Part shown: piece by piece, positions 1 to 64,000 of the stretch
How positions within the stretch are numbered: the first letter of the stretch is position 1
How the letters are laid out: every line of letters begins with the position of its first letter
Program-made: the position numbers and the translations under genes
The notes under the pieces: generated by a model
Seen by the model: only the letters and a program-made list of their open reading frames with translations
What the model was told of the DNA's origin: nothing
Databases searched by the model: none
Source of the DNA: a virus
Reading direction: 5' to 3' (one strand)
Length of the DNA stretch: 64,000 nt
Virus genome (UHGV): UHGV-0200554

Positions 1-362
1 TCAAAGTCAGCAGCAGCTGCCTCAACACACATATGATAGATCGCAATTTCAAGGTCGTCAAGCCCCAACATCAATTCGACCATCATATTTTCATCATCTG
101 TTGGGTGAGCCGGATCAGAGATCATATCCATTGGTACGATGACTTTCCAGTCTTCTTTAGTCCCCACAGGACCTTGAATTTTACGGCTAATCTCTATCAG
201 ATGCTTGGTGTAAAAGGCTTCGTACTGAACAATCTCGTAGTTATTACGGTAGTAAACGTAGTCGAGGTAAGTACCCAGCCGAAGCTGGCATACTTCAACC
301 CCAAACCACTCCTTCTTCCACTGTTTTTCGCCTGAAGATTGGCATTGGCGTTTAGTCAGCAT
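1..362 (-). CDS. hypothetical protein, partial (3' end beyond window start)
   Basis: Open minus-strand frame from ATG at 362 running off the window; RBS-like AGGAGA upstream; absent from ORF track because no stop in window. Confidence 0.35.
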   Translation of the reverse strand, partial: MLTKRQCQSSGEKQWKKEWFGVEVCQLRLGTYLDYVYYRNNYEIVQYEAFYTKHLIEISRKIQGPVGTKEDWKVIVPMDMISDPAHPTDDENMMVELMLGLDDLEIAIYHMCVEAAAADF

Positions 363-377
363 GGCTGGGTTCTCCTG

Positions 378-629
378 TTATTGACGAGCGTATCCGCAGA
401 GGACGATGGTTGCATTAATTTCTGTTGCAGATAAGTCCCCATCCATAATTTGTAAAGAGAAATCTTCCAGGTCTACAGTGTAGATGCCTCCGTCATAAGA
501 GTTATCCTCCATGATTAGCACGTTGCGTACTTCAGCAGCCACTATGATTTCTACAATCGTACCTGGTTTAAAATTTTTGAGAGGTTTGACTACAGGTTCA
601 AGCTCTCTTAAAGATACAGATGTTGCCAT
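378..629 (-). CDS. hypothetical protein
   Basis: ORF track 378..656; start trimmed to ATG at 629 preceded by AGGAGA RBS. Confidence 0.5.
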   Translation of the reverse strand: MATSVSLRELEPVVKPLKNFKPGTIVEIIVAAEVRNVLIMEDNSYDGGIYTVDLEDFSLQIMDGDLSATEINATIVLCGYARQ

Positions 630-639
630 AATGTGTCTC

Positions 640-2091
640 CTATTTAACGTTTTCAATCAAATCTATAGTTCTGCCAAAAGATGGCGTATAGTCTTTGTTA
701 CCACCTTCTGTCCTAATCCAGAGCGTATTATACTTATCCCAACCGTTGCTGTCAACCTCTTTTTCAAAACCTGATTCAAGAAACAGGTCAGTAAAGATAA
801 TAACATCCTGAACATCAGACAGATGTTTATCCAGATATTCAAACACACAACCTGCACGAGTACCGAACGTAGACTTGATCTGGTAGTCTGGCATCTGTGC
901 AATATTCTGGTGAGTGTATACCTGAACATCACCAACTTCTGTTGACCAACAGAACATCGTAACTTTAAACTCTTTATACAGGCTGCACAACCCGCTGATT
1001 TCTGAAGTGATACGTTTCAGAGTCCGTGGAGAGATAGAGCCTGATACGTCGAATGCCACCACTATATCAATCGTTTTCTCCTGGTTGCGACCTGGGAGAA
1101 TAACAGACTGGCGATTGTTGATAGCCCCTCTGCTACGCAATGTGTGAGTTAAAGCACCAGAGCGACGGGCCGGACGACGATAAGTCATATCAGCTTTCCG
1201 GTGTGACAACATACGTTGACGAATCACATCCAGATAGTTGATGATAGGCTTATTGCGATTCTTGATCCACTCACGCACCTGTGCCGGACCTTCACCACCT
1301 GCCGCTTTCATAGCAGCTTCCATCATGTCACCAGAGTCCTGCATTGCTGCATCTTTCTCTGCCTGAGTCATTGCTGGTTGGTTGCCTTTTTCGTAGCCCA
1401 TAGCTTCACTGAGGTTGTCAGACTGGCCTTGTCCGTCCCCCATGTGAGTATCTGTGGCTCGTAGACCACCGCCACTAGCTTTACCTGGTTGTTGCTGTTG
1501 CTGTTGTTGTCTTTCCAGGTCTGCATAAACTTTTTCAGTTATCCACCCGTGGTATTTCTTATCACAATAACAATATTCAAGAAATGCAAACGGCTGGCCT
1601 TTTTTCAGCTGTGTGCGAATCCCGTGTGGGAACATTGCACATGGCGGTTCGGCTAAATCTACCATCAGACCAGTATTAATAACGTGGTCAGCGGCCTGAT
1701 TAAACAGGTTGTGATCAGAGAAGGCTTTACCACGGCTGAGGTGATCAGCAATGATGTGACCTATCTCATGGCACAGGAGAAAAGCAACCTCTTTAAGCGT
1801 TTTAGGTGCATAGAAAGCGTCCAGCTGTTCTTTCATCTTATCATCGCACTTAGGCAGAATGATAGCACGGCGTTCCTGGCAAACACCTATGATGAACTCT
1901 GGATTGTAGTAAATCCGCTTATGGTCTGTGGCGATAGTGTCACACCATGTGTGGTTCTCAACAAATTGTAAGCCTGACAGGAGCACACCGTAGAAGCTCA
2001 ATCTTTCCATGAGCCACATGCGAGCACCCTGAAGCATACGTAGAGCTTCTGGTTTCTGTGCTAAAATCAGTTCTGAACTTCTTGCGTCCAC
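640..2091 (-). CDS. vWA-domain protein with HExxH zinc-metallopeptidase-like motif
   Basis: HEIGH motif in N-terminal half; MIDAS-like DVSGS motif (IVVAFDVSGSIS) in C-terminal half; GTG start with GGAGG RBS. Confidence 0.7.
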   Translation of the reverse strand: MDARSSELILAQKPEALRMLQGARMWLMERLSFYGVLLSGLQFVENHTWCDTIATDHKRIYYNPEFIIGVCQERRAIILPKCDDKMKEQLDAFYAPKTLKEVAFLLCHEIGHIIADHLSRGKAFSDHNLFNQAADHVINTGLMVDLAEPPCAMFPHGIRTQLKKGQPFAFLEYCYCDKKYHGWITEKVYADLERQQQQQQQPGKASGGGLRATDTHMGDGQGQSDNLSEAMGYEKGNQPAMTQAEKDAAMQDSGDMMEAAMKAAGGEGPAQVREWIKNRNKPIINYLDVIRQRMLSHRKADMTYRRPARRSGALTHTLRSRGAINNRQSVILPGRNQEKTIDIVVAFDVSGSISPRTLKRITSEISGLCSLYKEFKVTMFCWSTEVGDVQVYTHQNIAQMPDYQIKSTFGTRAGCVFEYLDKHLSDVQDVIIFTDLFLESGFEKEVDSNGWDKYNTLWIRTEGGNKDYTPSFGRTIDLIENVK

Positions 2092-2104
2092 TACGATCCT
2101 CCAA

Positions 2105-2122
2105 AGGGGGCAAAAGCCCCCT
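2105..2122 (-). terminator. GC hairpin (7-bp stem, AAAA loop) between tandem minus-strand genes
   Basis: AGGGGGC-AAAA-GCCCCCT perfect inverted repeat; weak U-tract, so terminator or processing site. Confidence 0.4.
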
Positions 2123-2142
2123 CGTTGTTATTTTCTGCTATC

Positions 2143-3177
2143 TTACACCTTTTTAAAGATGTTTGCAAGCTCTGCCATCGTCATGTTAGTCGTTTTCATG
2201 AGGTCAGTCATCGCCTTTTCCATCACAGGTGTAACTACCATGAAGTTGCCTTTGACAAAACCTTTATCGCGATCAGCCACCAGGATAGATTTAAGGCCGT
2301 CACCCAGACGTTCACCAGTCAGTGCACAACATTTTTTCTGGTACACTTGTTTGAACTGTCCGAATGTCAGATCTACTTTCATGCCTATATCATAGAAGAC
2401 CTGACAGTAGAAAGCGTAAGCCTGAGCAATAGCCACATCTGGTGGTAATGCCTGAGGTAGCGGTTTAGGCTCTTCAGGAGCGTCTGTACGGTCCTCAACA
2501 ACTTCGGCTTGTACTTCTTCAACTTCAGCCGTTTCTTCAACCACAGGCTCACTCATGATGTTCCTGACATGTTTTTCAGCACGTTTGTCCATGAACTCAC
2601 GTAATTCCTGTGCAGGTGTCATAGGTTCTTCCTCCTTAGCTTCAATTTGTTGCAAAAGTGCTTCACCACCCAACAGGCCAAGTTCAGCTTTGTCATCTTC
2701 AGAGCCATATTGGCGCATGAAGTTTTCGAAAGAGTATTCTTCTTTCAAGGCCTCCATACTTTCTTCTGACAGGTGTAGCATCATCTGCTGAACAATTTTA
2801 CGGTCAGTACGGTCTTTAATAAGGACCGCATTCTTCTTATCAACCAGCGAATCCTTGAGTTCATTACACCGTGTTCCGACCACACAGCAGTTATGCAGAG
2901 CATACGCCCCGTCATCGTCGATACGCTCTAACGATGGGTAGAACGGGTTGCCTAAACCGTTCTCGTCAGTGTGCATATCAAAAGGAAGAAGAGTGTAGTC
3001 ACATACACCGTCCCCAAGTAATTTCTTACCGAAGAACAGCCACTCTTCCCACGTCAACGTAAACATGATGCCCCTTTTCTTAGCATTACCTTGTTTACGT
3101 TTATACTTTTTATTCAGCTTCTCCAACTCCCACGGTTGATAGCAGCCCTCCAGATATTGAATGTGTGTCTTAGCCAT
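2143..3177 (-). CDS. hypothetical Cys-rich protein
   Basis: ORF track; 344 aa; Cys/His cluster (GDGVCDY...HNCCVVGTRCNE) suggests metal binding; no confident family. Confidence 0.55.
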   Translation of the reverse strand: MAKTHIQYLEGCYQPWELEKLNKKYKRKQGNAKKRGIMFTLTWEEWLFFGKKLLGDGVCDYTLLPFDMHTDENGLGNPFYPSLERIDDDGAYALHNCCVVGTRCNELKDSLVDKKNAVLIKDRTDRKIVQQMMLHLSEESMEALKEEYSFENFMRQYGSEDDKAELGLLGGEALLQQIEAKEEEPMTPAQELREFMDKRAEKHVRNIMSEPVVEETAEVEEVQAEVVEDRTDAPEEPKPLPQALPPDVAIAQAYAFYCQVFYDIGMKVDLTFGQFKQVYQKKCCALTGERLGDGLKSILVADRDKGFVKGNFMVVTPVMEKAMTDLMKTTNMTMAELANIFKKV

Positions 3178-3315
3178 AGCAAATGTCCTTGCTTGTGTTT
3201 ATGTAAGGCGAACATTAGCATGAAAATTAATTCTTGTCAACTGAAAAATGTTGTTGACTTTTGGTTCATCTTGATCTATTCTTCGCCAATAACAGAACGA
3301 GAGAGGAACCTTTCA

Positions 3316-4211
3316 TGTTTGAGCATCATATTACACCATTTGACCCTATGAGTCAAGCCCCAACAGATGTAGGAACAATACTTTCTTCTTTGTATGAGAG
3401 TATCCTGTACCGTCGCAGACTATTTACAGCTTGCCATCCATTCTACAACTTCATAGCAAACGCGATCAATACCACACTCAACAGTGCAGGCTTTGACGAT
3501 TTCCACTGGGTCTTCACTAAAGAAGACAAACCGGACAAGGTTTTTGTAGGCAGCTTCAGCATGGAGATCAATAAGGCTGTGTCATGGCAGCGTGCAGGTT
3601 GTGTCATGTTCCGTTTCCAACAAGGTTTTGCCTCTATAGCGGAGCATCCTTCTTTTATGAACGGCATTGAAGGTGGAGAGAAAGGTTTCTTCAAAATGCT
3701 TGCAAAAGTATTTGACATGCAGCCTTTTATGATATATGTTTATTATAGCCTGAATGGCAGGAGCGTATGCTACTCTTCAGATATCTCTATTGATCTGCTT
3801 GACTTGCCATACGTTTTCTGCTACGATGGAAAAATAACTAGCAGGATGACTGGTAATCAGAATGTAGCAGACTTCGCCCCGTTGCAGATTAAGTCACGGG
3901 AATACACAGCTTTGGGTGGAGAACCTGTTATGTTGATCAACAAGTATCACACAACAGGGGAATTTCTGATGTTCCAGTACCGGAAGCGGGATAGCCGGAT
4001 GGAGTATGCCCGTGTCAGCTCAGACACTCTGGAGTCATTTCAGGGTGAGGATGGTAGCTATACAGCTGAATCTCTTGAAGTTATGGAAGCGATGGGAATA
4101 AAAGATCAATTATGGGTTGACAACCTGTTGGGTAATGAGTTAGAATTACTACGTCCTATGTTGAAGTGGGACGAAGAAACTAAAGCTAAATACGAAGGAG
4201 ACTTCCAATGA
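3316..4211 (+). CDS. hypothetical protein
   Basis: ORF track 3261..4211; start moved to ATG at 3316 with GAGAGGAA RBS. Confidence 0.55.
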
Positions 4212-4486
4212 AAAAACACCAGATTTTTCACGTAGGTGAAGACGCACAGGCAGATGCTGTATGGTTCGCAATGCACCACACAACGGATGACGAACTGGCT
4301 ATGGGCCATGCATTCGTTAACCCTGGTGATAAACTGCCGTATCCTGGTGATTATGTTGTGGCAGCAATGGACGGTTACACTTTGTGTTTGCGGGTAACTA
4401 AAATCTTCCTGGATCCGCGCCACAATCATCGTCTGGTTCTGGCATTTGAAGAAGCTCCTGCATATGCTCTGGGGGATGGAGAATGA
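4208..4486 (+). CDS. hypothetical protein
   Basis: ORF track; ATGA stop-start overlap with neighbours (operon). Confidence 0.55.
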   Translation: MKKHQIFHVGEDAQADAVWFAMHHTTDDELAMGHAFVNPGDKLPYPGDYVVAAMDGYTLCLRVTKIFLDPRHNHRLVLAFEEAPAYALGDGE

Positions 4487-4761
4487 AAGTAGTTGTATTA
4501 CGCAATCTTGAACCTGTGATGCTGGATCAAATTACACTTCTGAATAAAGGTGAGTGTTTAGCTGTCTGTATCCCTGAACAAGACATAGCCTACCTGATGG
4601 GATGCTTACCGGAGAATGTGGATAAAAAAATAGCTCATTTAAAGGAAAAAGGTATAGAAGATTTATTGAAGCACGGGTATGGTGATTCTATCTTTGCAGC
4701 CGAAGAGTTCATCAATCCGTCTGAATGTGTAGCAGAATTTGAAGTGGAGATCGAAGAATGA
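4483..4761 (+). CDS. hypothetical protein
   Basis: ORF track; ATGA overlap coupling. Confidence 0.55.
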   Translation: MKVVVLRNLEPVMLDQITLLNKGECLAVCIPEQDIAYLMGCLPENVDKKIAHLKEKGIEDLLKHGYGDSIFAAEEFINPSECVAEFEVEIEE

Positions 4762-5024
4762 AAAAAGTTGTAAACGTTTATCTGAATGCAGAAGAAGTTA
4801 AAGTTGATGGTAGCCTTTTTGAAGTTGGCGATCTGATGATTATCCACTTCGTAAAAGAGGATAAAGGATACATCTCATTGAACCTGCTGGAGTATGTTCC
4901 TGAAGAGATGATGCCTACAGTGTGTCAGGCTTTGTATGCAGGTGGTGATTCTAAACCTCTGGCAGAGCTGAATATTGGCCCTAAAAATCTGGTCATCTCT
5001 ACAACAGTAGACGTGGGAGAATGA
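4758..5024 (+). CDS. hypothetical protein
   Basis: ORF track; ATGA overlap coupling. Confidence 0.55.
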   Translation: MKKVVNVYLNAEEVKVDGSLFEVGDLMIIHFVKEDKGYISLNLLEYVPEEMMPTVCQALYAGGDSKPLAELNIGPKNLVISTTVDVGE

Positions 5025-5395
5025 CTATGGCACAGTGGAACAAGACGCTGGATTTATCTGACTGGTGGGCAGGACTACCACTTGGGGATGGTACAATCCA
5101 GGTATGGACTGGCAATAATGTCCACAAGTTCGCCAAACGGATAGCCCGAAAAATAGCTGAACTCTACCCACGGCAATTAAACAAAGATTGCCCAGAGTAT
5201 GATTGGGTTCTTGATGATGTGGTTGATCACTTCCTGGCAATTCTCCCACCAGAGGAGTTCAACAAACAGGTTCACGCCTACATCAACGAAGAAACTGATT
5301 TTCTGGTCACACCTATAGAAGATTTCAATTATGCTATGTCTGAGCTTTACGACTGGGCAGACAGGCACAATCTATGGGTGAAAACAACTTTCTAA
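5021..5395 (+). CDS. hypothetical protein
   Basis: ORF track; overlap coupling with upstream gene. Confidence 0.55.
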   Translation: MTMAQWNKTLDLSDWWAGLPLGDGTIQVWTGNNVHKFAKRIARKIAELYPRQLNKDCPEYDWVLDDVVDHFLAILPPEEFNKQVHAYINEETDFLVTPIEDFNYAMSELYDWADRHNLWVKTTF

Positions 5396-5410
5396 CACGG
5401 AGGTTGATCT

Positions 5411-5662
5411 ATGTCAAACAAATACAGAGAATTAGACTTTGACAGGGACTACGAAAAGTATTATCATAGCGGCATGAGGGGTGGATCACGCAGGTGCACC
5501 CCTGCATACTTCTACGCTAATCGGGCAATTGACCCACAAGAAGTTGTAGCTTGCAGAATGGCTTATAATTTCGACATAGCGTATGGCATCCCTGTCTTCG
5601 ATGTAATGACAGAACTTGAAAACTTTGAACATACTTACGAAGTAAGAGAGGAGCTTTACTAA
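5411..5662 (+). CDS. hypothetical protein
   Basis: ORF track; GGAGG RBS upstream. Confidence 0.5.
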   Translation: MSNKYRELDFDRDYEKYYHSGMRGGSRRCTPAYFYANRAIDPQEVVACRMAYNFDIAYGIPVFDVMTELENFEHTYEVREELY

Positions 5663-6855
5663 TGTCAAGAAATATTTTCGAGAGTGGGCAGATTACGGTT
5701 CGTGAATTGCCCACTATGATCAAGTTTGCCAAGCGTCACGGCAAATCTTTATTTATACTGGGTTCTCCGGGCGTTGGTAAGAGCCAGGTCATCAAGCAAA
5801 CTGCCGATAAACTGTTTGGAGAACGGGAAGATAACCTGATTGATATCCGTCTGTCGGATAAAGACCCAACAGACCTGTCTGGCCTGCCTGTTCCGGTGAC
5901 AGAGGAAGATGGCACTACTCGCACTGTGTTTGCCACACCTAGCTTCTGGCCTACTGACCCAGACTGGGAAGGTATTATCCTGCTGGATGAAATGAACCAT
6001 GCAGATAATTTTCTCCAGAAAGTAGCCATGCAGATCATGTTGGACCACAAATGTGGTTGCTACAAATTCCCGAAAGGTGCGGTGTTTGTAGGTGCAGGTA
6101 ACCGTTCTGGTGATGGTGCAGTGCTGTCTGTGTTGGAAGCACCTCTGGCAAACCGTTTAACGATTGTAGAAGTTATCCCAGATGCCAACGTCTTCCTGGA
6201 AGACTATGCATTCTCACGAGGTGTACATTCTTCTGTGATCGGTTATCTGAAACGCCAGCCGTCATCGATTGAGAACTATGAAGCAATGGCAGACTGCAAC
6301 TGTCCTGCATTCGCCACACCTCGTTCATGGGTGACTGCTTCGGATATTATGTGGGACCTTGATCGCCATCTGGTTTCAGAAGCTGAAGCCCGTGTCTTGT
6401 TACAAGGGACGATTGGTCACACGATGATGTTGGAGATTATGACTTACCACATGAAGAAACGCAATCTGCCGGAGATTGGGGATATCTTTGCTGGGGCTGT
6501 CAAAGAGTTCAAAGGTCAGAAATCTCCAGACCTCATCTGGATTCTGGGTTCAGAAGGTTGTATTGGTTTACGCAACATGATGGCTAACATTGAAGTTGAT
6601 GATGACGAAGTGGTTAGCAGTGCTGCAAACTTCCTGGACTACTTATGGAGTAACTTCCAGAACGACAACAGAGACTTCGTATTCTCTGTGTTCAAAGCAA
6701 TGATTAGCCCGAATGCACTTGGCAATGCTATTCTGGTGAACAAAGAGCATGGTCGTGAGAAAATCATGGCTAAACTGATTAAAGCGTACCCTAACCTGAT
6801 GGCTATCGTCAAACAGTTTGGGGAAGAGTTCCGTGACTTGTTAGCTAAGGCTTAA
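5662..6855 (+). CDS. AAA+ ATPase, MoxR-like
   Basis: Walker A GSPGVGKSQ, Walker B ILLDEMNH; about 400 aa. Confidence 0.75.
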   Translation: MSRNIFESGQITVRELPTMIKFAKRHGKSLFILGSPGVGKSQVIKQTADKLFGEREDNLIDIRLSDKDPTDLSGLPVPVTEEDGTTRTVFATPSFWPTDPDWEGIILLDEMNHADNFLQKVAMQIMLDHKCGCYKFPKGAVFVGAGNRSGDGAVLSVLEAPLANRLTIVEVIPDANVFLEDYAFSRGVHSSVIGYLKRQPSSIENYEAMADCNCPAFATPRSWVTASDIMWDLDRHLVSEAEARVLLQGTIGHTMMLEIMTYHMKKRNLPEIGDIFAGAVKEFKGQKSPDLIWILGSEGCIGLRNMMANIEVDDDEVVSSAANFLDYLWSNFQNDNRDFVFSVFKAMISPNALGNAILVNKEHGREKIMAKLIKAYPNLMAIVKQFGEEFRDLLAKA

Positions 6856-6865
6856 GGAGTGCACA

Positions 6866-7234
6866 ATGGCTGCATTAGGTAAGAAACGCCGTGGTAATTT
6901 CCTGGTGGTCTTGACAGACCATCCAGAGGAAGAGTATCATTGCAGATCAACACGGGTTATCCCAGTCCAGGATCGTGAAGGTGATGAAATCTGGGATGAA
7001 TTAATGTTGACTTGTTCTGACAGTGAATATTTCTTCATCTACGTTAAAGACAAAGCAGGTTTCTTTGAAAATGATGATCTGCTGCGTTATGATATTGCAG
7101 ATATGGTAAGAGCTTGCCACAAAGACAGTGCTGAACTCTTCGGTCTGCAACTTAAGGATAAAACTTTCTTCTATCAGGACGAATGCGTGGAGATTTACAG
7201 GGAAGTGGAAGATGAATTACTCCACGATAACTGA
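6866..7234 (+). CDS. hypothetical protein
   Basis: ORF track; RBS AAGGAG upstream. Confidence 0.5.
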   Translation: MAALGKKRRGNFLVVLTDHPEEEYHCRSTRVIPVQDREGDEIWDELMLTCSDSEYFFIYVKDKAGFFENDDLLRYDIADMVRACHKDSAELFGLQLKDKTFFYQDECVEIYREVEDELLHDN

Positions 7235-7293
7235 TACTAATCCACAACACTTTGCCCCTCTTACTGAGGGGCTAACTGCTATGGAGCTGACCA

Positions 7294-9309
7294 ATGATTA
7301 TTAAAAGTGACCATAAAGAAGCAACCATTCTCGGTAAGAGTGAAGTTACCACAGGGACAATTGCGCTGAATGCTGAGACGTTTGGCCTGATTATCAAAGG
7401 TATTTACAAAGATCCTTTACTTGCTTCCTGCCGTGAGCCTATCTTTAATGCTGTGGATGCTCATGTTGAAGCGGGTCGTAAAGATGTGCCTATCAAGATC
7501 CATACACCAACCGACCTTGAGCCTTACTTCTCTGTACAGGACGAAGGCCTCGGCATGTCTGAAGAGACTGTACGCACAATCTTTATGACATTGGGCGACT
7601 CCACTAAGCGTCAGAGCAACGAATTGGTGGGTGCCAAAGGTATTGGTTCGAAAGCACCTCTGAGCAAGGTGGAAGCCTTTAACGTTATAAGCGTCTATAA
7701 CGGCACAAGAAGCGAATATCTTGTCTTTATGGACAAAGGTATACCGAAAGTCACTAAAACGCGTAGCGAGCCTTCTACGCAGCATAACGGCATCACAATC
7801 AGGTTCCCTGTGAACAAAAAAGATGTGTCTGCGTATCGCCATGCAATAGCTTCATGCCTGAACTATGCTAAGTTTCCGTTTGAGGTGTCGGATCCGATCA
7901 CCACACGGATGCTGGAGCAATTTAAAAGCAACATTGACTACACATACAAAAAAGATGGGTGGACTCTGTACATCTACCACGGCAATACTTGCTCTCTGGA
8001 AAGTCGTGTTGTGATGGGGCACCAGCCTTATCGTTCAGAGTATCTTGAATCTATGATAGATTATCCGCGTCTGGTGGTAGAGATTCCGATTGGTGATTGC
8101 GATATCAACCCTGGCCGTGAATGGACGATTGAAGGTGATGATGATGGTGGGTTCCTTGAACAACTGAAAGCCTTTGTGGACGAAGGTATCAGTAAACGTG
8201 GTGAAGAGATTGAAGTGCTGCTGAATAAAGCCACTTCTGCTATTGAAGCTCGCCGTATCATTAAAGAGTCTGGTGGCTTCTTCTCGCGTCTGGTAGGCTG
8301 GAAGTTTATGACTGCTAAATGGAAAGCCATAATGCAGGGGCATACTGTCCCAGTTATCAGTGAGTTGCCTGTGTTTGTAGGTGGTACTCGGATTGGCGCT
8401 AACTCTCTGAAACGAGATATGTACGGACCTTCTGAGTTTTCAGCAGGTCGTAAGCTGGTACTGAATGACGCAAATGGTAAATTCAACCGGATTAAATGTA
8501 ACTATCTGGCTAATGAGACTAGTCGCAACGTCTACTATGTAGAAGACCCATACCTGTCAGAAGAGTTGGCTAAGTATGTGGACGATCCATTCTACAGTGA
8601 CGTGCTGTTCCTGTTGTCTGAGCTGCCTAAGCCACCAAAAGACCAACGTCAGGCGAGCAGTACGTATCAGCCGGGTTATTTTGTCAAAAAGCTGGATGAA
8701 CACGGTTGGTTCTGCCGCGAACGCATAAGCAAGCAGGATTTTAAAGATATCAAGTATTGCATCCCGTATGATGGGGATATCCAAAGAGGCCGTAGTTGGT
8801 TGGGTGAGAACAATAACATCTACCAACAGGATCCGGTAGTCTTCCGTGAGGCCTTTGGTATCCCACAGGATGAAGATGTTTACATGGTTGCTGAAAGTCG
8901 CTTGACATGGGTGGCAGAAGATTGTAAGATTATCACAGAGGTTGATGCAAAACCTGTTCTGGAACAGGACGCCTGGAACTGGCTCTTGATGAGAGCTGCA
9001 AACACGACAGGTTACACAAAATACAAAATGCAACTGGGTAAACTGGGTGTGAAAATGTGCATTGACCCAGAAGTAAAAGAAAACGAGTATAAGGTTCGTA
9101 TGTGGATGGGATGCTACTCGTGGAAGTACAGAGATCTGGCTGACAGAGCAGATCATCTTGTGAACCTTCATGTGAAGTGTGCTCGCCGCTACATGGATGG
9201 TGTATACCAACGCTACCCGTTGCTGAAACGCATCCATGGGGATCACTGGGATAAACCGGAAGTTATTGAATATATTGAATTAATGAAAGCTAAGAAGGAG
9301 ACTGAATAA
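7294..9309 (+). CDS. GHKL (Bergerat-fold) ATPase domain protein
   Basis: N-box EPIFNAVDAH, G1 box DEGLGM, G2 box GAKGIGSKA near N-terminus; remainder unassigned. Confidence 0.6.
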   Translation: MIIKSDHKEATILGKSEVTTGTIALNAETFGLIIKGIYKDPLLASCREPIFNAVDAHVEAGRKDVPIKIHTPTDLEPYFSVQDEGLGMSEETVRTIFMTLGDSTKRQSNELVGAKGIGSKAPLSKVEAFNVISVYNGTRSEYLVFMDKGIPKVTKTRSEPSTQHNGITIRFPVNKKDVSAYRHAIASCLNYAKFPFEVSDPITTRMLEQFKSNIDYTYKKDGWTLYIYHGNTCSLESRVVMGHQPYRSEYLESMIDYPRLVVEIPIGDCDINPGREWTIEGDDDGGFLEQLKAFVDEGISKRGEEIEVLLNKATSAIEARRIIKESGGFFSRLVGWKFMTAKWKAIMQGHTVPVISELPVFVGGTRIGANSLKRDMYGPSEFSAGRKLVLNDANGKFNRIKCNYLANETSRNVYYVEDPYLSEELAKYVDDPFYSDVLFLLSELPKPPKDQRQASSTYQPGYFVKKLDEHGWFCRERISKQDFKDIKYCIPYDGDIQRGRSWLGENNNIYQQDPVVFREAFGIPQDEDVYMVAESRLTWVAEDCKIITEVDAKPVLEQDAWNWLLMRAANTTGYTKYKMQLGKLGVKMCIDPEVKENEYKVRMWMGCYSWKYRDLADRADHLVNLHVKCARRYMDGVYQRYPLLKRIHGDHWDKPEVIEYIELMKAKKETE

Positions 9310-10526
9310 TGTCAAACTGCTCAACCGTATCTGTATACGTGCGTACTTACAAAACTCGTAACGATGCTCGTGTAGCAAAAGCAAAATACGAAAGTCGCGG
9401 CTTTCCAGTAGGTAAACCATACCTTCTTGATGGTGAATGGTGGATAGACGTACATTCCCCAGTAAGTTGCGACATTGATAATGAATTTATGGAAGTGGAA
9501 TACCACTATGCAGAGTTCCCTTCTCGTGGGGAGGCTCGTAAGTTCAAAGAGAACTGCATGGAAGGTTCCACAATTATCGACCGTGGCCCTTATGCGACTG
9601 TACCGCGTTGGGTGGTCAAATACCCTGGCGATGTAGTAGGGGTATTACACTGGGAAAATGTAAGTCCTAAAACCCTTGTTTACACCCCAGCAGAAAACGC
9701 AGTGACTTACGATGTTGGCACTTTGGTGCCAAATAATGACCCTGTGGTGGTTATCTTCGGTAGCATGATCCAGATTATCACTCGTGAAGATACCTACACT
9801 GTAGAGTCTGAGGACAACGAAGCACTCTACAAAGAGGTATTTGCAAGAGTTAGTGCTAACGACTTCGATAGTGCTATTCAACTCATTAAGGACGCTGAAA
9901 AAGAGAGTAGTGAAGGTTATGAAGTGCTGGATGAAGAGAATCATCTTATAATGCTTGATGGTGAACTCTTCTACTACGGTGTACATCTGACTTCTACTAT
10001 CGCCAAACGTATTGAAAAGGATGCAGCAGAAGGTACTTTGGATGACCGCTATATTAAGTTCTTGGTCCGTCTGCTTCGTAACCCGTCTGCTAAGTCTGTA
10101 GAAATGCTCTACGACTTTATGCAGGCAAATGATATTGACATTCTACCAGATGGTCGTATAGAATGTTTCCGTGGTGTCACCCAGCTACCTGACGGAAGTT
10201 GCGTAGACTACCATTCTGGTAAAGTCCCACAATACGAAGGTTGCTTTATCTCAATGCCTCGTAACTTTGTAGAGGATAACCCAGAGGTGGCTTGCTCTCA
10301 CGGTCTGCACTGTGCAAGCGCTGAGTATGCCAAAGGTTATGGCGTGTTAACTAAAGTAGCTGTTGACCCAGCAGATGTGGTTAGCGTACCATATGACTAC
10401 GATTTTGCTAAATGCCGTTGCTGCCGATTCGAAATACTCACGGCCCCTGCTAAACGTACAGAGGGTATCCCAGATGAGTATGTAGTTGACCGAGATGGCA
10501 ACGTAATAGAAGAGATCTTCTTCTAA
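9309..10526 (+). CDS. hypothetical protein
   Basis: ORF track; 405 aa; start overlaps previous stop. Confidence 0.55.
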   Translation: MSNCSTVSVYVRTYKTRNDARVAKAKYESRGFPVGKPYLLDGEWWIDVHSPVSCDIDNEFMEVEYHYAEFPSRGEARKFKENCMEGSTIIDRGPYATVPRWVVKYPGDVVGVLHWENVSPKTLVYTPAENAVTYDVGTLVPNNDPVVVIFGSMIQIITREDTYTVESEDNEALYKEVFARVSANDFDSAIQLIKDAEKESSEGYEVLDEENHLIMLDGELFYYGVHLTSTIAKRIEKDAAEGTLDDRYIKFLVRLLRNPSAKSVEMLYDFMQANDIDILPDGRIECFRGVTQLPDGSCVDYHSGKVPQYEGCFISMPRNFVEDNPEVACSHGLHCASAEYAKGYGVLTKVAVDPADVVSVPYDYDFAKCRCCRFEILTAPAKRTEGIPDEYVVDRDGNVIEEIFF

Positions 10527-10535
10527 GGAGGAAGA

Positions 10536-11924
10536 GTGGGAGAACATACTTATGAGATTGGCACGGATGCCGCTCTCGCCGCTGTGTTATGTGGTGAAAA
10601 CGTCTATATCAGCGGACCTGGCGGGACCGGGAAGACTCATCTTTTACAAGATATACAGTCTTTACTTGGCGAATCCTGTATGGTTGTTGCCCCAACAGGG
10701 GTAGCCGCGCTTAACGCGGGAGGTGTTACCGCACACAGAGCTTTTGACCTGTCAGCAGGTGTGACTGTCCCAGAAGACTTCACAGAGATTCGTTCTAAAA
10801 CAGCAAAACCTCTCAAAAGTAAAGCGCTACGGACTTTAGTCATTGATGAAGTGTCTATGGTCCGTGCGGATAAGTTTGTGGAGATGGATAAGAAACTCCA
10901 GCACCTCCGTAAAACCAGTGAACCTTTCGGAGGTTTACAGGTGATCATGTTTGGGGATTTCTACCAGGCACAACCTGTTATCTCTACGCAAGAAAGGGAG
11001 GACTACTACAAATATTGGGATACTGACCTTTGTTTCTATACCCAATCGTGGAAAGATCTTAATCTGAAATGTGTTGCCCTTGTGGAGCAATTCAGGCAAG
11101 AGTCAATCCGGTTTGCCACAATGCTGAACTGCGTTCGTGAAGGTAGGAGAACAGGCGATGTGGTTAAAGAATTAAACTCTCGTTGTTACCACGGGGGGCA
11201 GGCCTCTGATGCTATCATCCTTTGCTCAACCAACAAAAGAGTGGAGGAGATAAACAGAGAGTTCTATGACCGTATTGATGGTGAGGAGAGGATGTATAAA
11301 GGGACGCTGAAAGGTAAATTCCCTCCCAATCAGCTACCTGTGGAAGATTTGATGTGCCTTAAAGTGGGAATGAAAGTCATGATTGTTGCCAACGACCTTA
11401 ATCCTAATCACAAAGTTCCTTGTTATGTTAACGGTTCTCGTGGCACAATATTAAAATTCTATGATGATAAGGTTGACATTGAACTAGATAATGGTACACT
11501 TGTGACTGTACCTAAAAAGCTATGGGAAAGCTACGAATACAAACCGTCCCTGAAAATGGATTGGAAGGCTCGTAAACAGAAAAGAGTGATTGAGAGAATA
11601 ACCACAGGGTCATTTGAACAGTTGCCTTTGAAGTCTGGATACGCGTACACAATTCACAAAAGCCAGGGTCTTACGTTAGATGCCTATAACTTGGATCTTG
11701 GTAAGAGAGGCGCATTCGCAGCGGGAATGACTTATGTTGCTCTTAGTCGTGCTAAGAAAATTCAGAGCATTACCCTCTTGCGTCCTGTCAGAGAAAGTGA
11801 TATTATTGTAGACCCAAGAGTGGTACAGTTTTACGCTGATACGTTCCCGGGGTTGGATGAAAAAGTAAGAAAAGATCTTGAAGTCAAAGTTAAAAAGGAG
11901 GCCGAGAATGAGTCTACTGGCTAA
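10536..11924 (+). CDS. SF1B DNA helicase (Dda/RecD/Pif1-like)
   Basis: Motif I GPGGTGKTH, motif Ia VVAPTGVAA, C-terminal YAYTIHKSQGLTLD. Confidence 0.8.
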   Translation: MGEHTYEIGTDAALAAVLCGENVYISGPGGTGKTHLLQDIQSLLGESCMVVAPTGVAALNAGGVTAHRAFDLSAGVTVPEDFTEIRSKTAKPLKSKALRTLVIDEVSMVRADKFVEMDKKLQHLRKTSEPFGGLQVIMFGDFYQAQPVISTQEREDYYKYWDTDLCFYTQSWKDLNLKCVALVEQFRQESIRFATMLNCVREGRRTGDVVKELNSRCYHGGQASDAIILCSTNKRVEEINREFYDRIDGEERMYKGTLKGKFPPNQLPVEDLMCLKVGMKVMIVANDLNPNHKVPCYVNGSRGTILKFYDDKVDIELDNGTLVTVPKKLWESYEYKPSLKMDWKARKQKRVIERITTGSFEQLPLKSGYAYTIHKSQGLTLDAYNLDLGKRGAFAAGMTYVALSRAKKIQSITLLRPVRESDIIVDPRVVQFYADTFPGLDEKVRKDLEVKVKKEAENESTG

Positions 11925-12231
11925 TGTGGTTAATTATGTCGCCGATATTGATACATCTGAACCACAAGATGTAACAGTGCACGACTTTACACAACGTCAT
12001 AAAAATCATGATCTTTTGTTGGTGGCAGACAGTGAGGATTATGATGTTTACCATGCTTTTGTGTTCTCTGATACTGTTTTTGAAGTAGGTCAATTCCTGA
12101 CTGTTAACTTCGGAGAAGATACAGGTGTGGAAGATATTGTAACTTTCATTATCGAAGGTCTGGATTGTGTTGACGAAGACGGTACTGCGTTTGAATTGAT
12201 TCTTCGTGTTGTAGAAGAGCTTGACATATAA
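11908..12231 (+). CDS. hypothetical acidic protein
   Basis: ORF track 11878..12231 trimmed to ATG at 11908 with AAGGAGG RBS. Confidence 0.45.
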   Translation: MSLLANVVNYVADIDTSEPQDVTVHDFTQRHKNHDLLLVADSEDYDVYHAFVFSDTVFEVGQFLTVNFGEDTGVEDIVTFIIEGLDCVDEDGTAFELILRVVEELDI

Positions 12232-12297
12232 TCCCAACTTTGGTAACATCAGAAGCATGAAGGGGAGTAGGTGCTCCCCACTACTAAGGAGACAGTC

Positions 12298-12588
12298 ATG
12301 GCTAACAAATTACACAGTTTCTATCTAGATTTCACACACGAAGAGTATGTATGTGAATGCCTATGCCGAGTCCAATTGCCAGATTACAATGAACGGGCAT
12401 CGGACATTGATTACTACGGCTTCCGCGAAATCGCAGAGATTGAAGTCTACAAAGATGGTAACAAATTACCGTTCTTACCTAAAGGTTTACGTAATAAAAT
12501 CAACTTTGCAGCACACAAAGCTCTGGAAGAACACTTGCACTCTGCTGATGTGCTCTCTTCGTTTGCTGAAGAAACAGGTGGCTTTTGA
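12298..12588 (+). CDS. hypothetical protein
   Basis: ORF track trimmed to ATG 12298 with AGGAGA RBS. Confidence 0.5.
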   Translation: MANKLHSFYLDFTHEEYVCECLCRVQLPDYNERASDIDYYGFREIAEIEVYKDGNKLPFLPKGLRNKINFAAHKALEEHLHSADVLSSFAEETGGF

Positions 12589-12782
12589 TGGATGTTAAAA
12601 TTCTGAGCTTCAACTTAAGTGTCAGTTATGAGTGTGCTGAACAACAGTTGGCTAGTTACCTAAGACTTGGCTACAAGATCAAAGGTCAATCTCATAACGA
12701 CAAATACCTTATTTATACTTTAGTTGAAGATTCTCCAACACTCGAAGATAAAGAACGAAAACAATGTATGGGAGGCTTCTGA
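12585..12782 (+). CDS. hypothetical protein
   Basis: ORF track; overlap coupling. Confidence 0.45.
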   Translation: MMDVKILSFNLSVSYECAEQQLASYLRLGYKIKGQSHNDKYLIYTLVEDSPTLEDKERKQCMGGF

Positions 12783-13063
12783 TGGCTGCTGATGTAAAAA
12801 TTATCGGGGTCCCGTGTATCGATAGTTGCCTTAATTCTCTGGAAGAGGATTTAAGCAAATATGTTGACGAAGGTTATGCTATCACAGGCCAATGCATAAC
12901 ACCTCAGGGCAATATCATCTATACACTGGTTAAAAACGTAGACGAAGCTAAGGTTGTTCCTACGCCAACACCAGTGCTTGAAGAGATCGATATTGATTTT
13001 GTTCTGGAAACACTGGAAGCAGACTGGATCAAAAACAAAAGTAGGAGGGTAGCTAAAAAATGA
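12782..13063 (+). CDS. hypothetical protein
   Basis: ORF track 12764..13063; probable start ATG 12782; sequence similar in pattern to previous ORF (possible paralog). Confidence 0.45.
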   Translation: MAADVKIIGVPCIDSCLNSLEEDLSKYVDEGYAITGQCITPQGNIIYTLVKNVDEAKVVPTPTPVLEEIDIDFVLETLEADWIKNKSRRVAKK

Positions 13064-13533
13064 TTTACGAAAGTGACTATATCTGGAAGATTGGCCCTGC
13101 TGCACAAGATCTGATTGAAGTGCCACGGGAAACGCTACAAAAAGCTGCTTTTAAGTTCCGTGATCTTGCAGTGATTGGTAACAGGATCCTGAAATATCTT
13201 AAAAACAAACGTTATGTTGAAGAGAAGTTCTTCGGATTGATCAAAAAAGAAACTACAGTATGGGAACACTACTTGAAAGAGTCTCAGAGCTTCTATGCTG
13301 GGCTGGGCGTAGCTCAGATGGTGATGCATGACGGTTACATCAACCCAACTGAAATGCGTTGCCTACGCTACGCTATAAGCGATTACCCTGGGTTCCTGAA
13401 GTATCATTTAACTGGCACAGCCTCTGAAAAGATTTATCTGACAGAGGAACATTTCGAACAACTGAATAAAATTTTAAACATAGACTTGACATTAGTCTCA
13501 ACAGAGTATACAATTGGGATTCGTGTCGAGTAA
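13060..13533 (+). CDS. hypothetical protein
   Basis: ORF track; followed by terminator. Confidence 0.55.
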   Translation: MIYESDYIWKIGPAAQDLIEVPRETLQKAAFKFRDLAVIGNRILKYLKNKRYVEEKFFGLIKKETTVWEHYLKESQSFYAGLGVAQMVMHDGYINPTEMRCLRYAISDYPGFLKYHLTGTASEKIYLTEEHFEQLNKILNIDLTLVSTEYTIGIRVE

Positions 13534-13538
13534 TAACA

Positions 13539-13565
13539 GCCCTGCCCGAAAGGGCGGGGTTTTTG
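13539..13565 (+). terminator. rho-independent terminator
   Basis: Hairpin CCTGCCCGAAAGGGCGGGG followed by TTTTT. Confidence 0.6.
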
Positions 13566-13585
13566 TGTTTGGAGGGCTAAATAGT

Positions 13586-14320
13586 ATGAAGCAAGGTGTA
13601 GTGTGGGCTTTATTCAATGGCTCCGATATTGCTGTCAAACCCTGGGCTGATGCAGGGTATTTGTGCTTCTGCTTCAATGCAGAAGGGGCAGATCACGGGA
13701 GCTATGCAGAGGTAGTAGAAGAACATCCCAACATTAAGTACATAGATTACTGGATTGACCCGTGGTTCCCACAAGAAACCTTGGGGATGTATCCTGCACC
13801 AGATTTCATCCTGTCGTTTCCACCATGTACCCACTTAGCGGTATCTGGAGCAGCACATTTCAAGAAAAAATTACAAAAAGATCCGTTGATTCAGGTCAAT
13901 GCTGTAAAAGATGCACGTATTGCAGAAACATTGGGTAACATGTATAATTGTCCGTGGCATGTGGAGAACCCTGTTGGGGTTATGTCTAATATGTGGCGTA
14001 AACCAGACTACAAGTTCCATCCGTCTGAGTATGGTGGCTATCTGCCGGAAGATGACCAGAACCCGTGGTTCCCTGACCTGATTAAGCCCAGAGATGCTTA
14101 TCCGAAGCTAACCTGTGGATGGTTTGGGAATGGTTTTGTTGTCCCTGAGAAACGACCTGTGCCGCAGATTTGTGATGTAAATGGGTATTCTTTCCAACAT
14201 ACCAAACTGGGAGGAAAATCTCCTCGTACCAAAATGATCAGAAGCCTGACACCTCGTGGTTGGGCATTAGCCGTGTTTGAAGCCAACGAACCCGTTGTAA
14301 GGAGCAAACTCAATGGTTGA
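13586..14320 (+). CDS. C5-cytosine methyltransferase-like protein (short, atypical)
   Basis: Motif I-like LFNGSD, motif IV-like SFPPCT (PC-T instead of PCQ), motif VI HVENPVG (ENV); start ATG 13586 with GGAGGG RBS. Confidence 0.45.
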   Translation: MKQGVVWALFNGSDIAVKPWADAGYLCFCFNAEGADHGSYAEVVEEHPNIKYIDYWIDPWFPQETLGMYPAPDFILSFPPCTHLAVSGAAHFKKKLQKDPLIQVNAVKDARIAETLGNMYNCPWHVENPVGVMSNMWRKPDYKFHPSEYGGYLPEDDQNPWFPDLIKPRDAYPKLTCGWFGNGFVVPEKRPVPQICDVNGYSFQHTKLGGKSPRTKMIRSLTPRGWALAVFEANEPVVRSKLNG

Positions 14321-14984
14321 CTGGAGCAAATATTTCACCTACAGTGACGGTAAACTGTTCTGGGCGTATACCGCAAAAGCCGGAAGAGGCAGGGTTATAC
14401 ATCACGCAGGCGAGGAGGCCACAGGTACAGACACAGATGGCTATAGGGTGATAAGTGTGTCAGGTGTTGGACGTGTTAGTAGGCATAGAATAATTTGGGA
14501 GATGCATTACGGGGAGATACCTGAAGGCCTTGTTGTGCGGCACAAGAACGACATAGCAGGCGATGATAGGATAGAGAACTTAGTCCTAGGAACACAGGGA
14601 GATAATGTACGAGACATGATCTACAGTGACAAATTGAACATTAACAATACCTCAGGGTGTCGAGGTGTATGCTACCATAGGGGTGTAAAAAGATGGATTG
14701 CATCTGCTGGAGACATATATTTAGGATGTTTTAAGACAAAAGAGGATGCAATTACATGCAGAAAGTTATGGGAGGAGGGAAAATTCGTCCCGCAAGAATT
14801 AGATGTTAGAAATACCAGCGGTGTAACAGGGGTGTTCTATGTGCCAAGCTCTGGAAGGTGGAGAGTTAGAGTACAAAGTGGCAAAAAGAGAAAGAGCTAT
14901 GGTAGTTACAACACTTTAGAAGAAGCAAGAGCTGTAAGGGACAGAGTGATGAAAGAGATTGAGGAGTCTAAAGATGGGGAATAA
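14313..14984 (+). CDS. HNH homing endonuclease with two AP2-type DNA-binding domains
   Basis: HNH_3-like N-terminus (GYRVISV...RHRIIWE...HKN...DNRIENL-like), two AP2-like repeats (GVCYHRGVKRWIA..., GVFYVPSSGRWRVRV...). Confidence 0.7.
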   Translation: MVDWSKYFTYSDGKLFWAYTAKAGRGRVIHHAGEEATGTDTDGYRVISVSGVGRVSRHRIIWEMHYGEIPEGLVVRHKNDIAGDDRIENLVLGTQGDNVRDMIYSDKLNINNTSGCRGVCYHRGVKRWIASAGDIYLGCFKTKEDAITCRKLWEEGKFVPQELDVRNTSGVTGVFYVPSSGRWRVRVQSGKKRKSYGSYNTLEEARAVRDRVMKEIEESKDGE

Positions 14985-17900
14985 GTTTATACCCTCTGCG
15001 TATAGTCGTTATGGGGAACCGAACCCAGTTGCAACAAGATACAAAAGCGGAGGCAGTATGGCACGAGACTATCGTGATGAAAAAGAGGTTGAAACTGTAG
15101 AGACTGTTTTAGAAAATACTAAAATTGTCCCTGTTCCACAACAAAATATCGGACTGACGGCTGCACAATATTTCGGTGTGCGATCAGCATTGTCCCAAGA
15201 AGATGGTGTGACAGTCGTTGCAACATATTTCCCATATTACAACCGCTACGGCAATCTATCTGGCTTTAAAAAGCGTGATTGGTCTAAGCCAAAAGAGCAG
15301 AAAGGGCACTGGTCTGTAGTAGGCATTGTTAAGGCCAACAGCCAGTTCTTCGGTCAGAAAATGGTTGGTGAAGGCTCAGACCATCGTAAAATCATTGTCT
15401 GCGAAGGTGAAGGCGATGTTATTGCTGCGTGGCAGACTGAATGGATGATGGTCAGGAAAATAGCTACAGACCCGTCATCAAATAAGAAAGCTAAAGCGTG
15501 GGCACAAAGCGTTCTTGACGGTATTAAAGCCGTGCAGGATGGTGGTTCTGCTAAAGGTTTTCCCACAATTAACGTGGTAGGGCTTAATTGTGGTTGTGCG
15601 AATGCCGTAGACGCTTTTGCCAACAACGAGAAGTTTATTCGTGGCTTTGATGAGATTGTCCTGGCCTTCGATAATGACGCTGCAAATGATGTTGAGAAGC
15701 TAAAACATGTCACCAAAGGTGTTGAAGCCACTCACAATGTTGCAGCTTTCCTGATGGCTGACAACGTTTTCCATGTGCAGTATCCGAGCGAGGTAAATGA
15801 TCCAGAGGGTTACAAAGATATCCGTGATTTGTTCCAGGCTAAAAAGTATGATCAAATTCACGATATGTTCAAAAACCCGATCAAATACGTGCCAGACGCT
15901 GTAGCAGGCCTGAATGATTTCTCAATTGAAGATTTACGTAAAAAATCCACCAATGGTGTTGACATTGGGGCAGAGTTCCCTAAACTCCAGAAAATGTTGA
16001 AAGGTTTGCATAAAGGCACACTGGTCATGTTGACTGGCCCTTCCGGCGGTGGTAAGACTACGGTAGCTAAGAAGATTGAGCACCAGATAGCTAAATACCT
16101 GATGGATCCTACGGTGGCTAAAGCTGATGACTACGACCCCGAAGACAGGTTGTGTATGATTCACCTGGAAGAGGACCCAGAAGAAGCCATCAACTCGCTG
16201 TATGCTAACCAGCTGGGGTATGATATCAAGAATTTCATGGAGGACCCAAGCAAGTATCTGACCGAGCAGGAACACTTTGAAATCCACAAAGCCTGGGTTG
16301 ATGCTGATAAAATCAGAGTATTCCGGCACTTCGGTTCAATACCTGTAAACGACCTGATCACCAAGCTGAAACAGATGGTGTGCTTGTATCATTGTCGTTA
16401 CATCGTACTGGATCATCTGTCAATGGTTATTTCTGGTTTGAATGTAAAAGATGAGCGTAAAGAGCTGGACCTTGCAATGACGCAGCTTGCAGCATTCTGT
16501 AAGCAATTCAATGTGTTCATTTTGGTGATTGCACACTTACGTCGTACAGAGATTATCCCACCGAAGGATAAAGAAGGTAGGGCTTTACCGTTCTGGTATC
16601 CTGTCCGTAAAGAAAACCTTCGTGGTTGTGTTTCTGCGGACACAGAGTTTTTAACCCCGCAGGGGTGGAAACGCATAGATAACTATGCAGAAGGGGATTT
16701 GGTTGCGCAGCACGATGAAAATGGCGTAATGACTTTCGTAACCCCGAAAGCCTACATCAATCTTCCTTGCGAAGAAATGTGGCATGTTTCCAACACTCAC
16801 GTTGTAGACATGTTGTTGAGCGATGAACATCGTGTTGTATATGTGAATGACAGAACGCCAGATGTTTTCCGTACGAAAACCATGTTGGAAGTTGTCTATG
16901 ACCACAACAACAAGCCTTCAGGTATGCGTGGGAAAATACCTGCTACGTTCCTCACAGGGTGCAATGGGACGCTGGGGTTGACTGATGACCAATTACGCCT
17001 ACAGGTTGCTGTAAATGCTGATGGGACAGTTCTTACTGAGTCAACAGGAAGAGTGGCTGTGAGAATCAAAAAAGATCGGAAAAAACAACGTCTCGAGATG
17101 CTGCTGGAGAAAACAAACACCACTTATAGGCGTCTTGATTTGCACGGGGTGCACGAAGGACGCACAGAGTACCAATTTAAAGCACCGTGTGGGTATAAAG
17201 GTGTGACTGGGGAATGGTTTAATCTCAAACAACACGAGTTGGAGATTATCTGTGATGAGGTTATGTATTGGGACGGAGATTCTGTGAACAAAAACAGGGT
17301 GTCCACCATTAACAAACTTGAAGCGGACTTCTTACAGTTTGCCTACAGCGCCTGTGGACATAGAACATCTTTATCCATGAAGGAGAACAACAGTGGCTTT
17401 GGCGGTAGTTACAACTGTAAACCTTTGTACGAGGTAAATGTTTGCAATACTAAGTACATGCATATACGCAAAGGTAGTAATAACAAACCCTCTATTGAAC
17501 GTGTACCTTCCCCAGATGGACGTAAGTATTGCTTTACGTTACCGTCGGGTATGTGGGTGGCGCGCCGCAATGGGCATATTTTTATCACAGGAAATTCGGG
17601 GAGTATGGAACAACTCAGTTGGGTTGTCATAGGGGTAGAAGCAGAAGAGATGCCTGACAGGTCCCGTGGGCGTGTCCGTTTAGTTAGCCTAAAAAACAGG
17701 CCAGCTAAAACCTTGGGTATCGCTGATGTGCTGATTATGAACCCTGAGACTGGTAAATTCTCCGATGCCAGTGACTGGGTGTGGGATAAAGAGACAGGTT
17801 TCTTCCTGAACAAAGATGGGGATATTGTCTGGAGGCCACAAGATATGTTCGACAATGAAGAACATGTTGTTGTGGAAACTCCTGAAGGTAAGGTTACCGC

Positions 17901-18015
17901 CGATGTGAAACCTCAACCAAAATCTGTTGACGCAGAAGGGGAAGAAGATGATGGAGTGGATGATCAGAGTGTAATCCAACAGGAGTTCCCTGAGGATGAA
18001 GATTGTCCGTTCTGA
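14974..18015 (+). CDS. bifunctional DNA primase-helicase (T7 gp4-like), intein-containing
   Basis: TOPRIM motifs (IIVCEGEGD, VLAFDNDAAND), Walker A GPSGGGKTT, helicase motif split by intein; acidic C-terminus ending DEDCPF; ATG 14974 with GAGGAG RBS. Confidence 0.8.
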   Translation: MGNKFIPSAYSRYGEPNPVATRYKSGGSMARDYRDEKEVETVETVLENTKIVPVPQQNIGLTAAQYFGVRSALSQEDGVTVVATYFPYYNRYGNLSGFKKRDWSKPKEQKGHWSVVGIVKANSQFFGQKMVGEGSDHRKIIVCEGEGDVIAAWQTEWMMVRKIATDPSSNKKAKAWAQSVLDGIKAVQDGGSAKGFPTINVVGLNCGCANAVDAFANNEKFIRGFDEIVLAFDNDAANDVEKLKHVTKGVEATHNVAAFLMADNVFHVQYPSEVNDPEGYKDIRDLFQAKKYDQIHDMFKNPIKYVPDAVAGLNDFSIEDLRKKSTNGVDIGAEFPKLQKMLKGLHKGTLVMLTGPSGGGKTTVAKKIEHQIAKYLMDPTVAKADDYDPEDRLCMIHLEEDPEEAINSLYANQLGYDIKNFMEDPSKYLTEQEHFEIHKAWVDADKIRVFRHFGSIPVNDLITKLKQMVCLYHCRYIVLDHLSMVISGLNVKDERKELDLAMTQLAAFCKQFNVFILVIAHLRRTEIIPPKDKEGRALPFWYPVRKENLRGCVSADTEFLTPQGWKRIDNYAEGDLVAQHDENGVMTFVTPKAYINLPCEEMWHVSNTHVVDMLLSDEHRVVYVNDRTPDVFRTKTMLEVVYDHNNKPSGMRGKIPATFLTGCNGTLGLTDDQLRLQVAVNADGTVLTESTGRVAVRIKKDRKKQRLEMLLEKTNTTYRRLDLHGVHEGRTEYQFKAPCGYKGVTGEWFNLKQHELEIICDEVMYWDGDSVNKNRVSTINKLEADFLQFAYSACGHRTSLSMKENNSGFGGSYNCKPLYEVNVCNTKYMHIRKGSNNKPSIERVPSPDGRKYCFTLPSGMWVARRNGHIFITGNSGSMEQLSWVVIGVEAEEMPDRSRGRVRLVSLKNRPAKTLGIADVLIMNPETGKFSDASDWVWDKETGFFLNKDGDIVWRPQDMFDNEEHVVVETPEGKVTADVKPQPKSVDAEGEEDDGVDDQSVIQQEFPEDEDCPF
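16627..17595 (+). other. intein (about 323 aa) inserted in helicase motif of primase-helicase
   Basis: Starts with Cys after ENLRG, ends ...ITGN followed by Ser; removal restores LRG-SGSMEQLS matching the T7 gp4 DLRGSGALRQLS motif; possible degenerate LAGLIDADG-like segments inside. Confidence 0.7.
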
Positions 18016-18079
18016 TGCTTAACTGAGAGTGGGGAGAGCAGTACAGCCAACTCCCCCTTACATGTAAGGTATTAATAAT

Positions 18080-20866
18080 ATGGCGCTTTTTTGTTATGAC
18101 TTTGAGGCCTCAGGCTTGCTCGATGAGCCTGAACTGTACTACCATTGTGGACTGTTTAAACAGCACCACAAAAACAATTTCATGCTATTCCTGCCGCTAA
18201 ACGACAGGACCCATTACACAGAGGAAGATGTAGAAACAGCAAAACAATTTGCTCTCAATAAGCAGACAATTTACAAAAACTGTCAGGTGCGGGTTGCCGA
18301 CTTCGGGTATCTGGAAGAGTGGTTGACAGGACATTCTGATTGGTCACCAACAGCTCTTGCCTGCCACAACTGCTTTGATTATGACCAGATTTTGATGGAA
18401 AAACTGTCAGGCATTCATTTCGACCTGTTCGAAGATAAAGATTGCATGGGAACCATCAACGGTCACAGGGTTAACCTGTTCGATACTCTGCCGATGAGTC
18501 GTATACTGTGGCCTGATCGCCCGTTACCGAAGGGTTGCCCAGAATCAGTATTCAACCCGGTAACGAAGAAAAGTCAAGCTGTAGGTCCACACGGGTTGAT
18601 GGCCTGGGGCTATGCACTTGGCAACCAGAAAGTTAAGATTGATGACTGGCGCAATCTTCCACTCTGGAAATACGTAGACCGTGTGTGGGAAGACGTTATC
18701 ATCCAGGAATTGCTCTGGGACGAACTGATCGCCGAGTCCAAAGGGACATTCTACGGTAAATCTGACATGCAAAACTTTATGTATGATCCAGACAAAGAGA
18801 AACCTGGTGGATTCAAACAGATCACTTGGAAGTATGCTCTGCGTCGTGGGATGCTTCAGCACTTCCTGATGGGCTTACAGGCAAGACAAGGTGTTTATTT
18901 TGATATTGATGGGGCGATAGCTTTACGTCAGAAGTGTGACGACATGATGAAAGAGATCGCTGATCGTGTGGAACCGCAGCTGCCACTGAAAGAAATTTCA
19001 GAGGCCCAGAAGCCTAAGTTCCCACAGAAACCGTTTAATACGGATGGTAGTATCTCTTCTCACGGCTACAGCTGGTTGAAGAACAAACTGGGGTATCCAG
19101 TTAATGAAGCAGCTTTCGACTTCAAACCTGCACCTAAACGGGCTTTCAACAAAGATGGTAGTGTTAGTGCCACAGGTGCTAAATGGTGTGTAGAAAGAGG
19201 TTGCACCGATCCTGAAAAACAGGCAGACTTCCTGAGGGCAGCACGGTCAGAGGAAGCACCTAAACCTCTGCCGGATGACCTGATGCAACAGGCAATTAAG
19301 GATTTGCAGGATAAGAAAATGCCTGATTGCATGGTGCCTATGAGAATGAATAACCAGATGGATATCAAGCGTTATCTAATCTCTGTAGGCTGGCAACCAA
19401 CAATGTGGAGAACGAAAGATTTAACCCGTGATTACCACAAAAAACAGTTGCCGGATGCTGAAGTTGATGCTAAAGTAAGGGAGTATATGGATGAACTGGA
19501 AACATCTGAGTATCGTGCCCTGATCATCCGTGAACTGAACAAGGATGCACGATTCAAAATTTCAGAAGCGAAGTTTCTGAGTCGTAAGAACTCCCCGAGG
19601 GTTGAGCAGGAGGTGTTCGCTAAGTTCCGGCGTAAAGCCAGAGGACTACCAACATCCCCGCAGCTGAAAGATAGCTTCGGGCATTTGTGTCCTAACCTGG
19701 CAAGACTGCAAGGAGAGATGGCAAAAGATATTGTGTTCTGGCTGTCATTGCGTAACCGTAGGTCAGTACTTGACCCAATCAAGGAAGATAAAGTTGATAC
19801 CGGATTGTTGAATCATCCGAGATTGCAGATCGATCACCGCTTACCCGCAGAAAGCTCTGGTTTGACTGCTACCGGACGACAGAAGCATAAAATATGTGCC
19901 AACCAGCCTAAACCTTCACCAAAAGTTGTATTGGGTAAGGAGATGCGTAGCCTCTGGAAACCTGCTCCTGGTAAGTATCAGTTGGGGGTGGATGGTTCCA
20001 ACCTTGAACAGCTGATAGGTGCATGGGGTGCTTACGATTTCGACAACGGGGCGTATTACAGGATTATAAGCGAAGGGGACGCACATGCTTTGAACGCCAA
20101 AGCCTACTCTAAAGTTGTGGGCAGGGAAGTTTCCCGTGGTGATGGTAAACCAATCACCTATGGTGTGATGTATGGCGCTCAAAAGGATAAAGTAGCGGAT
20201 ATGCTCGACGTTGTGCCGGAGGTTGGTCAGCAGGTAATTGATGCATTCTGGGATACCAACTTCGGCCTGAAAGGTCGTAAAGAGGCACTTGAGAAATTCT
20301 GGGAGGCAACAGGTAAGAAATTTATCTATGCTTTCGATGGTCATGCCATCTGGACACGCTCTAAACACTCCTTGCTGAATGCATATCAGCAGAATGGTGG
20401 CGCTTCATTGTGTGACTTGGTAGGCTTACTGGTTCATCGCAACCTAGTGACCTTGAAAATAGATAATAAAACTTGGTATGACCTAGGTGTCAGAAGAATA
20501 ATTTATTACCATGACGAATTTCAGTATGAAATTCCAGATAATGGCTTATTTAAAACAGTTTATGAGTTTGATACTCTGGAAGAACTGGAAAAATTCAAAG
20601 CAGAGGAGGAAGCAAAAGGTCGTATCTTTACTGGCAACAAATACAAAAAAGCCCGTAAAGATGAAAATGGTGAAGAAGTAGTTGACAGCAACGGTAAAAC
20701 CGTGTATGATCCAATCATAAACGAAAACGGCAAATGCCAGTTGATTCATTGCAAGGTTGGTGAAATGGTTGTTAAATGCTTCCACCAGGCATCTCGCATC
20801 ATGAAAGTACCTTTCCAGATCACAGGTGAAGGTCTTGTGGGATACTCGTGGGGCGAATGCCACTGA
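18080..20866 (+). CDS. DNA polymerase, family A, with 3'-5' exonuclease domain
   Basis: Exo I YDFEASG at N-terminus; motif B-like KPITYGVMYGAQ; motif C YHDEFQYE; 928 aa. Confidence 0.85.
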   Translation: MALFCYDFEASGLLDEPELYYHCGLFKQHHKNNFMLFLPLNDRTHYTEEDVETAKQFALNKQTIYKNCQVRVADFGYLEEWLTGHSDWSPTALACHNCFDYDQILMEKLSGIHFDLFEDKDCMGTINGHRVNLFDTLPMSRILWPDRPLPKGCPESVFNPVTKKSQAVGPHGLMAWGYALGNQKVKIDDWRNLPLWKYVDRVWEDVIIQELLWDELIAESKGTFYGKSDMQNFMYDPDKEKPGGFKQITWKYALRRGMLQHFLMGLQARQGVYFDIDGAIALRQKCDDMMKEIADRVEPQLPLKEISEAQKPKFPQKPFNTDGSISSHGYSWLKNKLGYPVNEAAFDFKPAPKRAFNKDGSVSATGAKWCVERGCTDPEKQADFLRAARSEEAPKPLPDDLMQQAIKDLQDKKMPDCMVPMRMNNQMDIKRYLISVGWQPTMWRTKDLTRDYHKKQLPDAEVDAKVREYMDELETSEYRALIIRELNKDARFKISEAKFLSRKNSPRVEQEVFAKFRRKARGLPTSPQLKDSFGHLCPNLARLQGEMAKDIVFWLSLRNRRSVLDPIKEDKVDTGLLNHPRLQIDHRLPAESSGLTATGRQKHKICANQPKPSPKVVLGKEMRSLWKPAPGKYQLGVDGSNLEQLIGAWGAYDFDNGAYYRIISEGDAHALNAKAYSKVVGREVSRGDGKPITYGVMYGAQKDKVADMLDVVPEVGQQVIDAFWDTNFGLKGRKEALEKFWEATGKKFIYAFDGHAIWTRSKHSLLNAYQQNGGASLCDLVGLLVHRNLVTLKIDNKTWYDLGVRRIIYYHDEFQYEIPDNGLFKTVYEFDTLEELEKFKAEEEAKGRIFTGNKYKKARKDENGEEVVDSNGKTVYDPIINENGKCQLIHCKVGEMVVKCFHQASRIMKVPFQITGEGLVGYSWGECH

Positions 20867-20932
20867 TAAATCAATAACTTACGTAACATACTGGAGGGGA
20901 ATACTTCCCCTCCCCAATCAGGAGAGTTAGCC

Positions 20933-21184
20933 ATGACAGAACGTGAAGTAATCCCAGTAGTATGTGTTTACGCAGCAGGTGAAGATGACGGTTATCCACA
21001 CCTGGAAGGTTTATTTGTTGAAGGCCATGAGTACGTACTCGTCCGGTCAGAGGAAGAAGACGAAGAAGGGATCTACCTGGTTAAAGACGAAAGAGTACCG
21101 TTTGAATGGTCAGCAATAGAACAGGAAGATGGTGTGTGGACTGTCGAAGGTCTGGAGCTGATTGCAGAATTCGAAGAACTTTAA
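20933..21184 (+). CDS. hypothetical acidic protein
   Basis: ORF track; RBS AGGAGAG. Confidence 0.5.
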   Translation: MTEREVIPVVCVYAAGEDDGYPHLEGLFVEGHEYVLVRSEEEDEEGIYLVKDERVPFEWSAIEQEDGVWTVEGLELIAEFEEL

Positions 21185-21195
21185 GGGGCACCACA

Positions 21196-21417
21196 ATGGA
21201 AGACTGTATCTTAGTAAAAGCTAAATTCGTCAATCCTAGAGCATTTTGGTTTACAGAAGGTGGTACTTACGTACTCCAGAAGTCTCCTCAAATAGCTGGC
21301 AATTTAATAGTCATTGACGACGATGGTGAATCATGGTTCACAACTCCACAGTTTGACGGTACGTGGGAAGTAGTGGGCACTTACACTCACGCTGTATTCG
21401 AGGAGATAGAGGAATGA
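21196..21417 (+). CDS. hypothetical protein
   Basis: ORF track 21106..21417 trimmed to ATG 21196 (RBS AAGGGG). Confidence 0.45.
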   Translation: MEDCILVKAKFVNPRAFWFTEGGTYVLQKSPQIAGNLIVIDDDGESWFTTPQFDGTWEVVGTYTHAVFEEIEE

Positions 21418-21791
21418 AAGTTAAAGGCACAGAACACATAGAACGCGCTGTGGAGGTTGAACTGGATGCCCGTGAAGTGGGCGAACTCATCGACAACACA
21501 GCAGAAGAAGTGCTCCTGCATTCGATTCAGTGCCGTGCAATGCAACGTTTCTATGAACGGGTTGCAGGTTTTGAAGGCTCTTTTTGTGTGCGGCAGCGGC
21601 AGGGAGATAATGGTATACTTGTGTACCAACTGTGGAAAATTGATGCTGACTGGGACTACCACAATGATGTTGGCATCGATGAAAAAATAAAAGACTTGAC
21701 AACAGAGGAGGTTGTGGAGTATATTTACCTCCGTGGTTGGGTAGAGAACGCAATATTCCAGTTAAGAATTCCAGTTGGAGAAGCCAAATGA
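21414..21791 (+). CDS. hypothetical protein
   Basis: ORF track trimmed to ATG 21414 (GAGGAATGA overlap). Confidence 0.5.
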   Translation: MKVKGTEHIERAVEVELDAREVGELIDNTAEEVLLHSIQCRAMQRFYERVAGFEGSFCVRQRQGDNGILVYQLWKIDADWDYHNDVGIDEKIKDLTTEEVVEYIYLRGWVENAIFQLRIPVGEAK

Positions 21792-22045
21792 AAATTATTA
21801 TCAAAGAAGACAAACTGATTTCTGATGAAACTTTCCGTGATTGCACTGCTGGTGCAGTCTATGAAGCGAAAATGTGTGAAAATCCGCTAATTGCACTCTG
21901 CGAACAACTCGGTATCCACCTTGACGAAGAAGATATTCGTTACGCCGAAGAAGGTCTGCAATGTCTCCTCTTCCACGACGATAAAGGAGAGGCTGTGTAT
22001 TGCACTTTCAAAGACGTGGTTATTGTAAAACCTGAACATTATTGA
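21788..22045 (+). CDS. hypothetical protein
   Basis: ORF track trimmed to ATG 21788. Confidence 0.45.
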   Translation: MKIIIKEDKLISDETFRDCTAGAVYEAKMCENPLIALCEQLGIHLDEEDIRYAEEGLQCLLFHDDKGEAVYCTFKDVVIVKPEHY

Positions 22046-22054
22046 TATTAACTA

Positions 22055-22083
22055 TTGACAAGCGTGGCGGGGTTATGTATAAT
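22055..22083 (+). promoter_or_regulatory. sigma70-like promoter, consensus TTGACA-17-TATAAT, -10 in hairpin loop
   Basis: TTGACA 22055-22060, TATAAT 22078-22083; CGGGG...CCCCG inverted repeat brackets the -10. Confidence 0.6.
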
Positions 22084-22111
22084 AGCCCCGTTAACAAAGA
22101 GGAGAGCCAGA

Positions 22112-22369
22112 ATGAAAGCACAACGTGTCAAAGCTAAAGTAAAACGTTTCTGCCTTGAAGAAGACTGCGCATTTTGTGATTGTGAACTAGGTGTCATCTA
22201 TGATGCTATCATCAATCTGGATGACGAAGATGATCCTCAACTGGGCAAAGAATGTGTCCTGATCGACGGGCATGGTGATGATGTTTACTGCACAACAGCA
22301 GAGCTGGAAATCGTAGAAGAAGGTGAAGTCTACGAAACTACTTACACAGAACTTTTCCGTAGCTTTTAA
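22112..22369 (+). CDS. hypothetical Cys-containing protein
   Basis: ATG 22112 with GAGGAGAG RBS; CxxC pairs (CLEEDCAFCDC). Confidence 0.5.
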   Translation: MKAQRVKAKVKRFCLEEDCAFCDCELGVIYDAIINLDDEDDPQLGKECVLIDGHGDDVYCTTAELEIVEEGEVYETTYTELFRSF

Positions 22370-22381
22370 AGGTGCCACAAG

Positions 22382-22780
22382 ATGAAAAAACTTTGGGATT
22401 TAGACCTCTTCGATCTTACTGGGTTTGACGATTCATTCGGTGTTATCACAGTCCGTGATGGTGTGGCTGTGCTTAACTTGAATGGTCAGCAATTCCTGCT
22501 TGAAGATATGGCTTTGGTACGTGCAGATGACAATCCAAAAGCTGATCTGTTTGACCGTTTACAGCCGTTCAATTTCCGTAAAGGTACAAAAGCAGACCTT
22601 GATTGTAAGGTCAACGTGATGGTCACACAACAAGGTCCGTACCTGGTAATCTGCGCAGTAAAGAAAATGTGCAGCCTGAATGATCACGACCCACGGGCTA
22701 AAAACGATGTTATCATCCTCAAAGTGGGTGATGCGATGGAAGATTTGATGAATGCAACTGGAGGTACTGGTGAGGACTGA
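22382..22780 (+). CDS. hypothetical protein
   Basis: ORF track. Confidence 0.5.
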   Translation: MKKLWDLDLFDLTGFDDSFGVITVRDGVAVLNLNGQQFLLEDMALVRADDNPKADLFDRLQPFNFRKGTKADLDCKVNVMVTQQGPYLVICAVKKMCSLNDHDPRAKNDVIILKVGDAMEDLMNATGGTGED

Positions 22781-23072
22781 TTACGAAAATATGGATCCTG
22801 AAGACTTCCTGAAGATCTTACGCCGCGTAATGAACTCACAAAACGAGATCACTTTGGAAGATGAGTTACTTGCCTCTTACCTCGAAGAGGCTGGCGATGA
22901 GCTTCCAATCTATGCGGGTCCGGGGGGCATGTATGCTTTGTGGCGCAAGATAGACATTCTTGAAACAGGGAAAGATATGATTATCTGGCACCTGATCAAC
23001 AATGTTGGGGTCCCTGCATTTGACAAAGCGGTTGCAGAATTTTATCAACTTGACGAAGGCTACCCAGTATGA
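22770..23072 (+). CDS. hypothetical protein
   Basis: ORF track 22752..23072; start uncertain (GTG 22770 after GGAGG). Confidence 0.4.
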   Translation: MRTDYENMDPEDFLKILRRVMNSQNEITLEDELLASYLEEAGDELPIYAGPGGMYALWRKIDILETGKDMIIWHLINNVGVPAFDKAVAEFYQLDEGYPV

Positions 23073-23329
23073 AACGCTTAACAGACCATGTATTCAAAGA
23101 AGGTGACAAAATCGTATTCGATGAGTTAGGTCCTGGCGCTGAAGCATGTGAAAACCTGACAGTAGGTAAAGAGTATGAAGTTGTAACTCCTACTTACAAA
23201 CACACACAGCTGTTCGGTATTGATGCTGAAATCTTACTACCAGGTATGTTTGAAATCCGTGATGATGCAGGTGATCTGATCGTAGGCGTACTTGGTGACG
23301 GCCTGTGGGGTGTTGCACGCCCAGTGTGA
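23069..23329 (+). CDS. hypothetical protein
   Basis: ORF track; ATGA overlap. Confidence 0.5.
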   Translation: MKRLTDHVFKEGDKIVFDELGPGAEACENLTVGKEYEVVTPTYKHTQLFGIDAEILLPGMFEIRDDAGDLIVGVLGDGLWGVARPV

Positions 23330-23349
23330 TACTGTATAAACAATCAGTA

Positions 23350-23379
23350 TTGTTATTCCTGTAGGGAAGTGCTATAATG
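23350..23379 (+). promoter_or_regulatory. sigma70-like promoter with -10 TATAAT inside GC-clamped hairpin
   Basis: TTGTTA-18-TATAAT (23374-23379); GGGAAGT...ACTTCCC inverted repeat (23364-23388). Confidence 0.5.
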
Positions 23380-23425
23380 GTACTTCCCTTTAATACGTTG
23401 TTCAACTAATCGGAGATTTCCTATA

Positions 23426-23821
23426 ATGGAACAAATGAACGATCAAGAAACGGTGGCAATGAACGTGCCAAACGAAGAACAACCTCAAGAAGCTGTATTC
23501 TTAGGGTTATCACGAGATCAGGTAGCTTTGCTGGCTGTTCTCTCTTCCTTCTTCTCCAACCTTACCGAAGTCATGAAGCAACAAGATGCTGATCGACTCT
23601 TCCAGGCACTGGTTGAAGAACCAAATTACAGACGCTTAGATTATGCTTTAGGTTGGGTAGCTCGCAACCGGGATGATATCCTTGCTTTGGTGGGAACCTG
23701 CAACTTTGCACTGGGCCTACTGGCTAAAGTACAGGATACCTTAATCAAAGTCGGCTTCCAGGCTGGTGATCAGCAACAAGAAGCAGAGCAACCACAACAA
23801 ACTGAAGGAGACAAACAATGA
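23426..23821 (+). CDS. hypothetical protein
   Basis: ORF track; Q-rich acidic C-terminus. Confidence 0.5.
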   Translation: MEQMNDQETVAMNVPNEEQPQEAVFLGLSRDQVALLAVLSSFFSNLTEVMKQQDADRLFQALVEEPNYRRLDYALGWVARNRDDILALVGTCNFALGLLAKVQDTLIKVGFQAGDQQQEAEQPQQTEGDKQ

Positions 23822-25071
23822 GTGTTGTACAAGAATTCAAAAACCCAATGAATCCCCGTGAAACTATTCTCATGGCTCACGGTATCATCAAACGGGTAAG
23901 TATTAAACCTATCAAAGGGGCTGATCCTGAAACAGGCATCAAAACTACTGTGTGGCAAGGTAAGAAAATAGAATCCTCACACACTATTGCTCTTCTAATC
24001 GCTGAAGTGGATGAGAACGACAAACTGCTCCAGGGCGGTGAAGAGATGTGGGTTAGCATGGGCGATAAACTCCTGAAACCTGGTCATCAGGATTCTGTTA
24101 GCGTTAAGATTAATGACAAATGGGAAACTGTAGTACCTGGCTGGATTGTTAACATCCCGCTTAAATCCAACGAGTACAACGGTAAAACCTATTACAAAGG
24201 ATCTCTGGCTAAAATTGTTGTGTTAGGGGCTGGTGAAGTACCTGCAAGTGCTCCTAAAGCGCAGCAGAAAGGCCAACAACAGCCTAAACATGGTCAGGGT
24301 AAGCAACCACAAGGCAACCAACAAAAACCTGCTCAGAAAGGGGCTAATGACGTTTTACGCATTTATGGTACTATCACCGCCATTGATGGTAAATCCGTAA
24401 CCGTTGATGATCAGAAGATTGGTGTTGGTGTGATGGTTGTCAACAACCCAAATCAGTTGAAAGAGCTGGTTGTAGGTGGTCGTGTTGCAGCTGTATGCGA
24501 TACAGCGGGTAATGTCCTGAGTGGTTTTAAAGCATATCCACCACTGGAAAACAAAACACCTCGTAAGTCAACCTACGACCCTATTGGTGTGAGCACTGGT
24601 CATGCTCTTAATGCAATGCAAATTCTTCTGGATCGTGGATTGAATCCGGGGAGTACGACAGATTTAGGTATCGCAATGCAACTCCACACCTTGACAATTG
24701 ACCTTAAAATGGAGTATGCTAAGGCAACAGGGAATGAAGAGGATGCTGTTGGGGCAACTGTAGGTAATGCTGTACTTAATGCATGTCGCCGTGTTAACAT
24801 CGACAACCTACAGAATCTTGATTGTCTGTTCAAAGATATCAAAGCTGAAGCCAATAACGTTCTGGTAAATCTGGCTGAACCTTTGTATCAGTGGATCAAA
24901 ACTGGCAGCACAACCGCTGTTTCTAAACAGGGAACCAAACAGGAACCTGTGCCGGAACAGAAGCCAGAACCGCAACCGGAGCCTCAGCAGAATACTGTAG
25001 ATGCTCCACCAGTAGAAGAGGAGGAACCTGATCCTACAGAGTGGGCCTTTGATGAAGACATACCCTTCTGA
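23818..25071 (+). CDS. SSB-like protein with acidic C-terminal tail (DEDIPF)
   Basis: C-terminus EEEEPDPTEWAFDEDIPF resembles the E. coli SSB tip DFDDDIPF and T7 gp2.5-type acidic tails; Gln/Gly-rich linker; N-terminal fold unverified. Confidence 0.5.
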   Translation: MSVVQEFKNPMNPRETILMAHGIIKRVSIKPIKGADPETGIKTTVWQGKKIESSHTIALLIAEVDENDKLLQGGEEMWVSMGDKLLKPGHQDSVSVKINDKWETVVPGWIVNIPLKSNEYNGKTYYKGSLAKIVVLGAGEVPASAPKAQQKGQQQPKHGQGKQPQGNQQKPAQKGANDVLRIYGTITAIDGKSVTVDDQKIGVGVMVVNNPNQLKELVVGGRVAAVCDTAGNVLSGFKAYPPLENKTPRKSTYDPIGVSTGHALNAMQILLDRGLNPGSTTDLGIAMQLHTLTIDLKMEYAKATGNEEDAVGATVGNAVLNACRRVNIDNLQNLDCLFKDIKAEANNVLVNLAEPLYQWIKTGSTTAVSKQGTKQEPVPEQKPEPQPEPQQNTVDAPPVEEEEPDPTEWAFDEDIPF

Positions 25072-25135
25072 TAAGTCATTGATTTATAGAGGATTTTAGC
25101 CATGTTCAACGAAGAAAACTGGGATGTGTAACGAT

Positions 25136-25162
25136 AAGGCCACCTTCGGGTGGCCTTTTTTA
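25136..25162 (+). terminator. rho-independent terminator
   Basis: AAGGCCACC-TTCG-GGTGGCCTT hairpin followed by TTTTTT. Confidence 0.75.
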
Positions 25163-25191
25163 TTGACAAGAGAAAAATTTTAGGCTATAAT
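25163..25191 (+). promoter_or_regulatory. sigma70-like promoter TTGACA-17-TATAAT
   Basis: TTGACA 25163-25168; TATAAT 25186-25191, directly abutting the terminator. Confidence 0.6.
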
Positions 25192-25493
25192 GCGACCACT
25201 AAGAGAAAGATAAGGACTACCACTAGGATTAAGCAAGACATTATCAAAGCACGCAAACAGTTGACAGCGGAAGAAGCTCTTGATCGGGGTTATCGTTTTG
25301 CACAGACTTATAAAGCTATTCGTGAAGCACTGACTGATATGGTCAATGGGCAGCGGGAAGTGATGAAAAACAATATCAGCATTAAAATTTCTGAGTACAC
25401 AATTTGCAGGTTAGAAAGTTTAGGCATCACTGTTCGTGATTTTGCTTTCAAAGTCTTGTTCCGTTTGGAACGTTTGTGAGAGGGAGGTATTCC

Positions 25494-26132
25494 ATGAAAA
25501 AGTTTATTGGCAAGGTAGTGGCTGTAGATGTGGACCTTACTTTTGTTGATTCTGGTCGTGCATGGTTAGACTGGTGTCAGAAAAGGACTGGTCTACCTAT
25601 TAACGTTTTTCTGCCGCCACAGAATCCACAGATGCGTTTCTATTATGACCTGACAAAATACTTCCCTGAATGCTACAAGAAAGATTTGAGGCTTTTCTGG
25701 AAGTTGGGTGGCATCTATGACAACCTTGAGCCGTTGCCTGGTGCTGTTGACACTATCAAGTGGTTGCATGATGAAGGAGCCATCATCTGGTTTTTAACTG
25801 GGTCTTTAAGCCACAAACAACATGTTAATAAATTCGATTTCATTAACAAGTGGTGTCCTTTCCTGGAGATAAAATGGGGAGGCCACGGAAACAGGAACGA
25901 AAACGAACTGATCCGTGTGAAAGATATGTACGAGAAGGTAAATTTCGAGTGGGACGTGCTCATAGATGATCGCATAGAGGCATTTCCTCCTCGGAAAGAT
26001 TCTCACGCCGGAAGCACGATTCTGATGGATACTCCTTACGATCAGAGTTGTACGGATTGGACACGTGTTGACGCTGTTGTTAACGGTTGGGGTGATAAAA
26101 TGAAAGAGCACCTTGAATGGGCTTTAGCTTGA
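25494..26132 (+). CDS. HAD-superfamily hydrolase, 5'(3')-deoxyribonucleotidase-like
   Basis: DxDxT motif (VAVDVDLTF) at N-terminus; ATG 25494 with GGAGGGAGG RBS. Confidence 0.6.
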   Translation: MKKFIGKVVAVDVDLTFVDSGRAWLDWCQKRTGLPINVFLPPQNPQMRFYYDLTKYFPECYKKDLRLFWKLGGIYDNLEPLPGAVDTIKWLHDEGAIIWFLTGSLSHKQHVNKFDFINKWCPFLEIKWGGHGNRNENELIRVKDMYEKVNFEWDVLIDDRIEAFPPRKDSHAGSTILMDTPYDQSCTDWTRVDAVVNGWGDKMKEHLEWALA

Positions 26133-26590
26133 TGCCTTCCCACAAAGCAGAGGTACACCACATGTGCAAATGTAAATCTTACAATAAGAAAGTGAAGGGC
26201 GCTAAACACCCAAATGTTATTCTGGAAGTTCCTAAACGTCTTCGTACAAAACGGTTAGATGGGACGGAACAACGCACTATTGCAGTTGATAAATGCATGG
26301 CTAAACGGCTGGTTAGTTTGTGGGCAGCAGGTTTGCAGACTATGAACTGTTGCTGTGGTCACAACAAGTTTATGCCTACAATAATCATTCCAGAAGATGC
26401 TTGTCTGGAAGATTATTTCAAGATTCTTGATCGCTATGAGCAAACTTGTGTTGCACAGTGGCGTAAGTTCAAAGGTGAGTTTAGTCTGTTCTACTACATT
26501 AAGGTGGGTTCAGCTATACTTTGTATCAGTGAGCCTCCAAAAGTTCATGGCCCAGATTTTTATATAGCCACCAAAGTGTTCAATCAATAA
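26132..26590 (+). CDS. hypothetical Cys-rich protein
   Basis: ORF track trimmed to ATG 26132 (TGATG overlap); several Cys/His (CKCKS, CCCGHNKF). Confidence 0.45.
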   Translation: MPSHKAEVHHMCKCKSYNKKVKGAKHPNVILEVPKRLRTKRLDGTEQRTIAVDKCMAKRLVSLWAAGLQTMNCCCGHNKFMPTIIIPEDACLEDYFKILDRYEQTCVAQWRKFKGEFSLFYYIKVGSAILCISEPPKVHGPDFYIATKVFNQ

Positions 26591-26607
26591 GTTAAGATAT
26601 TAAGTTC

Positions 26608-26865
26608 ATGAAAAGAAAACTAATTAAGCGCAATAAGGCATTTTTAAGTAAGTGTATTAAGGACGCTAAGGGCTGGCCTCTATACCTCTTCCTTTATGAC
26701 AGGTATTCTAAAATGTCGGTTATGGAAATGCGGTACTACAAGAAGCTCAGAAAGGAATCATATACGAAACAGGGCCGCATTAACGGACTTTACCTGATGT
26801 GGTACGGTAAAGAACCGTCCAGAATCTGTGTTGGGTTAAAGGGGCGTATACGGAACAAAAATTAA
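26608..26865 (+). CDS. hypothetical basic protein
   Basis: ORF track. Confidence 0.45.
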   Translation: MKRKLIKRNKAFLSKCIKDAKGWPLYLFLYDRYSKMSVMEMRYYKKLRKESYTKQGRINGLYLMWYGKEPSRICVGLKGRIRNKN

Positions 26866-26916
26866 TATTTTGCAACTTTACCTCTTGACAACACCAACAA
26901 AAAAGAGTACATTAAA

Positions 26917-26945
26917 GGCCAACAAAGATTGTTGGCCTTTTTATT
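26917..26945 (+). terminator. rho-independent terminator
   Basis: GGCCAACA-AAGAT-TGTTGGCC hairpin then TTTTT. Confidence 0.7.
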
Positions 26946-26961
26946 TTCGGAGAGACATATC

Positions 26962-27465
26962 ATGGCACTTAGTCTGAAACACGAATTTGGCGGTCTTGTT
27001 AACAGAGAACTTTTCGGTATTGACTGGTGTGTAGAGAAGTTTACTGGTTATCAAGACAAGGAAGAGGCTTACGTTACGCTGTCTGTACAAATTTACACTA
27101 CAAGAATCACTATCCACCAGGGTGATGGAAATGTAACTCTTGACGAAATGTATGCCAAATACGATCTTATCCGTGATATGATCGAGCGCTGGATGTTTGC
27201 TCTGGATAACAACATCAAATGTAGTGATCGTATCTGGTTAGACAACTCTCACGCCAAAGGGCACATGCACGGGAATTGCACTTTCGAGGTCTGTGTTGAC
27301 GGCGACAGTAGTGATGACACTTTCACTTTAGCTGATTGTCAAAAACGGCTGTATTTTTCTCCTTACCAAATAGACCAAGTAAAATTACTGCATAAAGAAC
27401 TTTGCAACCTTCTTAAAGCAATCAAGTATTGCAAAACTCATGACGTTTATGGGGGTGCATTATGA
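26962..27465 (+). CDS. hypothetical protein
   Basis: ORF track trimmed to ATG 26962 (GGAGAGA RBS). Confidence 0.5.
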   Translation: MALSLKHEFGGLVNRELFGIDWCVEKFTGYQDKEEAYVTLSVQIYTTRITIHQGDGNVTLDEMYAKYDLIRDMIERWMFALDNNIKCSDRIWLDNSHAKGHMHGNCTFEVCVDGDSSDDTFTLADCQKRLYFSPYQIDQVKLLHKELCNLLKAIKYCKTHDVYGGAL

Positions 27466-27917
27466 TTTTTGGTAGTGACGGTGGCAAATGGTACGGTGAT
27501 GACTACTACGGAATCAGCTACCACATAGAACTGAACAAAAAGCTGCCTTGTGTGTTTGAACTGTGCATTAAAAAGGCAGAACGTGTTGTTCGCCTGCACA
27601 ATGATCATTTTGCAGACTTCCTGATAAAAATCGAAAGACTGCAAGACTGTTTGTGTGATTTTTTACAAGCAGTAGATAACGGTGAGAAAAGTTACGGCAG
27701 GGTTGATCTCGACAGCAGTGATGAATTTTTCAAAATGCTGGCGCGTTGTTGCTGGCATGTCGGGATGGAAGGGGCTTGCTATCCAGAGTTTTGTATCTCT
27801 GATTGCTACCGCATCAATCATTTTACTTCTATCGAGTTTTTAAAAGACCTCGAAAACGAGTTAAAGGTTGTGTTAGACTACCTGCACAAACACGCAGCAG
27901 AGTACGGAGATCGTTAA
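27462..27917 (+). CDS. hypothetical protein
   Basis: ORF track; ATGA overlap. Confidence 0.5.
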   Translation: MIFGSDGGKWYGDDYYGISYHIELNKKLPCVFELCIKKAERVVRLHNDHFADFLIKIERLQDCLCDFLQAVDNGEKSYGRVDLDSSDEFFKMLARCCWHVGMEGACYPEFCISDCYRINHFTSIEFLKDLENELKVVLDYLHKHAAEYGDR

Positions 27918-27938
27918 GCTAAGTAGAAGAGGGGCACT

Positions 27939-28400
27939 ATGATTATCGGTACTGTAAATGGGGATTTAATCTCTATCTTTAAAAGCGGGGCTGGTCACCT
28001 GATCCACGGTTGCAACTGCTTCCACACAATGGGTGCAGGCATAGCAAGGCAGATTGCCAAAGAGTTTCCTCAAGCGTTGGAGACTGATAGGATGACTGCT
28101 TACGGTGATCCAGACAAGTTGGGCACGCTCTCTTGTTGGGAGCATTTTGCCAAGAACAGGATTGTATACGGGATTAACATGTATACTCAATTCCGACCAG
28201 GGCCTAATGCTGATTACTCTTCAATCATGAATGGTTTTGAGCAAGTCAATGAGGTATTCGAAGGTATGTCGTTACCGTTCTACATCCCTAAGATTGGGTG
28301 CGGTATAGGAGGTCTTATGTGGGAGCATGTAGAGAATATCATCAACCTCACGACTCCTGATATAAAAGTGATCGTAGTGGAATACTGCAAAAAAGGTTGA
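27939..28400 (+). CDS. macro-domain (ADP-ribose binding/processing) protein
   Basis: GDLISIF...AGHLIHGCNCFHTMGAGIARQI pattern typical of macro domains; C-terminal IGCGIGG. Confidence 0.55.
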   Translation: MIIGTVNGDLISIFKSGAGHLIHGCNCFHTMGAGIARQIAKEFPQALETDRMTAYGDPDKLGTLSCWEHFAKNRIVYGINMYTQFRPGPNADYSSIMNGFEQVNEVFEGMSLPFYIPKIGCGIGGLMWEHVENIINLTTPDIKVIVVEYCKKG

Positions 28401-28424
28401 CACCGGAAAATTATGGTGTATAAT
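28397..28424 (+). promoter_or_regulatory. sigma70-like promoter with extended -10 (TGTATAAT)
   Basis: TTGACA 28397-28402, 16-bp spacer, TATAAT 28419-28424. Confidence 0.6.
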
Positions 28425-28457
28425 GCAAACACATAAACCAACAGAGAGCGACATGTT

Positions 28458-28649
28458 ATGGTAATTTTTAATCGAGATGGTATTATTGTCCAACAGCACC
28501 CGTTCCTCGAATACTATCAGGTTGAGCAATGGAGCTACGGTGATTGCAGCCACACTTACGGTCAAGGCTGGGGGTATCATGTAGTTTTTGAATCAACTGA
28601 CCTTAATGAAGTAAAACAGAAAGTTTTAGAACTCCTTAACAGCAAGTAA
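28458..28649 (+). CDS. hypothetical protein
   Basis: ORF track. Confidence 0.45.
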   Translation: MVIFNRDGIIVQQHPFLEYYQVEQWSYGDCSHTYGQGWGYHVVFESTDLNEVKQKVLELLNSK

Positions 28650-28675
28650 GTATTACCGCACCAGTTAAAAATTGG

Positions 28676-28704
28676 TTGACAACAGGTGTGGAATCTGGTA
28701 CAGT
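28676..28704 (+). promoter_or_regulatory. sigma70-like promoter
   Basis: TTGACA 28676-28681, 17-bp spacer, TACAGT -10. Confidence 0.45.
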
Positions 28705-28736
28705 ACATCCTATACAAAAGAGAAGGAGCACACACT

Positions 28737-28964
28737 ATGTTGTATCGAGTTAAAGTTGCAGCGGATGTTCAGGGTCCGTGGGCTGAGTGGGCAGGCTGGT
28801 ATTTACTTGCTCCAATGGAGGGTTGTACTGATATTAAGTACAATGCTTGCCTCTACAACGAAGAGGAACTTGAAGAGGAACTCTTCATTGCAGATGGTAT
28901 AGAGCACGGCCTGTTTGAAGTAGAGCCAGCTTTCGACTCTATACCGGGTTATTATTCTTATTGA
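28737..28964 (+). CDS. hypothetical protein
   Basis: ORF track trimmed to ATG 28737 (AGAAGGAG RBS). Confidence 0.5.
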   Translation: MLYRVKVAADVQGPWAEWAGWYLLAPMEGCTDIKYNACLYNEEELEEELFIADGIEHGLFEVEPAFDSIPGYYSY

Positions 28965-28975
28965 GGGGACGAAAA

Positions 28976-29194
28976 ATGAGCATTCAAGAACATGCAGCAC
29001 ATATGTGCCATATGATCACAACTCAGTACCCTCAGCAAATGGCATCAGACTTACGTCTGATCGAGATCCATAGCCGCTTTGCCAATATTGTAGAGGATCC
29101 TGTTTATTACTCTGGTGTACACGGTGAACGTGCATTTGATGCCGCTTGCAACGATTTTGTAGACTGGGAAGATGCACTTTGCTACCAGAGTTAA
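28976..29194 (+). CDS. hypothetical protein
   Basis: ORF track trimmed to ATG 28976. Confidence 0.45.
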   Translation: MSIQEHAAHMCHMITTQYPQQMASDLRLIEIHSRFANIVEDPVYYSGVHGERAFDAACNDFVDWEDALCYQS

Positions 29195-29215
29195 GATGGT
29201 TGAGGAGGTTCTCCG

Positions 29216-29374
29216 ATGGAAGTTTTAGGTTTATCAGTAATGCTCTGTGTTTTTGTGGTATTTTGTATTAGCTTTATGCCACTATCAACAGCTAACAAGG
29301 CGTTCTTCATCACGCTGATTCTGCTATTTATTATCGGCGGCACTATGTATGAAGCTGGAATTATCTTTCACTAG
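29216..29374 (+). CDS. small hydrophobic (membrane) protein, 52 aa
   Basis: Not in ORF track (under 60 aa); GAGGAGG RBS; translation hand-checked in frame to TAG 29372-29374. Confidence 0.45.
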   Translation: MEVLGLSVMLCVFVVFCISFMPLSTANKAFFITLILLFIIGGTMYEAGIIFH

Positions 29375-29385
29375 GAGGACGTACA

Positions 29386-29580
29386 ATGGGTGATTTACAG
29401 AAAATCTTATTTACTGTCCTGCTCCTTGTCGGTATGTTTGCGGCAGTAGGCTTTGTGGCTATTAGTGCTGCACACTACGCAGACTTTCCTGCATGGGTAC
29501 GTGCTTCGTATTCAGCTATTATGTTGGGGGGTTTGTGCGGTTTCTTAAAATATATAGGACGTGAGGTGCCTGAAAAATGA
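29386..29580 (+). CDS. small membrane protein
   Basis: ORF track; hydrophobic segments; AGGAGG RBS. Confidence 0.5.
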   Translation: MGDLQKILFTVLLLVGMFAAVGFVAISAAHYADFPAWVRASYSAIMLGGLCGFLKYIGREVPEK

Positions 29581-30005
29581 TCTACCCTGTACCTAAACTA
29601 ATTCCGGTATATGACAACGATTCTCGCTTTCAGGTAATGATTGCAGGTATCCTTGTCACTGGTAAAATCGATAGCTATGTGTTCAATGGTGAACGTTTTA
29701 AAGAATACTCTATTGAATGGGATGGCTATGACTATAACGTCTACTTCGATGAAAACGGGGAGATGTACTTCGAAGAAGTAGAAATGTTGTTAGGTGTTGC
29801 AGGTATCATCAAACCTAAGGATGTAGAATTTGCTGAAGGGGAATGCGATGACTGCGGTGACTATTGCGTCTGCGATATCCACTTACCTTCAGGGGAAACT
29901 ATCTATTTTGAAACGCATTTCGGTGAAACGAACTTCCCTAATGATTGGGAAGAGTTTTTCGAGATTGTGGAAAAAGAAAGGGAAGTGTTAAGAAGCCGTC
30001 GATAA
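29577..30005 (+). CDS. hypothetical protein
   Basis: ORF track; ATGA overlap; Cys cluster CDDCGDYCVCD. Confidence 0.5.
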   Translation: MIYPVPKLIPVYDNDSRFQVMIAGILVTGKIDSYVFNGERFKEYSIEWDGYDYNVYFDENGEMYFEEVEMLLGVAGIIKPKDVEFAEGECDDCGDYCVCDIHLPSGETIYFETHFGETNFPNDWEEFFEIVEKEREVLRSRR

Positions 30006-30036
30006 ACCCAGTGTAATAATTTTCACTTATTTGCTA

Positions 30037-30065
30037 TTGACAACTGTGTGGGAGAGTGTTATACT
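30037..30065 (+). promoter_or_regulatory. sigma70-like promoter with -10 inside GC-clamped hairpin
   Basis: TTGACA 30037-30042, 17-bp spacer, TATACT; GGGAGAG...CTCTCCC inverted repeat (30050-30070). Confidence 0.55.
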
Positions 30066-30094
30066 CTCCCCATCTTAAAAAGAAGGAGAGAGTT

Positions 30095-30289
30095 ATGGCA
30101 ACAGTACATCTTATGGCTATCAAACGTCACAATACTTTGTATGGCCCGATTTATGAAACTGTTCTCGGCAATCTGTATATCATCAATGGGACTAGCTTCA
30201 GCAAAATTGACATTCACCACATCGAAGCGTTTCGTGTAGCAGAGCCAGAGTTAGGTTGCTGGTTCCTTCCTGTAGAATGCAATTTATGA
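30095..30289 (+). CDS. hypothetical protein
   Basis: ORF track trimmed to ATG 30095 (AAGGAGAG RBS). Confidence 0.45.
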   Translation: MATVHLMAIKRHNTLYGPIYETVLGNLYIINGTSFSKIDIHHIEAFRVAEPELGCWFLPVECNL

Positions 30290-30297
30290 GGTGCAGC

Positions 30298-30510
30298 ATG
30301 GCTACTGCAACATGTGTATCTACGCAGCATGACAAATGGGAACTCTTCGAAGAGTATGAGGTCATCGGTGAGCCAAATGAATTTACTATACTGGTAAAAG
30401 CCTGTGATGGTGAAACATGGTGGTTCCATAAGAGCTGTGATTACCCTGGTTACCATTTTGCACGTACTTCAACTGGCAAATACATTTACTTACTGGTGAA
30501 CGAGGACTGA
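30298..30510 (+). CDS. hypothetical protein
   Basis: ORF track trimmed to ATG 30298. Confidence 0.45.
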   Translation: MATATCVSTQHDKWELFEEYEVIGEPNEFTILVKACDGETWWFHKSCDYPGYHFARTSTGKYIYLLVNED

Positions 30511-30511
30511 T

Positions 30512-30856
30512 ATGAAAAACCGTACACATCCGCTCTATCTTCGAGAACGTAATAGTATTGCTATGGTACTGTGCGATATCTTCAATGTTTCAGATCCGTA
30601 CGATACTCACAATATGTGGGAGACAGCACGCATCCTGTTCCCAACACCAGTGATTGTAGCCATCTCAAAGAATGGCTTGGTGAAAAGAGCATGGGATAAG
30701 TTTGGGCAGTCTTACGTCTGGGCTGATCAACTGGGGTGCTGGTTTGAAGAAAGAAACCCTGTTAGCCTGAACAATGAACGTATGCGGGGAATTGATATCA
30801 TCACGGGCAAAAACATTCGCCTGAAAGGCGAGATTGTTTTCTGGCTTCCACAATAA
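30512..30856 (+). CDS. hypothetical protein
   Basis: ORF track. Confidence 0.5.
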   Translation: MKNRTHPLYLRERNSIAMVLCDIFNVSDPYDTHNMWETARILFPTPVIVAISKNGLVKRAWDKFGQSYVWADQLGCWFEERNPVSLNNERMRGIDIITGKNIRLKGEIVFWLPQ

Positions 30857-30868
30857 CAGGAGAGATCA

Positions 30869-31210
30869 ATGAAGAATCAAACAGTAACAATGCAATGGGT
30901 AGATGTTGATGGCGTGGAGAACATGCCAATCGGTGTATATTTCGTATGTATGCGGGACTGTAATGGTCTGCAACAATATGGTGTATGCGAAGTTGTTATG
31001 GCTGGGCAGGGCAAATATGCACATAAAGTTGGCGTGATCAGTGGTCAATTTTATTTTGAATTCCCACCAATCGTAGCATACATGGTTATCCCAGACTATG
31101 TGCCGATTCAGGACGGAAAACGCCGTTGCCCACACTGTGGTAGCACTGATATCGGTATGGCGCGGGACGATTTATTCTGCTTCTGCTGCCGCCGTTTCCT
31201 GGTGGAATAA
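30869..31210 (+). CDS. hypothetical protein with C-terminal zinc-ribbon-like motif
   Basis: CPHCGS...CFCC near C-terminus; AGGAGAG RBS. Confidence 0.5.
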   Translation: MKNQTVTMQWVDVDGVENMPIGVYFVCMRDCNGLQQYGVCEVVMAGQGKYAHKVGVISGQFYFEFPPIVAYMVIPDYVPIQDGKRRCPHCGSTDIGMARDDLFCFCCRRFLVE

Positions 31211-31220
31211 GGAGTGTACT

Positions 31221-31415
31221 ATGTTCGAGCTTAAATCTTGCACAATCGTAGCACCAGGGGATCGTATCCGTATCCCAGGCCGTCACGAAATCCTACAGGT
31301 TAAAAGCATCGAGTCTGTAGGTAACCGTGTTCTCCTGTTCAAATTTGAAAATGGACACCAGGTGTACATGAGAATGAGAAGCAAAGTGTACATTGACAGG
31401 GGTGCTAAAGAATGA
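31221..31415 (+). CDS. hypothetical protein
   Basis: ORF track trimmed to ATG 31221 (AAGGAG RBS). Confidence 0.45.
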   Translation: MFELKSCTIVAPGDRIRIPGRHEILQVKSIESVGNRVLLFKFENGHQVYMRMRSKVYIDRGAKE

Positions 31416-31738
31416 ATGAAGTATGGGAAATCTGTGTAGACGTAGCAGGAATCACGCTTATAGGTGCTCTGGTTATTGCTCTGGCGCTGGTAGGATACAA
31501 GATGGCACTTCTGCCTTTCCTGGAAGCATTCAGCCTGTGTCATTGCTGGCGTAGAGCATATGGACCACAACCTGTAAAAGACTGGTTCACTTTGTACCGT
31601 ATTGCACTATCTTACACGTTTGATCATTCACGCTTAAACTGCATTGAAAGCTATCATGCTGATGGTTGGTGGTGGGTAGGATTATTCAGATGGGAGGTGA
31701 CAGAGGTAACTCCGAAACGAATGCTTAAGAAAAATTGA
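31412..31738 (+). CDS. hypothetical membrane protein
   Basis: ORF track; N-terminal hydrophobic helix; last gene of plus-strand module. Confidence 0.5.
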   Translation: MNEVWEICVDVAGITLIGALVIALALVGYKMALLPFLEAFSLCHCWRRAYGPQPVKDWFTLYRIALSYTFDHSRLNCIESYHADGWWWVGLFRWEVTEVTPKRMLKKN

Positions 31739-32059
31739 TTTTAGAATTATAAAAGTTTTAGATGACAAGGGGAAATCTGTAATAGATTTTCCCTTATTTA
31801 TCAGATATTTGCAGATATTTGAAAATCATTAGAAACTTAGGTAATTAGGAGCGTACGAAAATGGATTTTTTAAAAGCATAAGCAATCATTTAGCAAATTA
31901 GCCAAATAGATTTTAGCCTATTGCTATTGTGTATGCATGTATTTGCATATGCCTTGCACATATCCCCACACACCTCTTCCCACATTCCCACACAGTTCTC
32001 GGTTGACCCGCCAATCTCCCCTCCACAACTCTCCCAGTAATTTCCTTAAGTACTCGATC

Positions 32060-32160
32060 TGTTTTTCAAAATCGAAATCGGATTCTGAAAATCTCGACAG
32101 CTTTTCTCCTCGGTTCTCGATAGGTTTTTTATTTTCGATTTTGGATTCTGGATCTCGGTC
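32060..32160. repeat. inverted repeats (AAAATCGAAAT / ATTTCGATTTT) in non-coding leader
   Basis: AAAATCGAAATCGGATTCTG and TTTTCGATTTTGGATTCTGG copies about 60 bp apart. Confidence 0.45.
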
Positions 32161-32316
32161 TGGTTCTGGCTAGGCCTGCGCCTGAGGAACGAAAGCACTT
32201 TTTTATTTTTGAAAGTGGATTTTGAATTTCTATATAGAAAAAATTTACCCCCTACCATTTTTGGTAGATAGTCACGGTACGTAATTAGCCTGCTAACTAA
32301 ATTTTAGATAGTTTCA

Positions 32317-32500
32317 TGAGTGATTATCACCGTTACTATAAATTGCCGTAACTATAAATCACCGTGCGTTACTATTTTAATTTCACCATGCAACTATAAA
32401 TCACGGGCCGTTATTATTTATATAGAAAACTATTACTAACCGTGCGTTATTACCTCAATTTGCTTAGGTTACTATTAATCACCGTAAGTAACTATTTTTT
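32317..32500. repeat. iteron-like array (CACCGT...ACTAT(A/T)AAT units, about 8 copies)
   Basis: Repeated ATCACCGT and (T/A)ACTATAAAT-like units at irregular spacing; non-coding. Confidence 0.5.
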
Positions 32501-32859
32501 AAATGATAATCATTCTCAAAATATATTGCGTGCATCCCCGGTGATTGTCTCCCGGCCCCTGGTGCCCCGGCTTGATTATATAATAACAGATCCGGCCCCC
32601 ATGTCAACAGCTTTTTTAGAAAAATATTAGTTACAACATCCTGGCGCCACCTGGCAGGGCCATCATGACCATGATCCGGTCCGGCGCTTGCGCCCTGGTC
32701 CATCCTCCGCACATTAGTTACAGCATTCCAACGACCGATCCCCGATAGTCTGCAACCTGGCGGGGCCGCCTGGTCCACTGGACCGCCTCCCCTGGTCCGG
32801 TGGGGAGTCCGGCTTGCAATTCAAAATGTGATCTGTGTCAACCTTTCACCATGTAGCTA

Positions 32860-32888
32860 TTGATCAGGTTACGGCCTAGTGTATTCTA
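32860..32888 (+). promoter_or_regulatory. promoter-like element (TTGATC-17-ATTCTA) with conserved GTATTCTATAG(G/C)TGAA start region
   Basis: Paralogous to element at 38496; followed by purine-rich leader. Confidence 0.4.
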
Positions 32889-32955
32889 TAGGTGAAGGGA
32901 AACAAAGGGGAAACGGAAAGCAAAACACCAGGCCGCAAGGCAGGAGGAAAATAAA

Positions 32956-33132
32956 ATGAAAGGCATGGTTAACAACAACAACGTAAAAGAGAGGGAAATT
33001 ATTGTTAATGGTCGTGAGATTGACAATAAACGCCGGAAAGCTATGCGTGATGCCCTGGTCAACTGGTTGGATTATGAAAAAATGATGGTAATGGCAGCGG
33101 GTGCCGCAGCTGGTGAATTTAACCACAGATAA
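32956..33132 (+). CDS. small hypothetical protein (58 aa)
   Basis: Not in ORF track; GGAGGAAAATAAAATG initiation module; hand translated. Confidence 0.45.
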   Translation: MKGMVNNNNVKEREIIVNGREIDNKRRKAMRDALVNWLDYEKMMVMAAGAAAGEFNHR

Positions 33133-33148
33133 CCACAGGGGGGCAAAG

Positions 33149-33343
33149 GTGTTAGCTTATAATCTTCCAGGCCGTCGCCGTACGGTTGCCGACCAGGTAA
33201 CGGCAAAGGCAGACGTAACAATCAACAACGGGCAGGGCCTTTACAAGTTTAAACGGGGGAACAGCTATACGATCCAGTTTCTTAACCGTTGTGCTTTAAC
33301 ACCTGGTCAGATCAACCATTGGTTTAAAGCTAAAAAATTTTAA
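33149..33343 (+). CDS. hypothetical basic protein
   Basis: ORF track 33101..33343; possible GTG start 33149 after AGGGGGG; start uncertain. Confidence 0.35.
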   Translation: MLAYNLPGRRRTVADQVTAKADVTINNGQGLYKFKRGNSYTIQFLNRCALTPGQINHWFKAKKF

Positions 33344-33351
33344 AAAATTAG

Positions 33352-33380
33352 TTGACACCAGAAAGAAATAAAGTATTATA
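33352..33380 (+). promoter_or_regulatory. sigma70-like promoter with A-tract UP element
   Basis: AAAAAATTAGTTGACA, 17-bp spacer, ATTATA; conserved GAAAGCAGTA downstream. Confidence 0.55.
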
Positions 33381-33428
33381 GATAGTGAAAGCAGTACACA
33401 AGGTTAACAAAATATAAGGAGTAACATC

Positions 33429-33830
33429 ATGAGCGCTTTTAACACTGATTTCGATTTCTCTGGTCTGGAAGAAGTTCGCGATCTTCGTAACTGCCGCCGC
33501 GAAAACGGTTTTTATAAATCTCTGGACCTGGTGGCACTGGACCACAAAATGGACCTGGAAGAAGTAGCAACGATTCGTTTCTACCAGTCACCGCGCGGTA
33601 ACACTGTTTACTGTGTAGTATGGGTACATGAAGCAGGGCACGAATTTTATGCCACTGCTGGCGGGAAAGCTGGTGGCTATGGTTACGATAAAGAGGAGGC
33701 CGCATTACGGGAAGCTATCGAGGCGATGGGTGTAAAAGCTGGCGATTATGCTCACCCTGAAAAATTTTTAATCCAGCTTGCTCGCTACTTCGGATATGAA
33801 AAAGCTAAAGTGATTGAAGCACACGCATAA
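33429..33830 (+). CDS. hypothetical protein
   Basis: ORF track; AAGGAG RBS; CGY-biased Arg codons. Confidence 0.55.
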   Translation: MSAFNTDFDFSGLEEVRDLRNCRRENGFYKSLDLVALDHKMDLEEVATIRFYQSPRGNTVYCVVWVHEAGHEFYATAGGKAGGYGYDKEEAALREAIEAMGVKAGDYAHPEKFLIQLARYFGYEKAKVIEAHA

Positions 33831-33842
33831 GCTGCCTTTTAG

Positions 33843-33863
33843 ATGGCCCCCTGGTGGGGCCAT
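33843..33863 (+). repeat. intergenic palindromic element (TTTTAGATGGCC...GGCCAT family)
   Basis: ATGGCCCC-CTGGT-GGGGCCAT hairpin preceded by GCCTTTTAG and followed by TGATAAAG. Confidence 0.5.
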
Positions 33864-33907
33864 TGATAAAGGTAACTTGGGGCAACAATAACCGAGAGAA
33901 AGAAAAT

Positions 33908-34342
33908 ATGAAACGTTTACCACGCTGGATCCGCTTTATTAATAAACTTGCCGCAGATGAAAAAATCCAGGCTATGCATAAAGATAACCGCGAACGCCGT
34001 GCTGCCTTACGAGATTATCGCCGCATGTTGGCAAAGTTAGCCAATAAAAATGGCGTTCTTAAACCGTTCCGCAAAGTGATCCACCTGGTCGCTATGGGAG
34101 CGCCTAAGGTGGCAAACGTTCCAAACGTCCATAAGATTGATGACCGCGACGTTGTAAGAGATATTGATAAAGATTTTTCTCCGAAGGCCATCAATCAGCG
34201 GATCAACAGCTGCAAAAATAAGAAAGATCTTGATAATTTGTTAGATAGCCTCGACGCTTTAGGGTGTGATTATGATTTCTTAGATGACAAGATTAATAAA
34301 AAATACCGCGAATTGGCTGGTTATCGCGTCAACCGGATTTAA
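33908..34342 (+). CDS. hypothetical basic protein
   Basis: ORF track trimmed to ATG 33908. Confidence 0.5.
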   Translation: MKRLPRWIRFINKLAADEKIQAMHKDNRERRAALRDYRRMLAKLANKNGVLKPFRKVIHLVAMGAPKVANVPNVHKIDDRDVVRDIDKDFSPKAINQRINSCKNKKDLDNLLDSLDALGCDYDFLDDKINKKYRELAGYRVNRI

Positions 34343-34629
34343 CATATCAGAATAGTTGGCCCTGGTGGATCCGATCCGTGCACGGTCCAGGGTATGCCCG
34401 AAAACCTCCCCCATTACGCCGCTACGCCTGTTTTGAAGGTGTGGCGGTGTAGTTGCACCTCTTTGCAAAACACCTCGCCATAATACTTATTTGATGCCTT
34501 ATTTTCGATACGCTCAAATAATGACCAATCAATCGCCCCCACCATGATTTTTTTCTTGCAATCCCCCAATGTATGAATACAATAACAATTGAAGGCAGTA
34601 TTAACAAAAACACAAGAAGGGGAAACAAA

Positions 34630-34800
34630 ATGGATAAAATCTATTACGTTGTTTATCGCGGCCTTAATGTTGCCTGGTACGACAATTTGGCTGAGGCAAT
34701 GGAAGAGGCGCACGACCGTTACGACCTGGGGCGTAACCGCCTTGAAGTGGTGGATAGCGACGGCGTGATCTATTGGTGTAGTGAGGATCTGGAATACTGA
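34630..34800 (+). CDS. small hypothetical protein (56 aa)
   Basis: ORF track 34573..34800 trimmed to ATG 34630 (AAGGGGAAAC RBS). Confidence 0.45.
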   Translation: MDKIYYVVYRGLNVAWYDNLAEAMEEAHDRYDLGRNRLEVVDSDGVIYWCSEDLEY

Positions 34801-34811
34801 AAAAAAAATAG

Positions 34812-34840
34812 TTGACACGACCGTTTGAAAGTGTAGTATA
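34812..34840 (+). promoter_or_regulatory. sigma70-like promoter with A-tract UP element
   Basis: AAAAAAAATAGTTGACA, 17-bp spacer, AGTATA. Confidence 0.5.
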
Positions 34841-34895
34841 TAAACCGAAGGGGAAAGAAATTTCCCAGAGGTAAAAAACAAAGAGGATAAAAATC

Positions 34896-35171
34896 ATGGC
34901 TATCATCGAAAAAGTAAACGTTCCAGCCACTTATAATAAAGGTTATAACGGTTGGAAAAATTACAATCAGTGGAACGTTGCACTGTGGATCAATAACGAC
35001 GAAAGTTTATACTTCTTTGCCCTGGGCTTGATTAATGAGTGTGGCAATAAAGACGCGGCAGCTGATTTGATGGTTTACCGCTTGAAAGAAGAGGGGATCA
35101 CTCATACGCCTGATGGGGTGCCTTACAATAAAACTAACATCCGCGCCGCTATGGTCGGAATGCCGCACTGA
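34896..35171 (+). CDS. hypothetical protein
   Basis: ORF track; RBS GAGGAT. Confidence 0.5.
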   Translation: MAIIEKVNVPATYNKGYNGWKNYNQWNVALWINNDESLYFFALGLINECGNKDAAADLMVYRLKEEGITHTPDGVPYNKTNIRAAMVGMPH

Positions 35172-35247
35172 TAGCCGCCTTACCCTGGGGCCGTGGCAGC
35201 GCCCCATGAATAAGGTTACTACCCCCACAATAACAGGAGGTAACATT

Positions 35248-35358
35248 ATGAACATTATCGCGGCAATCATTGTAGGCTATGCCCTCTTTTTGCTGGGCTT
35301 GCACCTGGCGGCAGTTATCAAAGGCCTGATCGATTTCTTTAAAAAAGATGAAAAATAG
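35248..35358 (+). CDS. small membrane peptide (36 aa)
   Basis: ORF track 35113..35358 trimmed to ATG 35248 with AGGAGG RBS; hydrophobic. Confidence 0.4.
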   Translation: MNIIAAIIVGYALFLLGLHLAAVIKGLIDFFKKDEK

Positions 35359-35360
35359 TG

Positions 35361-35389
35361 TTGACAGGTGAGAGAAAATAAATATACTT
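35361..35389 (+). promoter_or_regulatory. sigma70-like promoter
   Basis: TTGACA 35361-35366, 17-bp spacer, ATACTT; GAAAGCAGTA downstream. Confidence 0.5.
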
Positions 35390-35438
35390 AACCATGAAAG
35401 CAGTAAACGAGATTAATAAAACACAGGAGAAAAAGATC

Positions 35439-35849
35439 ATGAAAACTACTTTCCGTAATGCAAATGGTTTAACTGCATTCGCTTTAGCTTGTGGATATGT
35501 TCAAATGGTAGAGGGGCGGGATCGTGAAATGGTGGATCTGTTTAAAGCCCACGGTTGCTACCATGTTCGCGCTTTTAATGCTGATGGCGAGCGGCAAGCA
35601 TGGTTTAGTGTGCCATCTTTAACTGATGCCCGTCGCCATTGGAAAGAACTGGTAAAACTGATTTTCGGTGCACGCATTGCACAAGTGAAACGCTGCAAAC
35701 GTTACGAAGTGCGCCACGTCCTGGACCTGAGAGGGGAGGCAGTTTACCAGGTTATCTATCGCTACGATGGGGAGTCTCGCCACGTCGGCTACTGTGAAAA
35801 CGTGGACGCGGCATGGATGATTGCACACCGCGACTATGTAAGCCTATAG
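35439..35849 (+). CDS. hypothetical protein
   Basis: ORF track trimmed to ATG 35439 (CAGGAGAAAAAG RBS). Confidence 0.5.
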   Translation: MKTTFRNANGLTAFALACGYVQMVEGRDREMVDLFKAHGCYHVRAFNADGERQAWFSVPSLTDARRHWKELVKLIFGARIAQVKRCKRYEVRHVLDLRGEAVYQVIYRYDGESRHVGYCENVDAAWMIAHRDYVSL

Positions 35850-35872
35850 GTTATTTTTCGGTGGCCTGGGTA

Positions 35873-35901
35873 TTGACACCGGGCCATCTATAAAGTAACC
35901 T
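35873..35901 (+). promoter_or_regulatory. promoter-like element with -35 inside palindromic loop
   Basis: GGTGGCC-TGGGTATTGACACC-GGGCCATC; TTGACA 35873-35878. Confidence 0.35.
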
Positions 35902-35933
35902 AAAGATCCACACAACGAAGGGGGGGAACAATC

Positions 35934-36026
35934 ATGAAAAACTATTCTCACTATTTGATCCGTCGTGATGTTATGATTATGGCCCTGGGCTACCTGGTTA
36001 TGTTTGCTTTTCGTGTAATGCTGTAA
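35934..36026 (+). CDS. small hydrophobic peptide (30 aa)
   Basis: Not in ORF track; RBS GAAGGGGGGGAA; hand translated. Confidence 0.35.
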   Translation: MKNYSHYLIRRDVMIMALGYLVMFAFRVML

Positions 36027-36044
36027 AATAAATTAAAAAATTAG

Positions 36045-36073
36045 TTGACACAGTAGCAAAAATAAGTAAACTT
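36045..36073 (+). promoter_or_regulatory. sigma70-like promoter with A-tract UP element
   Basis: AAAAAATTAGTTGACA; weak -10; GAAAGAAGTAATTAG downstream. Confidence 0.45.
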
Positions 36074-36117
36074 AAAACTGAAAGAAGTAATTAGTAAACC
36101 ACAAAGAGGAAAACATC

Positions 36118-36477
36118 ATGAAACGCATCAATAAGGCTATGGCTAACGCAATCCGTGCTTATGTAGTTGACAGCTTAAACTTTGACGACATGGAACACGA
36201 CAACGACGTTGAGGAACTGAAAGCACGCTTTGAAGCTGAGCATTTTGACGGCTATTATATCCGTCGCTTTAACGGCAACCGTGTAAAAGCAATGGCCGAC
36301 TGGTTAGCAGGACTGCCGAGCGGTGTAGACATTGACTTCTGTAATGATGACATTTTAAACCGCTTGCGTGAGTTCGGAATCATTGACGAAAAAACTAAAG
36401 AAGACACTAAAGATCGCTACATTGACGAATGGTTTGAACTGATGGCGCGGTTTTATGTGGAACTAGCATACAAATAA
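36118..36477 (+). CDS. hypothetical protein
   Basis: ORF track; AGAGGAAAACATCATG module. Confidence 0.55.
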   Translation: MKRINKAMANAIRAYVVDSLNFDDMEHDNDVEELKARFEAEHFDGYYIRRFNGNRVKAMADWLAGLPSGVDIDFCNDDILNRLREFGIIDEKTKEDTKDRYIDEWFELMARFYVELAYK

Positions 36478-36516
36478 AATAGCTTGCTTTTAGATGGCCT
36501 CGAAAAAAAAAAATAG

Positions 36517-36545
36517 TTGACACGGGGCCATCGATAAAGTAAACT
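36517..36545 (+). promoter_or_regulatory. promoter-like element with -35 inside TTTTAGATGGCC...GGCCATC palindrome
   Basis: GATGGCC-TCGAAAAAAAAAAATAGTTGACACG-GGGCCATC; TTGACA 36517-36522. Confidence 0.4.
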
Positions 36546-36583
36546 AACACACAGTAAGAAGTAACAACAAAGGAGAAAACATT

Positions 36584-36922
36584 ATGAACGCTAACATTGA
36601 ACTGATTGCACGTCGTGCCGCCCTGGTTGCAGCTATCGAACAATTGAACAATAAAATTGAAAACTTTGAAATTGATCCAGATGACTACGAAAACGACTAC
36701 GATGATTTACTAGACGAAGGCGGTGCGGTAGTGGTAGGCGGTTGCGAATTTCTCCCGTCTAGAATCCTCCGCGAACTGGATCCGATTGCTTATCGTTGCG
36801 GCCTGAATGATTATATAGACAACATTGATGTAAGCGATGACGCAAACTATTGTGATTTGTGTGACGATCTGGCTGACCTTGAGGCAGAACTAGGGGAAGT
36901 CGAGGAAGCGCTACGTAACTAA
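36584..36922 (+). CDS. highly acidic small protein (DNA-mimic candidate)
   Basis: ORF track; 112 aa very rich in Asp/Glu (DPDDYENDYDDLLDE..., DVSDDANYCDLCDDLADLEAELGEVEE). Confidence 0.55.
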   Translation: MNANIELIARRAALVAAIEQLNNKIENFEIDPDDYENDYDDLLDEGGAVVVGGCEFLPSRILRELDPIAYRCGLNDYIDNIDVSDDANYCDLCDDLADLEAELGEVEEALRN

Positions 36923-36933
36923 GTTGCCTTTTA

Positions 36934-36957
36934 GATGGCCTCCCTGGCGGGGCCATC
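36934..36957 (+). repeat. intergenic palindromic element (TTTTAGATGGCC...GGCCATC family)
   Basis: GATGGCC-TCCCTGGCGG-GGCCATC preceded by GCCTTTTA, followed by CATAAAG. Confidence 0.5.
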
Positions 36958-37001
36958 CATAAAGATAATTTAGTGTAACCACAATAAAAAGGAGTTACGC
37001 A

Positions 37002-37250
37002 ATGGCAAAATTAATTAACTTTGCAGCGGTGGACCTGGTAAAAGCTGATTGGTATTATAGCAATGGTCGCGCCGTTTGGTGGCGTGAAGGGGGTGCCGAG
37101 GGCAAAGTAAAAGCGCGTATGATTAAAGGTTACCATTTAGATCGCCCTGTAATTCGTATCAATGGGAAGCTGGTCGCTTTCATGCATATCAAAGCGGTTG
37201 ACGATATTGAAAAAATTTTGAACGTCAACTATTTTAAAATGTTAGGGTGA
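37002..37250 (+). CDS. hypothetical protein
   Basis: ORF track; AAGGAG RBS. Confidence 0.5.
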   Translation: MAKLINFAAVDLVKADWYYSNGRAVWWREGGAEGKVKARMIKGYHLDRPVIRINGKLVAFMHIKAVDDIEKILNVNYFKMLG

Positions 37251-37339
37251 CATGCCAGGCGGGGGCCGTTAGTCCGGCCCCCTCTATCCAACCAGGAGGA
37301 GGTGACACTATGCCCAGTTAACAACAGAGAGGAAAATAT

Positions 37340-37678
37340 ATGGACCTCATGACGTGCATACTCGCATTTATTGCAATAGGTGTAGTCTGGAACAAAGTAA
37401 AAAACCAGAGTTATTACGCCAGATGCCAGGCTTTTCGGGTGAATCCGTGGGATATTGATCCGGGTGCTGATTATGTTATCAAGTACCAGGACCGACACGG
37501 CAAACAATATGTAACGCCGTCGCCGATACCGGCCTATTGCTTGCTGGAATACACAGACAAGATAAAACAGGCAGGTTTTTTAATTGTTGACCTGTGGGGC
37601 CGCCACGGTGACGCGAAAAAATTTATTAAAGCAGTGGCTGCAAATATTGCAGCACAAGAAAACGACGATGAAGAGTAA
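37340..37678 (+). CDS. hypothetical protein with N-terminal hydrophobic segment
   Basis: ORF track; GAGAGGAAAATATATG. Confidence 0.5.
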   Translation: MDLMTCILAFIAIGVVWNKVKNQSYYARCQAFRVNPWDIDPGADYVIKYQDRHGKQYVTPSPIPAYCLLEYTDKIKQAGFLIVDLWGRHGDAKKFIKAVAANIAAQENDDEE

Positions 37679-37692
37679 CAGGAGCGCCGATT

Positions 37693-37914
37693 ATGAACAT
37701 GGTAAACTTTGAAAAAATTACTAAGCGCAATCATTTATCTGACGAACTACCGGAACGCCGCCAGCGTAACAACAAGCTGAATAAACCGCGTCGATTTGGT
37801 AAACTGTGGCGCAACTATTACGACCGTAATTTACGCCGCCTGTTACTTGAACGTGAACGCCAACAAATGAGATACGCAGCACGGCGGGAACGGATGAAAG
37901 CAGACGAAATTTAA
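37693..37914 (+). CDS. Arg-rich basic small protein
   Basis: ORF track; RRQRNNKLNKPRR...RRERMK. Confidence 0.5.
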   Translation: MNMVNFEKITKRNHLSDELPERRQRNNKLNKPRRFGKLWRNYYDRNLRRLLLERERQQMRYAARRERMKADEI

Positions 37915-37930
37915 CCGATAGGCCCCCAGG

Positions 37931-37954
37931 TGGGGGCCTTTCTTCATTTGTAAC
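37931..37954 (+). terminator. rho-independent terminator
   Basis: GGCCCCCA-GG-TGGGGGCC hairpin then TTTCTT. Confidence 0.6.
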
Positions 37955-38154
37955 ATAGCGCAATCAATTTTAAGGCCCTTAAAACGCCCTACAACGCAAA
38001 GAAGCCTAAAGGTGAACAATTGCATTACCCGCCCCCAATTAGTAATTTGTGATCAAGATCTCACAAAAATTAATAGGTAAAAACCTTATTTACTTCTTAT
38101 AGGATCTGCATACCATTTTAATTGAAAGAAGAAACACAGCAGGAGGAAAATAAA

Positions 38155-38364
38155 ATGGTCTACTGTGATTATGCCAATGATGCACTGGGCCGCTATGAGA
38201 AAGGCCGTTATTATGACCTGAGCGAAATAATTGATAACGAGGATTATTACATCGATAAGAATGATGATCATCTAGTCGTTATCCATCGCGTAGTCGATCC
38301 GATGTGCTTCGTGGACGTTAGCCCGATTGTGGCACGCTTTGAAATTATGGTATTGGAGGCTTGA
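38155..38364 (+). CDS. hypothetical acidic protein
   Basis: ORF track trimmed to ATG 38155 (CAGGAGGAAAATAAAATG). Confidence 0.5.
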   Translation: MVYCDYANDALGRYEKGRYYDLSEIIDNEDYYIDKNDDHLVVIHRVVDPMCFVDVSPIVARFEIMVLEA

Positions 38365-38366
38365 TT

Positions 38367-38468
38367 ATGTTACTTGAAATGCTGATGAATCCGATTATTT
38401 CTATGGGCCTGATCTTTGTAGTTGTCTGCCTGGTTGTTGGTTTTATCTTGAGCAATATGCGGAAGTAA
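38367..38468 (+). CDS. small membrane peptide (33 aa)
   Basis: Not in ORF track; hydrophobic; TGATTATG coupling; hand translated. Confidence 0.35.
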   Translation: MLLEMLMNPIISMGLIFVVVCLVVGFILSNMRK

Positions 38469-38495
38469 AAATTTTTAAAAAGCTATGAAAAAGTG

Positions 38496-38526
38496 TTGAC
38501 ACGGCCCCCCGGTTTGGTATTCTATA
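38496..38526 (+). promoter_or_regulatory. sigma70-like promoter with conserved GTATTCTATAGCTGAA start region
   Basis: TTGACA 38496-38501, 17-bp spacer, ATTCTA; paralogous to 32860 element; followed by about 250-nt purine-rich leader. Confidence 0.5.
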
Positions 38527-38777
38527 GCTGAAAGGAAAAGAAAGGGAACAAGAAGGAAAGTTCCGGGAGCGGGAAAAGAAGGGTAAGGGAAAAGCCTTGA
38601 AGCATAGCTAACCGAAGGACCGAGGGAGCCGGGAGCGGCCCTAAAAGATACTCAAAGAAGTAAAAAGAAGTTGACAAGGTAACACAAAGCAGTAAAATAA
38701 AGTTGAAAGGGAAGGATGCAGGGAGCAACAAGGACCGGATAAACCGGGGGGAGCTGAAAGAAAACGAGGAAAATAAA

Positions 38778-38864
38778 ATGAAAGACTACTACAAAGCAAA
38801 CGAATATGAAAGGGTAGCAGATTTCATTAAAGAAATGTTAAAAGGTCTGAATAATAAAAAATGA
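38778..38864 (+). CDS. tiny ORF (28 aa)
   Basis: GAGGAAAATAAAATG module; hand translated; coding status uncertain. Confidence 0.3.
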   Translation: MKDYYKANEYERVADFIKEMLKGLNNKK

Positions 38865-38872
38865 GGTGGGGT

Positions 38873-38986
38873 ATGAAAAACAAGCAAGAAAGGCCCGAAG
38901 ATGACAAATTTACATGGCGTGAGCTTTTAAACATCTGGTACATCATTTACGGGCAACATTATAAACACAGAGGAGGGAGGTTATAA
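38873..38986 (+). CDS. tiny ORF (37 aa)
   Basis: RBS GAGGTGGGG; followed by GGAGGGAGG-TTATAAA-CCTCCCACC hairpin; coding status uncertain. Confidence 0.3.
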   Translation: MKNKQERPEDDKFTWRELLNIWYIIYGQHYKHRGGRL

Positions 38987-39033
38987 ACCTCCCACCACAA
39001 AGAAAGAAACAACAACCAAGCGAGGAAAATAAA

Positions 39034-39261
39034 ATGAGCAACGTTATCAAGTTCCCCATGAATCGTGTAAAACCATCTAAAGGTGTGGTTAATTTCGATA
39101 ATAAGGTTTACCGCATGGCCTGGATCGTTAGAAACAGCGACAATAAGGGCGATATCTGGGTAGAGGCATTCAGGCGGGAGGTTGATGCTATTTTTTCAAG
39201 AAGTGTAAGGGGAGGCCGGATCATTAGAGGATTTTTCAAAGCGGCACCGGAAGAGGTTTAA
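39034..39261 (+). CDS. hypothetical protein
   Basis: ORF track; GCGAGGAAAATAAAATG module. Confidence 0.5.
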   Translation: MSNVIKFPMNRVKPSKGVVNFDNKVYRMAWIVRNSDNKGDIWVEAFRREVDAIFSRSVRGGRIIRGFFKAAPEEV

Positions 39262-39266
39262 AAAGG

Positions 39267-39300
39267 TTGACAAATCATAAAAAACAAGTAGACTGATAAT
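39267..39300 (+). promoter_or_regulatory. sigma70-like promoter (spacer ambiguous)
   Basis: AAAAAGGTTGACA; GATAAT -10 candidate; CGAAAGCAGTA downstream. Confidence 0.4.
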
Positions 39301-39336
39301 CGAAAGCAGTAAACAATTTAAAAGGAGAACATAATC

Positions 39337-39531
39337 ATGAAACACATCAACATCGTAAACCTGAAAAAAGTTTGCAAAATTGCAATTTTTGTGGAAGGTG
39401 TCGAGGCTTATCGTTGCGACTACGAAGATTATAAAGATGCGTTAGCTTTCCTCCTGGACGTGGCACACCACAACAATCTAGACTATGAAGCCATCGAGGC
39501 AGCCGAAAAAGTTATGGCAATTGCCGCATGA
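39337..39531 (+). CDS. hypothetical protein
   Basis: ORF track; AAGGAGAACATAATCATG. Confidence 0.5.
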   Translation: MKHINIVNLKKVCKIAIFVEGVEAYRCDYEDYKDALAFLLDVAHHNNLDYEAIEAAEKVMAIAA

Positions 39532-39542
39532 GTTAGCTTTTA

Positions 39543-39569
39543 GATGGTCCACGATGCGAAAGTGGATCA
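39543..39569 (+). repeat. intergenic palindromic element (TTTTAGATGG...CATCAATAAAG family)
   Basis: ATGGTCCAC-GATGCGAAA-GTGGATCAT preceded by GCTTTTAG. Confidence 0.45.
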
Positions 39570-39612
39570 TCAATAAAGAAAACTCAACCACGAAGCAAGA
39601 AGGAGAAACATC

Positions 39613-39843
39613 ATGGACCTTATGACAGCTGTTGCAACATACGACTATAAAAACTTTTTTGATGTAGTCATGATTAAAAAACCAGCTAACGCCCGGATGC
39701 CTGCAAATGGTTACGGTAAAAAATTACCGACTAACTGGATGATCAATTTCGAGGGCCGTATGCGCCGCGTCTATGTTGATATCTGTGGCAATTCTGGACA
39801 CAGGTACATCATGGTTAAAGGCCGTAAATTTACTATCATGTAA
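39613..39843 (+). CDS. hypothetical protein
   Basis: ORF track; AGGAGAAACATCATG. Confidence 0.5.
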   Translation: MDLMTAVATYDYKNFFDVVMIKKPANARMPANGYGKKLPTNWMINFEGRMRRVYVDICGNSGHRYIMVKGRKFTIM

Positions 39844-39904
39844 CACGATTTCAACCAGGGCCGGAAGTCCGGCCCTATCATCAACCAACAAAGGGGATCA
39901 AAAA

Positions 39905-40024
39905 ATGAAAGACAAGCCTCGACCTTGCAGCGATACAATTTACCATCTGATAGCATGGTGTGAGATCCTGGCAATTGAAGCCCTTATGGGTGTTGGCATT
40001 TACTTTATAGCGATCTATAATTAA
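39905..40024 (+). CDS. small membrane peptide (39 aa)
   Basis: ORF track 39773..40024 trimmed to ATG 39905 (AAAGGGGA RBS). Confidence 0.35.
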   Translation: MKDKPRPCSDTIYHLIAWCEILAIEALMGVGIYFIAIYN

Positions 40025-40057
40025 CGCGAAAGGAAATAGCCATGAGGAATAAAAGCA

Positions 40058-40414
40058 ATGAGAATCATCGACCTGTTAAACCGTATGCCGGACGTCAACG
40101 AGATGGCCCCCGATATGAACGAAATTGATCGAGAAGCTGCCGAAAAAGCGGCCCGTAAAATTAAATGCCGTGGGGCCGCTATCGGTGCGGTGCTTTTTGG
40201 CCTTGCTTATGCTCATATTGATTTGGTCCATAACATTTTCCACAATGCACCGATCAAAATCGTGTTAGCCTGGATTGTCTGCTACGTGTGCGGTGAGTAC
40301 ATTTACCCGGTTGCCAAAAAATTGGCCCCGTGGGCCGTCCTGGGTGCGGTGATCTATTATGTTGCGCCTGTGATTATTGCAATCGTAAAACATTACACAG
40401 CGCAACAAATGTAA
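40058..40414 (+). CDS. membrane protein
   Basis: ORF track; multiple hydrophobic helices. Confidence 0.5.
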   Translation: MRIIDLLNRMPDVNEMAPDMNEIDREAAEKAARKIKCRGAAIGAVLFGLAYAHIDLVHNIFHNAPIKIVLAWIVCYVCGEYIYPVAKKLAPWAVLGAVIYYVAPVIIAIVKHYTAQQM

Positions 40415-40425
40415 GAGATTCTAAG

Positions 40426-40449
40426 GGCCGCAAATAAGCGGCCTTTTTT
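40426..40449 (+). terminator. rho-independent terminator (GGCCGCAAATAAGCGGCC + T6)
   Basis: Perfect 6-bp stem, AAATAA loop, TTTTTT; identical hairpin recurs at 43944. Confidence 0.75.
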
Positions 40450-40753
40450 ATGGCCCCGCCTCCTGTGTTTAAAATCCTTCCTGTAAGCCCCGCCATTGAG
40501 ATTTACCCGCAAGATAAGCAAGTGTAAAGCCCCACCATTCCAGGCCGTTGCAGGCCCTGCCAGGTGCCTAAAAATCGATTTATACGCTTCCACTATTGCC
40601 AACCTTCAAAGCGATCCAGACTTAAAAGTGTTGCCCCTGCAAAATGAGAATAGTTATCATCTTATAAATTTTTCTTGCAATGTGGTCTGTTGTGTGTATA
40701 CTTATTCTTGAAAGGGGAATACCTCCCCCACCAACAACAAAGGAGTTAAAATT

Positions 40754-41035
40754 ATGTTCCCTAACCTATTCCCTGGTGCGGTTATCAATTTTGAAGCCCG
40801 TTATTTGCAAGCTGGTATGATTATCATTCGAAATGATCGCCCATTGAAATTAACTAGGGTAGAATACAATGAAGGCCAGGCCCCTGGCGAGGAAACTGTA
40901 GACTACTTCTTCATGTATGCAGATGAGGATCCAAATGATAACACTGGCGAATGGTTTAACTTCTTCCTGCCGGACGAAATGATTAAAGTGCTTTATTATC
41001 CTGGTAACCGTTATCCGCTTCATGCGCTTTTCTAA
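40754..41035 (+). CDS. hypothetical protein
   Basis: ORF track; AAGGAG RBS. Confidence 0.5.
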   Translation: MFPNLFPGAVINFEARYLQAGMIIIRNDRPLKLTRVEYNEGQAPGEETVDYFFMYADEDPNDNTGEWFNFFLPDEMIKVLYYPGNRYPLHALF

Positions 41036-41130
41036 AAAAAATCTTCATAAAGGCTTGCAATGTGCAGGCCTTTTTCCTACTATAAAGGTGAAGAAAGAAG
41101 TAAGGCCAACAGTTAGAGGAGTAACAAATT

Positions 41131-41340
41131 ATGGGCATGGGAAGAGATAAACGTAAAGCGGCGAAAGCAAGAAAAGCGGCAGCAAAGGCCGCACCTGTTA
41201 AAGCTGTACCGTACCACGTCAATATAAACAACCTGGAAGTAATGAACAATCCGGCCCCTATGGAAGAATTTAACGATGCGGATTGGAGGGCGGTAGCAAG
41301 AATGGTTATCCGGCTTGAACGCCTTGCCAGGGAAGAGTAA
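41131..41340 (+). CDS. Lys/Ala-rich basic small protein
   Basis: ORF track; AGAGGAG RBS. Confidence 0.5.
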   Translation: MGMGRDKRKAAKARKAAAKAAPVKAVPYHVNINNLEVMNNPAPMEEFNDADWRAVARMVIRLERLAREE

Positions 41341-41361
41341 AAAAGTTAGAAAAAAAAACGG

Positions 41362-41389
41362 TTGACACAGAATAGAGAAGGCCTATAAT
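41362..41389 (+). promoter_or_regulatory. sigma70-like promoter TTGACA-16-TATAAT with A-tract UP element
   Basis: AAAAAAAAACGGTTGACA; TATAAT 41384-41389; GAAAGAAGTAATTAG downstream. Confidence 0.6.
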
Positions 41390-41439
41390 TAAAGTGAAAG
41401 AAGTAATTAGAAACAACAAAATAAGAAGAGGTAAGTATC

Positions 41440-41706
41440 ATGAAAATGGTAGACGTTAAAGGCATCAAGAACGTTAAAATGCAAAAAAATACTCCCGCAA
41501 ACGTTCTTAAAAAAGCCCTGAGCATCCTAGAAGCACACAACGCAAAAACGGTGCATCCTGTTAAATTAAATTGCGGTTATGGCTATAAATACAATATTAA
41601 TAAAGACTGGAGGCTGTTAAACCGTGATGGCGAATTTAAAGATTGGTTAATTGTTGAGCACTTGGAGTATAATCGTCTGGTTGGCGTAAAAGGCGCTCAT
41701 AAATAA
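41440..41706 (+). CDS. hypothetical basic protein
   Basis: ORF track. Confidence 0.5.
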   Translation: MKMVDVKGIKNVKMQKNTPANVLKKALSILEAHNAKTVHPVKLNCGYGYKYNINKDWRLLNRDGEFKDWLIVEHLEYNRLVGVKGAHK

Positions 41707-41751
41707 CGCCAGAACATGAAAACACAGCATAAAACACTAAGAGGGAACGCC

Positions 41752-41931
41752 ATGATTAGAGAATCCCAAATACTTTACGAAAATGGCAACTACTGGATCC
41801 TTGAGGCTAAACCGGGGGTTTACCAGGTGATGGTAAAAGGTTTAACGCATTCGACTTGCGATAGCGCCTACGCAGATTTTGATCTAGCATTGGCCCGGTG
41901 TGAGTACCTGGCACGAAGAGAAAACGCATAA
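41752..41931 (+). CDS. hypothetical protein
   Basis: ORF track 41716..41931 trimmed to ATG 41752 (AGAGGGAA RBS). Confidence 0.45.
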   Translation: MIRESQILYENGNYWILEAKPGVYQVMVKGLTHSTCDSAYADFDLALARCEYLARRENA

Positions 41932-41937
41932 AAGAAA

Positions 41938-41960
41938 GGCCCCACCCAGGGGCCTTAACT
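41938..41960 (+). terminator. terminator-like hairpin
   Basis: GGCCCC-ACCCA-GGGGCC then TTAACTTT. Confidence 0.45.
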
Positions 41961-41986
41961 TTATGAAAAAAAATCTGAAAAAATAG

Positions 41987-42015
41987 TTGACACCTTGCTG
42001 GGATAGTATATTATT
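41987..42015 (+). promoter_or_regulatory. sigma70-like promoter with A-tract UP element
   Basis: GAAAAAATAGTTGACA; TATATTATT -10 region; GAAAGCAGTA downstream. Confidence 0.5.
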
Positions 42016-42057
42016 AAATTGAAAGCAGTACTAAACCACTTGAAAGAGGAAAAGATC

Positions 42058-42540
42058 ATGAAAGCGTTCAAATATGTTTTAGCGGCCCTGGCGATGGTTA
42101 TCGGTGTAAATGTGAATGCTGGCGGTTTTAGAGTCGAGGCCCCCGAGCATATCAATCCGGTTTATGTGAAAGAAATTTTAATGAATTGCGCCGGGGAAAT
42201 GGTTGCACCTGATGCGGTGTTTAATCCTGATGCACCGATCAACGTTAAAAAAGGTTGGCTGGCTAAAGCTGACAAAGAATGTAAAACATTGGTAAATAAT
42301 GTTATCGTTCACGCCCTGATTGTTGACCTGATTATCAAGAAAGGCCCTGAAAATATGAAGGGCATGGACGAAGAGGAGTTTAAAGAGTATTTCTATAACG
42401 AAGAAATGAAAGTGGAGAATTACCATTTTGATGAAAACGGTTATGAAGATGTTAAAGCTAACTTGAAAGATGTTTACAATCTTGCGCTTGAAAATCCTAA
42501 AGCCGCCCATGCTATCAAGGTGCGAATGATGGGAAAATAA
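42058..42540 (+). CDS. secreted/periplasmic protein (signal peptide)
   Basis: ATG 42058 with AGAGGAAAAG RBS; N-terminus MKAFKYVLAALAMVIGVNVNA-GG resembles a Sec signal peptide with AXA-like site. Confidence 0.55.
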   Translation: MKAFKYVLAALAMVIGVNVNAGGFRVEAPEHINPVYVKEILMNCAGEMVAPDAVFNPDAPINVKKGWLAKADKECKTLVNNVIVHALIVDLIIKKGPENMKGMDEEEFKEYFYNEEMKVENYHFDENGYEDVKANLKDVYNLALENPKAAHAIKVRMMGK

Positions 42541-42544
42541 AAGT

Positions 42545-42573
42545 ATTGACAAGCTGCCAGGTTGTTGTAAGAT
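42545..42573 (+). promoter_or_regulatory. sigma70-like promoter
   Basis: TTGACA 42545-42550; weak -10 TAAGAT. Confidence 0.4.
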
Positions 42574-42617
42574 GTAAATAAAAGAAGTACCACACCAAAT
42601 AAGAGGAGTACCAAATC

Positions 42618-42797
42618 ATGAAACGGAATATTAAAAAGGTCAACAACCTGGTAAATGTTGCAATGCGTGAACGTGAAAATGCTCTAGACCTTCTCCCCGA
42701 TGACGATATCGATGAGGAGGTGGCAGAAAAAGCCGTCTACCTGGCTAAAAACCTTGAGAATTTCGACATGCACGAACTGTTAAAAATGGCCCTGTAA
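42618..42797 (+). CDS. small acidic protein (59 aa)
   Basis: Not in ORF track; AAGAGGAG RBS; hand translated to TAA 42795-42797. Confidence 0.45.
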   Translation: MKRNIKKVNNLVNVAMRERENALDLLPDDDIDEEVAEKAVYLAKNLENFDMHELLKMAL

Positions 42798-42849
42798 GGC
42801 GGGGCCGATACCCCGCCAGCTATCCACCAAATCGAAAGGAGTGATTATT

Positions 42850-43146
42850 ATGTTTATCCCTGCAAACGGTTTATTCTTCTTTGACGGTATGATCGACAAT
42901 GCCGCCGTAATGGTCGAGATTGCCAACAAAAACGGCGGCCAGGTGATGGCATTCCGTGATGACCATGACCATGATCGATGGTTAGAGGTCGAGATCCAAA
43001 AAGTGGACGAAAAAAGCTATCTAGTGATCTACCGCCTCTTTGAAGACGGTCGCCAGGAGGCAGGGGATCAGGCCATCTTCCCGCGCTACATGGTCCAGGG
43101 TGCGATCATCGCTTTCGTGAACGATGTTTTCCCTGTTGAAGAATAA
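42850..43146 (+). CDS. hypothetical protein
   Basis: ORF track; ATG 42850 with AAAGGAG RBS. Confidence 0.5.
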   Translation: MFIPANGLFFFDGMIDNAAVMVEIANKNGGQVMAFRDDHDHDRWLEVEIQKVDEKSYLVIYRLFEDGRQEAGDQAIFPRYMVQGAIIAFVNDVFPVEE

Positions 43147-43353
43147 CCGACTATACTCGAAAGCTGAAAATCAAAAAATAGCCCATCTAATCGCCACACA
43201 GGCGGGATAAACCTGGGGAGGCCTTGCAAGTGCATAGCCTCCTTTTTCATGCCCTTAAAACGCTTCCTGTTGCGTTTCCTGCGATACGGTCCAGGCCGTG
43301 ACGGCGGTCCGGTCCGGTGTAGGGTGTTCAAATGTTGTAACTAAAAATAATCC

Positions 43354-43381
43354 TTGCACCGATTCACAAATAGGCTATAAT
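43354..43381 (+). promoter_or_regulatory. sigma70-like promoter TTGCAC-16-TATAAT
   Basis: TATAAT 43376-43381; GAAAGAGGTAATTAC downstream. Confidence 0.5.
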
Positions 43382-43425
43382 AAAAATGAAAGAGGTAATT
43401 ACCTCACATAATAAGGGGCAAAATC

Positions 43426-43683
43426 ATGAAAGGCTGGATTAAAAAGGTGACCGAAAAACGTTTTAACGCCATTTGGGATCTTATTGAAAAGGAAGAAGGT
43501 GCCTCAAGCCGCTACCTCAATAATCTTGAATTTCATTACGTGGAAGCGATGAATGCAGAACATGACCACAAAGGCGGCGCGGATGATTTTGCAAAAAGGT
43601 ACGGTTTTAATAATGCCAACGAGATGATCGAGGCGGTTGTACTCCAGGCAGAAGAAGACTACGCAGAAAGGGCGCTTGGTTAA
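43426..43683 (+). CDS. hypothetical protein
   Basis: ORF track. Confidence 0.5.
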   Translation: MKGWIKKVTEKRFNAIWDLIEKEEGASSRYLNNLEFHYVEAMNAEHDHKGGADDFAKRYGFNNANEMIEAVVLQAEEDYAERALG

Positions 43684-43726
43684 TACACGGGCCGAAAGGC
43701 CCACCACACAAAGAGGAGTAAAAATT

Positions 43727-43921
43727 ATGGCACTTAAAAAATTAACTGAAAAAACTCGTTGGGATATGATCGACGGGGAAGTCTATATTTTCGCCCGTAA
43801 ACCTGGCGATCAAAAATGGGTAAAAGCGTTCACTTGTCACCCTGCTGTTATTGACCTCATTAAAAGTAAAGGCCTACGTGAAGCAGTGGCACGTAGTCTA
43901 TTAATCCCTTGCAAAGAATAA
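43727..43921 (+). CDS. hypothetical protein
   Basis: ORF track 43637..43921 trimmed to ATG 43727 (AAGAGGAG RBS). Confidence 0.5.
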   Translation: MALKKLTEKTRWDMIDGEVYIFARKPGDQKWVKAFTCHPAVIDLIKSKGLREAVARSLLIPCKE

Positions 43922-43943
43922 TATAACTGACGAAATAATAAGA

Positions 43944-43966
43944 GGCCGCAAATAAGCGGCCTTTTT
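43944..43966 (+). terminator. rho-independent terminator (GGCCGCAAATAAGCGGCC + T5), duplicate of 40426
   Basis: Identical 18-nt hairpin followed by TTTTT; last element of the small-gene array. Confidence 0.75.
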
Positions 43967-44630
43967 GTTGTCTGTAGTATAGTGAATCCGGTATTCAAAA
44001 CAGCGGATCATTCCGCGAACGCTATGCGTGATGTGTGCATAAAATAAAATGCCTATAAATTAACCACACCACAAAAAAGCTGTATGTGCATACATAGTTT
44101 TTAAGTTTTTTCAGTTTTCAGCTGTCAAATGTGGGGCATTTTGTGAAGTATCTCACACTTTTCGGCTGATGCACATTTTATATAGCTATGTCAACAACTA
44201 TAAATCTTTATAAAACAGTAAGTTACAAAGTCCATTTTTTGAAAAATCGGGTATAACTATAGGCGCGAAATTCTATTTTTCACGTAGCGTCACGATAAGA
44301 TGTATCTGATAGGTATGTTTTAATTATGCAATATTAATGCATAACCAACATGTGATAAATATTCTCAACAACCCGGCAGATGTATTAAATATGGTGACTA
44401 TTCCACCCCACATTATTTCAGACGGCAACTATTCCGATGTGTGATTAATATACTTTCAGGCGGTGATTATTCTGTATCTCAATAATCTATATAATATAAT
44501 ATTAGTAATATAATTAGATTATGAGATACAAGAAAACATCTAAAATAGTAAAATTACAATTAATGAAAATATATAAATTGCATAAAATAAAATAAGACAA
44601 ATAACAATTTGCGAATGCAATGATCACAAT

Positions 44631-45051
44631 ATGCAACGATAACATGGCGCGACCGGAGGGAGCGACATAATAACGCTGAGTGACAATAACACCCCCGTGT
44701 TATTATCCAGCATTATTATCTCGCTAATTTATGATTATCTCATAAATTAACATGTAATAATCCTCAGCGTTATTATGTCCTCCAATAACAATAAAAATTG
44801 TTATGGTAACGCTGAGTTATTACTATGTTAATAAAAGGGCATAAAGCCCGGTACTATGTACCATTAAATAATCTAAAACGATTACGTTTTCTCAGCGTTA
44901 TTGTGTCAAATGTTATGATAACAGTATATAATTATCTTGCTAACTTTCAGTATACATATTCCGCGTAGCGTCATGTGGAGCGTGTAGTAAACCTGTAGCA
45001 AGATAAGAATAACGCTGAGGTATTGTACCGTATGCAACGATAACATGGCGC
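44631..45051. repeat. 20-bp direct repeat ATGCAACGATAACATGGCGC (2 copies: 44631-44650, 45032-45051)
   Basis: Exact copies about 400 bp apart in AT-rich non-coding DNA. Confidence 0.7.
44669..45019. repeat. 12-bp motif AATAACGCTGAG, 5 copies in both orientations
   Basis: Copies at 44669, 44763 (inverted), 44807, 44891 (inverted), 45008. Confidence 0.7.
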
Positions 45052-45572
45052 AACTATAACAGGCCTAAAGAGTAAGATAAACAATAGTTTATGTGTATAA
45101 TCGGCGGGGCCTCCTGGCTGCGCTGTGTGAAACTATCATGTATGGAAACAGTCCAGGATGTTATGATTTCAGCATGGGATTGTGTGTTTTTGAATTGTGT
45201 ACGGGTAAACTGTGTGGGGTAAGTATAGGGGAAGTATAGGGGAAGTATAGGGGAAGTATAGGGGAAGTATGCCTAACAAATTTCGTTCTTTTTGTCAACA
45301 ATTTTTCTATGAAAGTGGTCCGACCAGTTATAAGATGCATCTACGGAGCATGTTATGTAGCTGGTATGGTAGTGTGCCAGTGCAATATGATGCCCGGTCA
45401 TAGCTTGTGTGGTGTACCTGTTACACCAGTAAATAGAATTAATAGCAGGCTAACTACTACAATGATTAATCTTTTAGTGCTGTAATAAACCGCAATTATT
45501 CTCCTTTCGATTGTTTTCGTTTCCTTTCGTTTCTTATCGTTTGAGCTGTGTTTTATTCCGCGTAGCGTCATG
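44959..45572. repeat. 17-bp direct repeat TTCCGCGTAGCGTCATG (2 copies: 44959-44975, 45556-45572)
   Basis: Exact copies; degenerate relatives near 44003 and 44281. Confidence 0.65.
45216..45270. repeat. tandem repeat, 11-bp unit GGGGAAGTATA, about 5 copies
   Basis: GGGGTAAGTATAGGGGAAGTATAGGGGAAGTATAGGGGAAGTATAGGGGAAGTAT. Confidence 0.85.
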
Positions 45573-45578
45573 CTGAGC

Positions 45579-45618
45579 TGTGGATAAGTCTGTGGATAAC
45601 CCTGCCTCCTGTGGATAA
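45579..45618. promoter_or_regulatory. cluster of three DnaA boxes (TGTGGATAA = complement of TTATCCACA)
   Basis: Perfect 9-mers at 45579-45587, 45591-45599, 45610-45618, same orientation. Confidence 0.65.
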
Positions 45619-46481
45619 CTGGCCTGCTATGCCTGCTGTGTGGTACTATTGAACTACTGTACAAATGATCATAAGTGCGTATAATCGGTGTTACGTATGA
45701 TGAACAATACGAAGTAATAATTATTCCCACATGAGAAGGCTTATCATTTACTTAAATGTTGCTGTGGAAAACTGTAACGCATGTTATTATTCAACCCCAC
45801 ACAATGAGGGCGTGAACAGTCCCCCCCTATAATCACTGTGTGCAACTATTAATCACTGTGAGTAACTACCATGCAATAACTAGGCCAATGGTCGCAAGGC
45901 CCCGGCTATCAATTGCGTAAACAGCCTCGATATTTGAGAATCATTCGCATTATGAGAAGGAGTCGCGTTTCGCCTGCCTAATACCTCAGATGTGAGTCTG
46001 GGTGTATCGGCCCCGCACTACCCCTGCTTCAGGACAGGACCTGCGGTCCGGTGACAACAACTTGTTGTGCACCATTGAGGATATTTGCCCCGGTTTGTAT
46101 GAATACCTCTTCAGGCTGTGTACCTCCCCGTAGGGGGGGTATGGTGAGAGGTAGTACGAATAAAAAAAAAATGAAGCCCTCTTCAGGCCTGTGATATTTG
46201 TGTGGCTGATATTTGTGGGGAATCCAGTATTTACGGGACTCCTGGACAGGGCGGGGAGGTATACACAAAGGAGGTATTATGTTAAAGATATGTTAAAATA
46301 TGTGGTGCTCTTTAGGCATTATTCTTCAATGAAATCAAGTGCTTAGGCTATGTGTGGGTATTTTCTGTGAATAATTGGCATGTTAATCGGATCAAAGAGG
46401 ATTAAAGAAGGGAAATGATTTGACTCTTCATGCCACTTGTGGTATATTTTCGATACTGGTAAAGGGGGTTCGGAGGTCAGG

Positions 46482-46856
46482 ATGTTTGAGTTCAAAGCTG
46501 ATGCTCAGGAGTTCTACAACAAAGTTGCTAAGCCTGTTGTGGAGTCTGTTCAGGAACACCCTGCAAGCAGACCTACTTCTGTGGGGATAAAAGGTGTTAG
46601 CAAGTACTACAGAGGTAAACATGTGTATTACAGGGCTTACATCTGGGTAACACGCCACACTGTGAACAAGCAGTTGATCAAAACGTTTAAAACTCTGGAA
46701 GAAGCTGTAGCTCAAAGGCAGGAATGGGAACAGGTGAAGGATATTTTGGACGGGAAAGTAGCGATGGTATTACCTTTTGAATGGGATATGGTGTATGCTT
46801 CTAAATACTGGGAAGTTTATCATGGAATGGCTCAGGAGCAGGATGAAGATTATTAA
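46482..46856 (+). CDS. AP2-domain DNA-binding protein (standalone)
   Basis: ORF track 46437..46856 trimmed to ATG 46482; GVSKYYRGKHVYYRAYIWV...TLEEAVAQRQEW resembles the AP2 repeats of the HNH-AP2 endonuclease at 14313. Confidence 0.45.
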   Translation: MFEFKADAQEFYNKVAKPVVESVQEHPASRPTSVGIKGVSKYYRGKHVYYRAYIWVTRHTVNKQLIKTFKTLEEAVAQRQEWEQVKDILDGKVAMVLPFEWDMVYASKYWEVYHGMAQEQDEDY

Positions 46857-47371
46857 TGGACCGTGAAGGTCCGGCATGTAATGCCAGTTTATGGAATGTA
46901 ATTTGTAGGCATGGAAGCTATTATTTTGCTTAGCTCTGTAATGATTAGCAGGCTGTGTGCTACAACCTTGTTGTACCTGAATCCTTAGGTTTCTAATGAT
47001 TAGTTTGCTAAGTATTTATATGTGCCTAACCCCCTACCCCCGGTTCTAGTCTCCCCAACAACGCTGGTACTTAAACTCTACCGTTATTGTGCCTTACTGC
47101 CCATATTACATCGCAGTTGGCTGGTCACTATAACCGCTCCCGCTCTCCAACCTCGACAAGCTCGTGCGATACTCCATTCATTCGGATGTTCACGCTGTTC
47201 ACTCAGTCGATATTCCCCTATCTCCTTCAATCCGAAGAGAGAGAAACCCAGAATCGTATTCTGGAAAAGAGAGAGAAGATCTAAATTATAGCAGGAGATG
47301 AGAGGAATTGCAATATGGAGGATACCTACCAGAATTGGTAGGCATATGTGGACAGCACTTATTGACAAAAA

Positions 47372-47599
47372 CTACTCCGTATCGATATCTACCTCTGTGC
47401 CTTCCTCAGGTACAGATAACATAGCCATCTGTAGAGCTTCCTCCCAGTTAGTGCGCTCAGCCTGAGCCACCAACTCATCCGGGTCTTTACCCAATGCTTC
47501 AGCTAACCGAGATACATAGAGTACACCAGGGAGAAGTTCAGGATCAAATTCAAGATAGAGAATCCCATCCCCATCTTCTGTGAAAAGCTCAAGTCGCAT
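47372..47599 (-). CDS. small acidic protein
   Basis: ORF track; first gene of minus-strand array. Confidence 0.5.
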   Translation of the reverse strand: MRLELFTEDGDGILYLEFDPELLPGVLYVSRLAEALGKDPDELVAQAERTNWEEALQMAMLSVPEEGTEVDIDTE

Positions 47600-47854
47600 A
47601 CTGGCTCCTTATGTTGACTTCATACAGGTTGTACGATGCCTAAAGAGTGAAATTACTTTGTCTCTTCAGGCAACAGAGCTTGCGATTGTTGTGGATGTGT
47701 GGGCAGAGAAGCTACATAGTAGTGAATAGCTCCACGACATACTACAACAGTATGCATATCATTGTGACCGCTCCAGCTACACACAATATAGCACTTATGA
47801 TTGCTAATGAGAACAGGCAGTAGCTGATAGCTGTGTCTGTAATATCACTTACCC

Positions 47855-48070
47855 TCATACGCTTCTCCTTGTTGCTCTTGCTACTTCAAAATAGTCTACA
47901 TATCTTGATTCTTGCAGGATACGATAGCCTTCCCTATCTGCGTCTTCGATTGTGTGGAAGCGATCTCCAAGCTCCATACGCTCACCAGATTGTAAAACAA
48001 TTATCAGCTTGTACATAGACCCTCCTTCATAATGCAAACTGATAATAGCACAGACAGGAGAAGGAGTCAA
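47855..48070 (-). CDS. hypothetical protein
   Basis: ORF track. Confidence 0.45.
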   Translation of the reverse strand: MTPSPVCAIISLHYEGGSMYKLIIVLQSGERMELGDRFHTIEDADREGYRILQESRYVDYFEVARATRRSV

Positions 48071-48312
48071 GCATAAACCGTGAAGAAAATAGATTATTTT
48101 CTGAGCAGTGAAGGTAAGGCTGGAAAAATTTTGGACAGCTCGCCGCTGGCGAGGAAATGTACAGACCCCCCCTAAAACGTAATAAGAGGGCCTGTAATGG
48201 GTTTTTAGGTTAGGGTAGGGTGTTTGCTCAAGTTCTTGCGAAAAATGCGTCAGAATTGCATCTAGGCCCCTTAAATTTGAAATCTGAGGTCTGTTTTTAG
48301 TCTTAGGGTCCT

Positions 48313-48528
48313 CTAAAAGTCCTCCCTTTCACGAAGTATTTTAGTGAACCCTTCAAGCCAGGTAGTGTCTGTGATCATATCAAGATCCTGTGCAAGTGCA
48401 CGTCTGACGTTCCTTTTATGCACCGCAGTTAGTGTTACCCAAAAGTCCAGAGGCATGTTGGCTAGACAAGAATTGTCGAAAGGGTAATTATGCACCTTAC
48501 CTTCAGAGCAGAGCACACTGAAATCCAT
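48313..48528 (-). CDS. hypothetical protein
   Basis: ORF track. Confidence 0.45.
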   Translation of the reverse strand: MDFSVLCSEGKVHNYPFDNSCLANMPLDFWVTLTAVHKRNVRRALAQDLDMITDTTWLEGFTKILREREDF

Positions 48529-48544
48529 TTGGCATCACCTCCGA

Positions 48545-48835
48545 TCACTTATGATCAGCGTCGTAGTCTTTCCAGGGGAGAAATTCGCAATCAAGGCCGG
48601 GGGCAACAACCTCACCAGTAGTAAGACCTTGCAGGAAGATAGTCTGCCCAGTTTCTGTAACGATGCATTCAAAATTCCTCTGATGGGCATAAAGCACCGT
48701 ATAGATCTCGCCGAGGTACAACCCTTTGATACCGCCTGTTTTTACGCACATGACGCTCATAAGAGGGTATAAACCTTCTTCACAAGTTAGTTTGCTCAGT
48801 TCTCTCATAGTGTATCTCATTGTGTCCTCCATCAT
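48545..48835 (-). CDS. hypothetical protein
   Basis: ORF track. Confidence 0.5.
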   Translation of the reverse strand: MMEDTMRYTMRELSKLTCEEGLYPLMSVMCVKTGGIKGLYLGEIYTVLYAHQRNFECIVTETGQTIFLQGLTTGEVVAPGLDCEFLPWKDYDADHK

Positions 48836-49140
48836 CCAAAAATTGTTTCGAGATAGGCAGCTCTGCGGTTTTTCGTGAAATCCTGCAAATCATTGAGATC
48901 GGCATCAGTCCTGGTACACAAAGACTCCCTGCATGTGTTCAGCCAATGCAGATCTATCATAACCTGACAGAAGTCCCTGGGTAGCATATTATCCATAACA
49001 TCCTTCTTGTCAAGGTTTGGGAAGATTTCATCGATAGTGCTATCATCGGGACTAATGATACTGAATGTTCTGTCAATACCTGTGCAGACAGCTACAAGTG
49101 TAGGGCTGTCACCAGGCAACAATTCGTGATCACGAGACAT
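48832..49140 (-). CDS. hypothetical protein
   Basis: ORF track; overlap coupling. Confidence 0.5.
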   Translation of the reverse strand: MSRDHELLPGDSPTLVAVCTGIDRTFSIISPDDSTIDEIFPNLDKKDVMDNMLPRDFCQVMIDLHWLNTCRESLCTRTDADLNDLQDFTKNRRAAYLETIFG

Positions 49141-49184
49141 GTAAACCTCAGATAAAGAAAAAGGGAGCCAAAGCTCCCTTCAGA

Positions 49185-49490
49185 TTATTCTGCTGAACGC
49201 TTGAAGAGGATATCAGTCTCTTCCATTGCGTCAACTTCGGCTTCCAGTTTCGCGCGACGTTTCTCTGATTCATATCTCTTATCGAATTCAGTAGCCACCA
49301 GTGACTTCAGGAATTTAGGAGAAATCAAGTGATCTTCTTTTTCCACCTTGATAATATCCTTCATTGCTTCCTTCATGTCTTTAATTTTCAACTGGAGATC
49401 AACCAGTTCTTCAACTGTTTTACGCAGACGTTCGCGTTCTGCTGGGTCAGCCGGAAGAGAAGTAAACAGTTCAACTTTAGTACGTGCCAT
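49185..49490 (-). CDS. hypothetical coiled-coil-like protein
   Basis: ORF track; charged heptad-like sequence. Confidence 0.5.
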   Translation of the reverse strand: MARTKVELFTSLPADPAERERLRKTVEELVDLQLKIKDMKEAMKDIIKVEKEDHLISPKFLKSLVATEFDKRYESEKRRAKLEAEVDAMEETDILFKRSAE

Positions 49491-49508
49491 CTTTAGAGGT
49501 CCCCTTTC

Positions 49509-49721
49509 TTAATCTAAAATGTCTACAATTTTGAAGTACTCTGGGCATTCGATTACATTCAGGCAGATGTAACGGCTATCACCATCGTCATCAATCGTAT
49601 AGAAAGCTAACTCACCGTCAACAGCTGGATGGTGGACGACGTAACCATCGTAGATTCCACCTTTAGTGAACCCCCAGTAATCACCGAGGCATTTCACTGC
49701 AAAGCAATCACCGTTTGTCAT
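49509..49721 (-). CDS. hypothetical protein
   Basis: ORF track. Confidence 0.45.
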   Translation of the reverse strand: MTNGDCFAVKCLGDYWGFTKGGIYDGYVVHHPAVDGELAFYTIDDDGDSRYICLNVIECPEYFKIVDILD

Positions 49722-49867
49722 TTCTTCAACTCCTCACGAATCCGGTCACAAACCACTTTCAGCAGATACGACACCCCAGCAAGTATCCCGCCAAGTACAA
49801 GGGATACACCGAAGATCATCAATAGGACATAGATATCTACCATGGAAACGTCCACAAGCCACCCCCC

Positions 49868-50125
49868 CTATCGAATACCTTTCAGGATATCTTCAAGTTT
49901 ATAGCCTTCGTCAATTGCATGGATAACTTCATCAGCTGTGTAGTAGTATTCTTTACACAAGCGGCAGGCTACAAACAGTTCACCACGAAGTTCCAGACGG
50001 CTGATATCAAACTCACTGAAACCCTGTTTACGAAGTTCTATCTTACACCATTCTACGGCAACCTTGCAAACAATAAACAGGATTAAGATTGCCAGAAGAA
50101 TGGCGGTCAAAGTACTGACTACCAC
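49868..50125 (-). CDS. membrane protein
   Basis: ORF track; N-terminal hydrophobic helix. Confidence 0.5.
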   Translation of the reverse strand: MVVSTLTAILLAILILFIVCKVAVEWCKIELRKQGFSEFDISRLELRGELFVACRLCKEYYYTADEVIHAIDEGYKLEDILKGIR

Positions 50126-50214
50126 AGAGTCCCCTTAGATTAGAATGATAAGTGCGATGACTGCTGCCGCTGTAATAGTTATTGTTCCTAAAAACAACTT
50201 CAGCATTTCTTTGT

Positions 50215-50523
50215 TCATGATATAATCTCCAAAATTTCATAACGGTTAGGTTTGAATATGAAGGCTTCTTCTTTTTGGTATTTGCTTTTTATCTTCTTGC
50301 CCCCTTTTTCTTTACGGCAGAAATAACAAATGATAACGTTATCTCTTACCATGTGGAACAGGATATCTTCTTCTGTCAACCCACAGGTAGAAAGGTCCTC
50401 GTAGGAGAGTGCTTTAGCTACAGATTCTTTGGTTGGGGTTTCACCAACAACTTCGTCACCTTCGTGAACCCCGTACTCTGCCAAAGCATCTCCCACACCA
50501 ATCAATCTAACTTTAACCAGCAT
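50215..50523 (-). CDS. hypothetical protein
   Basis: ORF track. Confidence 0.5.
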   Translation of the reverse strand: MLVKVRLIGVGDALAEYGVHEGDEVVGETPTKESVAKALSYEDLSTCGLTEEDILFHMVRDNVIICYFCRKEKGGKKIKSKYQKEEAFIFKPNRYEILEIIS

Positions 50524-50537
50524 GGGAGAGTCTCCTG

Positions 50538-50810
50538 CTATTCAACGATTTCGTAGCAATCACTGCAAACAATCATCGGGTCTGCTTCGAAGCCAGGGAT
50601 ATTTTCAAGAACGACCGCTTGGTTAAGAGTCAGCATAACCAGGAGAATACCAACATCTTCTTCTGCAACACCTAAGCTAAGCAGTTCTTCTTTATTCGGG
50701 TAGTGTGCATCAAGCACAGCACCTTCTTTGATCATACCAGACGCTTCAACCATTCCTTTCATGTCACTAGGCATCATGCAGTCTTCAACTTTAGTCAGGC
50801 GAATTTTCAT
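50538..50810 (-). CDS. small acidic protein, paralog family member
   Basis: MKIRL... start and ...YEIVE end shared with 51279..51551 and 50810..51103. Confidence 0.55.
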   Translation of the reverse strand: MKIRLTKVEDCMMPSDMKGMVEASGMIKEGAVLDAHYPNKEELLSLGVAEEDVGILLVMLTLNQAVVLENIPGFEADPMIVCSDCYEIVE

Positions 50811-51103
50811 TATTCGTCCTCCTCTTCTTCAACAACATCCCAGAAATCACCAGGGATAGCCAGACCTTTATCTTCATCACCGTTTGGGAAAATGAAAACA
50901 ACCCCTTCGAGGATCATCATCAGAGTGACCTGCTGTAATGCATCTTCACCAGGATCAGGATCTCCGTGAGAAGTGATCTCTTTCAACACATCTGCCGGAC
51001 TTGGGACAAATGCATCATGAATTTCACCATCTTTGATACCGAAGATTTTTGCTGTTTCTTCGTCTACACCTTTAAGCACTACTTTAAAATCTGGTTGACG
51101 CAT
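50810..51103 (-). CDS. small acidic protein, paralog family member
   Basis: Similar length and pattern; ends DVVEEEEDE. Confidence 0.5.
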   Translation of the reverse strand: MRQPDFKVVLKGVDEETAKIFGIKDGEIHDAFVPSPADVLKEITSHGDPDPGEDALQQVTLMMILEGVVFIFPNGDEDKGLAIPGDFWDVVEEEEDE

Positions 51104-51278
51104 TGTGAGTACCTTTTGTAAAAGGGCACATCCGCTGTGCCGATGAGTTAGGGAGGTAACTGCAAGTTTATCAGAGAAACTCTTTCAAAACTTTAGCTTG
51201 GGTGATCATAAAGACACCGTAAGCAAGAACTACAGGTGCTGTTACGACAGTTAAGAGATAAGCTACTGCCAACATGCT

Positions 51279-51551
51279 TTACTCCTCAACTACCTCGTAG
51301 TTTTCAGGTAAAACAATCAGGTTTTCACCACTACCCGGGGCATCAAAAGTAGCCATACCTTCCGGCAGGTGCAGTTCAACCAAAGTGAGCAGAGCTTCAC
51401 GTTCAGCTTCGCCCATACCTTCGAAAGTTTCGTCACCTAGGGCATCGCGAGCTACATCTTCCGGTGTAGGAATTTTAGCTTCTACGATCATACCTTCAGT
51501 CAGGCCGTGGATTGGATCAGCGATTTCAGTGTTCAGTAATTTAATTTTCAT
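51279..51551 (-). CDS. small acidic protein, paralog family member
   Basis: MKIKL... start and ...NYEVVEE end. Confidence 0.55.
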   Translation of the reverse strand: MKIKLLNTEIADPIHGLTEGMIVEAKIPTPEDVARDALGDETFEGMGEAEREALLTLVELHLPEGMATFDAPGSGENLIVLPENYEVVEE

Positions 51552-51917
51552 TAGAAGGTCCTCTTTTTGGGTAGAATTAATAGCCGTAGCCTAAGAAGTT
51601 AACAACAGCTATCAGGAAAATCATAACTAACAGACAAGCTATCTCTAAACGCATTACATGTTCTCTTTAGTTGGTAGTTATTTCTCTTGTTTGTAGTGTT
51701 CACGGAGGAGCTGGATTACAAAGTCCAGCCCTCCGATGATACCACAGACAAGGAAAGTATAGATGAGAAACATTAAAATCATGTCGTACATACTACACCA
51801 CCTTGCTGCTAGTGTCAAGTGCTTATTTGGAAAATAGGTGAATTATTTTTTACCTTTCCCGCCTTTGCCTTTGCCACCTTTTTTGCCACATGCCATACAC
51901 AATCTCCAGTTAGTTAA

Positions 51918-52238
51918 TTAAAAGTGGCCTTGCGCTAGTTTAATGAGCGCATCTGCCATTTGACGAACCGCTTTGGCGTGTTCCAAAGGCGAAAGTCCGT
52001 CTTCAGGATCGAAGCGTAATGCTTCCATTACTGCTTTCAGTTCACCATCTTCCGCATGGATTTCACCACGTACCGGAAGTGCCCCAGGACACGATTGGTC
52101 CATACTTTCTTCAACGTAATCAACACCAGCGATAAGACCAAATGCACCGTTGTTGTCGATAACAAGTTCTTGTTTCATCTTGGCACCCTCTTTGTTTCGA
52201 TGTGTGGTAACTATAACAGATTCAAATCGTGTTGTCAA
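51918..52238 (-). CDS. hypothetical protein
   Basis: ORF track; start may be the internal MKQEL. Confidence 0.45.
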   Translation of the reverse strand: MTTRFESVIVTTHRNKEGAKMKQELVIDNNGAFGLIAGVDYVEESMDQSCPGALPVRGEIHAEDGELKAVMEALRFDPEDGLSPLEHAKAVRQMADALIKLAQGHF

Positions 52239-52643
52239 CTACTTTTTAATCTCAATTTTGCCGTATGGAGGCATATCATCAAGATTACTGTTTTTAAGCA
52301 TTGTAGCACAATTTTTATCTGGTGTCCACTGTTTTTTATCATTGTCCCAATAATAAGGAGATCTGCTATCAGGATGTTTAATTATAAACACTTCAGGTGC
52401 TGTTGTCAAGTCAATTTTTTCAAAATCTACGTGGACTTTACCATTAAACCCGCCACGTTGATATCCACGGTCGAAATTTGATCTTGCAAATAAATATCCG
52501 GCTAACCAGCCAGCAGAGACACCATCCCCCGCGATGGCGTAGCCAATTACACGTTTTCTCTTCTGGTGGTCATCCTCAACATCCCAGGCATCTTCCACCA
52601 GAGTAGTTATTTTATACAGATTCACCTCTGTGGGCCTCCTCAT
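52239..52643 (-). CDS. hypothetical protein
   Basis: ORF track. Confidence 0.5.
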   Translation of the reverse strand: MRRPTEVNLYKITTLVEDAWDVEDDHQKRKRVIGYAIAGDGVSAGWLAGYLFARSNFDRGYQRGGFNGKVHVDFEKIDLTTAPEVFIIKHPDSRSPYYWDNDKKQWTPDKNCATMLKNSNLDDMPPYGKIEIKK

Positions 52644-52974
52644 AGTTCAGAATCATGGCATCTACAAACAACATCCGCATAACGTTGAGGTGTTTGTTCT
52701 TGCGGCTATAATACACGTATGCATCCCCGTTGTCAAACGGAAACTGTGTGTCACCATAAACTTTTTCCAGAGCATTTTCCAGCTCTTCCTGGAGCTGATA
52801 GTACGTCCCTGTATCAAGACCTTGATAAGAGGCATACTCAGCCAGGTTCCCACATAAACCGCGATGATCCTGGAACACAGGATCAGTGTCTTTAGCACCT
52901 CCCCATGCCCAGCTCCTGTACTCCATGTAAAACTGGTACATGAAGTCAGAAGGAATTACTGTCTCAATAACCAT
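52612..52974 (-). CDS. hypothetical protein
   Basis: ORF track. Confidence 0.5.
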   Translation of the reverse strand: MVIETVIPSDFMYQFYMEYRSWAWGGAKDTDPVFQDHRGLCGNLAEYASYQGLDTGTYYQLQEELENALEKVYGDTQFPFDNGDAYVYYSRKNKHLNVMRMLFVDAMILNYEEAHRGESV

Positions 52975-52983
52975 AACCCACCT

Positions 52984-53283
52984 CTACTCATCTACATATA
53001 TGAGCAGGATACGAGTATCCGGCACCCCAGTTACTTCCCAGTAGCCACCACCTGGATAAACTTTACCAAGCAGTACGCCGATATGGCGACGGATTTTCTC
53101 AACCATCTCTTCCATACGTTGTGCATCTTTGCGTCGGAACATGCGGAATGTGCCGTTTGACAAACGGTATTGGTATTCCATCATCTTATCGACTAATTCA
53201 GCTACACGGTTTACTACCGGATCGTCATCGAGGCCATCAAGTAAACGAACATGACGCATAACTCTCTCCTTACCAGCCTTCAT
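52984..53283 (-). CDS. hypothetical protein
   Basis: ORF track. Confidence 0.5.
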   Translation of the reverse strand: MKAGKERVMRHVRLLDGLDDDPVVNRVAELVDKMMEYQYRLSNGTFRMFRRKDAQRMEEMVEKIRRHIGVLLGKVYPGGGYWEVTGVPDTRILLIYVDE

Positions 53284-53331
53284 AGCGGATAATTGGTTGT
53301 GGGGGTTCAGGTGGACGTGGTTTATCGTCCT

Positions 53332-53595
53332 TTACAGCTTTTTTGGCGGTGCTGCCTTAGGCATATGAGCTTTAGTATGGATCTGGTCAGCAGTGTAATA
53401 CTGTGCACCCTGCTCTGTTAAAGCTCGGTCTTTCACATAGCAATCAGCAGCCCAAACGGCCTGTTCTTCACTATGCCATTTACGCTGACCATTTAGCCAA
53501 ATATCATGCCACATTGGGATAAAGCCAAGGTGAACTTTCTTCACCTGTGCCCTCCACCATACACCATCAAAGAAGATTTTAAATTCCACTTCCAT
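53332..53595 (-). CDS. hypothetical protein
   Basis: ORF track. Confidence 0.5.
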   Translation of the reverse strand: MEVEFKIFFDGVWWRAQVKKVHLGFIPMWHDIWLNGQRKWHSEEQAVWAADCYVKDRALTEQGAQYYTADQIHTKAHMPKAAPPKKL

Positions 53596-53867
53596 CAGTC
53601 ATCCTCCACCAGCTGTGCACCTGCCGGATAAATACCTGTTTCAACCCAAAGCTCACACTGAGCGTACCCTGGGATACGAGACAGCGAGCAAGGTTTAGAT
53701 GTAGTGTAGAAACGGCGTTCACCGTAACCGTTCTCCTGGAGGATCCAGAAACCTACGTCACCATCTCCAGGTATTTTCATGCCGTTCTCATCGAGCCACT
53801 CTATACTCCAGCGGCGATAAGCTACTGTGTGGAATTTACGTTTCTGCCACCAGTTAAAGAGCCACAT
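53595..53867 (-). CDS. hypothetical protein
   Basis: ORF track. Confidence 0.5.
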   Translation of the reverse strand: MWLFNWWQKRKFHTVAYRRWSIEWLDENGMKIPGDGDVGFWILQENGYGERRFYTTSKPCSLSRIPGYAQCELWVETGIYPAGAQLVEDD

Positions 53868-54048
53868 CTGTAACCTCCTCCAGCTTCACATAACGCCACG
53901 TACGGCTGTAGAGGGCACCAGCGTCATCAAGAGTATCACGGATGTACTCAGGAGTCGTGCCTTCTTTAAAAACGAGAACCCTGACCAGATGCCAGTCTTC
54001 GTCAATAGACATACGACCAGATATGATGAAAGTTGTTTCTGTAGGCAT
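53854..54048 (-). CDS. hypothetical protein
   Basis: ORF track. Confidence 0.45.
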   Translation of the reverse strand: MPTETTFIISGRMSIDEDWHLVRVLVFKEGTTPEYIRDTLDDAGALYSRTWRYVKLEEVTDVAL

Positions 54049-54245
54049 CAGAAGATCTCCTCTTCAAAAATACCTCTCTCAATAGCTTTTATCATAAGCT
54101 CTTTAGTGAAAGCAGAACCTTTCCCCTTACTTATATTTTCAGACCTACACACCATTACAATGTTTGGAGTGTCTGAGTGCACGATGTAATACAAACCATT
54201 CTGTTTGTTGAAGTAATAAGTGTCGTATTTAAATTTGTTAGCCAT
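54048..54245 (-). CDS. hypothetical protein
   Basis: ORF track. Confidence 0.45.
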   Translation of the reverse strand: MANKFKYDTYYFNKQNGLYYIVHSDTPNIVMVCRSENISKGKGSAFTKELMIKAIERGIFEEEIF

Positions 54246-54553
54246 TAGCGTCTACCTCTACCTTTTCTTTTTACTGCTTTCTTAGGTTTCTCAGCTTCAT
54301 CGTCTGCATTAAACATCTGCATGAGATGTGCCTGAGAATTCTTACCAAGGCCGGGTTTCTTCAAAGGATTATCATGTTCTTCAATGTCAATCTCTACTGA
54401 CTCAACCTCTCCGACCTTGTATGGCAATTCTAACAGAAGTTTACCATCCTTGTCAAATGTTTTTATAATAATTGTTTTCCCTTTTTCTTCTACCTCATAA
54501 CGGACACCCGCCGTATAGAAAAGTGTACCGTCATTATGATGGATCCACAGCAT
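54245..54553 (-). CDS. hypothetical protein
   Basis: ORF track; basic C-terminus. Confidence 0.5.
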   Translation of the reverse strand: MLWIHHNDGTLFYTAGVRYEVEEKGKTIIIKTFDKDGKLLLELPYKVGEVESVEIDIEEHDNPLKKPGLGKNSQAHLMQMFNADDEAEKPKKAVKRKGRGRR

Positions 54554-54737
54554 CGCCTTCCTCCTTCAACATCTGGTGGTAGATATCCATAATGGCATCG
54601 TATGCAACATCAAAACCTTGCTGACGCAGCATATCTTCCAGAGGAGACTCCATTGTTGGGTTGTAGTGACGAGCTACGATATCCCGATCCAGTTCGTCAA
54701 AAATGCGTTGGAATACCTCAAATTGCTCTTTTGTCAT
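54534..54737 (-). CDS. hypothetical protein
   Basis: ORF track. Confidence 0.45.
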   Translation of the reverse strand: MTKEQFEVFQRIFDELDRDIVARHYNPTMESPLEDMLRQQGFDVAYDAIMDIYHQMLKEEGDAVDPS

Positions 54738-55123
54738 ATACGAACCCCATCTGCTGGCCCAGAGTATCGCTCAGGTTCCGTTACCGGATCACTGGCTGCT
54801 GGAGCTTCCATTCGCATCTGAGCCTGATCTCCATCCATATAAAGCCAGAACTCTATCTCTTCACCAGAAGAAAGGATAGCATAACCGTGGAAGAAATCTT
54901 TGTTCTTAGTCAACTTTTCGTCAATTGTTGCTTCGACACAAACTTCTTCATAGCCACTTTTTTGTAGCGTGTACGTTGCAACCTGGCAAGCATAAGCCTC
55001 TTGATCTCTGTAATCTTCACCCAGTGAATGAATGATGAAACCCAAGCCTAATCCGCAAAACAGGATAATGCCTAAAGCAAGCATACACTTGGCGAAAGCA
55101 ACACTGAACAGAAAATTTTTCAT
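54734..55123 (-). CDS. membrane-anchored or secreted protein
   Basis: ORF track; N-terminal hydrophobic signal-like segment. Confidence 0.5.
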   Translation of the reverse strand: MKNFLFSVAFAKCMLALGIILFCGLGLGFIIHSLGEDYRDQEAYACQVATYTLQKSGYEEVCVEATIDEKLTKNKDFFHGYAILSSGEEIEFWLYMDGDQAQMRMEAPAASDPVTEPERYSGPADGVRI

Positions 55124-55253
55124 ACAATGAACCTCATAGCTTCAACAAACAGAAGACCTAATGCTGCACCGAACGCAAACCAGCACACCCCATCAATTAA
55201 CTCCTTAATGAACTTTTTCATGTTGCCCTCTCTTACACATCCTTGTGTAACAT

Positions 55254-55709
55254 TTATTCAAAAAGTAGCTCTACGTGGTGTAAAATAAGCATTAATTGCA
55301 TTAACACAATGACAAGAACTACCCAGTTGGCTTTATTATTAACAATTTTACGAATCTTTTCAGAACGTGATTCAGGTAGAGATCTCAGGATACGCTCTAC
55401 TGAACGATTCATATCACGGATAGCCATTTTAAAACTGTCCGATCCTTCATCTTGCTCCGTAACCACGTCGAAAGCACAGTCTTTAGCGTTACCTCCAGAA
55501 CCACGAGTCACAATGAGTCGATACATTGACACAGAATAATGTGTATTCGACTCAGCGTCATAGATGCTGAGAACTTCTTTGGTATGGTCAATTGCTGATG
55601 AAAGTTTAATCGCACCAGCTGTCGTCTCAATTTTACCAGCCTCAAGGAGCATTAACCAATGCTTTTTATCCAGATTCTCAAGACTAGATCTGACGTACTT
55701 CACAAACAT
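55254..55709 (-). CDS. hypothetical protein
   Basis: ORF track. Confidence 0.5.
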   Translation of the reverse strand: MFVKYVRSSLENLDKKHWLMLLEAGKIETTAGAIKLSSAIDHTKEVLSIYDAESNTHYSVSMYRLIVTRGSGGNAKDCAFDVVTEQDEGSDSFKMAIRDMNRSVERILRSLPESRSEKIRKIVNNKANWVVLVIVLMQLMLILHHVELLFE

Positions 55710-55922
55710 TTAATCCTCCTTGCCGAAAGTTAAAAAGAAGTTAAAATCATCAATCCAGTCCCAATTAGAGCGGATCATAGGCCACGATTTATCACCATGC
55801 TCAACATTGTGGGCGCGATAGTCCATCTCCCACACATCAATTAGCTGGTGCATATACTCTTTAGCCTGCTCAAGAGACATGTTGTCAGGATCAATTTTTG
55901 TAATGTCAATCATCTTCATCAT
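55710..55922 (-). CDS. hypothetical protein
   Basis: ORF track. Confidence 0.45.
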   Translation of the reverse strand: MMKMIDITKIDPDNMSLEQAKEYMHQLIDVWEMDYRAHNVEHGDKSWPMIRSNWDWIDDFNFFLTFGKED

Positions 55923-56153
55923 CCTCTTTTAGTTTGTGATAAAGGATAATTGCACCCGCTAAGATAACAAAAAACAGGCACACCCCAGTCAACATCTCAA
56001 CCAACATTGCTTGGCCCATGATCAACCTCTTCAATTAGCTCAACAACTTCATGTAGCAAGTTTTGCAACAAAATTTGATCAGCCAATGTTTTAGCATTGT
56101 TTCTGTGGTCTTTTATGATGTGGAGCACTTGCCACAACAATTGGGCATGAATA

Positions 56154-56372
56154 TCATCTTCCATCACCACCTCCTCTCAGCTTACGCATATTCTTAACCC
56201 AATCGATTACACCGATCAGCAAGCCCAGGAACAGGAAAGGCCACAATCCTGCCAACCCAAGGATATTATGAACATCATCACCATCAATCCGACGTTTAGT
56301 CTTCATACACAGGATTGCCAGAACAATCATCAACAATCCTGCTACACCGAAATATAGTTCAACAATGCCCAT
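56154..56372 (-). CDS. small membrane protein
   Basis: ORF track; two hydrophobic helices. Confidence 0.5.
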   Translation of the reverse strand: MGIVELYFGVAGLLMIVLAILCMKTKRRIDGDDVHNILGLAGLWPFLFLGLLIGVIDWVKNMRKLRGGGDGR

Positions 56373-56383
56373 TGTGTCAACTC

Positions 56384-56899
56384 CTATTTAAATTCTGCCA
56401 TACTGCGGATCATCCGATCACGAGCTTTTCTGTGATGAGTACGCATACATTCTTCAAACACTCCAGAGATAAATCTTGAAATGTAATCTCTTTCAGCTTT
56501 AGTTAGGAGTTCTTCCTCTTCTATTTCGACAGTTTTGTAAGCATATAGACCACATTCGTTGTAGCCTTCATAATAATTCACAGCAATTTTAACAGGAAGA
56601 TCATGACCTTCAAGGGTGAACGGTGTTAACCGACGCTCTGGGTGGCCTGTTTCCTCACCTTCAACAAAATAAAGCGTATTATCATCGAACGCTTTGTCCA
56701 TGCAAGCCACAAAAGCAGCTACTGCCTCAGAAACACCAGCGATAAAGTAAGCATATTTAGCTTTAGCCATCATGATTTGATGACGTTTTACATCTGCTTC
56801 AGTGTGCTTTCCTGAAGCATAGTAATAATATGTGTGGATCTTATCCGGCGATACGTAAAAGTCTTCCCAAGTGTACAGTAGCTTGCTCATAGTGGTCAC
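56384..56899 (-). CDS. hypothetical protein
   Basis: ORF track. Confidence 0.5.
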   Translation of the reverse strand: MTTMSKLLYTWEDFYVSPDKIHTYYYYASGKHTEADVKRHQIMMAKAKYAYFIAGVSEAVAAFVACMDKAFDDNTLYFVEGEETGHPERRLTPFTLEGHDLPVKIAVNYYEGYNECGLYAYKTVEIEEEELLTKAERDYISRFISGVFEECMRTHHRKARDRMIRSMAEFK

Positions 56900-57129
56900 T
56901 CCTCAACTATTTCGAACCCTAAACCGCCATGCTCTGGGAGCGGCAGAAGGGACATGTAGTAGGTATATCCGGGGGATATTCTTCCCTCTTTTGCACCTGC
57001 CTCTAATAAATCAACACCACGAATTATAACAATTGTCGGATCGGTTGTCAAGCGTTTACAGGGAACAATTTTGCCAACACAATCACAGAGGGATGGGTAA
57101 CCGTGGTCGGTAAGGAATTTGACTTTCAT
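56896..57129 (-). CDS. small protein, possible distant member of acidic paralog family
   Basis: Starts MKVKF and ends FEIVEE like 50538/51279 products. Confidence 0.45.
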   Translation of the reverse strand: MKVKFLTDHGYPSLCDCVGKIVPCKRLTTDPTIVIIRGVDLLEAGAKEGRISPGYTYYMSLLPLPEHGGLGFEIVEE

Positions 57130-57170
57130 TTAAACCTCCTGAAAGGCCATCCCTGGCAGGCTAAAGAAAC

Positions 57171-57581
57171 TTACTGAACTGTTTTTGGAGCTACCATTGA
57201 CAATTCTTCAATAGCGAAGAGTTCGTTACCCACAATGATATCTTCTTTTTCGCAGTTTTCAGGGTCTTCCGCGTAAATCAGAGCTACTTCATCAAATTTA
57301 CAACCGATGCGATTGCCCTTATTGTCTTCCATCTGCATACGAGGATGTTCAGTCATGCAGATGTATCCGTCTGTACCGACAGTACCTTCCATAGGTTCCT
57401 GACCTGCTACTAGGATCAGGATTGTTGCACCTTTAGGTACAAAACCCATCACCTGAACAGTGTCACCAACAATACTTTCACCGAAATGAGTTTTCTCAAA
57501 CATTGTGTCTTTCACCACTGTGGCGAATTCACCGTTCACTTCTTTCTTGCCGCTCTCACCTGTTACGATTTCGATTTTCAT
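57171..57581 (-). CDS. hypothetical protein
   Basis: ORF track; starts MKIEIV. Confidence 0.5.
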   Translation of the reverse strand: MKIEIVTGESGKKEVNGEFATVVKDTMFEKTHFGESIVGDTVQVMGFVPKGATILILVAGQEPMEGTVGTDGYICMTEHPRMQMEDNKGNRIGCKFDEVALIYAEDPENCEKEDIIVGNELFAIEELSMVAPKTVQ

Positions 57582-57593
57582 CGTGGACTCCTG

Positions 57594-57854
57594 TTATTTC
57601 CAAGTGTTCATGTATTTTATTAAATCTAACATATCCCTGCCATGATCCAGATCATAAATTTCATCAGCCGGAATCATGCCAGTCAGTCTTTTGAAGTGCT
57701 CATCCTTACGCAGCATCTCACGGCACCACCAACCGCTACCTTCAGGTTTTTCACCTTGTGTGATGAATAGCTCTGTATAGTGTTTGTTTTTGCGGAACCA
57801 GATGTTGAATTTAACGTAAGCCATAAGCACCTCCGATGTTTTGAATAGTAACAC
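57594..57854 (-). CDS. hypothetical protein
   Basis: ORF track. Confidence 0.45.
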   Translation of the reverse strand: MLLFKTSEVLMAYVKFNIWFRKNKHYTELFITQGEKPEGSGWWCREMLRKDEHFKRLTGMIPADEIYDLDHGRDMLDLIKYMNTWK

Positions 57855-57861
57855 ACATCTA

Positions 57862-58158
57862 TTACCATGTCAACATCAAAAACACAAATACAGCATCTTT
57901 TTCTGGATTCATCCCGATCACATCCACAGATATACCACCAGATCTTAGGTCAGCTATCATGTGAGGAATGTAATCTGACAGATGCTCAGGTATTTTCAGC
58001 GTGAATGAGCAGCCAAAGAAGCCTGCAACTGCCTTTTCTTTGGCTGTAGCCACAACTGCATCATAAAGCTCGTTCATCTCTTTAGGAAGCGTTACAGGAG
58101 CTTTCATGGCCAGGTTGTGTAGCGTATCTCTTGCGTTCATTATTCTGGTCCTATCCAC
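57862..58158 (-). CDS. hypothetical protein
   Basis: ORF track. Confidence 0.45.
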   Translation of the reverse strand: MDRTRIMNARDTLHNLAMKAPVTLPKEMNELYDAVVATAKEKAVAGFFGCSFTLKIPEHLSDYIPHMIADLRSGGISVDVIGMNPEKDAVFVFLMLTW

Positions 58159-58658
58159 ATGAATGGTGGAAGTTTCAGCAGGTCCTGTTTATCCCACACA
58201 AAGAAGGCATACGCCTGACCATCAGTTCTGCCGTTCTCCTGGAAGGATGGACGCTTGGCAATGGTGATTATCGTTGTGGGTTGGTGGGTTTGCCACCACT
58301 CATAACGTGTCTTTGACTCAAGAAAATTCAGACGAAGTAGCATGATCACCACATCAGCATCACTCAGACCTTTCTCAATAAACTCTTGAGCTTTAGAGAA
58401 GGGCGGGTTGGTCACAATGCAGTTAACATGTGGGTAATCTGTTTTCAGATAGTCCACACCTTCCTGAATTTCACCCCAGGCTGAACCTAACGGCATATTG
58501 CTGTAGAACGGCCCTGTTGCACTGTTTCTGCACGGCTCCATGAACGTGAAGTGGTCAGGGAAGTCAATCAGTTCGAATAGTGCATCCGCTAAATATTGTG
58601 GGGTGACATATTCATCATAGGGTTTACGTTCACTATCTGGCTTGCGAGCACAGGTCAT
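58140..58658 (-). CDS. small DNA N6-adenine methyltransferase-like protein (phage Dam-like)
   Basis: Catalytic motif IVTNPPF (N/D-PP-F/Y) and FTP-like N-terminal motif; 172 aa. Confidence 0.55.
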   Translation of the reverse strand: MTCARKPDSERKPYDEYVTPQYLADALFELIDFPDHFTFMEPCRNSATGPFYSNMPLGSAWGEIQEGVDYLKTDYPHVNCIVTNPPFSKAQEFIEKGLSDADVVIMLLRLNFLESKTRYEWWQTHQPTTIITIAKRPSFQENGRTDGQAYAFFVWDKQDLLKLPPFMWIGPE

Positions 58659-58712
58659 AAATAAATCTCCAGATCAAAAAAGCCCTCCGAAGAGGGCTTA
58701 GCGTTATGTTAA

Positions 58713-59768
58713 TCAGCCCAGCAATTTATCATGAAGATCTTTGCCAGCTTTGATGATTTTTTTAACCAGACGACCACGGTTGTTGTCTTTAACTTCAATT
58801 TCTTCACCAGTTAAAGCACCGTGTAACTGAACCAGAATCTCACGGAGTTCTGCAACAGTGAAGTCTTTCAGCTCTTCTTCACTTAACGTTGCAACGTTCA
58901 GTTTAAAGTTACGACCATCGTCCATCAGCAGATTCAGATAAACATCTTTCGGTTTATCTTCTTCCTTGTCTTTAGCTTTCGCTTCATGGATAGCTTTTAC
59001 CAGTTCTTCCATAGAATTGCATTGACGAACTTCCGGTAAACCTTCTTCACCTAACAAGCCACGGTCTTTGTTGAAAGGCAGAGCCTGCTGACCAGCCTGA
59101 ATACGTGCAATATTCTCTTCGTCAAGGATGATTGCACCAGTGCGTTCAGCCATGTCTTCTTCGTTCAACCAGACCTGACCACCACCTTTAATTTTCGCAA
59201 TCTCTTCTTCAGTCAGAACACCAGTGTACATTTTATCAATCAAGCGATCAAAATGACGTTTGAAGAAAGTTACCTGATCGTGCATGTTAGCACCGTCACC
59301 ATAAGTCCCGCCCTGGTAGTTATGGAACATGAATTCACAGTTCGGAGACAAAGTACGTTCTTTTGCACCTAACCACAGAATAGTACCAGCAGAGCAGACC
59401 ATACCTTCAGCGTGAGTAACTACATGGCCCTGAGATTCACGCATTGCTTGGAGATAAGCCATAGCAATGTTAACGCAACCCCCTGGGCTATTGATGATAA
59501 TTCTAATAGAATCATCAGGTTGCAGCATACGAATCAGTTGTAAACGAGATAGATGGTCCTGAAGGTCTTCTAAGTCATCAATATAGATGACATGATCCAT
59601 AACCGGAGCAGGATAGCTGTATGTTTCCATGATGCCACCAGGCATACCGAACATTTTGTTCTGCATCGGTTCTACTGCTTTCTCGTTGCGTTCAGGCTGA
59701 CGACGATTGTTATAAAATTTGTTCATGATAGCGATCCTTATGTGAGGGTAGACTTGTTGTAGCGTCAC
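58713..59768 (-). CDS. ClpP-family serine protease-like protein with C-terminal extension
   Basis: IINSPGGCVN...MVCSAGT...FMFHNYQGGTYG pattern matches the ClpP fold; extra charged C-terminal region. Confidence 0.6.
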   Translation of the reverse strand: MTLQQVYPHIRIAIMNKFYNNRRQPERNEKAVEPMQNKMFGMPGGIMETYSYPAPVMDHVIYIDDLEDLQDHLSRLQLIRMLQPDDSIRIIINSPGGCVNIAMAYLQAMRESQGHVVTHAEGMVCSAGTILWLGAKERTLSPNCEFMFHNYQGGTYGDGANMHDQVTFFKRHFDRLIDKMYTGVLTEEEIAKIKGGGQVWLNEEDMAERTGAIILDEENIARIQAGQQALPFNKDRGLLGEEGLPEVRQCNSMEELVKAIHEAKAKDKEEDKPKDVYLNLLMDDGRNFKLNVATLSEEELKDFTVAELREILVQLHGALTGEEIEVKDNNRGRLVKKIIKAGKDLHDKLLG

Positions 59769-59780
59769 TGCATCACCACC

Positions 59781-60098
59781 TTATCTTGCTACAACGTATT
59801 TGTAAGTGTTGTCGTTCTCTGGAATTCCTGCAATGTCAACAATGTACCAGATTACACCGTCTATGTCAACCTTTTCTCCAACAAATTTTACTTCACTTGT
59901 GAAATACTCCATAGACTCTGTGAACATCTTGTAAGACGAATTTGTCAAGATTGCCACACTTTCTACAGAACCGTCAGGATTCTTAATCCATGCATTACGT
60001 GTTCCCTTATTGGCTACGATATAACCTTCACCTTTAGGGACAAGGCAATACACTTTGTTTAGTCTTTCTTGCAATGATAGGAATCTCTTTTCTGCCAT
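59781..60098 (-). CDS. hypothetical protein
   Basis: ORF track. Confidence 0.5.
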   Translation of the reverse strand: MAEKRFLSLQERLNKVYCLVPKGEGYIVANKGTRNAWIKNPDGSVESVAILTNSSYKMFTESMEYFTSEVKFVGEKVDIDGVIWYIVDIAGIPENDNTYKYVVAR

Positions 60099-60192
60099 AC
60101 TTCGTTCTCCTCTTTATGGGACTAACTATAACAGAAACGATGAGGGTTGTCAACAGTTTTCTTTCAATAAATTTTAAAATACTACCCACAAA

Positions 60193-60208
60193 GGGGGCCG
60201 AAGCCCCC
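60193..60208 (-). terminator. GC hairpin GGGGGC-CGAA-GCCCCC between tandem minus-strand genes
   Basis: Perfect inverted repeat; same architecture as hairpin at 2105. Confidence 0.4.
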
Positions 60209-60221
60209 GTGTTGTGAGTGA

Positions 60222-61010
60222 TTATTCAGATACCGGAGTCCAGATTTTATTTTTACGGTCTTCAATAAGGTTAAGAGCAATCTGGCGACCAATACCAGAA
60301 CGGACTACATCATCTGGACTATCGAAGTCTACCATACCAACTTCTTCGTCCGGGTGACGAGTGAAGAAGTCAGTAACCCATGCAAGGCCAGAACGACCTG
60401 CAATATCGCGTTGCGAGTTATCACCCATGATTACCAGCGTTGCCTGGTCTGAAACACGAGTGATGATCGACAACATTTCTTCCGGTGAAGTTTGCTGTGC
60501 TTCGTCAATCAGTACAAAGCAGCGTTCGTCGAAAGAACGACCACGAATTGATTCAACTTCGCAAATCTCAATGCGGCTGTTCTGACCATCACCAAGCATA
60601 GCTGCAAATGCACCACCACCAACCTGACGGCGAATAGTGTCCATCATGCTACGCAAATAAGGCCAAAGTTTCTGCATCGCATTACCAGGTTTAAACCCTG
60701 AAGTTTTACCAGTCTGAACATATGGACGTGCAACAATGATTTTATCAATCTCATTTTTGCGTAACTGTTGACCAGCAAAAGCTGAAGCCATGAACGTTTT
60801 ACCGCTACCGAACACACCGTTTACGATAACAATCTTCTTAGTTTGTAAGAAGTGCAGATATAACCCTTGTTTTTTGTTGAGAGGACGGATAGCAGGAGCA
60901 TTATACTCACGTTCTTCAGCAAATTTTTCCGCTGCGTGTCTCATACGCTCGTTTTTACGAGCTTCTTTAGCATCTTCACGCATACGACGAGTTTCGCGAC
61001 TTCTACCCAT
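60222..61010 (-). CDS. phoH: PhoH-like ATPase
   Basis: Walker A GVFGSGKTF and overall PhoH-like pattern; 262 aa. Confidence 0.7.
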   Translation of the reverse strand: MGRSRETRRMREDAKEARKNERMRHAAEKFAEEREYNAPAIRPLNKKQGLYLHFLQTKKIVIVNGVFGSGKTFMASAFAGQQLRKNEIDKIIVARPYVQTGKTSGFKPGNAMQKLWPYLRSMMDTIRRQVGGGAFAAMLGDGQNSRIEICEVESIRGRSFDERCFVLIDEAQQTSPEEMLSIITRVSDQATLVIMGDNSQRDIAGRSGLAWVTDFFTRHPDEEVGMVDFDSPDDVVRSGIGRQIALNLIEDRKNKIWTPVSE

Positions 61011-61104
61011 TTTGGGACTCCTTAGTTGAGGATAATTGGGGAATATTGTTTCAGACCGCTACACTTCAGCACCGCACGGCCTAATCAACGGCTGTTTTCT
61101 TGAA

Positions 61105-61464
61105 TCATCCCAGGAGTTCAGTTAAAGATTGATCAAGTCCGGCTGCTACGCCTTGTACACGAATGTTGAGTTTCTCTGTGTGGATCAGTTCCTCCAGCTC
61201 TTTCACGGAGAACTCTTTCGCCATTGCATCCACCATAATCTCCCGCACTTTGGCCTGAGTTTTAGCTAACAATGCTTTTTCAAGTTGTTTAGCTTTTGCT
61301 TCCAGGTCTTTCATTAGGCGAGGATCGGTAGATTTCTGTAGTAACAGGCGAATACCTTCCAATTCAAATTGAATACTTTCAGCATGGCCTGCCATCATAC
61401 GTGGAAATACTAAATCCACAAATTCTTGAGCCAAAGCTCTGCGTTTGTCTACATTAATCGGCAT
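61105..61464 (-). CDS. hypothetical protein
   Basis: ORF track. Confidence 0.5.
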   Translation of the reverse strand: MPINVDKRRALAQEFVDLVFPRMMAGHAESIQFELEGIRLLLQKSTDPRLMKDLEAKAKQLEKALLAKTQAKVREIMVDAMAKEFSVKELEELIHTEKLNIRVQGVAAGLDQSLTELLG

Positions 61465-61684
61465 TATTCTTCTTCCTCTTCTTTTGCTTTACGTTTTGCC
61501 CTTTCCATTTCTTCATGTTTACGCCGACGTTTAAGCTCCAGTGCCATTTCTTTCTTCAGAGCTTTTTTCAGCATTTTCTTAGCCATCTCAAGGCCCCTCC
61601 TCTGTTTTGTTGAGCTAAGTATAACAAAGTTTACTGAGCTTTGTCAACCAATCTTTTAAGTATCATGTATTGTTTGCTTGCTTT

Positions 61685-62170
61685 TCAATCAACCTTGTGC
61701 CAGATACCATCTTTCTTAACATAAAAGCACTGATTATCAGAGCCACGGAAAGGTTTCTTTGTTGGCAGGTCTTTCTCATATCTGCCATCGATAAGCATGT
61801 CAGCAAGGCATTCTACCTGGGCACGTACCCAAATCGGTAGTTCTTCCAATACGTAGCCAGTATACACTAAAATGGTCTTCTTGTCACCAAATTTTTTGCG
61901 GATTTCTCGCATTACTGAAAGAATGCCTTCCACGTTATAAGGTGCAAGAGGTTCACCACCGAGGAAACTGATTCCGTCGATGTAGTTATTATCCAGATCT
62001 TGAAGTATTTTGTCAAGATGTTTTTCTGAAAATGGTGTACCTTTATCTGGGTCGAAATAGGAAGCGTTAAAACACCCCTTGCAGTGATGTATGCAACCAG
62101 ACACCCACACAGCAACCCTGATACCTGGCCCCTCTGTATAAGAGGCCGAATCATAACCAACTATGTTCAT
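61685..62170 (-). CDS. nrdG: anaerobic ribonucleotide reductase activating protein (radical SAM)
   Basis: GPGIRVAVWVSGCIHHCKGCFN cysteine motif; start trimmed to ATG 62170 with GGAGGGAGG RBS. Confidence 0.75.
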   Translation of the reverse strand: MNIVGYDSASYTEGPGIRVAVWVSGCIHHCKGCFNASYFDPDKGTPFSEKHLDKILQDLDNNYIDGISFLGGEPLAPYNVEGILSVMREIRKKFGDKKTILVYTGYVLEELPIWVRAQVECLADMLIDGRYEKDLPTKKPFRGSDNQCFYVKKDGIWHKVD

Positions 62171-62228
62171 CTTCCTCCCTCCAAAAAGATGCACATCCTT
62201 GTGCATCATTAGTAAATTACTCATCATC

Positions 62229-64000
62229 TCACAACATGCAGTGATCACCGCCTACATGTTTAACCCTCTCTATAACTTCCTGCTGTTTACCAACGTTGAA
62301 CGGACGAGCGTTTGGTGCACTCAAGTAACCAGATACACGCCGGATTACAGAGAGTGTTGCAGGATCATGGTTACCACATTCTGGGCATTCGAAACCTTTT
62401 GCTGTTGCCTTAGCTTCGCCTTTAAAGCCACATTTCATACAAAAATCAACAGGTTGGTTTACCCCGTAGTACATAATATGCTTGTAACCAAAATCAATAA
62501 GGGCTTCTAAAGCACCGAGGTTATTTCTCAGGTTTGGTGTCTCAATGTAACCAATGTTACCTCCGTTGGAGATCGTGGCAAAACCTTCCTCGTATAACCA
62601 TTTGTCAAAAGGTGTTGTATATAACCACACAGGTTGGTGGAAGCTGTTAGTCAGGTATTCACGTTCATGTTCCAGCACCCCAGGATACGCTCTGTCTAAG
62701 CAAGTAGCTGATTTATAGCATAAACTTTCGCTCGGCGTGCCGTACAAGCTAAAACCTAATCTGCTGCGTTCTTTGAACTCAACGCATTTATCCTTCATGT
62801 GCTGGAGGATACCCAGAGCAAGGTTTTTGTCGCCTTCCCTACCGAGGATTTGGCATGTTTCATAAACACCAATGTAGCCGATACTAATCGAAGCATAGCC
62901 ATCAAAAAACAAACTGTCTATGGTTTCTTCGGGGTCAAGACGGGCAAGAACACCCTCACACCACATGATCGGGTTCTGCCCCGCTTTTGTCCCTTTCAGG
63001 CGGTTGACACGAACCATGTGGGCATCGTATGCCAGTTCAAGATATTCATCAAGAACAGCGTAGAAGTCCGTACCCTCTGTCTTAGCTTTCGCTGCAATCA
63101 TAGGCAGGTTAAGGCTAACAACACCTAGATTGAAGCGCCCCAGATATTTCTCTTCACCTGTTTGTTGGTCGATATATTTAGAGAGGTAGCTTCTACATCC
63201 CATGCTTGTAACATCACCAGCAGTAGAACCTGTAACTTTTCTGTTCAAAGGCACAGAAACAAAGTCTGGGTAAATTCGTTCTGCTGAGCATTCCAAAGCC
63301 AGGCGTTTCAGGTCATAATTTGGGTCACCTGGGTTAAGGTTCACACCTTCTTCAAGGAAGAACAAAACTTTAGGGAATACCGGGGTTATATGATCCTCCC
63401 CAATACCACCTTTGTGAACCATAAGATAGTTTTTAGTAATCATCCTCCCAAATTTAGAAGTATCTAGACCTAAACTGATAGTCAAAAACGGAGTTTGGCC
63501 GTTGGTGCTGGTTAATGTGTTGATTTGATAGAGAAAACATTGCATACTATCGTACACATCTTTCTCTGTCATTTCATCGGCGACGCTTTCCGGCAAACCG
63601 TGTTTTTTACAGAAAGATAAGTTTTTATTATGTGTTTTTTCTACATAAGGTACAAGATAGCGGTCTATGTGGCTGTACGTCTGCCCACCATATTGCCCAC
63701 CAGAAACAGCAGCTGAAATTTGTGAAAGAACTGTTGCAGCTACATTAATAGAATTGGGTGTTCCTATAGTTGCGTTACCTATTGTAAATCCATGCTCCAG
63801 CATGTCTGGGTAATTTACAAGACAACAGTTTGTTAATGAACTGATAATATAGTCAAGATCGTGCACATGTATAAAACCATCGGTATGTGCCTTCGAAATA
63901 TGTTCCGGTAGGATCTGTGTCACAGCTAAGTGCTTGCTTAGAATCCCAGCCAGTAAATCACGATGAGTGTGCACATGCTTGGTGGGTTTGTTAGCATTCT
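62229..64000 (-). CDS. nrdD: anaerobic ribonucleoside-triphosphate reductase, 5' end beyond window
   Basis: C-terminal CPECGNHD zinc site and glycyl-radical motif RRVSGYL; frame stays open upstream of track start to window edge. Confidence 0.8.
   Translation of the reverse strand, partial: NANKPTKHVHTHRDLLAGILSKHLAVTQILPEHISKAHTDGFIHVHDLDYIISSLTNCCLVNYPDMLEHGFTIGNATIGTPNSINVAATVLSQISAAVSGGQYGGQTYSHIDRYLVPYVEKTHNKNLSFCKKHGLPESVADEMTEKDVYDSMQCFLYQINTLTSTNGQTPFLTISLGLDTSKFGRMITKNYLMVHKGGIGEDHITPVFPKVLFFLEEGVNLNPGDPNYDLKRLALECSAERIYPDFVSVPLNRKVTGSTAGDVTSMGCRSYLSKYIDQQTGEEKYLGRFNLGVVSLNLPMIAAKAKTEGTDFYAVLDEYLELAYDAHMVRVNRLKGTKAGQNPIMWCEGVLARLDPEETIDSLFFDGYASISIGYIGVYETCQILGREGDKNLALGILQHMKDKCVEFKERSRLGFSLYGTPSESLCYKSATCLDRAYPGVLEHEREYLTNSFHQPVWLYTTPFDKWLYEEGFATISNGGNIGYIETPNLRNNLGALEALIDFGYKHIMYYGVNQPVDFCMKCGFKGEAKATAKGFECPECGNHDPATLSVIRRVSGYLSAPNARPFNVGKQQEVIERVKHVGGDHCML

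Follow-up and report, generated by a model that had tools for sequence, protein, structure and literature searches.

We report here that positions 16627..17595 of the window, the whole 64,000-nucleotide stretch of virus genome UHGV-0200554 that was analysed, encode a two-domain intein in which a Hint splicing domain is interrupted by a LAGLIDADG homing endonuclease. Taking sequence, structure model and characterised relatives together, this is very likely a functional, mobile and bifunctional intein in motif H4 of a primase-helicase. Within a very large phage family of unusual catalytic make-up it is an ordinary member. An earlier note on this DNA had already proposed an intein at this place; new over that first reading are a class-3-like pairing of an invariant Cys at F:4 with Thr at G:5, together with a Gly-Asn end that runs through the family and a presence/absence polymorphism documenting mobility. 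All features described below lie on the + strand.

The host gene, delimited by its open reading frame, Pfam matches and homologue alignments, spans 14974..18015 and encodes a precursor of 1013 aa (114.4 kDa). The protein is an SF4, T7 gp4-like primase-helicase of an uncultured, E. coli-type phage; it contains a TOPRIM motif CEGEGD (15400-15417) and a Walker A motif GPSGGGKT (16036-16059), the Pfam scan matched DnaB_C and AAA_25, and the precursor was aligned to the T7 gp4A, Gotham, Avunavirus and KIL4 proteins. The gene probably starts at the ATG at 14974 (MGNKF) rather than at the TTG at 14959 given by the ORF finder, since the Gotham protein begins with MGSKF and an identical 1013-aa protein is found in a public collection.

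The earlier note placed a 323-aa insertion, from Cys to Asn, after ENLRG and before Ser, and translation of 16597-17640 and of the whole open reading frame fixes these boundaries exactly to the base: ...YPVRKENLRG / CVSADTEF...(323 aa)...NGHIFITGN / SGSMEQLSWVV, the slashes marking the junctions. Cys1 (16627-16629), Asn323 (17593-17595) and the Ser+1 nucleophile, which is the first C-extein residue (17596-17598), lie in a single frame without a stop, and the ORF is unbroken across both junctions. The N-extein (14974..16626) comprises 551 aa ending in ...FWYPVRKENLRG, and the C-extein (17596..18015) comprises 139 aa plus the stop and starts with SGSMEQLSWVV. Excision of 969 nt restores ENLRG-SGSMEQLS, as had been claimed, and this aligns with ITDLRG(488)/S(489)GALRQLS of T7 gp4A. 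The insertion site is helicase motif H4, between the residues aligned to T7 Gly488 and Ser489, and the primase-helicase minus the intein is computed at 690 aa and 77.6 kDa. The suggested comparison with intein-free homologues gave the same picture, the Gotham protein (75% identity) and proteins P0175-P0178 (91-93% identity, 689-690 aa) being uninterrupted at the site; the Vequintavirus Gotham protein reads ...VRKENLRG/SAGLEQLSW, precisely without the insertion. The global DNA alignment to Gotham broke down 3' of the insertion and was left out there. A foreign base composition of the intein was ruled out, its GC content (45.0%) being close to that of the exteins (44.5% and 47.4%).

That the insertion is a permanent, non-excised domain (a domesticated or dead intein), or a group I or group II intron with an in-frame ORF removed as RNA, seems to us hardly credible. 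The KIL4 record does join its CDS around a homologous insertion, as if removal took place at the nucleotide level, and no intein is called by standard domain scans; however, the splicing residues are all intact and invariant, the reading frame continues through both junctions, the insertion breaks a motif (DLRGSG) that is contiguous in every aligned intein-free SF4 helicase, and splicing is known for relatives of the same signature (PMC5050341, PMC7891396). An Rfam scan of 16300-17900 gave no match to an intron or other structured RNA (best E 0.96), and the intron reading was rejected on this ground.

As an intein the element measures 36.7 kDa from Cys1 to Asn323 and shows Cys in block A, S-x-x-H in block B, a beta-hairpin of blocks F and G that closes with Asn, and Ser+1 after it. 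The Hint N-terminal lobe (16627..16938, aa 1-104), with model beta strands at pLDDT >90 and a profile match to 6zgq, contains block A (CVSADTEF, beginning with Cys1) and block B (S65-D-E-H68-R69-V70, 16819-16836); in the family alignment C1, E7, W14 and H68 are invariant. The LAGLIDADG homing-endonuclease domain follows at 16939..17472 (about aa 105-282, borders approximate), with helix 1 DDQLRLQVAVNADG (16984-17025, aa 120-133, ...VAVNADG, containing Asp132), a basic stretch KKDRKK (17068-17085) and helix 2 QHELEIICDEVMYWDG (17230-17277, aa 202-217, ...VMYWDG, containing Asp216); D132, K149, R151, K152, W215 and D216 show no or almost no variation in the family. The Hint C-terminal lobe (17473..17595, aa 283-323; model beta strands 304-309, 314-319 and 322-327) holds block F (K-Y-C302-F-T-L-P-S-G, 17524-17550, in which Cys302 at 17530-17532 occupies F:4) and block G (F-I-T321-G322-N323, 17581-17595), which ends the intein.

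The AlphaFold model of the intein reached a pLDDT of 89.6 and a pTM of 0.88. In Foldseek it matched TliVMA, PhoVMA, PI-SceI and PI-PfuI at E 2e-13 to 8e-8, I-DmoI at E 7.6e-7 (about 1e-6; target TM 0.58) and, over the Hint part, the AceL NrdHF intein 6zgq with a target-normalised TM of 0.73. The degenerate LAGLIDADG-like stretches remarked on in the earlier note are two long helices in this model (125-137 and 207-221), and the domain superposes on I-DmoI, PI-SceI and PI-PfuI. The LAGLIDADG class 1 inteins PI-SceI, TliVMA and PI-PfuI are the best overall fold matches and share the two-domain architecture, Cys1 and the terminal Asn at about 10-12% identity; unlike the window intein they include a further DNA-recognition region, which adds 100-130 aa to their length, and where the window intein has Cys and Gly, theirs are Asp F:4 (generalised from the family, PMC4031507) and His as the penultimate residue. 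A family-profile search of the PDB returned 6zgq as the sole significant sequence match (E 1e-7 to 2e-8, aligned over the Hint N-terminal lobe), with weak matches to the Spl DnaX intein and a Hedgehog C-domain; HMMER gave no alignment of the Hint C-terminal lobe to 6zgq. The Hint domain for which an HMM search had been proposed is thus significant by family profile or by structure but is missed by single-sequence Pfam and NCBIfam scans of the insertion, whose best match was Hint_2 at E 0.13. The Pfam scan of the window copy gave no LAGLIDADG match at E<=1, and LAGLIDADG_3 was matched at 2.6e-4 in one of nine family members scanned. A match to ETR1, the only one from a single-sequence PDB search, was judged spurious.

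A word-indexed protein search with the intein alone found two relatives, and a profile of phage-derived homologues was required to find more. With it the family comprises at least 1,845 clusters (50% identity) at E<=1e-30; 7,351 matches were obtained at E<=1e-10, the best 150 of which were retrieved. A profile of nine phage homologues run against the six-frame translation of the window matched the intein locus at E 5e-134, far better than chance would give, and matched that locus alone, which rules out a second family copy in the window. Related inteins, 30-40% identical over the full length, occur in PhoH, RtcB, RecD-like, TOPRIM and phosphoesterase proteins, always with boundaries of the type C...N/S, T or C. 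The earlier note had named, as what would overturn it, a finding that the 323 aa are a conserved domain of the host protein; this fails, since the same element recurs in these unrelated proteins. Insertion sites in the family are mostly P-loops, and H4 is rare (2 of the 162 copies examined).

Across these 162 copies Cys1, the block B His, the Cys at F:4 and the terminal Asn are each present without exception, as is the Y-C-F of block F, and block G has Thr at G:5 in 153 and Gly at G:6 in 154. The Gly-Asn end, which had been noticed in place of the usual His-Asn, is therefore real but no oddity of this copy; it is a family trait and not decay. The Bethlehem RDF and AceL NrdHF inteins, treated below, carry Gly at this position too, and both splice. 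The histidines of F:13 and G:6 are absent in the family, B:12 is V, I, M or L (Val70 here) with Trp never dominant, and the +1 residue is Cys in 87 copies.

In the splicing route that we propose, a 114-kDa precursor would be translated that is presumably no working helicase, since motif H4 is split by the intein. A thioester would form at Gly551-Cys1 through Cys1, assisted by Ser65 and His68 of block B, followed by transfer of the N-extein to Ser+1; cyclisation of Asn323 would then free the intein, and an O-N shift would give the 77.6-kDa helicase with an intact ...DLRG-SGSMEQLS. We infer this pathway from residue conservation and by comparison with characterised relatives. With Cys302 at F:4 and Gly322 at G:6, the assisting residues typical of class 1 (Asp F:4 and His G:6) are absent. 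Both are common in class 1 inteins but not obligatory; most class 1 inteins have Asp at F:4, the position that in class 3 supplies the branch-point nucleophile. The N-terminal nucleophile of class 1 inteins is present as Cys1, whose use in catalysis is predicted from sequence. Class 1 inteins with Cys at F:4 have been accepted (PMC3196547, PMC4031507), as has one without the penultimate His (PMC5050341). In the AceL NrdHF intein the block B Arg69 contacts the C-scissile carbonyl and partly replaces the penultimate His (PMC7891396); its counterpart here is Arg69, but Arg is found at B:11 in only 56 of the 162 family copies, so that it cannot be a general stand-in for the missing His.

The same residues can be read as class-3-type or hybrid chemistry, in which Cys302, polarised by His68 and Thr321, attacks the N-scissile bond or takes the acyl group from Cys1, and a branched thioester at block F precedes the transfer to Ser+1; AceL-type class 3 inteins would then have descended, through loss of Cys1, from the state that the family represents. 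We regard this as improbable. The invariance of Cys F:4 and the prevalence of Thr G:5 speak for it, as does the fact that the only significant PDB match of the family profile is a class 3 intein, AceL NrdHF, and a phage origin has been proposed for class 3 inteins (PMC3196547, PMC4031507). AceL has the corresponding residues S65/H68/R69, C124, P128-G129, T144-G145-N146 and Ser+1, and so shares with the window intein an S-x-x-H-R block B (Ser B:7, His B:10, Arg B:11), a non-Trp residue at B:12, a block F in which Cys F:4 (Cys-x3-Pro...Gly) is followed by a Pro...Gly kink, the Thr-Gly-Asn end, Ser+1, and the lack of both the F:13 and G:6 histidines (PMC7891396); the comparison of blocks F and G is based on the published residue numbers and not on an alignment. 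It splices within minutes, and its G145H variant is dead (Hoffmann et al. 2020, PMC7891396).

Against this stands Cys1, which is just as invariant as Cys F:4, arguing for its use. Class 3 as defined lacks Cys, Ser or Thr at position 1 and has Trp at B:12, and neither character is found in this intein; of the WCT triplet, Cys302 (F:4) and Thr321 (G:5) are present and B:12 is Val70, although AceL, a proven class 3 intein, also does without the Trp and has Met (PMC7891396). Furthermore, class 3 inteins nearly always have Ser or Thr at +1 (PMC2807308), whereas Cys is the +1 residue in 87 of the 162 copies examined. Class 1 inteins with Cys F:4 are known and polyphyletic (PMC3196547), F:4 is described as 'Asp, followed by Cys' across inteins generally (PMC4031507), and the Bethlehem RDF intein, of the same signature, has been assigned to class 1, apparently on sequence alone (PMC5050341). 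AceL itself starts with Ala where the window intein starts with Cys1, occurs naturally as two halves with a free-standing GIY-YIG gene between them where the window intein is contiguous with an in-frame LAGLIDADG domain, and resides in a ribonucleotide reductase and not in a primase-helicase. It is likewise doubtful that the family is a living transition from class 1 to class 3, in which Cys F:4 either is the primary nucleophile or must carry a second thioester. If it were, thousands of phage inteins now assigned to class 1 would use a hybrid mechanism, and the disputed origin of class 3, divergent or convergent (PMC3196547 versus PMC7664689), would be directly testable on natural sequences. 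The constellation of Cys1, Cys F:4 and Thr-Gly-Asn is intermediate between class 1 of the textbooks and AceL, an atypical class 3 intein, and offers a cheap and well-defined target for mutagenesis.

The window intein has near known counterparts among actinobacteriophage inteins, namely that of the mycobacteriophage Bethlehem RDF (a metallophosphoesterase; 317 aa), a distant member of the family, and the related ones of mycobacteriophage TOPRIM-primases such as Turj99 gp53 (312 aa), against 323 aa here. Both are co-linear with the window intein over the full length, endonuclease domain included, and have the same signature, Cys1, Cys F:4 and a terminal Thr-Gly-Asn with Ser or Cys after it; in Bethlehem this reads C1, VWC at block F, and L-T-G-N/S. 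Identity to the window intein is 27% for Turj99 (E 2e-22) and only about 20% for Bethlehem. They occupy other host proteins, at HEGNHD/C and EGE/C and not at LRG/C, and the window phage is an enterobacterial-type myovirus. The Bethlehem intein splices to completion and more slowly as the G316H variant, and toxicity of its endonuclease in E. coli has been reported (Kelley et al. 2016, PMC5050341). Fast inteins of this His-less type are of interest as ligation tools.

Evidence for mobility comes from the alleles of close relatives. The empty sibling allele L013 has the site CCTTCGTGGG/AGCGGAAGTCAGGAAC, and the DNA flanking the site in the window is 92-97% identical to it on both sides. Other relatives are filled differently: in P0179 the extein is 91% identical and the intein at the same site only 50%, in P0019 the extein is 53% and the intein 82% identical, and P0180, a 94%-identical sibling allele, carries a family intein in Walker A instead of H4. 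Right at the junction, 7 of 15 nt distinguish the filled from the empty allele, while the rest of the gene is about 93-97% identical; such replacement near the junction is as expected of co-conversion, and the empty allele, differing there, may represent a resistant site rather than a substrate. Between the window copy and P0019, dN is 0.139 for the endonuclease, 0.136-0.18 for the splicing domain and 0.45-0.51 for the exteins. Judged by dN, the endonuclease domain is constrained as strongly as the splicing domain. In both intein and extein dS is saturated, so that the higher identity of the intein cannot be dated and is by itself no proof of recent transfer.

We propose that the released endonuclease would cut intein-free helicase alleles of co-infecting relatives, and that break repair would copy the intein into the cut allele; such homing would explain the patchy presence of the intein among near-identical phages. 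The presence/absence polymorphism, the discordance between intein and extein and the replacement tract at the junction point indirectly to the predicted site-specific cleavage. The splicing domain could instead be active and the endonuclease non-functional, so that in this lineage the intein has reached the end of the homing cycle and persists as a fixed passenger inherited vertically. This is possible though unlikely: the intein is present in all 19 full-length members of the protein's 90% cluster, the LAGLIDADG helices are degenerate and escape Pfam in the window copy, and the GC content of the intein resembles that of the host gene, but the Asp that closes each helix is conserved across the family, as is the basic patch, the endonuclease and Hint domains have equal dN, alleles that are empty, filled with a different intein or filled at another site are found side by side at 91-94% extein identity, and the sequence near the junction has been replaced in the manner of co-conversion.

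A single phage lineage holds the same essential gene in four states at 91-94% identity, namely an empty site, two very different H4 inteins and a Walker A intein. The lineage offers a compact natural system for the homing cycle, for site switching between junctions of the G/SG type and for the question of whether splicing gates the replication helicase. In cellular DnaB, inteins lie at sites a and c in motif H4 and at site b in the P-loop (Novikova et al. 2016, PMC4760082); the superfamily (SF4) and the two hot spots are the same as for the window intein (H4) and that of P0180 (Walker A), a likeness at the level of motifs; DnaB sites a and c lie two residues apart in one short conserved segment. 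Those inteins reside in DnaB whereas the window intein resides in a phage gp4-type primase-helicase fusion, and the P-loop inteins of mycobacterial DnaB belong to class 3 and have the WCT triplet, which the window intein lacks.

Since Pfam and NCBIfam are blind to this intein, the family of at least 1,845 clusters is largely invisible to routine pipelines. Where such inteins are overlooked, host proteins seem 300 aa too long or get split. The public record of the protein identical to the one encoded here carries the name 'DNA directed DNA polymerase'.

The insertion under study lies in an ORF on the + strand which runs from a TTG at 14959 in the mechanical ORF list to 18015; the real start of the gene is almost certainly the ATG at 14974, because MGNKF... 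agrees with MGSKF... in the Vequintavirus Gotham orthologue and a public protein of 1013 aa is identical letter for letter. Translation of the junctions (slashes mark insertion points) gives ...YPVRKENLRG/CVSADTEFLTPQGW...RRNGHIFITGN/SGSMEQLSWVV, with 323 stop-free codons in a frame common to both flanks, and therefore places the boundaries at exactly 16627-17595 (+). The earlier note had described a 323-aa insertion beginning with Cys after ENLRG and ending in FITGN before a Ser, and the translation bears out all these details. The spliced product (323 aa removed) was aligned with T7 gp4A, the Gotham protein and the spliced KIL4 (a Pseudomonas phage) and Avunavirus proteins, which identifies the host protein as a T7 gp4-like primase-helicase with a TOPRIM motif CEGEGD at 15400-15417 (+) and a Walker A motif GPSGGGKT at 16036-16059 (+). 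The Pfam matches DnaB_C and AAA_25 cover residues about 335-530 and end before the insertion. The residues on either side of the junction align with T7 Gly488 and Ser489 (ITDLRG/SGALRQLS), in agreement with the claim that the rejoined flanks match the T7 gp4 motif; the T7 numbering was validated by the position of the KCR522F arginine finger. The segment split by the intein is helicase motif H4. Cellular DnaB has three known intein sites, two of them in this motif at a distance of two residues and the third in the P-loop (PMC4760082).

The possibility that the 323 aa form a conserved domain of the host protein was weighed against its homologues. The Gotham protein, 75% identical, reads ...VRKENLRG/SAGLEQLSW without interruption. 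The spliced sequence retrieved the proteins P0175-P0178, which are 689-690 aa long and 91-93% identical (171 member sequences together). The DNA of one of these, sibling contig L013, shows 92-97% identity on either side of the site when compared with the window, and the 969 nt are cleanly absent from it. These comparisons argue firmly for an insertion and not for a host-protein domain. An intron was also considered and rejected, there being no structured-RNA match in the insertion region.

Single-sequence scans of the insertion against Pfam, NCBIfam and the PDB gave no recognition, so that the HMM search for a Hint (splicing) domain suggested in the earlier note fails on the single sequence, but succeeds with a family profile: a nine-member profile retrieved one significant solved protein, the AceL NrdHF intein 6zgq (E 1e-7; 2e-8 with a Hint-only profile). 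When 50,697 phage genomes were searched by tblastn with the 323 aa, 441 records matched, and in 289 the match spanned 80% of the query or more. The matches lie in primase-helicases, PhoH-like ATPases, RtcB ligases, RecD/ExoV-like helicases and AAA ATPases, and furthermore in ribonucleotide reductase, DNA polymerase and Ser/Thr phosphatases; one match, from a mycobacteriophage, bears the existing annotation 'intein-containing topoisomerase primase'. All the homologous blocks examined start with Cys and end in (T/S)-G-N, after which comes a Ser, Thr or Cys. An AlphaFold model built from 13 sequences (pLDDT 89.6, pTM 0.88) has as its top Foldseek matches in the PDB endonuclease-containing inteins (TliVMA/PhoVMA, 2e-13 to 7e-12; PI-SceI, 1e-11; PI-PfuI, 8e-8), with the monomeric LAGLIDADG enzyme I-DmoI matching the central domain (about 1e-6) and 6zgq the splicing domain (target TM 0.73). 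In this model the LAGLIDADG-like stretches noticed previously (aa 120-133 and 202-217) form the pair of long helices at the centre, both ending in a conserved Asp-Gly (D132, D216). Thus the interpretation of the insertion as an intein is right and the finding is real; no second copy of the family was found elsewhere in the window.

The family profile matched 13,555 of 1.84 billion cluster representatives at E<=1e-3 (7,351 at <=1e-10 and 1,845 at <=1e-30). In 162 full-length intein copies extracted from the top proteins of this search, Cys at position 1, His at B:10, Cys at F:4 and Asn at G:7 are invariant; G:5 is Thr in 153 (Ser in 7), B:12 is aliphatic, mostly Val, B:11 is Arg in only 56, and the +1 residue is Cys in 87 and Ser in 65. 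Since G:6 is Gly in 154/162, the ending in GN instead of the usual HN, which the note had pointed out, is a family character. Among characterised relatives, the Bethlehem RDF intein (317 aa), which we located in the phosphoesterase gene of AY500153, carries the same signature (C...VWCLRVPNG...HLTGN/S); it splices completely, precursor builds up in its G316H mutant, and its endonuclease is toxic in E. coli (PMC5050341). The AceL NrdHF intein, which has S65, H68, R69, M70, C124, P128-G129, T144-G145-N146 and Ser+1, splices in minutes, loses splicing upon G145H and has Arg69 on the C-terminal scissile carbonyl (PMC7891396). Its equivalents in the window's intein are S65, H68, R69, V70, C302, P306...G308, T321-G322-N323 and Ser+1. 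The one difference, decisive for classification, is at position 1, which is Ala in AceL NrdHF, a proven class 3 intein, but always Cys in the window's family. The intein is filed by definition as class 1, because Cys at F:4 is a recognised occurrence among class 1 inteins, those that have it being polyphyletic (PMC3196547). The invariant Cys302 could be an assisting residue or a second acyl station; a role as redox partner of Cys1 is speculation. Our searches found no literature on the family as such or on the signature Cys1, Cys F:4 and TGN.

Most copies (126/162) interrupt Walker A P-loops (G/[STC]GK[ST]), followed by RtcB DIG/CGM (9), TOPRIM EGE/CD (4), positions after a Walker B DE (2) and other sites (19). 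The SF4 H4 site LRG/S was found in just two copies (P0019 and P0147), and the window's site is therefore a minority target. Many sites share a Gly/(Ser or Cys)-Gly junction (PSG/SGK, DIG/CGM, VG/CGI, LRG/SGS), a common type that may ease site switching. Several metagenomic primase-helicases (P0013, P0017, P0141, P0152) contain two or three family copies per protein, one in TOPRIM EGE/CD, the site used in mycobacteriophage Turj99, and another in the P-loop. The KIL4 primase/helicase (L002 1930-4731) has its Walker A motif interrupted by a family intein of 40% identity (ASG/C...ITGN/TGKST); the CDS is annotated as a two-piece join though the ORF is continuous, and the neighbouring DNA polymerase CDS is likewise a join.

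The primase-helicase exists in four allelic states at 91-94% extein identity, which speaks for mobility of the intein in this lineage. The gene is empty in P0175-P0178; it carries the window's intein in a cluster of 19 (that of P0160 is 92% identical); in P0179, a 91%-identical helicase (L016 1501-4548), a different intein, only 50% identical, occupies the same H4 site; and P0180, 94% identical, has a family intein in Walker A (TGPSG/C...VTGN/SGKTT, corresponding to 16036-16059 in the window) and none in H4. The P0180 intein is 31% identical to the window's, and therefore one intein family strikes the same gene at two sites. Sliding DNA identity between the window and L016 is 91-98% in the extein and 37-69% in the intein, which together with the protein identity implies independent invasion or intein replacement in P0179. 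The opposite pattern is seen with P0019, from pig-gut and other metagenomes, whose extein is 53% identical to the window's but whose intein, located at the same site, reaches 82% (DNA of L014, 44-67% and 66-81%, respectively). For this pair both the Hint and the endonuclease domain have a dN of 0.14, compared with 0.45-0.51 for the exteins; dS has reached saturation throughout, making intein transfer between both lineages undatable. The empty junction reads CGTGGG/AGCGGAAGTCAG and both filled alleles CGTGGT/TCGGG(G/C)AGTATG, with 7 differences in 15 nt including a Ser codon-family switch and a Gln-to-Met change, which is compatible with co-conversion of the markers that flank the site as well as with a diverged target.

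The window belongs to a divergent relative of the Vequintavirinae (rV5-like) phages, with DNA identity above 80% in short stretches only. The exact protein is deposited in GenBank as DAM57099.1 under the title 'MAG TPA: DNA directed DNA polymerase [Caudoviricetes sp.]' with the intein unmentioned; this name is wrong, as the protein is the intein-containing primase-helicase and the family A polymerase proper is encoded by the ORF that follows (18080-20866). LAGLIDADG-containing inteins have been reported in helicases of related phages (Certrevirus CB7, PMC7344957), and phage inteins have been surveyed in actinobacteriophages (PMC5050341; bioRxiv 10.1101/2025.01.02.630785). The intein, which had not been annotated, represents a kind of element already known and sits at a hot spot of known type; its interest is moderate, lying in the class-3-like constellation combined with Cys1 throughout the family, the four-state polymorphism of one essential gene and the very large size of an intein family overlooked by routine annotation.

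A free-standing HNH_3 + AP2 homing-endonuclease ORF at 14313-14984 (+), between the Dcm-like methylase and primase-helicase genes, overlaps the start of the latter and is absent from 93%-identical sibling contigs, whose 94-97% match to the window ends at 14316. At its 5' end (~360 nt, 14974-~15340) the helicase gene is instead 87-97% identical to Vequintavirus Gotham/EmilHeitz. Together these features suggest another homing event in the primase-helicase gene, independent of the first and accompanied by a co-conversion tract. L013 (3631-4365) has a different HNH_3/AP2 endonuclease gene between helicase and polymerase, with 35% identity to that of the window; at this place the window has a spacer of just 64 nt. 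Finally, a metagenomic protein of 330 aa (P0002) is a stand-alone homologue of the entire intein that lacks Cys1 (GFSGNTEF...), the Y-C-F of block F and the T-G-N end; either decay of a copy or derivation of a free-standing endonuclease from an intein may explain it.

Follow-up and report, generated by a model that had tools for sequence, protein, structure and literature searches.

Sigma70-type promoters with a -10 box inside a hairpin

What purpose is served by an inverted repeat laid over the -10 box of a promoter? This question is raised by three loci of the window, i.e. the whole 64-kb stretch of DNA analyzed here, which is from an rV5-like (Vequintavirinae-like) phage, an rV5-like myovirus. 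An earlier note had placed promoters whose -10 box falls within a hairpin at positions 22055, 23350 and 30037, and sigma70-type promoters of this kind were found at exactly these coordinates (designated S1, S2 and S3; all on the + strand). The hairpin promoters sit between small ORFan genes that follow the DNA polymerase gene, in short intergenic regions of 60-90 nt, and the genes flanking them all match PHROGs of unknown function. Their hexamers agree with the consensus at 10-12 of 12 positions, their spacers are 17 nt long, and the AT content upstream of them is 72-80%, compared to 57% in the whole window.

The S1 promoter (22055..22083) is composed of the -35 box TTGACA (22055-22060), a 17-nt spacer and the -10 box TATAAT (22078-22083), a 12/12 match. 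It is preceded by 25 nt of 76% AT and is predicted to drive an 85-aa ORFan gene (22112-22369). The S1 hairpin (22065..22093), TGGCGGGGTTAT[gtata]ATAGCCCCGTTA, has a 12-bp stem including 3 G-T pairs, of which the perfect inverted repeat CGGGG/CCCCG is a part; its core, CGGGGTTAT/ATAGCCCCG, spans 22068-22090. The -10 box sits within the loop and the 3' arm, and the predicted start (~G22090) is the last core base of that arm.

The S2 promoter (23350..23378) lies upstream of a gene at 23426-23821 (phrog_7310) and of a 417-aa gene at 23818-25071. Its -35 box, TTGTTA (23350-23355), matches the consensus at only 4/6 positions; it is followed by a 17-nt spacer and an extended -10 element, TGcTATAAT (TGn), with the TATAAT hexamer at 23373-23378. 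The hairpin (23363..23389), AGGGAAGTGCTA[taa]TGGTACTTCCCT, extends a perfect 8-bp repeat, AGGGAAGT/ACTTCCCT, to 12 bp, and its triloop corresponds to positions 3-5 of the -10 box.

The S3 promoter (30037..30065; 80% AT in the 25 nt upstream) comprises TTGACA (30037-30042), a 17-nt spacer and the -10 element TGtTATACT (hexamer 30060-30065), and is predicted to drive a 64-aa ORFan gene (30095-30289). The hairpin (30050..30070), GGGAGAGTG[tta]TACTCTCCC, has a 9-bp stem with a 3-nt loop and a perfect 8-bp core, GGGAGAGT/ACTCTCCC; the start is predicted at ~A30072, right behind the C run. The z-score for S3 covers a truncated stem (the folded segment began two bases into the 5' arm), and the full stem was recovered in a wider fold and in hairpin scans of the window. 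The near-consensus -35 box attributed to all three promoters is a full match at S1 and S3 and a poorer one at S2. The inverted repeats, described as 5-7 bp of GC, are present at all three sites but belong to stems that are longer (9-12 bp with G-U pairs allowed; perfect cores of 5-8 bp) and less purely GC.

Of the 66 promoter-like sites of the window, S1-S3 are strong cases of this architecture. A weaker one, overlooked in the earlier note, is S0 (21696..21732, + strand), with TTGACA (21696-21701), an 18-nt spacer and TATATT (21720-21725). In the S0 hairpin, GGAGGT (21707-21712) pairs with ACCTCC (21727-21732) across a 14-nt loop; the fold is weak (-9.4 kcal/mol, z = -2.1). S0 is embedded in the 3' end of the coding sequence 21363-21791, upstream of the gene 21788-22045. 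This coding sequence is real (phrog_6273 covers aa 18-129), and the JES2013 homolog of the S0 promoter is truly intergenic (L004 6942-7017). S0 is probably a fourth, weaker instance of the hairpin promoter.

The chance of such overlap was estimated post hoc for two classes. In the loose class, the hexamer is enclosed by a perfect stem of ≥5 bp with ≥4 GC pairs; this occurs at 2.3% of window positions (1.5% in shuffles) and at 4 of the 29 + strand promoter-like sites (P = 0.004). The strong class (≥9 bp with G-U allowed, ≥5 GC pairs, loop length 3-12) has a base rate of ~0.5% of window positions and at least 3 members among the 66 promoter-like sites (P = 0.005). Coincidence, by which GC-rich inverted repeats would flank AT-rich -10 boxes by chance, can draw on the post hoc nature of these statistics and on the presence of the feature at merely 3-4 of ~66 promoter-like sites. 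However, P is ~0.001-0.005 even by simple count. Chance is disfavored mainly by stronger evidence than the post hoc P values, namely the compensatory changes that maintain pairing across genera. This covariation refutes coincidence, which we regard as the least probable explanation of all, and it bears out the opinion of the earlier note that the recurrence is not accidental.

Conservation of pairing and its strand specificity

Vequintavirus, Seunavirus, Mydovirus and IMG/VR contigs all have the S2 hairpin in the corresponding intergenic region. In four genera the -10 box remains at its centre, a constancy that could suggest some role linked to the promoter. Among 11 homologs from at least four genera, 78.0% pairing was found, compared to 61.4 ± 2.9 in shuffles (0/500 as high), and the covariation score was 0.536, compared to 0.243 in shuffles (0/500); in a control with slid registers the maximum was 58% paired with a score of 0.277. 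In the stem, 9/12 pairs are altered on both sides among the homologs. Three double changes separate the window from HMD-6/JES2013, a G-C to C-G transversion pair distinguishes VIK251 from L027, and SSE121 carries GGGGTA[ata]TACCCC. The promoter itself retains invariant T1, T2, G3 and A6 in the -35 box (TTGnnA), invariant T1, A2, A5 and T6 in the -10 box (TAnnAT) and a spacer that is always 17 nt long. Loss of the repeat from a retained promoter, which the earlier note had named as contrary to its proposal, is seen in three relatives that lack the GC hairpin (L023, L026 and phage 24-2-1).

The S1 and S3 promoters are kept in the relatives L001-L003. One position of the S1 stem is T-G in the window, T-A in L001 and L003, and C-G in L002. 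The homologs of the S1 promoter in three Vequintavirus variants carry an unrelated 9-bp stem, GATAGGACC/GGTCCTATC, which shows compensatory changes of its own: an A-T to G-C double change together with two G-T intermediates. At S3, a C-to-T change in L001 and L003 converts a G-C pair to G-T, and in L002 the stem is longer by one G-C pair. The only non-Watson-Crick pairs within the helices are G-T pairs on the + strand, and A-C does not occur; by our count there are at least 11 independent G-T states.

These data bear on the suggestion that a regulatory protein is involved. Several promoters have a dyad whose centre is on or close to the -10 box, as would suit operators of a dimeric phage or host repressor occluding this box. 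However, no half-site is common to the sites: the 5' arms of S1-S3 are G/A-rich and the 3' arms C/T-rich, and they have no sequence in common (CGGGGTTAT, AGGGAAGTGCTA, GGGAGAGTG). The homologous sites of relatives have unrelated arms and yet keep complementarity, the reverse of the pattern seen in operators, and tolerance of G-T wobble but not of A-C is a signature of nucleic-acid pairing, not of protein recognition. The regulatory protein is accordingly not supported, and repressor operators appear highly improbable.

Folding is strongly strand-dependent. The + strand RNA reaches -17.9 kcal/mol at S1 (z = -4.3; - strand -9.0) and -17.0 kcal/mol at S2 (z = -5.6; - strand -10.6), i.e. it is ~7-9 kcal/mol, or about twofold, more stable than the - strand. 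Since a cruciform requires pairing of both strands, the difference suggests that the molecule which folds is a single + strand, in the simplest case read-through RNA.

The same asymmetry weighs on the idea that the hairpin gates the promoter at the DNA level, either as a cruciform formed under negative supercoiling or as a non-template-strand hairpin formed while the DNA is briefly single-stranded, in both cases hiding or exposing the -10 box. The -10 box is invariably within the structure, at S2 the loop is closed by its A (position 2) and T (position 6), the promoters have C-rich discriminators (AGCCCC, CTCCCC and GGTACTTCC), and the tolerance of G-T pairs would be equally expected of + strand single-stranded DNA. 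For a cruciform, however, each stem has 2-3 G-T pairs that correspond to A-C mismatches on the opposite strand, which folds so much worse, and the perfect cores are merely 5-8 bp long. Gating of either kind is further opposed by the varying register of the -10 box within the S1, S2 and S3 hairpins, by the relatives that keep the promoter without a GC hairpin, and by a hairpin of the same type that has no promoter (20893, see below). With mismatches confined to G-T, asymmetric folding, hairpin and promoter separable, and the layout already known from the stem-loop cassettes of RB49/phi1 (see below), the supercoiling-sensitive switch proposed for these loci is not upheld, and DNA-level gating seems unlikely. 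Hairpin promoters do occur in an enterobacterial phage: those of the coliphage N4 virion RNA polymerase have a 5-7 bp stem and a 3-nt loop, serve as the template-strand recognition element of that phage-encoded enzyme, and depend on supercoiling and SSB. Unlike them, the promoters described here have sigma70 consensus hexamers and stem sequences that vary freely.

Stem-loop cassettes of T4-like phages and the hairpins of the window

A close counterpart is the promoter-early stem-loop (PeSL) cassette of the T4-like coliphages RB49/phi1, in which "overlapping the -10 box" is among the commonest stem-loop positions and G-T pairs are allowed; one stem-loop showed terminator-like activity in a lacZ reporter (Arbiol et al. 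2010, PMC2839356). In RB49 intergenic regions folded in this study, TTGACA-17-TAATAT/TAAGAT is accompanied by GGGGGTA[..]TACCCCC enclosing the -10 box; the C-rich arm stops just before an A with no T tract. The RB49 structure GGGGGTA[gtaata]TACCCCC around TAATAT is comparable with that of SSE121 at the S2 homolog. Shared features are a sigma70 promoter that is close to the consensus and preceded by AT-rich DNA, a G-run 5' arm and a C-run 3' arm across the -10 box, G-T pairs, a C-rich arm reaching to just before the predicted start, the lack of a T tract, and placement between a stop codon and the next Shine-Dalgarno sequence among small ORFans in an indel-rich region. The cassettes described here differ in belonging to an rV5-like (Vequintavirinae-like) and not a T4-like phage, with just 3-4 "-10-overlapping" copies in 64 kb. 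Variants of these cassettes (PeSL/PmSL) occur in T4/PST and KVP40/nt-1, where the consensus of stem and promoter differs from lineage to lineage and part of the cassettes rely on middle promoters that are Mot-dependent (Comeau et al. 2014, PMC4122927); unlike the hairpins described here, they belong to T4-like phages and have A3-4G3/C3T3-4 or AGNA/TCNT stems.

Taken together, the overlap of hairpin and promoter is judged to be real and functional, in a layout already known from T4-like phages. We consider it probable (about 0.65) that S1-S3 are PeSL-type cassettes, whose + strand RNA hairpin acts on read-through transcripts. Such a cassette combines two modules: a host sigma70 promoter (AT-rich upstream region, -35 box, 17-nt spacer and -10 box) that is predicted to start the next small gene, and a stem-loop whose arms, G-rich on the 5' side and C-rich on the 3' side, are selected for + strand pairing. 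The 5' arm fills the promoter spacer, the loop and 3' arm overlie the -10 box and discriminator, and the stem terminates at about position -1 or +1. With the stem ending there, the promoter's own transcripts would lack the hairpin, and only those reading through from upstream would carry it. On read-through RNA the hairpin might be a leaky attenuator or terminator, a 3'-end stabiliser, or both; attenuator, stabiliser and processing site may all be candidate roles. If it does act there, the expression of each small gene would be insulated from transcription that arrives from upstream. In that case the -10 box and the hairpin would overlap because of tight packing in short intergenic regions and because the C-rich arm doubles as the discriminator, and not as a promoter-gating device.

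Three other loci of the same region are informative in this respect. At 20893..20913 (+ strand), 27 nt past the DNA polymerase stop codon, a hairpin with the same kind of G-rich and C-rich arms, GGAGGGGAA[tac]TTCCCCTCC, stands alone; neither a good promoter nor a T tract is found at this locus, which indicates that the hairpin module is able to exist by itself. In its L001 counterpart, GGGAGGGGG/CCCCCTCCC, AA/TT is replaced by GG/CC, a compensatory change. The same gene array contains canonical terminators with T tracts at 25136 and 26914. The former (25136-25157, + strand), AAGGCCACC[ttcg]GGTGGCCTT followed by TTTTTT, abuts a promoter at 25163 to 25191 (+ strand; TTGACA, 17-nt spacer, TATAAT), so that 25136..25191 forms a terminator-then-promoter cassette. 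As proposed for S1-S3, a transcript-ending hairpin here adjoins the promoter of the next gene in one intergenic region. In the canonical terminator, however, the stem is bordered by an A-tract and a T-tract, and the whole element precedes the -35 box, whereas the S1-S3 hairpins lie over the -10 box without a T tract. In the 10 nt past the stem there are 0, 5 and 3 T residues for the three hairpins, and a canonical U tract is absent from all of them. As T-tract terminators are used elsewhere in the array, efficient intrinsic termination at S1-S3 is doubtful. Our literature search found no transcript-end data for any rV5-like phage.

The C-rich 3' arm might be used twice, as a hairpin arm and as a promoter discriminator. 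Stringent, supercoil-sensitive promoters such as rrnB P1 have a C/G-rich segment between the -10 box and the start, and C-rich discriminators of the rRNA-promoter kind give short-lived open complexes that are sensitive to supercoiling and ppGpp. By analogy, the hairpin promoters in the window could be sensitive to supercoiling or ppGpp, which would preserve one element of the switch suggested in the earlier note. The arm may even have been selected chiefly as a discriminator tuning open-complex lifetime (via ppGpp/DksA, the initiating NTP or supercoiling), with the G-rich spacer secondary. In agreement with this, the 3' arm occupies exactly positions -6 to -1 at S1, S3 and the RB49 PeSLs, and a purine start directly follows it there. 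As the principal explanation we nonetheless find this improbable: a discriminator need not pair with the spacer, which leaves the spacer-discriminator covariation unexplained, along with the promoter-less hairpin at 20893. The discriminator role is compatible with an RNA hairpin, as an extra layer.

Gene insertions and deletions around the cassettes

The relatives vary by gene-sized indels, some of which are located at promoter cassettes. In L002 a 424-bp gene is inserted directly after S1, flanked by a 32-bp duplication that extends from the hairpin end to the start codon. The P28397 promoter (28397..28424, + strand; TTGACA, 16-nt spacer, TATAAT), at which a GC hairpin is absent, is located at indel boundaries between relatives: L001 lacks DNA on either side of it, and in L003 a DHFR-like gene has been inserted at this place, downstream of which a degraded half-copy of the promoter is found. 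This half-copy resembles the degraded "half" cassettes found beside indels in T4-like phages (Comeau et al. 2014, PMC4122927).

These rearrangements, together with the mini-circles that arise from PeSL-PeSL exchange (Arbiol et al. 2010, PMC2839356), might suggest that the cassettes are mainly recombination substrates, whose GGGG...CCCC stems are targets or homology patches for the insertion, deletion and exchange of ORFan genes. However, mean column identity across six cassettes of the window is 45%, with little alike except the hexamers, and they form no stereotyped repeat family, while RB49 PeSLs are near-identical over tens of bases; the cassettes described here thus offer only weak homology for recombination of the PeSL-PeSL type. 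Moreover, the clearest indels are at a promoter without a GC hairpin or at a ribosome-binding-site/start region, and strand-specific G-U tolerance is unexpected at a duplex-DNA recombination site. A mainly recombinational role is therefore rated slightly below DNA-level gating and the discriminator, and well below the RNA hairpin acting on read-through transcripts.

Only some indels abut hairpin promoters; one lies directly after S1, and the clearest are at the hairpin-less P28397. Other promoters of the window, of JES2013 and of DU_PP_I have hairpins in other registers (spacer, -35 loop, upstream or downstream).

Promoters enclosed by hairpins in the small-gene array

Three + strand promoters (S1, S2 and S3) described in the earlier note as having the -10 box within a hairpin were all confirmed at their positions. 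S1 consists of TTGACA from 22055, a 17-nt spacer and TATAAT at 22078-22083 (12/12 consensus matches), and its hairpin (22065-22093) contains a CGGGG/CCCCG repeat that extends to a 12-bp stem with a 5-nt loop if G-U pairs are allowed. S2 combines TTGTTA from 23350, a 17-nt spacer and TGcTATAAT (-10 hexamer 23373-23378; 10/12 matches plus an extended -10) with a 12-bp stem at 23363-23389, AGGGAAGTGCTA[taa]TGGTACTTCCCT. In S3, TTGACA from 30037 is followed, after 17 nt, by TGtTATACT (-10 hexamer 30060-30065; 11/12 matches), and the hairpin GGGAGAGTG[tta]TACTCTCCC occupies 30050-30070. The stems overlapping the -10 box at these sites are 9-12 bp long, and the 25 nt upstream of the promoters have an AT content of 72-80%, compared to 57% for the entire window. 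A search of the window for the same architecture added a weaker fourth case, S0 (21696-21732), with TTGACA at 21696, an 18-nt spacer, TATATT and the repeat GGAGGT/ACCTCC. In all four cases the G/A-rich 5' arm lies within the promoter spacer and the C/T-rich 3' arm constitutes the discriminator, i.e. the segment between the -10 box and the start.

Chance overlap of GC inverted repeats with -10 boxes is extremely improbable. At 2.3% of window positions (1.5% in shuffled sequences) a hexamer lies inside a perfect stem (≥5 bp, ≥4 GC pairs), and such a stem encloses 4 of the 29 + strand promoter-like sites (P = 0.004). Hairpins of the strong class (≥9 bp with G-U allowed, ≥5 GC pairs) have a base rate of 0.5% and were found at 3 of 66 promoter-like sites (P = 0.005 for at least three). 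These site counts are post hoc, and therefore more weight was placed on the comparative evidence. A scan of the whole window with Rfam covariance models gave no matches at the gathering score.

Directly downstream of the DNA polymerase gene, small genes form a + strand array in which S1-S3 are located; the flanking genes (+ strand, 64-142 aa) belong to PHROGs of unknown function or are unmatched. S0 is the exception to the intergenic placement, being situated inside a real coding sequence, at its 3' end. The polymerase (928 aa, 18080-20866) shows 74% identity to rV5-like/Vequintavirus polymerases, and homologs of the 417-aa protein (23818-25071) occur in 288 INPHARED phage records, almost all from Vequintavirinae or their near kin. 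Compared with phage genomes by Megablast, the region gave a single weak match, HMD-6, and the relatives were recovered via protein searches. Clear synteny was observed with JES2013, HMD-6, SSE121 and VIK251. Three IMG/VR contigs (L001-L003) share 88-90% DNA identity with the window, with many gene-sized indels, and an IMG/VR DNA pattern scan with the conserved sequence following S2 identified just five contigs.

The tails beyond the stems, ACAAAGAGGA, TTAATACGTT and CATCTTAAAA, contain no immediate U run at S1-S3. A terminator scan of the window called none of the three sites, though it found the canonical T-tract terminators at 25136 (abutting a promoter at 25163) and 26914 in the same array. 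S1-S3 were thus ruled out as canonical intrinsic (Rho-independent) terminators. Since the array does make use of canonical terminators elsewhere, the missing U tract makes efficient intrinsic termination doubtful at these sites.

The recurrence of the repeats had led the earlier note to suggest a regulatory protein. An operator for a dimeric repressor is, however, very unlikely and was rejected: the arms share no half-site, differing both between sites and between homologs, and it is their complementarity that is retained. For annotation, a hairpin that lacks a T tract and overlaps a strong promoter of a phage early region should not be taken for an operator. Two translational readings were also dropped. 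The G-rich arms were considered as Shine-Dalgarno mimics and the C-rich arms as anti-Shine-Dalgarno sequences, but appreciable complementarity to the downstream ribosome-binding site occurs at S3 only (ACTCTC with GAGAGT), and that arm would be missing from RNA started at the promoter itself. A 10-codon ORF starting in the S2 loop (ATG at 23376) is not kept in JES2013.

Conservation and covariation of the stems

All of the hairpins are retained in the close relatives L001-L003. At one position of the S1 stem the pair is T-G in the window, T-A in L001 and L003, and C-G in L002, which is a full compensatory series via a wobble intermediate. The homologous Vequintavirus promoter, which precedes the phrog_11936 gene, likewise has its -10 box in a hairpin (9 bp), with arms unrelated to those of S1 (GATAGGACC[taatacaat]GGTCCTATC); three variants of this hairpin are distinguished by one A-T to G-C double change and by two G-T wobbles. 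For S3, no alignable homolog was found in JES2013 or HMD-6, where the gene order differs by insertion of a macro-domain gene, and so its conservation is documented among the close relatives only.

S2 is the best documented site. In the homologous region upstream of the phrog_7310 gene the promoter spacer is constant at 17 nt, and a hairpin centred on the -10 box is present in the window group, JES2013 and HMD-6 (Vequintavirus), SSE121 (Seunavirus), VIK251 (Mydovirus) and further IMG/VR contigs. These stems vary at many positions with pairing retained: the window and HMD-6 are separated by three double changes, and a G-C to C-G transversion pair distinguishes VIK251 (AAGGGGTA/TACCCCTT) from the S2 homolog in L027 (AACGGGTA/TACCCGTT). 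In an alignment of 11 sequences over the 12-bp helix, three of which are largely devoid of the GC stem, 78.0% of the helix cells were paired, compared to 61.4 ± 2.9% after shuffling, and the covariation score was 0.536, compared to 0.243 (in both cases 0/500 shuffles were as high). The best of the slid-register controls reached 58% paired and a covariation score of 0.277. Both sides had changed in 9 of the 12 pairs, while the invariant columns were those of the -35 TTGnnA and the -10 TAnnAT. The helix covariation together with the invariant hexamer positions indicates that promoter and hairpin are both under selection.

The two elements also occur apart. Loss of the repeats beside retained promoters, a pattern raised in the earlier note, was found in part: at S2 the promoter is kept and the GC stem lost or moved in the relatives L023, L026 and Avunavirus 24-2-1, and pairing is kept elsewhere. 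At other promoters of the window, JES2013 and DU_PP_I, a hairpin is placed upstream of the -35, around the -35, in the spacer or just past the -10. A stand-alone hairpin of the G-rich/C-rich type, GGAGGGGAA[tac]TTCCCCTCC, lies at 20893-20913 (+), 27 nt past the polymerase stop codon, and has neither a good promoter nor a T tract. It is kept in relatives, with an AA/TT to GG/CC compensatory change in L001 (GGGAGGGGG/CCCCCTCCC). The register of the -10 box inside the hairpin is unequal among S1, S2 and S3, and so the overlap has the look of two modules packed into one intergenic region of 60-90 nt and not of a single fixed device.

The pairing strand and comparison with PeSLs

All non-Watson-Crick pairs inside the helices are G-T on the + strand, with no A-C pairs; by our count there are at least 11 independent G-T states. 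RNA of the + strand folds with -17.9 (S1) and -17.0 kcal/mol (S2), compared to -9.0 and -10.6 kcal/mol, respectively, for the - strand. This asymmetry is that expected of a single-stranded + strand molecule, and not of a cruciform or a protein site in duplex DNA. The supercoiling-sensitive switch proposed in the earlier note was therefore abandoned in its cruciform form. More generally, gating of the promoter by the hairpin at the DNA level is unlikely: the hairpin does enclose the -10 box, but fold energies and wobble pairs are asymmetric between the strands.

Because the stems of S0-S3 finish at about the predicted transcription start, transcripts initiated at these promoters would lack the hairpin. 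The hairpin-bearing RNA would be read-through RNA from co-oriented upstream promoters, and no canonical terminator was found between S1-S3 and those promoters. Single-stranded + strand DNA also fits the strand evidence and is kept as an alternative to read-through RNA.

A similar design, the promoter-early stem-loop (PeSL), was defined in the T4-like phages RB49 and phi1 as an AT-rich region, a sigma70 consensus promoter and a stable G-run/C-run stem-loop in which G-T pairs are permitted; PeSLs sit in ORFan-rich hyperplastic regions, and a part in modular shuffling has been proposed (Arbiol et al. 2010, PMC2839356). The same authors proposed a terminator/attenuator role, backed by one lacZ reporter, with data for RB49 PeSL211/210 only (PMC2839356). 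PeSLs were later extended to T4/PST and KVP40/nt-1 (Comeau et al. 2014, PMC4122927). The RB49 sequence was analyzed with the same script as S1-S3. Several of its intergenic regions carry TTGACA-17-TAATAT/TAAGAT with GGGGGTA[..]TACCCCC around the -10 box, and the C-rich arm stops just before an A, with no T tract following. RB49 PeSLs thus have the same anatomy as S1-S3, and their sequence is close to the S2 homologs of SSE121 and VIK251. The features in common are the promoter with ~17-nt spacing, the AT-rich upstream region, the type and position of the stem-loop and the intergenic ORFan setting.

Two differences should be noted. The repeated PeSL motif is conserved over about 100 bp among the copies of one genome, whereas six aligned cassettes of the present set average 45% column identity and share little beyond the hexamers and the Shine-Dalgarno sequence. 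Moreover, known PeSLs belong to T4-like (Straboviridae) genomes, whereas the phage studied here is rV5-like; given its polymerase identity and Vequintavirinae synteny, any membership among PeSLs would be by design and function, and not by descent. In the literature searched, we found neither PeSLs described outside T4-like phages, rV5-like phages included, nor mapped transcript ends of any rV5-like phage; promoters and terminators are listed separately in the genome papers of rV5 and CB7.

S1-S3 are probably (at roughly 65%) PeSL-type composite cassettes, in which a host-polymerase early promoter is overlapped by a + strand RNA hairpin acting on read-through. The hairpin would act on transcripts arriving from upstream promoters, with a leaky attenuator or a 3'-end protector as its favoured role, and the C-rich arm may in addition tune promoter kinetics as a discriminator, the only element of the supercoiling-sensitive idea in the earlier note that may still hold. 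That the arm serves as a discriminator and nothing else agrees with its position between the -10 box and the start; we regard this as unlikely too, given the selection on the S2 helix. A dedicated coupling device, by which an ORFan promoter senses upstream transcription, is likewise improbable. Here, read-through from upstream, or a region made single-stranded in replication, would let the + (non-template) strand or the nascent RNA fold, pairing key -10 bases and setting the activity of the internal promoter. Its trace would be the fixed -10 centring of the S2 hairpin in at least four Vequintavirinae genera, a hairpin that precedes the conserved phrog_7310 gene and that of the 417-aa SSB-like protein. 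If true, the same would hold for RB49-type PeSLs, for which the function of the stem-loop has been assayed in a single reporter construct.

The feature is real and functional, and of the already known PeSL design, which explains these odd-looking promoters; current understanding is not challenged by them. The PeSL layout is extended from T4-like phages to the rV5-like/Vequintavirinae lineage, with one cassette (S2) persistent at the same gene boundary over several genera. The covariation and the strand-specific G-U evidence for a stem selected as a + strand single-stranded structure go beyond the original PeSL papers, and S1, S2 and S3, with their natural compensatory variants, offer small, well-defined targets for the study of PeSL stem-loop function.

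Indels and other elements of the region

The cassettes were also considered as recombination substrates. In L002 (7838-8212) S1 and the resident gene are separated by an inserted 124-aa ORF, which is flanked by duplicated copies (32 bp) of the ribosome-binding-site/start region. P28397, a promoter without a GC hairpin (28397-28424, +; TTGACA/TATAAT), is the place of a DHFR-like ORF inserted in L003 (14880-15570, corresponding to approximately 28397-28460 of the window) and followed by a degraded half-promoter copy, and L001 lacks DNA on either flank of it. The tally is one insertion directly past S1, three events at the hairpin-less P28397 and others not at cassettes. A chief role of the cassettes as recombination substrates is regarded as improbable. 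The S2 and S3 intergenic regions (23320-23332 and 30007-30019) share the opening CCCAGTGT(G/A)AT, which may be a recombination scar or chance.

Further indels concern larger genes. Two blocks of the window are missing from L001-L003: 14316-15017, which coincides with a 223-aa ORF (14313-14984), and 16630-17605, inside a 1018-aa ORF. The polymerase gene carries insertions of 847 bp in L001 (at 20512), 312 bp in L002 and about 980 bp in L003 (near 20090), resembling the homing-endonuclease traffic of rV5-like polymerases.

Other promoter and hairpin layouts were observed on the + strand. A hairpin family of the form GATGGCCnn[loop]nnGGCCATC, always followed by (A/T)ATAAAG, is found at 33842-33864, 35860-35888, 36934-36957 and 39543-39571, and in JES2013 (L004) at 16804-16883, 17425-17513 and 17760-17834. 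The loop of the 35860 copy holds a perfect TTGACA (35873-35878), and the JES2013 copies have TTGACT in the loop; these hairpins form a class of cassettes with the -35 in the loop, common to the window phage and Vequintavirus. At 26885-26940, TTGACA-17-TACATT is directly followed by a symmetric A-tract/stem/T-tract hairpin, AAAGGCCAACAA[aga]TTGTTGGCCTTT, called as a terminator on the + strand only (T-rich tail), the reverse-strand tail not being T-rich. This layout, with the hairpin just after the -10 box, is kept in L002 and L003, with C-G replaced by T-A in the stem, a compensatory change. Five near-consensus promoters without hairpins (-35 at 33352, 35361, 38671, 41362 and 41987) have 16-nt spacers, A-rich upstream tracts and GAAAG(CAGTA) ~6-7 nt past the -10 box, and look like a separate class with a conserved initial transcribed sequence.

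Finally, the canonical terminator at 25136-25157 is closely preceded by a 9-codon ORF (25102-25131, +; MFNEENWDV*), for which a plausible ribosome-binding site is present. The ORF is also present in L001-L003, and JES2013 encodes MNEENWDV* at the homologous place (within 11347-11442), where one codon differs synonymously (GTG to GTA). Possible identities are a conserved micro-gene and a leader peptide.

Follow-up and report, generated by a model that had tools for sequence, protein, structure and literature searches.

A putative cis-acting control region conserved in the non-coding DNA of rV5-like phages

Described systems closest to the locus

Iteron replicons such as lambda ori, P1 (oriR and incA), F, and R6K carry tandem direct repeats of about 20 bp in an AT-rich setting, and an iteron origin is recognized by at least three tandem direct repeats of about 17 to 22 bp. 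We analyzed a 64,000-nucleotide stretch of DNA (the window) from a virulent 137-kb relative of Vequintavirus, and found a non-coding region with this kind of layout, containing nine tandem units of 16 to 25 bp. The likeness extends to a second, smaller cluster of units elsewhere, located beside DnaA boxes, to the rapid lineage-specific turnover of the repeat type, and to a predicted promoter reading toward the array, comparable to the transcriptional activation of lambda ori. However, no cognate initiator gene was recognized here and no DnaA box lies in the region, the unit spacing is irregular (16 to 25 bp), and 13 kb of a virulent 137-kb genome separate one cluster from the other.

The T4 origins ori(uvsY) and ori(34) and the ColE1 RNA II origin, in which an unwinding element lies downstream of a promoter and an R-loop serves as primer, share with our locus an ORF-less promoter with an AT-rich segment within about 60 nt. 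The predicted RNA leader of the phage is also G-rich with four G-runs, which would favor a persistent RNA-DNA hybrid. The differences are that the promoter here is of the host sigma-70 early type, whereas the T4 origins use a MotA-dependent middle promoter, that the leader is conserved in sequence and not just in composition, and that a repressor-type operator lies between the promoter and the array.

In T5, a 1.2-kb untranslated region located 9.2 to 10.4 kb from the end contains repeats, palindromes, and inverted repeats; it is more conserved than the neighboring ORFs, and its repeats are shared with a second region nearer the end. This Repeat Region 3, a candidate injection stop signal, resembles our locus in comprising about 1.2 kb of conserved untranslated DNA about 10 kb from the end, in its dense direct and inverted repeats and palindromes, in having repeats common with a region nearer the end, and in bordering a block of small early genes. 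The two differ in gene orientation and have no sequence similarity, and the region here is not inside a long terminal repeat; neither an 8- to 10-kb terminal repeat nor paired DnaA boxes within conserved inverted repeats, the marks of the T5 type, were found. For T7, Dunn and Studier are said to have described in 1983 arrays of short repeats that flank the terminal repeat. Here, too, short imperfect direct repeats form non-coding arrays that accompany a short direct terminal repeat and fixed ends, but the T7 arrays abut the repeat and the larger array here is 13 kb inside the genome.

To our knowledge, neither a replication origin nor an early regulatory circuit has been mapped in rV5-like or phi92-like phages. 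Targeted searches of a literature collection returned no paper on this region, on an rV5-like origin, or on Fur boxes in rV5-like phages, and the function of the control region is not previously described.

Extent, conservation, and repeat modules

The gene-free gap spans 31739 to 32955; it starts at the stop of an upstream 108-aa gene and ends just before an ATG (32956) behind AGGAGG. It is thus slightly longer than the approximately 1.1 kb without ORFs reported by the first-pass annotation, and it contains no conserved ORF, as 1-nt indels in L003 and L005, two close relatives, interrupt the ORFs of more than 60 aa. We rejected as genes the gap ORFs of 78, 70, and 99 aa and the 92-aa ORF annotated in Murica, all broken or frame-shifted between relatives, as well as the 16- to 18-aa ORFs behind the leftward promoter (PL), whose frame is not kept between relatives. 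Several of the genome annotations examined place doubtful "hypothetical protein" ORFs over the locus, and an extra gene is inserted in this area in L003. ARAGORN found no tRNA or tmRNA in the window and 17 homologues, and Rfam searches at gathering and E-value thresholds found no RNA family in the window and 8 homologous loci; no tRNA or known sRNA, which the first-pass annotation had named as a competing explanation of the conservation, accounts for the region. The same annotation had called the whole interval a leader. This holds for the last 70 nt or so, in which a promoter (32860 to 32887) and a purine-rich leader serve the downstream genes, and does not hold for the remainder; the annotation also lacked the conserved elements, namely three repeats spaced 63 to 78 bp apart, the GC element, the leftward promoter, and the ryhB-type box (Table 1).

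Table 1. Features of the non-coding region, in window coordinates
Feature	Position	Strand	Description
Intrinsic terminator of the upstream operon	31769..31799	+	hairpin GGGGAAATCT-GTAAT-AGATTTTCCC, then TTATTT
Two GATATTTG units	31802..31821	+	CAGATATTTG twice; TRF period 10, 100% match
C-rich, G-poor tract	31955..32045	+	CCCACA three times; G-rich on the predicted leftward transcript
Three long repeats	32050..32224	+	GTACTCGATCTGTTTTTC...GGATTCTG; family D2; start-to-start 63 and 74 bp
Perfect 14-bp palindrome and hairpin	32227..32266		TTTCTATATAGAAA (at 32227) and CTACCATTTTTGGTAG; seen in the sequence
Two degenerate ancestral units	32271..32310	+	CACGGTACGTAATTAGCC / TGCTAACTAAATTTT; also in Vequintavirus; SYGMH1 and Murica alignment 74-77%
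Nine tandem iteron-like units of ~20 bp	32326..32505	+	~30% GC; units 16-25 bp
Fur-operator-like box	32499..32521	-	TGATAATCATTCTCA at 32504-32518
GC element	32536..32571		CCCCGGTGATTGTCTCCCGGCCCCTGGTGCCCCGGC (GGTGATTGTCTCC); conserved by blastn; 5' leader of the predicted leftward transcript
Putative leftward sigma-70 promoter PL	32580..32607	-	TTGACA, 16-nt spacer with TG, TATTAT
Two tandem GC-rich units of ~106 bp	32626..32815	+	ATTAGTTACARCAT ... ACCTGGCRGGGCC ... CCTGGTCC; families D14, D15
Rightward promoter of the small-gene island	32860..32955	+	TTGATC, 16 nt, TATTCT; purine-rich leader, RBS

A homologous gap with its modules in the same order is present in five Vequintavirinae genera (all those examined) and in Phapecoctavirus of the Stephanstirmvirinae, which points to an ancient conservation of the region. 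Taken together, the comparisons identify it as a putative conserved non-coding cis-acting control region of the rV5-like phages of these two subfamilies. Scans of the genome collection with short patterns gave mostly chance matches, the only close relatives being L003, L005, L107, and L026.

The region and a second non-coding region (43920 to 46430) flank an 11-kb island of small genes. They share three motif classes, which are the 20-bp unit (22 of 24 positions identical), the palindromic box, and GATATTTG pairs, so that the earlier suggestion that this region and the DnaA-box region bracket the island has gained support. By homology to phage Gotham, the second region is predicted to hold the physical genome end, near 45979, with a short terminal repeat (terminal repeats measured in related phages are 459 and 514 bp). 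This would place the control region 9 to 13 kb inside the end, where the terminal island of early genes has its inner edge. Three perfect DnaA boxes (45579 to 45618) lie in the second region with 2 to 3 iteron units beside them, and no DnaA box (TTATCCACA, at most one mismatch) was found within 31740 to 32955.

At the left edge, the terminator folds into a clean hairpin on either strand, and in the alignment this hairpin (31769 to 31793) shows compensatory stem changes in L005, from GGGGAAA/TTTTCCC to GGAGAAA/TTTCTCC; it probably also stops the leftward non-coding transcript. The GATATTTG motif occurs 7 times in the window, and six of these copies, all on the plus strand, are in this region or near the predicted genome end; by reading of the sequences, POP17, PBES02, KPP-1, Hena1, and PVP-SE1 have 2 to 4 similar copies at the equivalent place. 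The CCCACA-rich tract of the first-pass annotation was recovered with 42 C and 7 G in 91 nt (46% C, 8% G; GC skew, -0.69), and its composition recurs with divergent sequence in L003, L005, SYGMH1, and Murica.

The three long repeats are the most conserved core of the region. Their copy number is the same in every lineage, exactly three copies, spaced 63 to 78 bp apart, being present in PBES02, PVP-SE1, Hena1, KPP-1, and SYGMH1, and the window is 97 to 100% identical to L003 and L005 over 32060 to 32360 (with one bin, 32120 to 32179, at 92%), versus about 90% for the flanking DNA. Copies within a genome are more alike than copies from different genera, and the evolution of these repeats therefore looks concerted. 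A conserved RNA structure in them was considered and rejected on reading the sequences, as pairing is not kept between lineages. The adjoining palindrome and hairpin (32227 to 32266) are invariant in L003 and L005 except for one loop change, and they are not conserved in Vequintavirus. The paired inverted repeats noticed earlier are real and mostly short, comprising the terminator hairpin, an 11-nt perfect pair at 32067/32133, TTTCTATATAGAAA, and the GAGTGATTATCA/TGATAATCATTC pair that flanks the iteron array.

The array itself follows the consensus CACCGT(N0-4)GTWACTATWAAT. About 8 CACCGT-type units had been noted, and we count nine in tandem plus the 2 degenerate ones. Their enrichment is supported by a TRF score of 59, a repeat family (D1) of 4 copies of 31 nt at 71 to 84%, and a self-alignment of 90 nt at a 78-nt offset (E=1.5e-7). 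When the 64-kb window was scanned for the same units, the core ACTATWWAT was confined to the two non-coding regions, with 4 copies in the array region and 2 in the second region, all on the plus strand. An array of T4-type late promoters was rejected, since TATAAATA shows no enrichment and ACTATWWAT is restricted to these two regions. The GC content of the array is 30 to 32% versus 43% for the window, and by inspection 44480 to 44620 looks far more AT-rich. L003 has the array at 82 to 88% identity, whereas in L005 it has undergone rearrangement and part of it is inverted, and in Vequintavirus it has shrunk to 1 to 2 units; other genera have no iteron array at this position, where palindromic boxes stand instead. 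The 20-bp array is a fast-evolving expansion specific to the lineage of the window, and not the conserved core.

The GC-rich segment had been described as dense in CCWGG-like sites, and this was borne out by 7 CCTGG in 32530 to 32810, whereas 0.43 were expected from composition-matched shuffles and none of 2000 shuffles reached 7; likewise, ACCTGGCRGGGC had 5 matches against 0.23 expected. This density reflects the repetition of ACCTGGCRGGGCC and CCTGGTCC in the two tandem units, and no evidence of a Dcm-related feature was found in the segment. L005 has a single unit, with an HNH_2 endonuclease gene inserted just past it. Other genera have a conserved block at the position homologous to this segment. 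Further right, TATTCTATAG and the purine-rich leader of the island promoter recur at 38517 to 38559, behind another island promoter.

The putative leftward promoter, its leader, and the Fur-operator-like box

PL matches the sigma-70 consensus at 11 of 12 positions and is backed by an A-rich upstream tract (32608 to 32625). It belongs to the same class as 11 rightward early promoters of the island (A-rich tract, TTGACA, 16-bp spacer, TAnnnT) and is the only minus-strand promoter of this class within the plus-oriented block; its predicted start is near 32573, and no ORF lies downstream. By comparing 25 homologous sequences, we found that the hexamers are kept while the spacers vary in most of them and in all lineages, with 9 to 11 of 12 consensus matches, falling to 7 or 8 in five copies. 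These observations suggest that PL is a putative early-class promoter for host RNA polymerase that faces against all neighboring genes. Its leader, the GC element, was found by blastn in all Vequintavirinae genera examined and in Phapecoctavirus at 74 to 89% identity, in unannotated DNA for most records and with no conserved reading frame. A conserved RNA structure in the PL leader was rejected, as, by reading of the sequences, it is not kept between lineages.

Downstream of PL, the box sequence TGATAATCATTCTCA matches the Fur 7-1-7 consensus at 14 of 15 positions, and the window holds 5 Fur-type boxes versus 0.4 in shuffles. Gel shifts have confirmed the E. coli ryhB operator as a strong Fur site, with 25.2 bits (PMC2189734). 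The box is identical to it at 16 of 17 positions in the window and at 21 to 22 of 23 in other genera (TGCAAATGAGAATGATT(A/C)T(C/T)ATT in the phages, TGCAAATGAGAATGATTATTATT in ryhB), a similarity about 10 SD above shuffles. The half-site asymmetry is equal in both, and each has a -10-like hexamer within its downstream half, TATTAT in ryhB and TATCAT in the phage, where the minus strand of the box reads TGAGAATGATTATCATT. The box is a near copy of the host operator and a candidate binding site for Fur. However, no RyhB-like RNA follows the phage box, which lies about 55 to 75 nt downstream of another strong promoter. The -35 belonging to TATCAT is weak, and the hexamer becomes TCTCAT in PVP-SE1, Hena1, and PBES02, looking inactive there.

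One box is present in this region and more are found beside the terminal repeat, while other genera carry 2 to 4 Fur-like boxes in phase at the array position, typically 29 bp apart; this spacing is unlike that of E. coli Fur site clusters, which overlap at 3 or 6 bp (PMC2189734). The half-sites degenerate toward a consensus with no covariation, which fits protein sites and not RNA hairpins, and we therefore rejected the latter. We also rejected a rightward promoter that Fur would control through a box within the spacer, since the supposed -10, CAGAAT, is not constant at -11, a critical position (CTGAAT, CGGAAT).

Candidate functions of the region

The reading that we prefer, with a probability of roughly 0.35, is that Fur-gated non-coding transcription into a protein-binding array makes the locus a transcription-activated origin or an initiator-control locus. 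It starts from what is directly supported, namely the conservation, the non-coding status, the repeat statistics, the conserved promoter consensus, the similarity to a Fur operator, and the motifs shared with the terminal region. Transcription would begin at PL (32607 to 32580), running leftward against the neighboring genes, and its RNA would open with the conserved G-rich leader formed by the GC element. It would then pass the ryhB-type operator (32499 to 32521), the AT-rich protein-binding repeats (nine iterons here, 2 to 4 boxes in other genera), the three long repeats, and the tract whose RNA is rich in G, and would end at the bidirectional terminator (31769 to 31799) after about 800 nt without an ORF. 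Fur on its operator would gate this transcription, which on entering the array would open or remodel a nucleoprotein complex built by a sequence-specific DNA-binding protein, the same protein binding also beside the terminal repeat. In the initiator-control version, the large array and the 2 to 3 units at the three terminal DnaA boxes would correspond to P1 incA and oriR. Against this reading, lineages keep the Fur-like box but have different types of array, which implies that there are two distinct binding proteins. What we infer from these features is that PL is active, that Fur binds, that a protein occupies the array, and that the locus has a part in replication. A replication-associated switch of GC skew was rejected, as no inflection occurs at the region inside the uniformly plus-oriented block; skew in phages follows transcription. 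Among the ten flanking proteins, no adjoining initiator or DNA-binding gene was found, with no Pfam match and only PHROGs families of unknown function. The second non-coding region, with its DnaA boxes and a much more AT-rich stretch, is at least as good an origin candidate.

Several other functions have to be weighed against a transcription-activated origin or initiator control. Shared proteins may bridge this region and the terminal-repeat region, looping the 11-kb island to insulate or later silence it, with the leftward promoter and the terminator keeping transcription from crossing the boundary. The three motif classes are common only to the two flanking regions, the island has 11 promoters of a single class, the terminator of the upstream operon is followed by a C-rich, G-poor tract suited to Rho loading, and Gotham and KPP-1 likewise have the region at the island's inner edge. 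However, motif sharing by itself does not demonstrate looping, the binding protein was not recognized, the terminal early region on the right lacks a corresponding inner boundary, and the ORF-less promoter and leader, the most widely conserved sequence, would be left unexplained, so that we regard a boundary function as doubtful. It is unlikely that the locus encodes non-coding RNA, either a leftward transcript of about 800 nt (iron-regulated like RyhB, or a sponge of repeat units) or a structured rightward GC-rich RNA or both, even though a conserved promoter, a conserved leader, and a terminator enclose no ORF. The GC-rich block of other genera has a 12-bp hairpin with one double compensatory change, several one-sided changes, and four wobble pairs valid only on the plus strand, but this block is not clearly present in the lineage of the window, and no rightward promoter for such an RNA was found (position -11 of the candidate -10 is variable). 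The folding z-scores of the two strands (-2.1 for minus, -3.0 for plus) resemble each other, as expected of DNA-level inverted repeats; moreover, the Rfam family and tRNA searches had no match, there is no conserved pairing in the three long repeats or the boxes, and the window and PBES02 do not have the leader hairpin in common. Applied to the whole module, RNAalifold returned only implausible long-range pairs.

The boxes and short repeats might instead be sites for terminase or an accessory protein, or the relic of a former end, such as the inner limit of a long terminal repeat that covered the early island in an ancestor, as in T5 or SPO1. Boxes lie 12 to 45 bp from the terminal-repeat boundary of Gotham and flank that of KPP-1, and this closeness to the cut site, set against an origin, could indicate a packaging protein; about 30 to 45 bp separate the terminal box of the window from the predicted end, iterons and GATATTTG occur at the end as well, and the distance of 9 to 13 kb resembles the long repeats of T5-like phages. 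We nevertheless consider a packaging role quite unlikely, as the measured repeats of the group are short, a relic is not expected to stay conserved in two subfamilies, and a terminase site would give no reason for a far-above-chance match to the host Fur operator. A pause in DNA entry, in which the island would enter first, halt at the repeat-rich region, and resume after early proteins are made, is suggested by the similar geometry of the T5 untranslated repeat region. It seems very improbable, since that region lies inside a 10-kb terminal repeat with paired DnaA boxes, whereas here the repeat comprises about 460 bp, the DnaA boxes stand at the genome end, and the region maps about 11 to 13 kb inside that end. 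Two-step entry was never reported for these phages. The analogy is further weakened by the T5 first-step genes (1 to 6022), which are mostly rightward, whereas the island genes all point toward the end. A functionless spacer of decayed genes, mobile-element scars, and chance repeats would fit the tolerance of insertions (the HNH endonuclease in L005, the extra gene in L003) and the variable copy number of the GC-rich unit. This explanation is already hard to hold, as module order is kept in two subfamilies, the core at 32060 to 32360 is better conserved than its flanks, promoter hexamers are conserved while spacers are free, and motif enrichments are far above shuffles.

The box also permits a wider proposal, which we put forward as speculative and rather doubtful, that large virulent enterobacterial phages from two subfamilies use a copied ryhB Fur operator to couple a conserved cis-acting function of their genomes to the iron status of the host. 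Fur would either gate the ORF-less leftward unit, controlling replication initiation or the island, or be titrated by replicating phage DNA, which would derepress the host Fur regulon.

The rV5-like and phi92-like phages are among the commonest therapy candidates against E. coli, Salmonella, and Klebsiella. For these phages, the present analysis provides a locus of about 1.2 kb whose architecture is kept in two subfamilies, gives exact coordinates for a candidate promoter, Fur operator, and protein-binding array, and links the locus to the physical genome end by shared motifs. If Fur binding is true, it would provide a rare example of host iron regulation being sensed or manipulated by a strictly lytic phage, and if the locus is an origin, engineering and copy-number studies would be enabled in these phages; if neither reading is true, the locus would still be a conserved landmark of their genomes.

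A gene-free region with a conserved core

The window phage is, by its sequence, an undescribed relative of the rV5-like myophages, since its DNA polymerase is 74% identical to Vequintavirus phage polymerases and at the nucleotide level it has only short matches to deposited phages. All genes from 3.2 to 43.9 kb lie on the plus strand and those right of ~46.9 kb on the minus strand. About 16 records named 'Campylobacter phage' (MG0656xx, 135-141 kb) equal E. coli phages in their match to the Vequintavirus control region and DNA polymerase, and their host label looks doubtful.

The first-pass annotation had described about 1.1 kb without ORFs, and we found that every ORF longer than 60 aa in the gap is broken by single-base indels in L003 and L005, two relatives of ~90% identity. 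A tRNA or sRNA behind the region was also looked for; the gap contains no tRNA and has no Rfam match at either of two thresholds. The repeated CACCGT-type units proved real, two degenerate copies preceding nine tandem ones, and the array aligns with itself over 90 nt at an offset of 78 nt (E=1.5e-7). All six copies of their core ACTATWWAT in the 64 kb are on the plus strand, four in the control region and two in the second non-coding region. The reported CCCACA-rich tract was recovered, and the GC-rich segment said to be dense in CCWGG-like sites carries seven CCTGG against 0.43 expected, a count attained in 0 of 2000 shuffles. The paired inverted repeats exist, mostly as short ones. The observation was confirmed, and its interpretation was supported in part.

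Features of the window and their positions
Feature	Position	Details
DNA polymerase gene	18080-20866	
Control region	31739-32955	gene-free gap
Terminator hairpin	31769-31793	compensatory changes in L005; folds on both strands
C-rich tract	31955-32045	42 C and 7 G in 91 nt
Long repeats	32050-32224	three; spacing 63 and 74 bp
Stable stretch	32060-32360	
Ancestral units	32271-32310	two, degenerate
Iterons	32326-32505	nine tandem copies, 16-25 bp
Fur-like box	32504-32518	TGATAATCATTCTCA
PL, -10	32585-32580	minus strand, TATTAT
PL, -35	32607-32602	minus strand, TTGACA
Island promoter array	33352-42546	plus strand, 11 promoters
GC-rich motif ACCTGGCRGGGC	36942-36953, 40554-40565	intergenic, in island
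Island promoter aligning with PL	38488-38526	
Second non-coding region	43920-46430	
Very AT-rich stretch	44480-44620	
ATAACGCTGAG/CAGCGTTATTAT units	44670-45020	many
GGGGAAGTATA	45218-45265	four, tandem
Predicted direct terminal repeat	~45520-45979	by homology to Gotham
Perfect DnaA boxes	45579-45618	three
Predicted physical end	~45979	
Right-hand promoter array	48070-54456	minus strand

The stable stretch, which spans the three long repeats, the palindromes, both ancestral units and iterons one and two, is 97-100% identical among the window, L003 and L005 except for one 60-nt bin (32120-32179, 92%), and its flanks are ~90% identical. Beyond it, the iteron array keeps 82-88% identity in L003, and L005 has its units rearranged, some of them inverted; the two ancestral units are all that Vequintavirus phages have, and other genera lack the units altogether. 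Because it varies between close relatives and is missing from other genera, the array noticed at first is a young expansion within an old region. At the borders of the control region both relatives have an inserted gene: in L003 an extra 215-aa gene without a Pfam match (1314-1961) separates the upstream gene from the terminator, and in L005 an HNH_2 endonuclease gene (1390-2079; Pfam E=5.5e-8) sits on the GC-rich right side, with duplicated GGACCGCCGCGCCCTGG flanking it.

A homologous, equally gene-poor gap of ~1 kb, ~70% identical to the control region, is present in 117 Vequintavirus records, where it is unannotated or filled with doubtful small ORFs. Using the Vequintavirus copy as query, we recovered one piece of 60-130 nt (74-89% identity) in five other groups: Certrevirus (POP17, PBES02), Mydovirus (KPP-1), Henunavirus (Hena1), Seunavirus (PVP-SE1) and Phapecoctavirus (the Stephanstirmvirinae phage phiWec179). 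Read from the sequences, these loci have a gap of ~0.7-1.2 kb between rightward genes and an identical module order: after the upstream gene come GATATTTG units, AAATCGAAAT/ATGGATTTT units, exactly three long repeats spaced by 63-78 bp, arrayed palindromic boxes, a GC element (GGTGATTGTCTCC), a leftward promoter, a GC-rich conserved block, and a strong rightward promoter serving the next operon.

In the other genera, RNAalifold predicts a 12-bp hairpin in the GC-rich block, with four wobble pairs valid on the plus strand only, one double compensatory change and several one-sided changes. The surrounding ~110-nt segment (GACGAACTACCGGCGATCCACCTT...GTTAGCCCCGCCTTTTCGCCGTGGGGTGGCG) is conserved in all five groups (loci L128-L133 plus 11 IMG/VR loci; alignment A3, columns 53-86), has no Rfam or tRNA match, and may be an undescribed structured RNA. 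The window lineage is without a clear counterpart of this block, having two tandem ~106-bp units there (one in L005). These observations moderately support an RNA element in other members of the family, but not in the window.

The Fur-like box and the leftward promoter

The box is one of five window matches to TGAGAATNATTCTCA with at most two mismatches, against 0.4 in shuffles, and two of the other four fall in the second non-coding region. Matches outside the control region were noted at 21789, 40645 and 44353, the one at 40645 (TGAGAATAGTTATCA) being within the island of small early genes. In homologues, 35 distinct boxes give the consensus (G/A)AATGA(G/T)AATcATTCTCATTT, and adjacent boxes are typically spaced by 29 bp. 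Among 5426 E. coli genomes, the best match to box plus flank was the yhhX-yhhY intergenic region, which on inspection is the ryhB promoter. The phage minus strand TGCAAATGAGAATGATT(A/C)T(C/T)ATT is identical to ryhB TGCAAATGAGAATGATTATTATT at 21-22 of 23 positions, and the window box at 16 of 17, ~10 SD above shuffles. The ryhB Fur site has been confirmed by gel shift and, at 25.2 bits, is among the strongest predicted E. coli Fur clusters (PMC2189734). Since the box is near-identical to this confirmed operator, including its asymmetry (upstream half GAGAAT, downstream half ATTATC in the phage), Fur binding is likely.

Where ryhB has TATTAT, the downstream half of the phage box holds a -10-like TATCAT (window, Vequintavirus, KPP-1, POP17) or TCTCAT (PVP-SE1, Hena1, PBES02). 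A ryhB-type leftward promoter at the box is possible but weakly supported, because there is no good -35; a rightward promoter with the box within its spacer was rejected. On the plus strand of the GC element in PVP-SE1 and locus L270, opposite to the operator-like box, TTGTCTCGCGAT shares 12 identical nt with the E. coli ryhB -10/start region, a match that could be fortuitous or a further remnant of descent from the ryhB promoter.

The leftward promoter PL has 11 of the 12 sigma-70 consensus bases and a 16-nt spacer with TG at its end. Among the near-consensus promoters surveyed, 11 rightward ones in the island (33.3-42.5 kb) form a single class (A-rich upstream tract, TTGACAc, 16-bp spacer); PL belongs to it, as its sole minus-strand member inside the plus-strand block. 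Of 25 homologous sequences, drawn from all lineages, most keep the PL hexamers with the spacer free to vary, five copies being weak (7-8/12). Another leftward promoter lies farther to the right in Vequintavirus and in several genera. No ORF lies behind PL, as the short ones that can be drawn shift frame between lineages; the predicted transcript would start near 32573 and run ~800 nt to the terminator hairpin. Promoters of this class, mostly with 16-bp spacers, also form an array right of the predicted genome end, and both arrays face that end. Additionally, the GC-rich motif ACCTGGCRGGGC, which recurs outside the control region at two intergenic sites of the island, resembles the GC-rich spacer of several promoters in the phage group on the other strand (GGCCCCGCCAGGT).

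The second non-coding region and the genome end

The Vequintavirus phage Gotham has fixed ends with direct terminal repeats of 459 bp (PMC7471380), and its record begins at the genome end; the KPP-1 repeat is 514 bp. Gotham position 1 maps, in reverse orientation, into the second non-coding region, which is therefore predicted to hold a short direct terminal repeat together with the physical end. This end, toward which the island genes are oriented, lies ~13 kb from the control region in the window, ~11 kb in Gotham and ~8.5 kb in KPP-1. The second non-coding region is the larger of the two and also carries repeated TTCCGCGTAGCGTCATG as well as iteron, box and GATATTTG sequences; of the seven window copies of GATATTTG, six fall in the two regions. 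Within the predicted repeat are the DnaA boxes, two to three iteron units that match a control-region unit at 22/24 positions, and a box ~30-45 bp from the end. Gotham has boxes at terminal-repeat positions 12 and 30, and KPP-1 on either side of the repeat boundary. Through these elements the control and terminal regions have binding-site vocabularies in common in three lineages.

Readings of the control region

We tentatively favor, at a probability of about 0.35, a transcription-activated origin with a P1 oriR/incA-like pair of clusters. Early in infection, host RNA polymerase would start at PL, Fur bound 55-75 nt downstream would gate leftward transcription, and transcription would run into the AT-rich array occupied by a sequence-specific protein, which may also bind next to the terminal repeat. 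This succession of promoter, leader G-rich in RNA and AT-rich repeat array is reminiscent of the transcription-activated origins of lambda, T4 ori(uvsY) and ColE1, and the two clusters of the window phage, a small one with DnaA boxes at the genome end and a large one in the control region, recall P1 oriR and incA. However, GC skew has no inflection at the control region, no initiator gene is recognisable, the control region contains no DnaA boxes, and the terminal region is as good an origin candidate; all of these count against an origin.

The island lies between the two non-coding regions with their common sites, and a boundary or looping element for it is a doubtful alternative. The predicted PL transcript would suit a noncoding RNA gene, which we consider unlikely given a gap without Rfam matches. 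The sites around the terminal repeats bear on a packaging-related site, or a relic of a long terminal repeat, which is an improbable reading. T5 has a similar architecture, namely an untranslated, repeat-rich 1.2-kb region, 9.2-10.4 kb from the end, whose conservation exceeds that of the ORFs beside it and some of whose repeats recur in a second region (Davison, bioRxiv 10.1101/866236). But the T5 region sits in a long terminal repeat and has paired DnaA boxes, defining features that the control region lacks, and T5 gene orientation differs from that of the window, so a T5-like entry pause site is very unlikely. That so conserved a region is junk is scarcely credible.

No description of this region was found in the literature searched. 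It is a conserved control region, and what surprises most in it is the box that nearly duplicates a host Fur operator.
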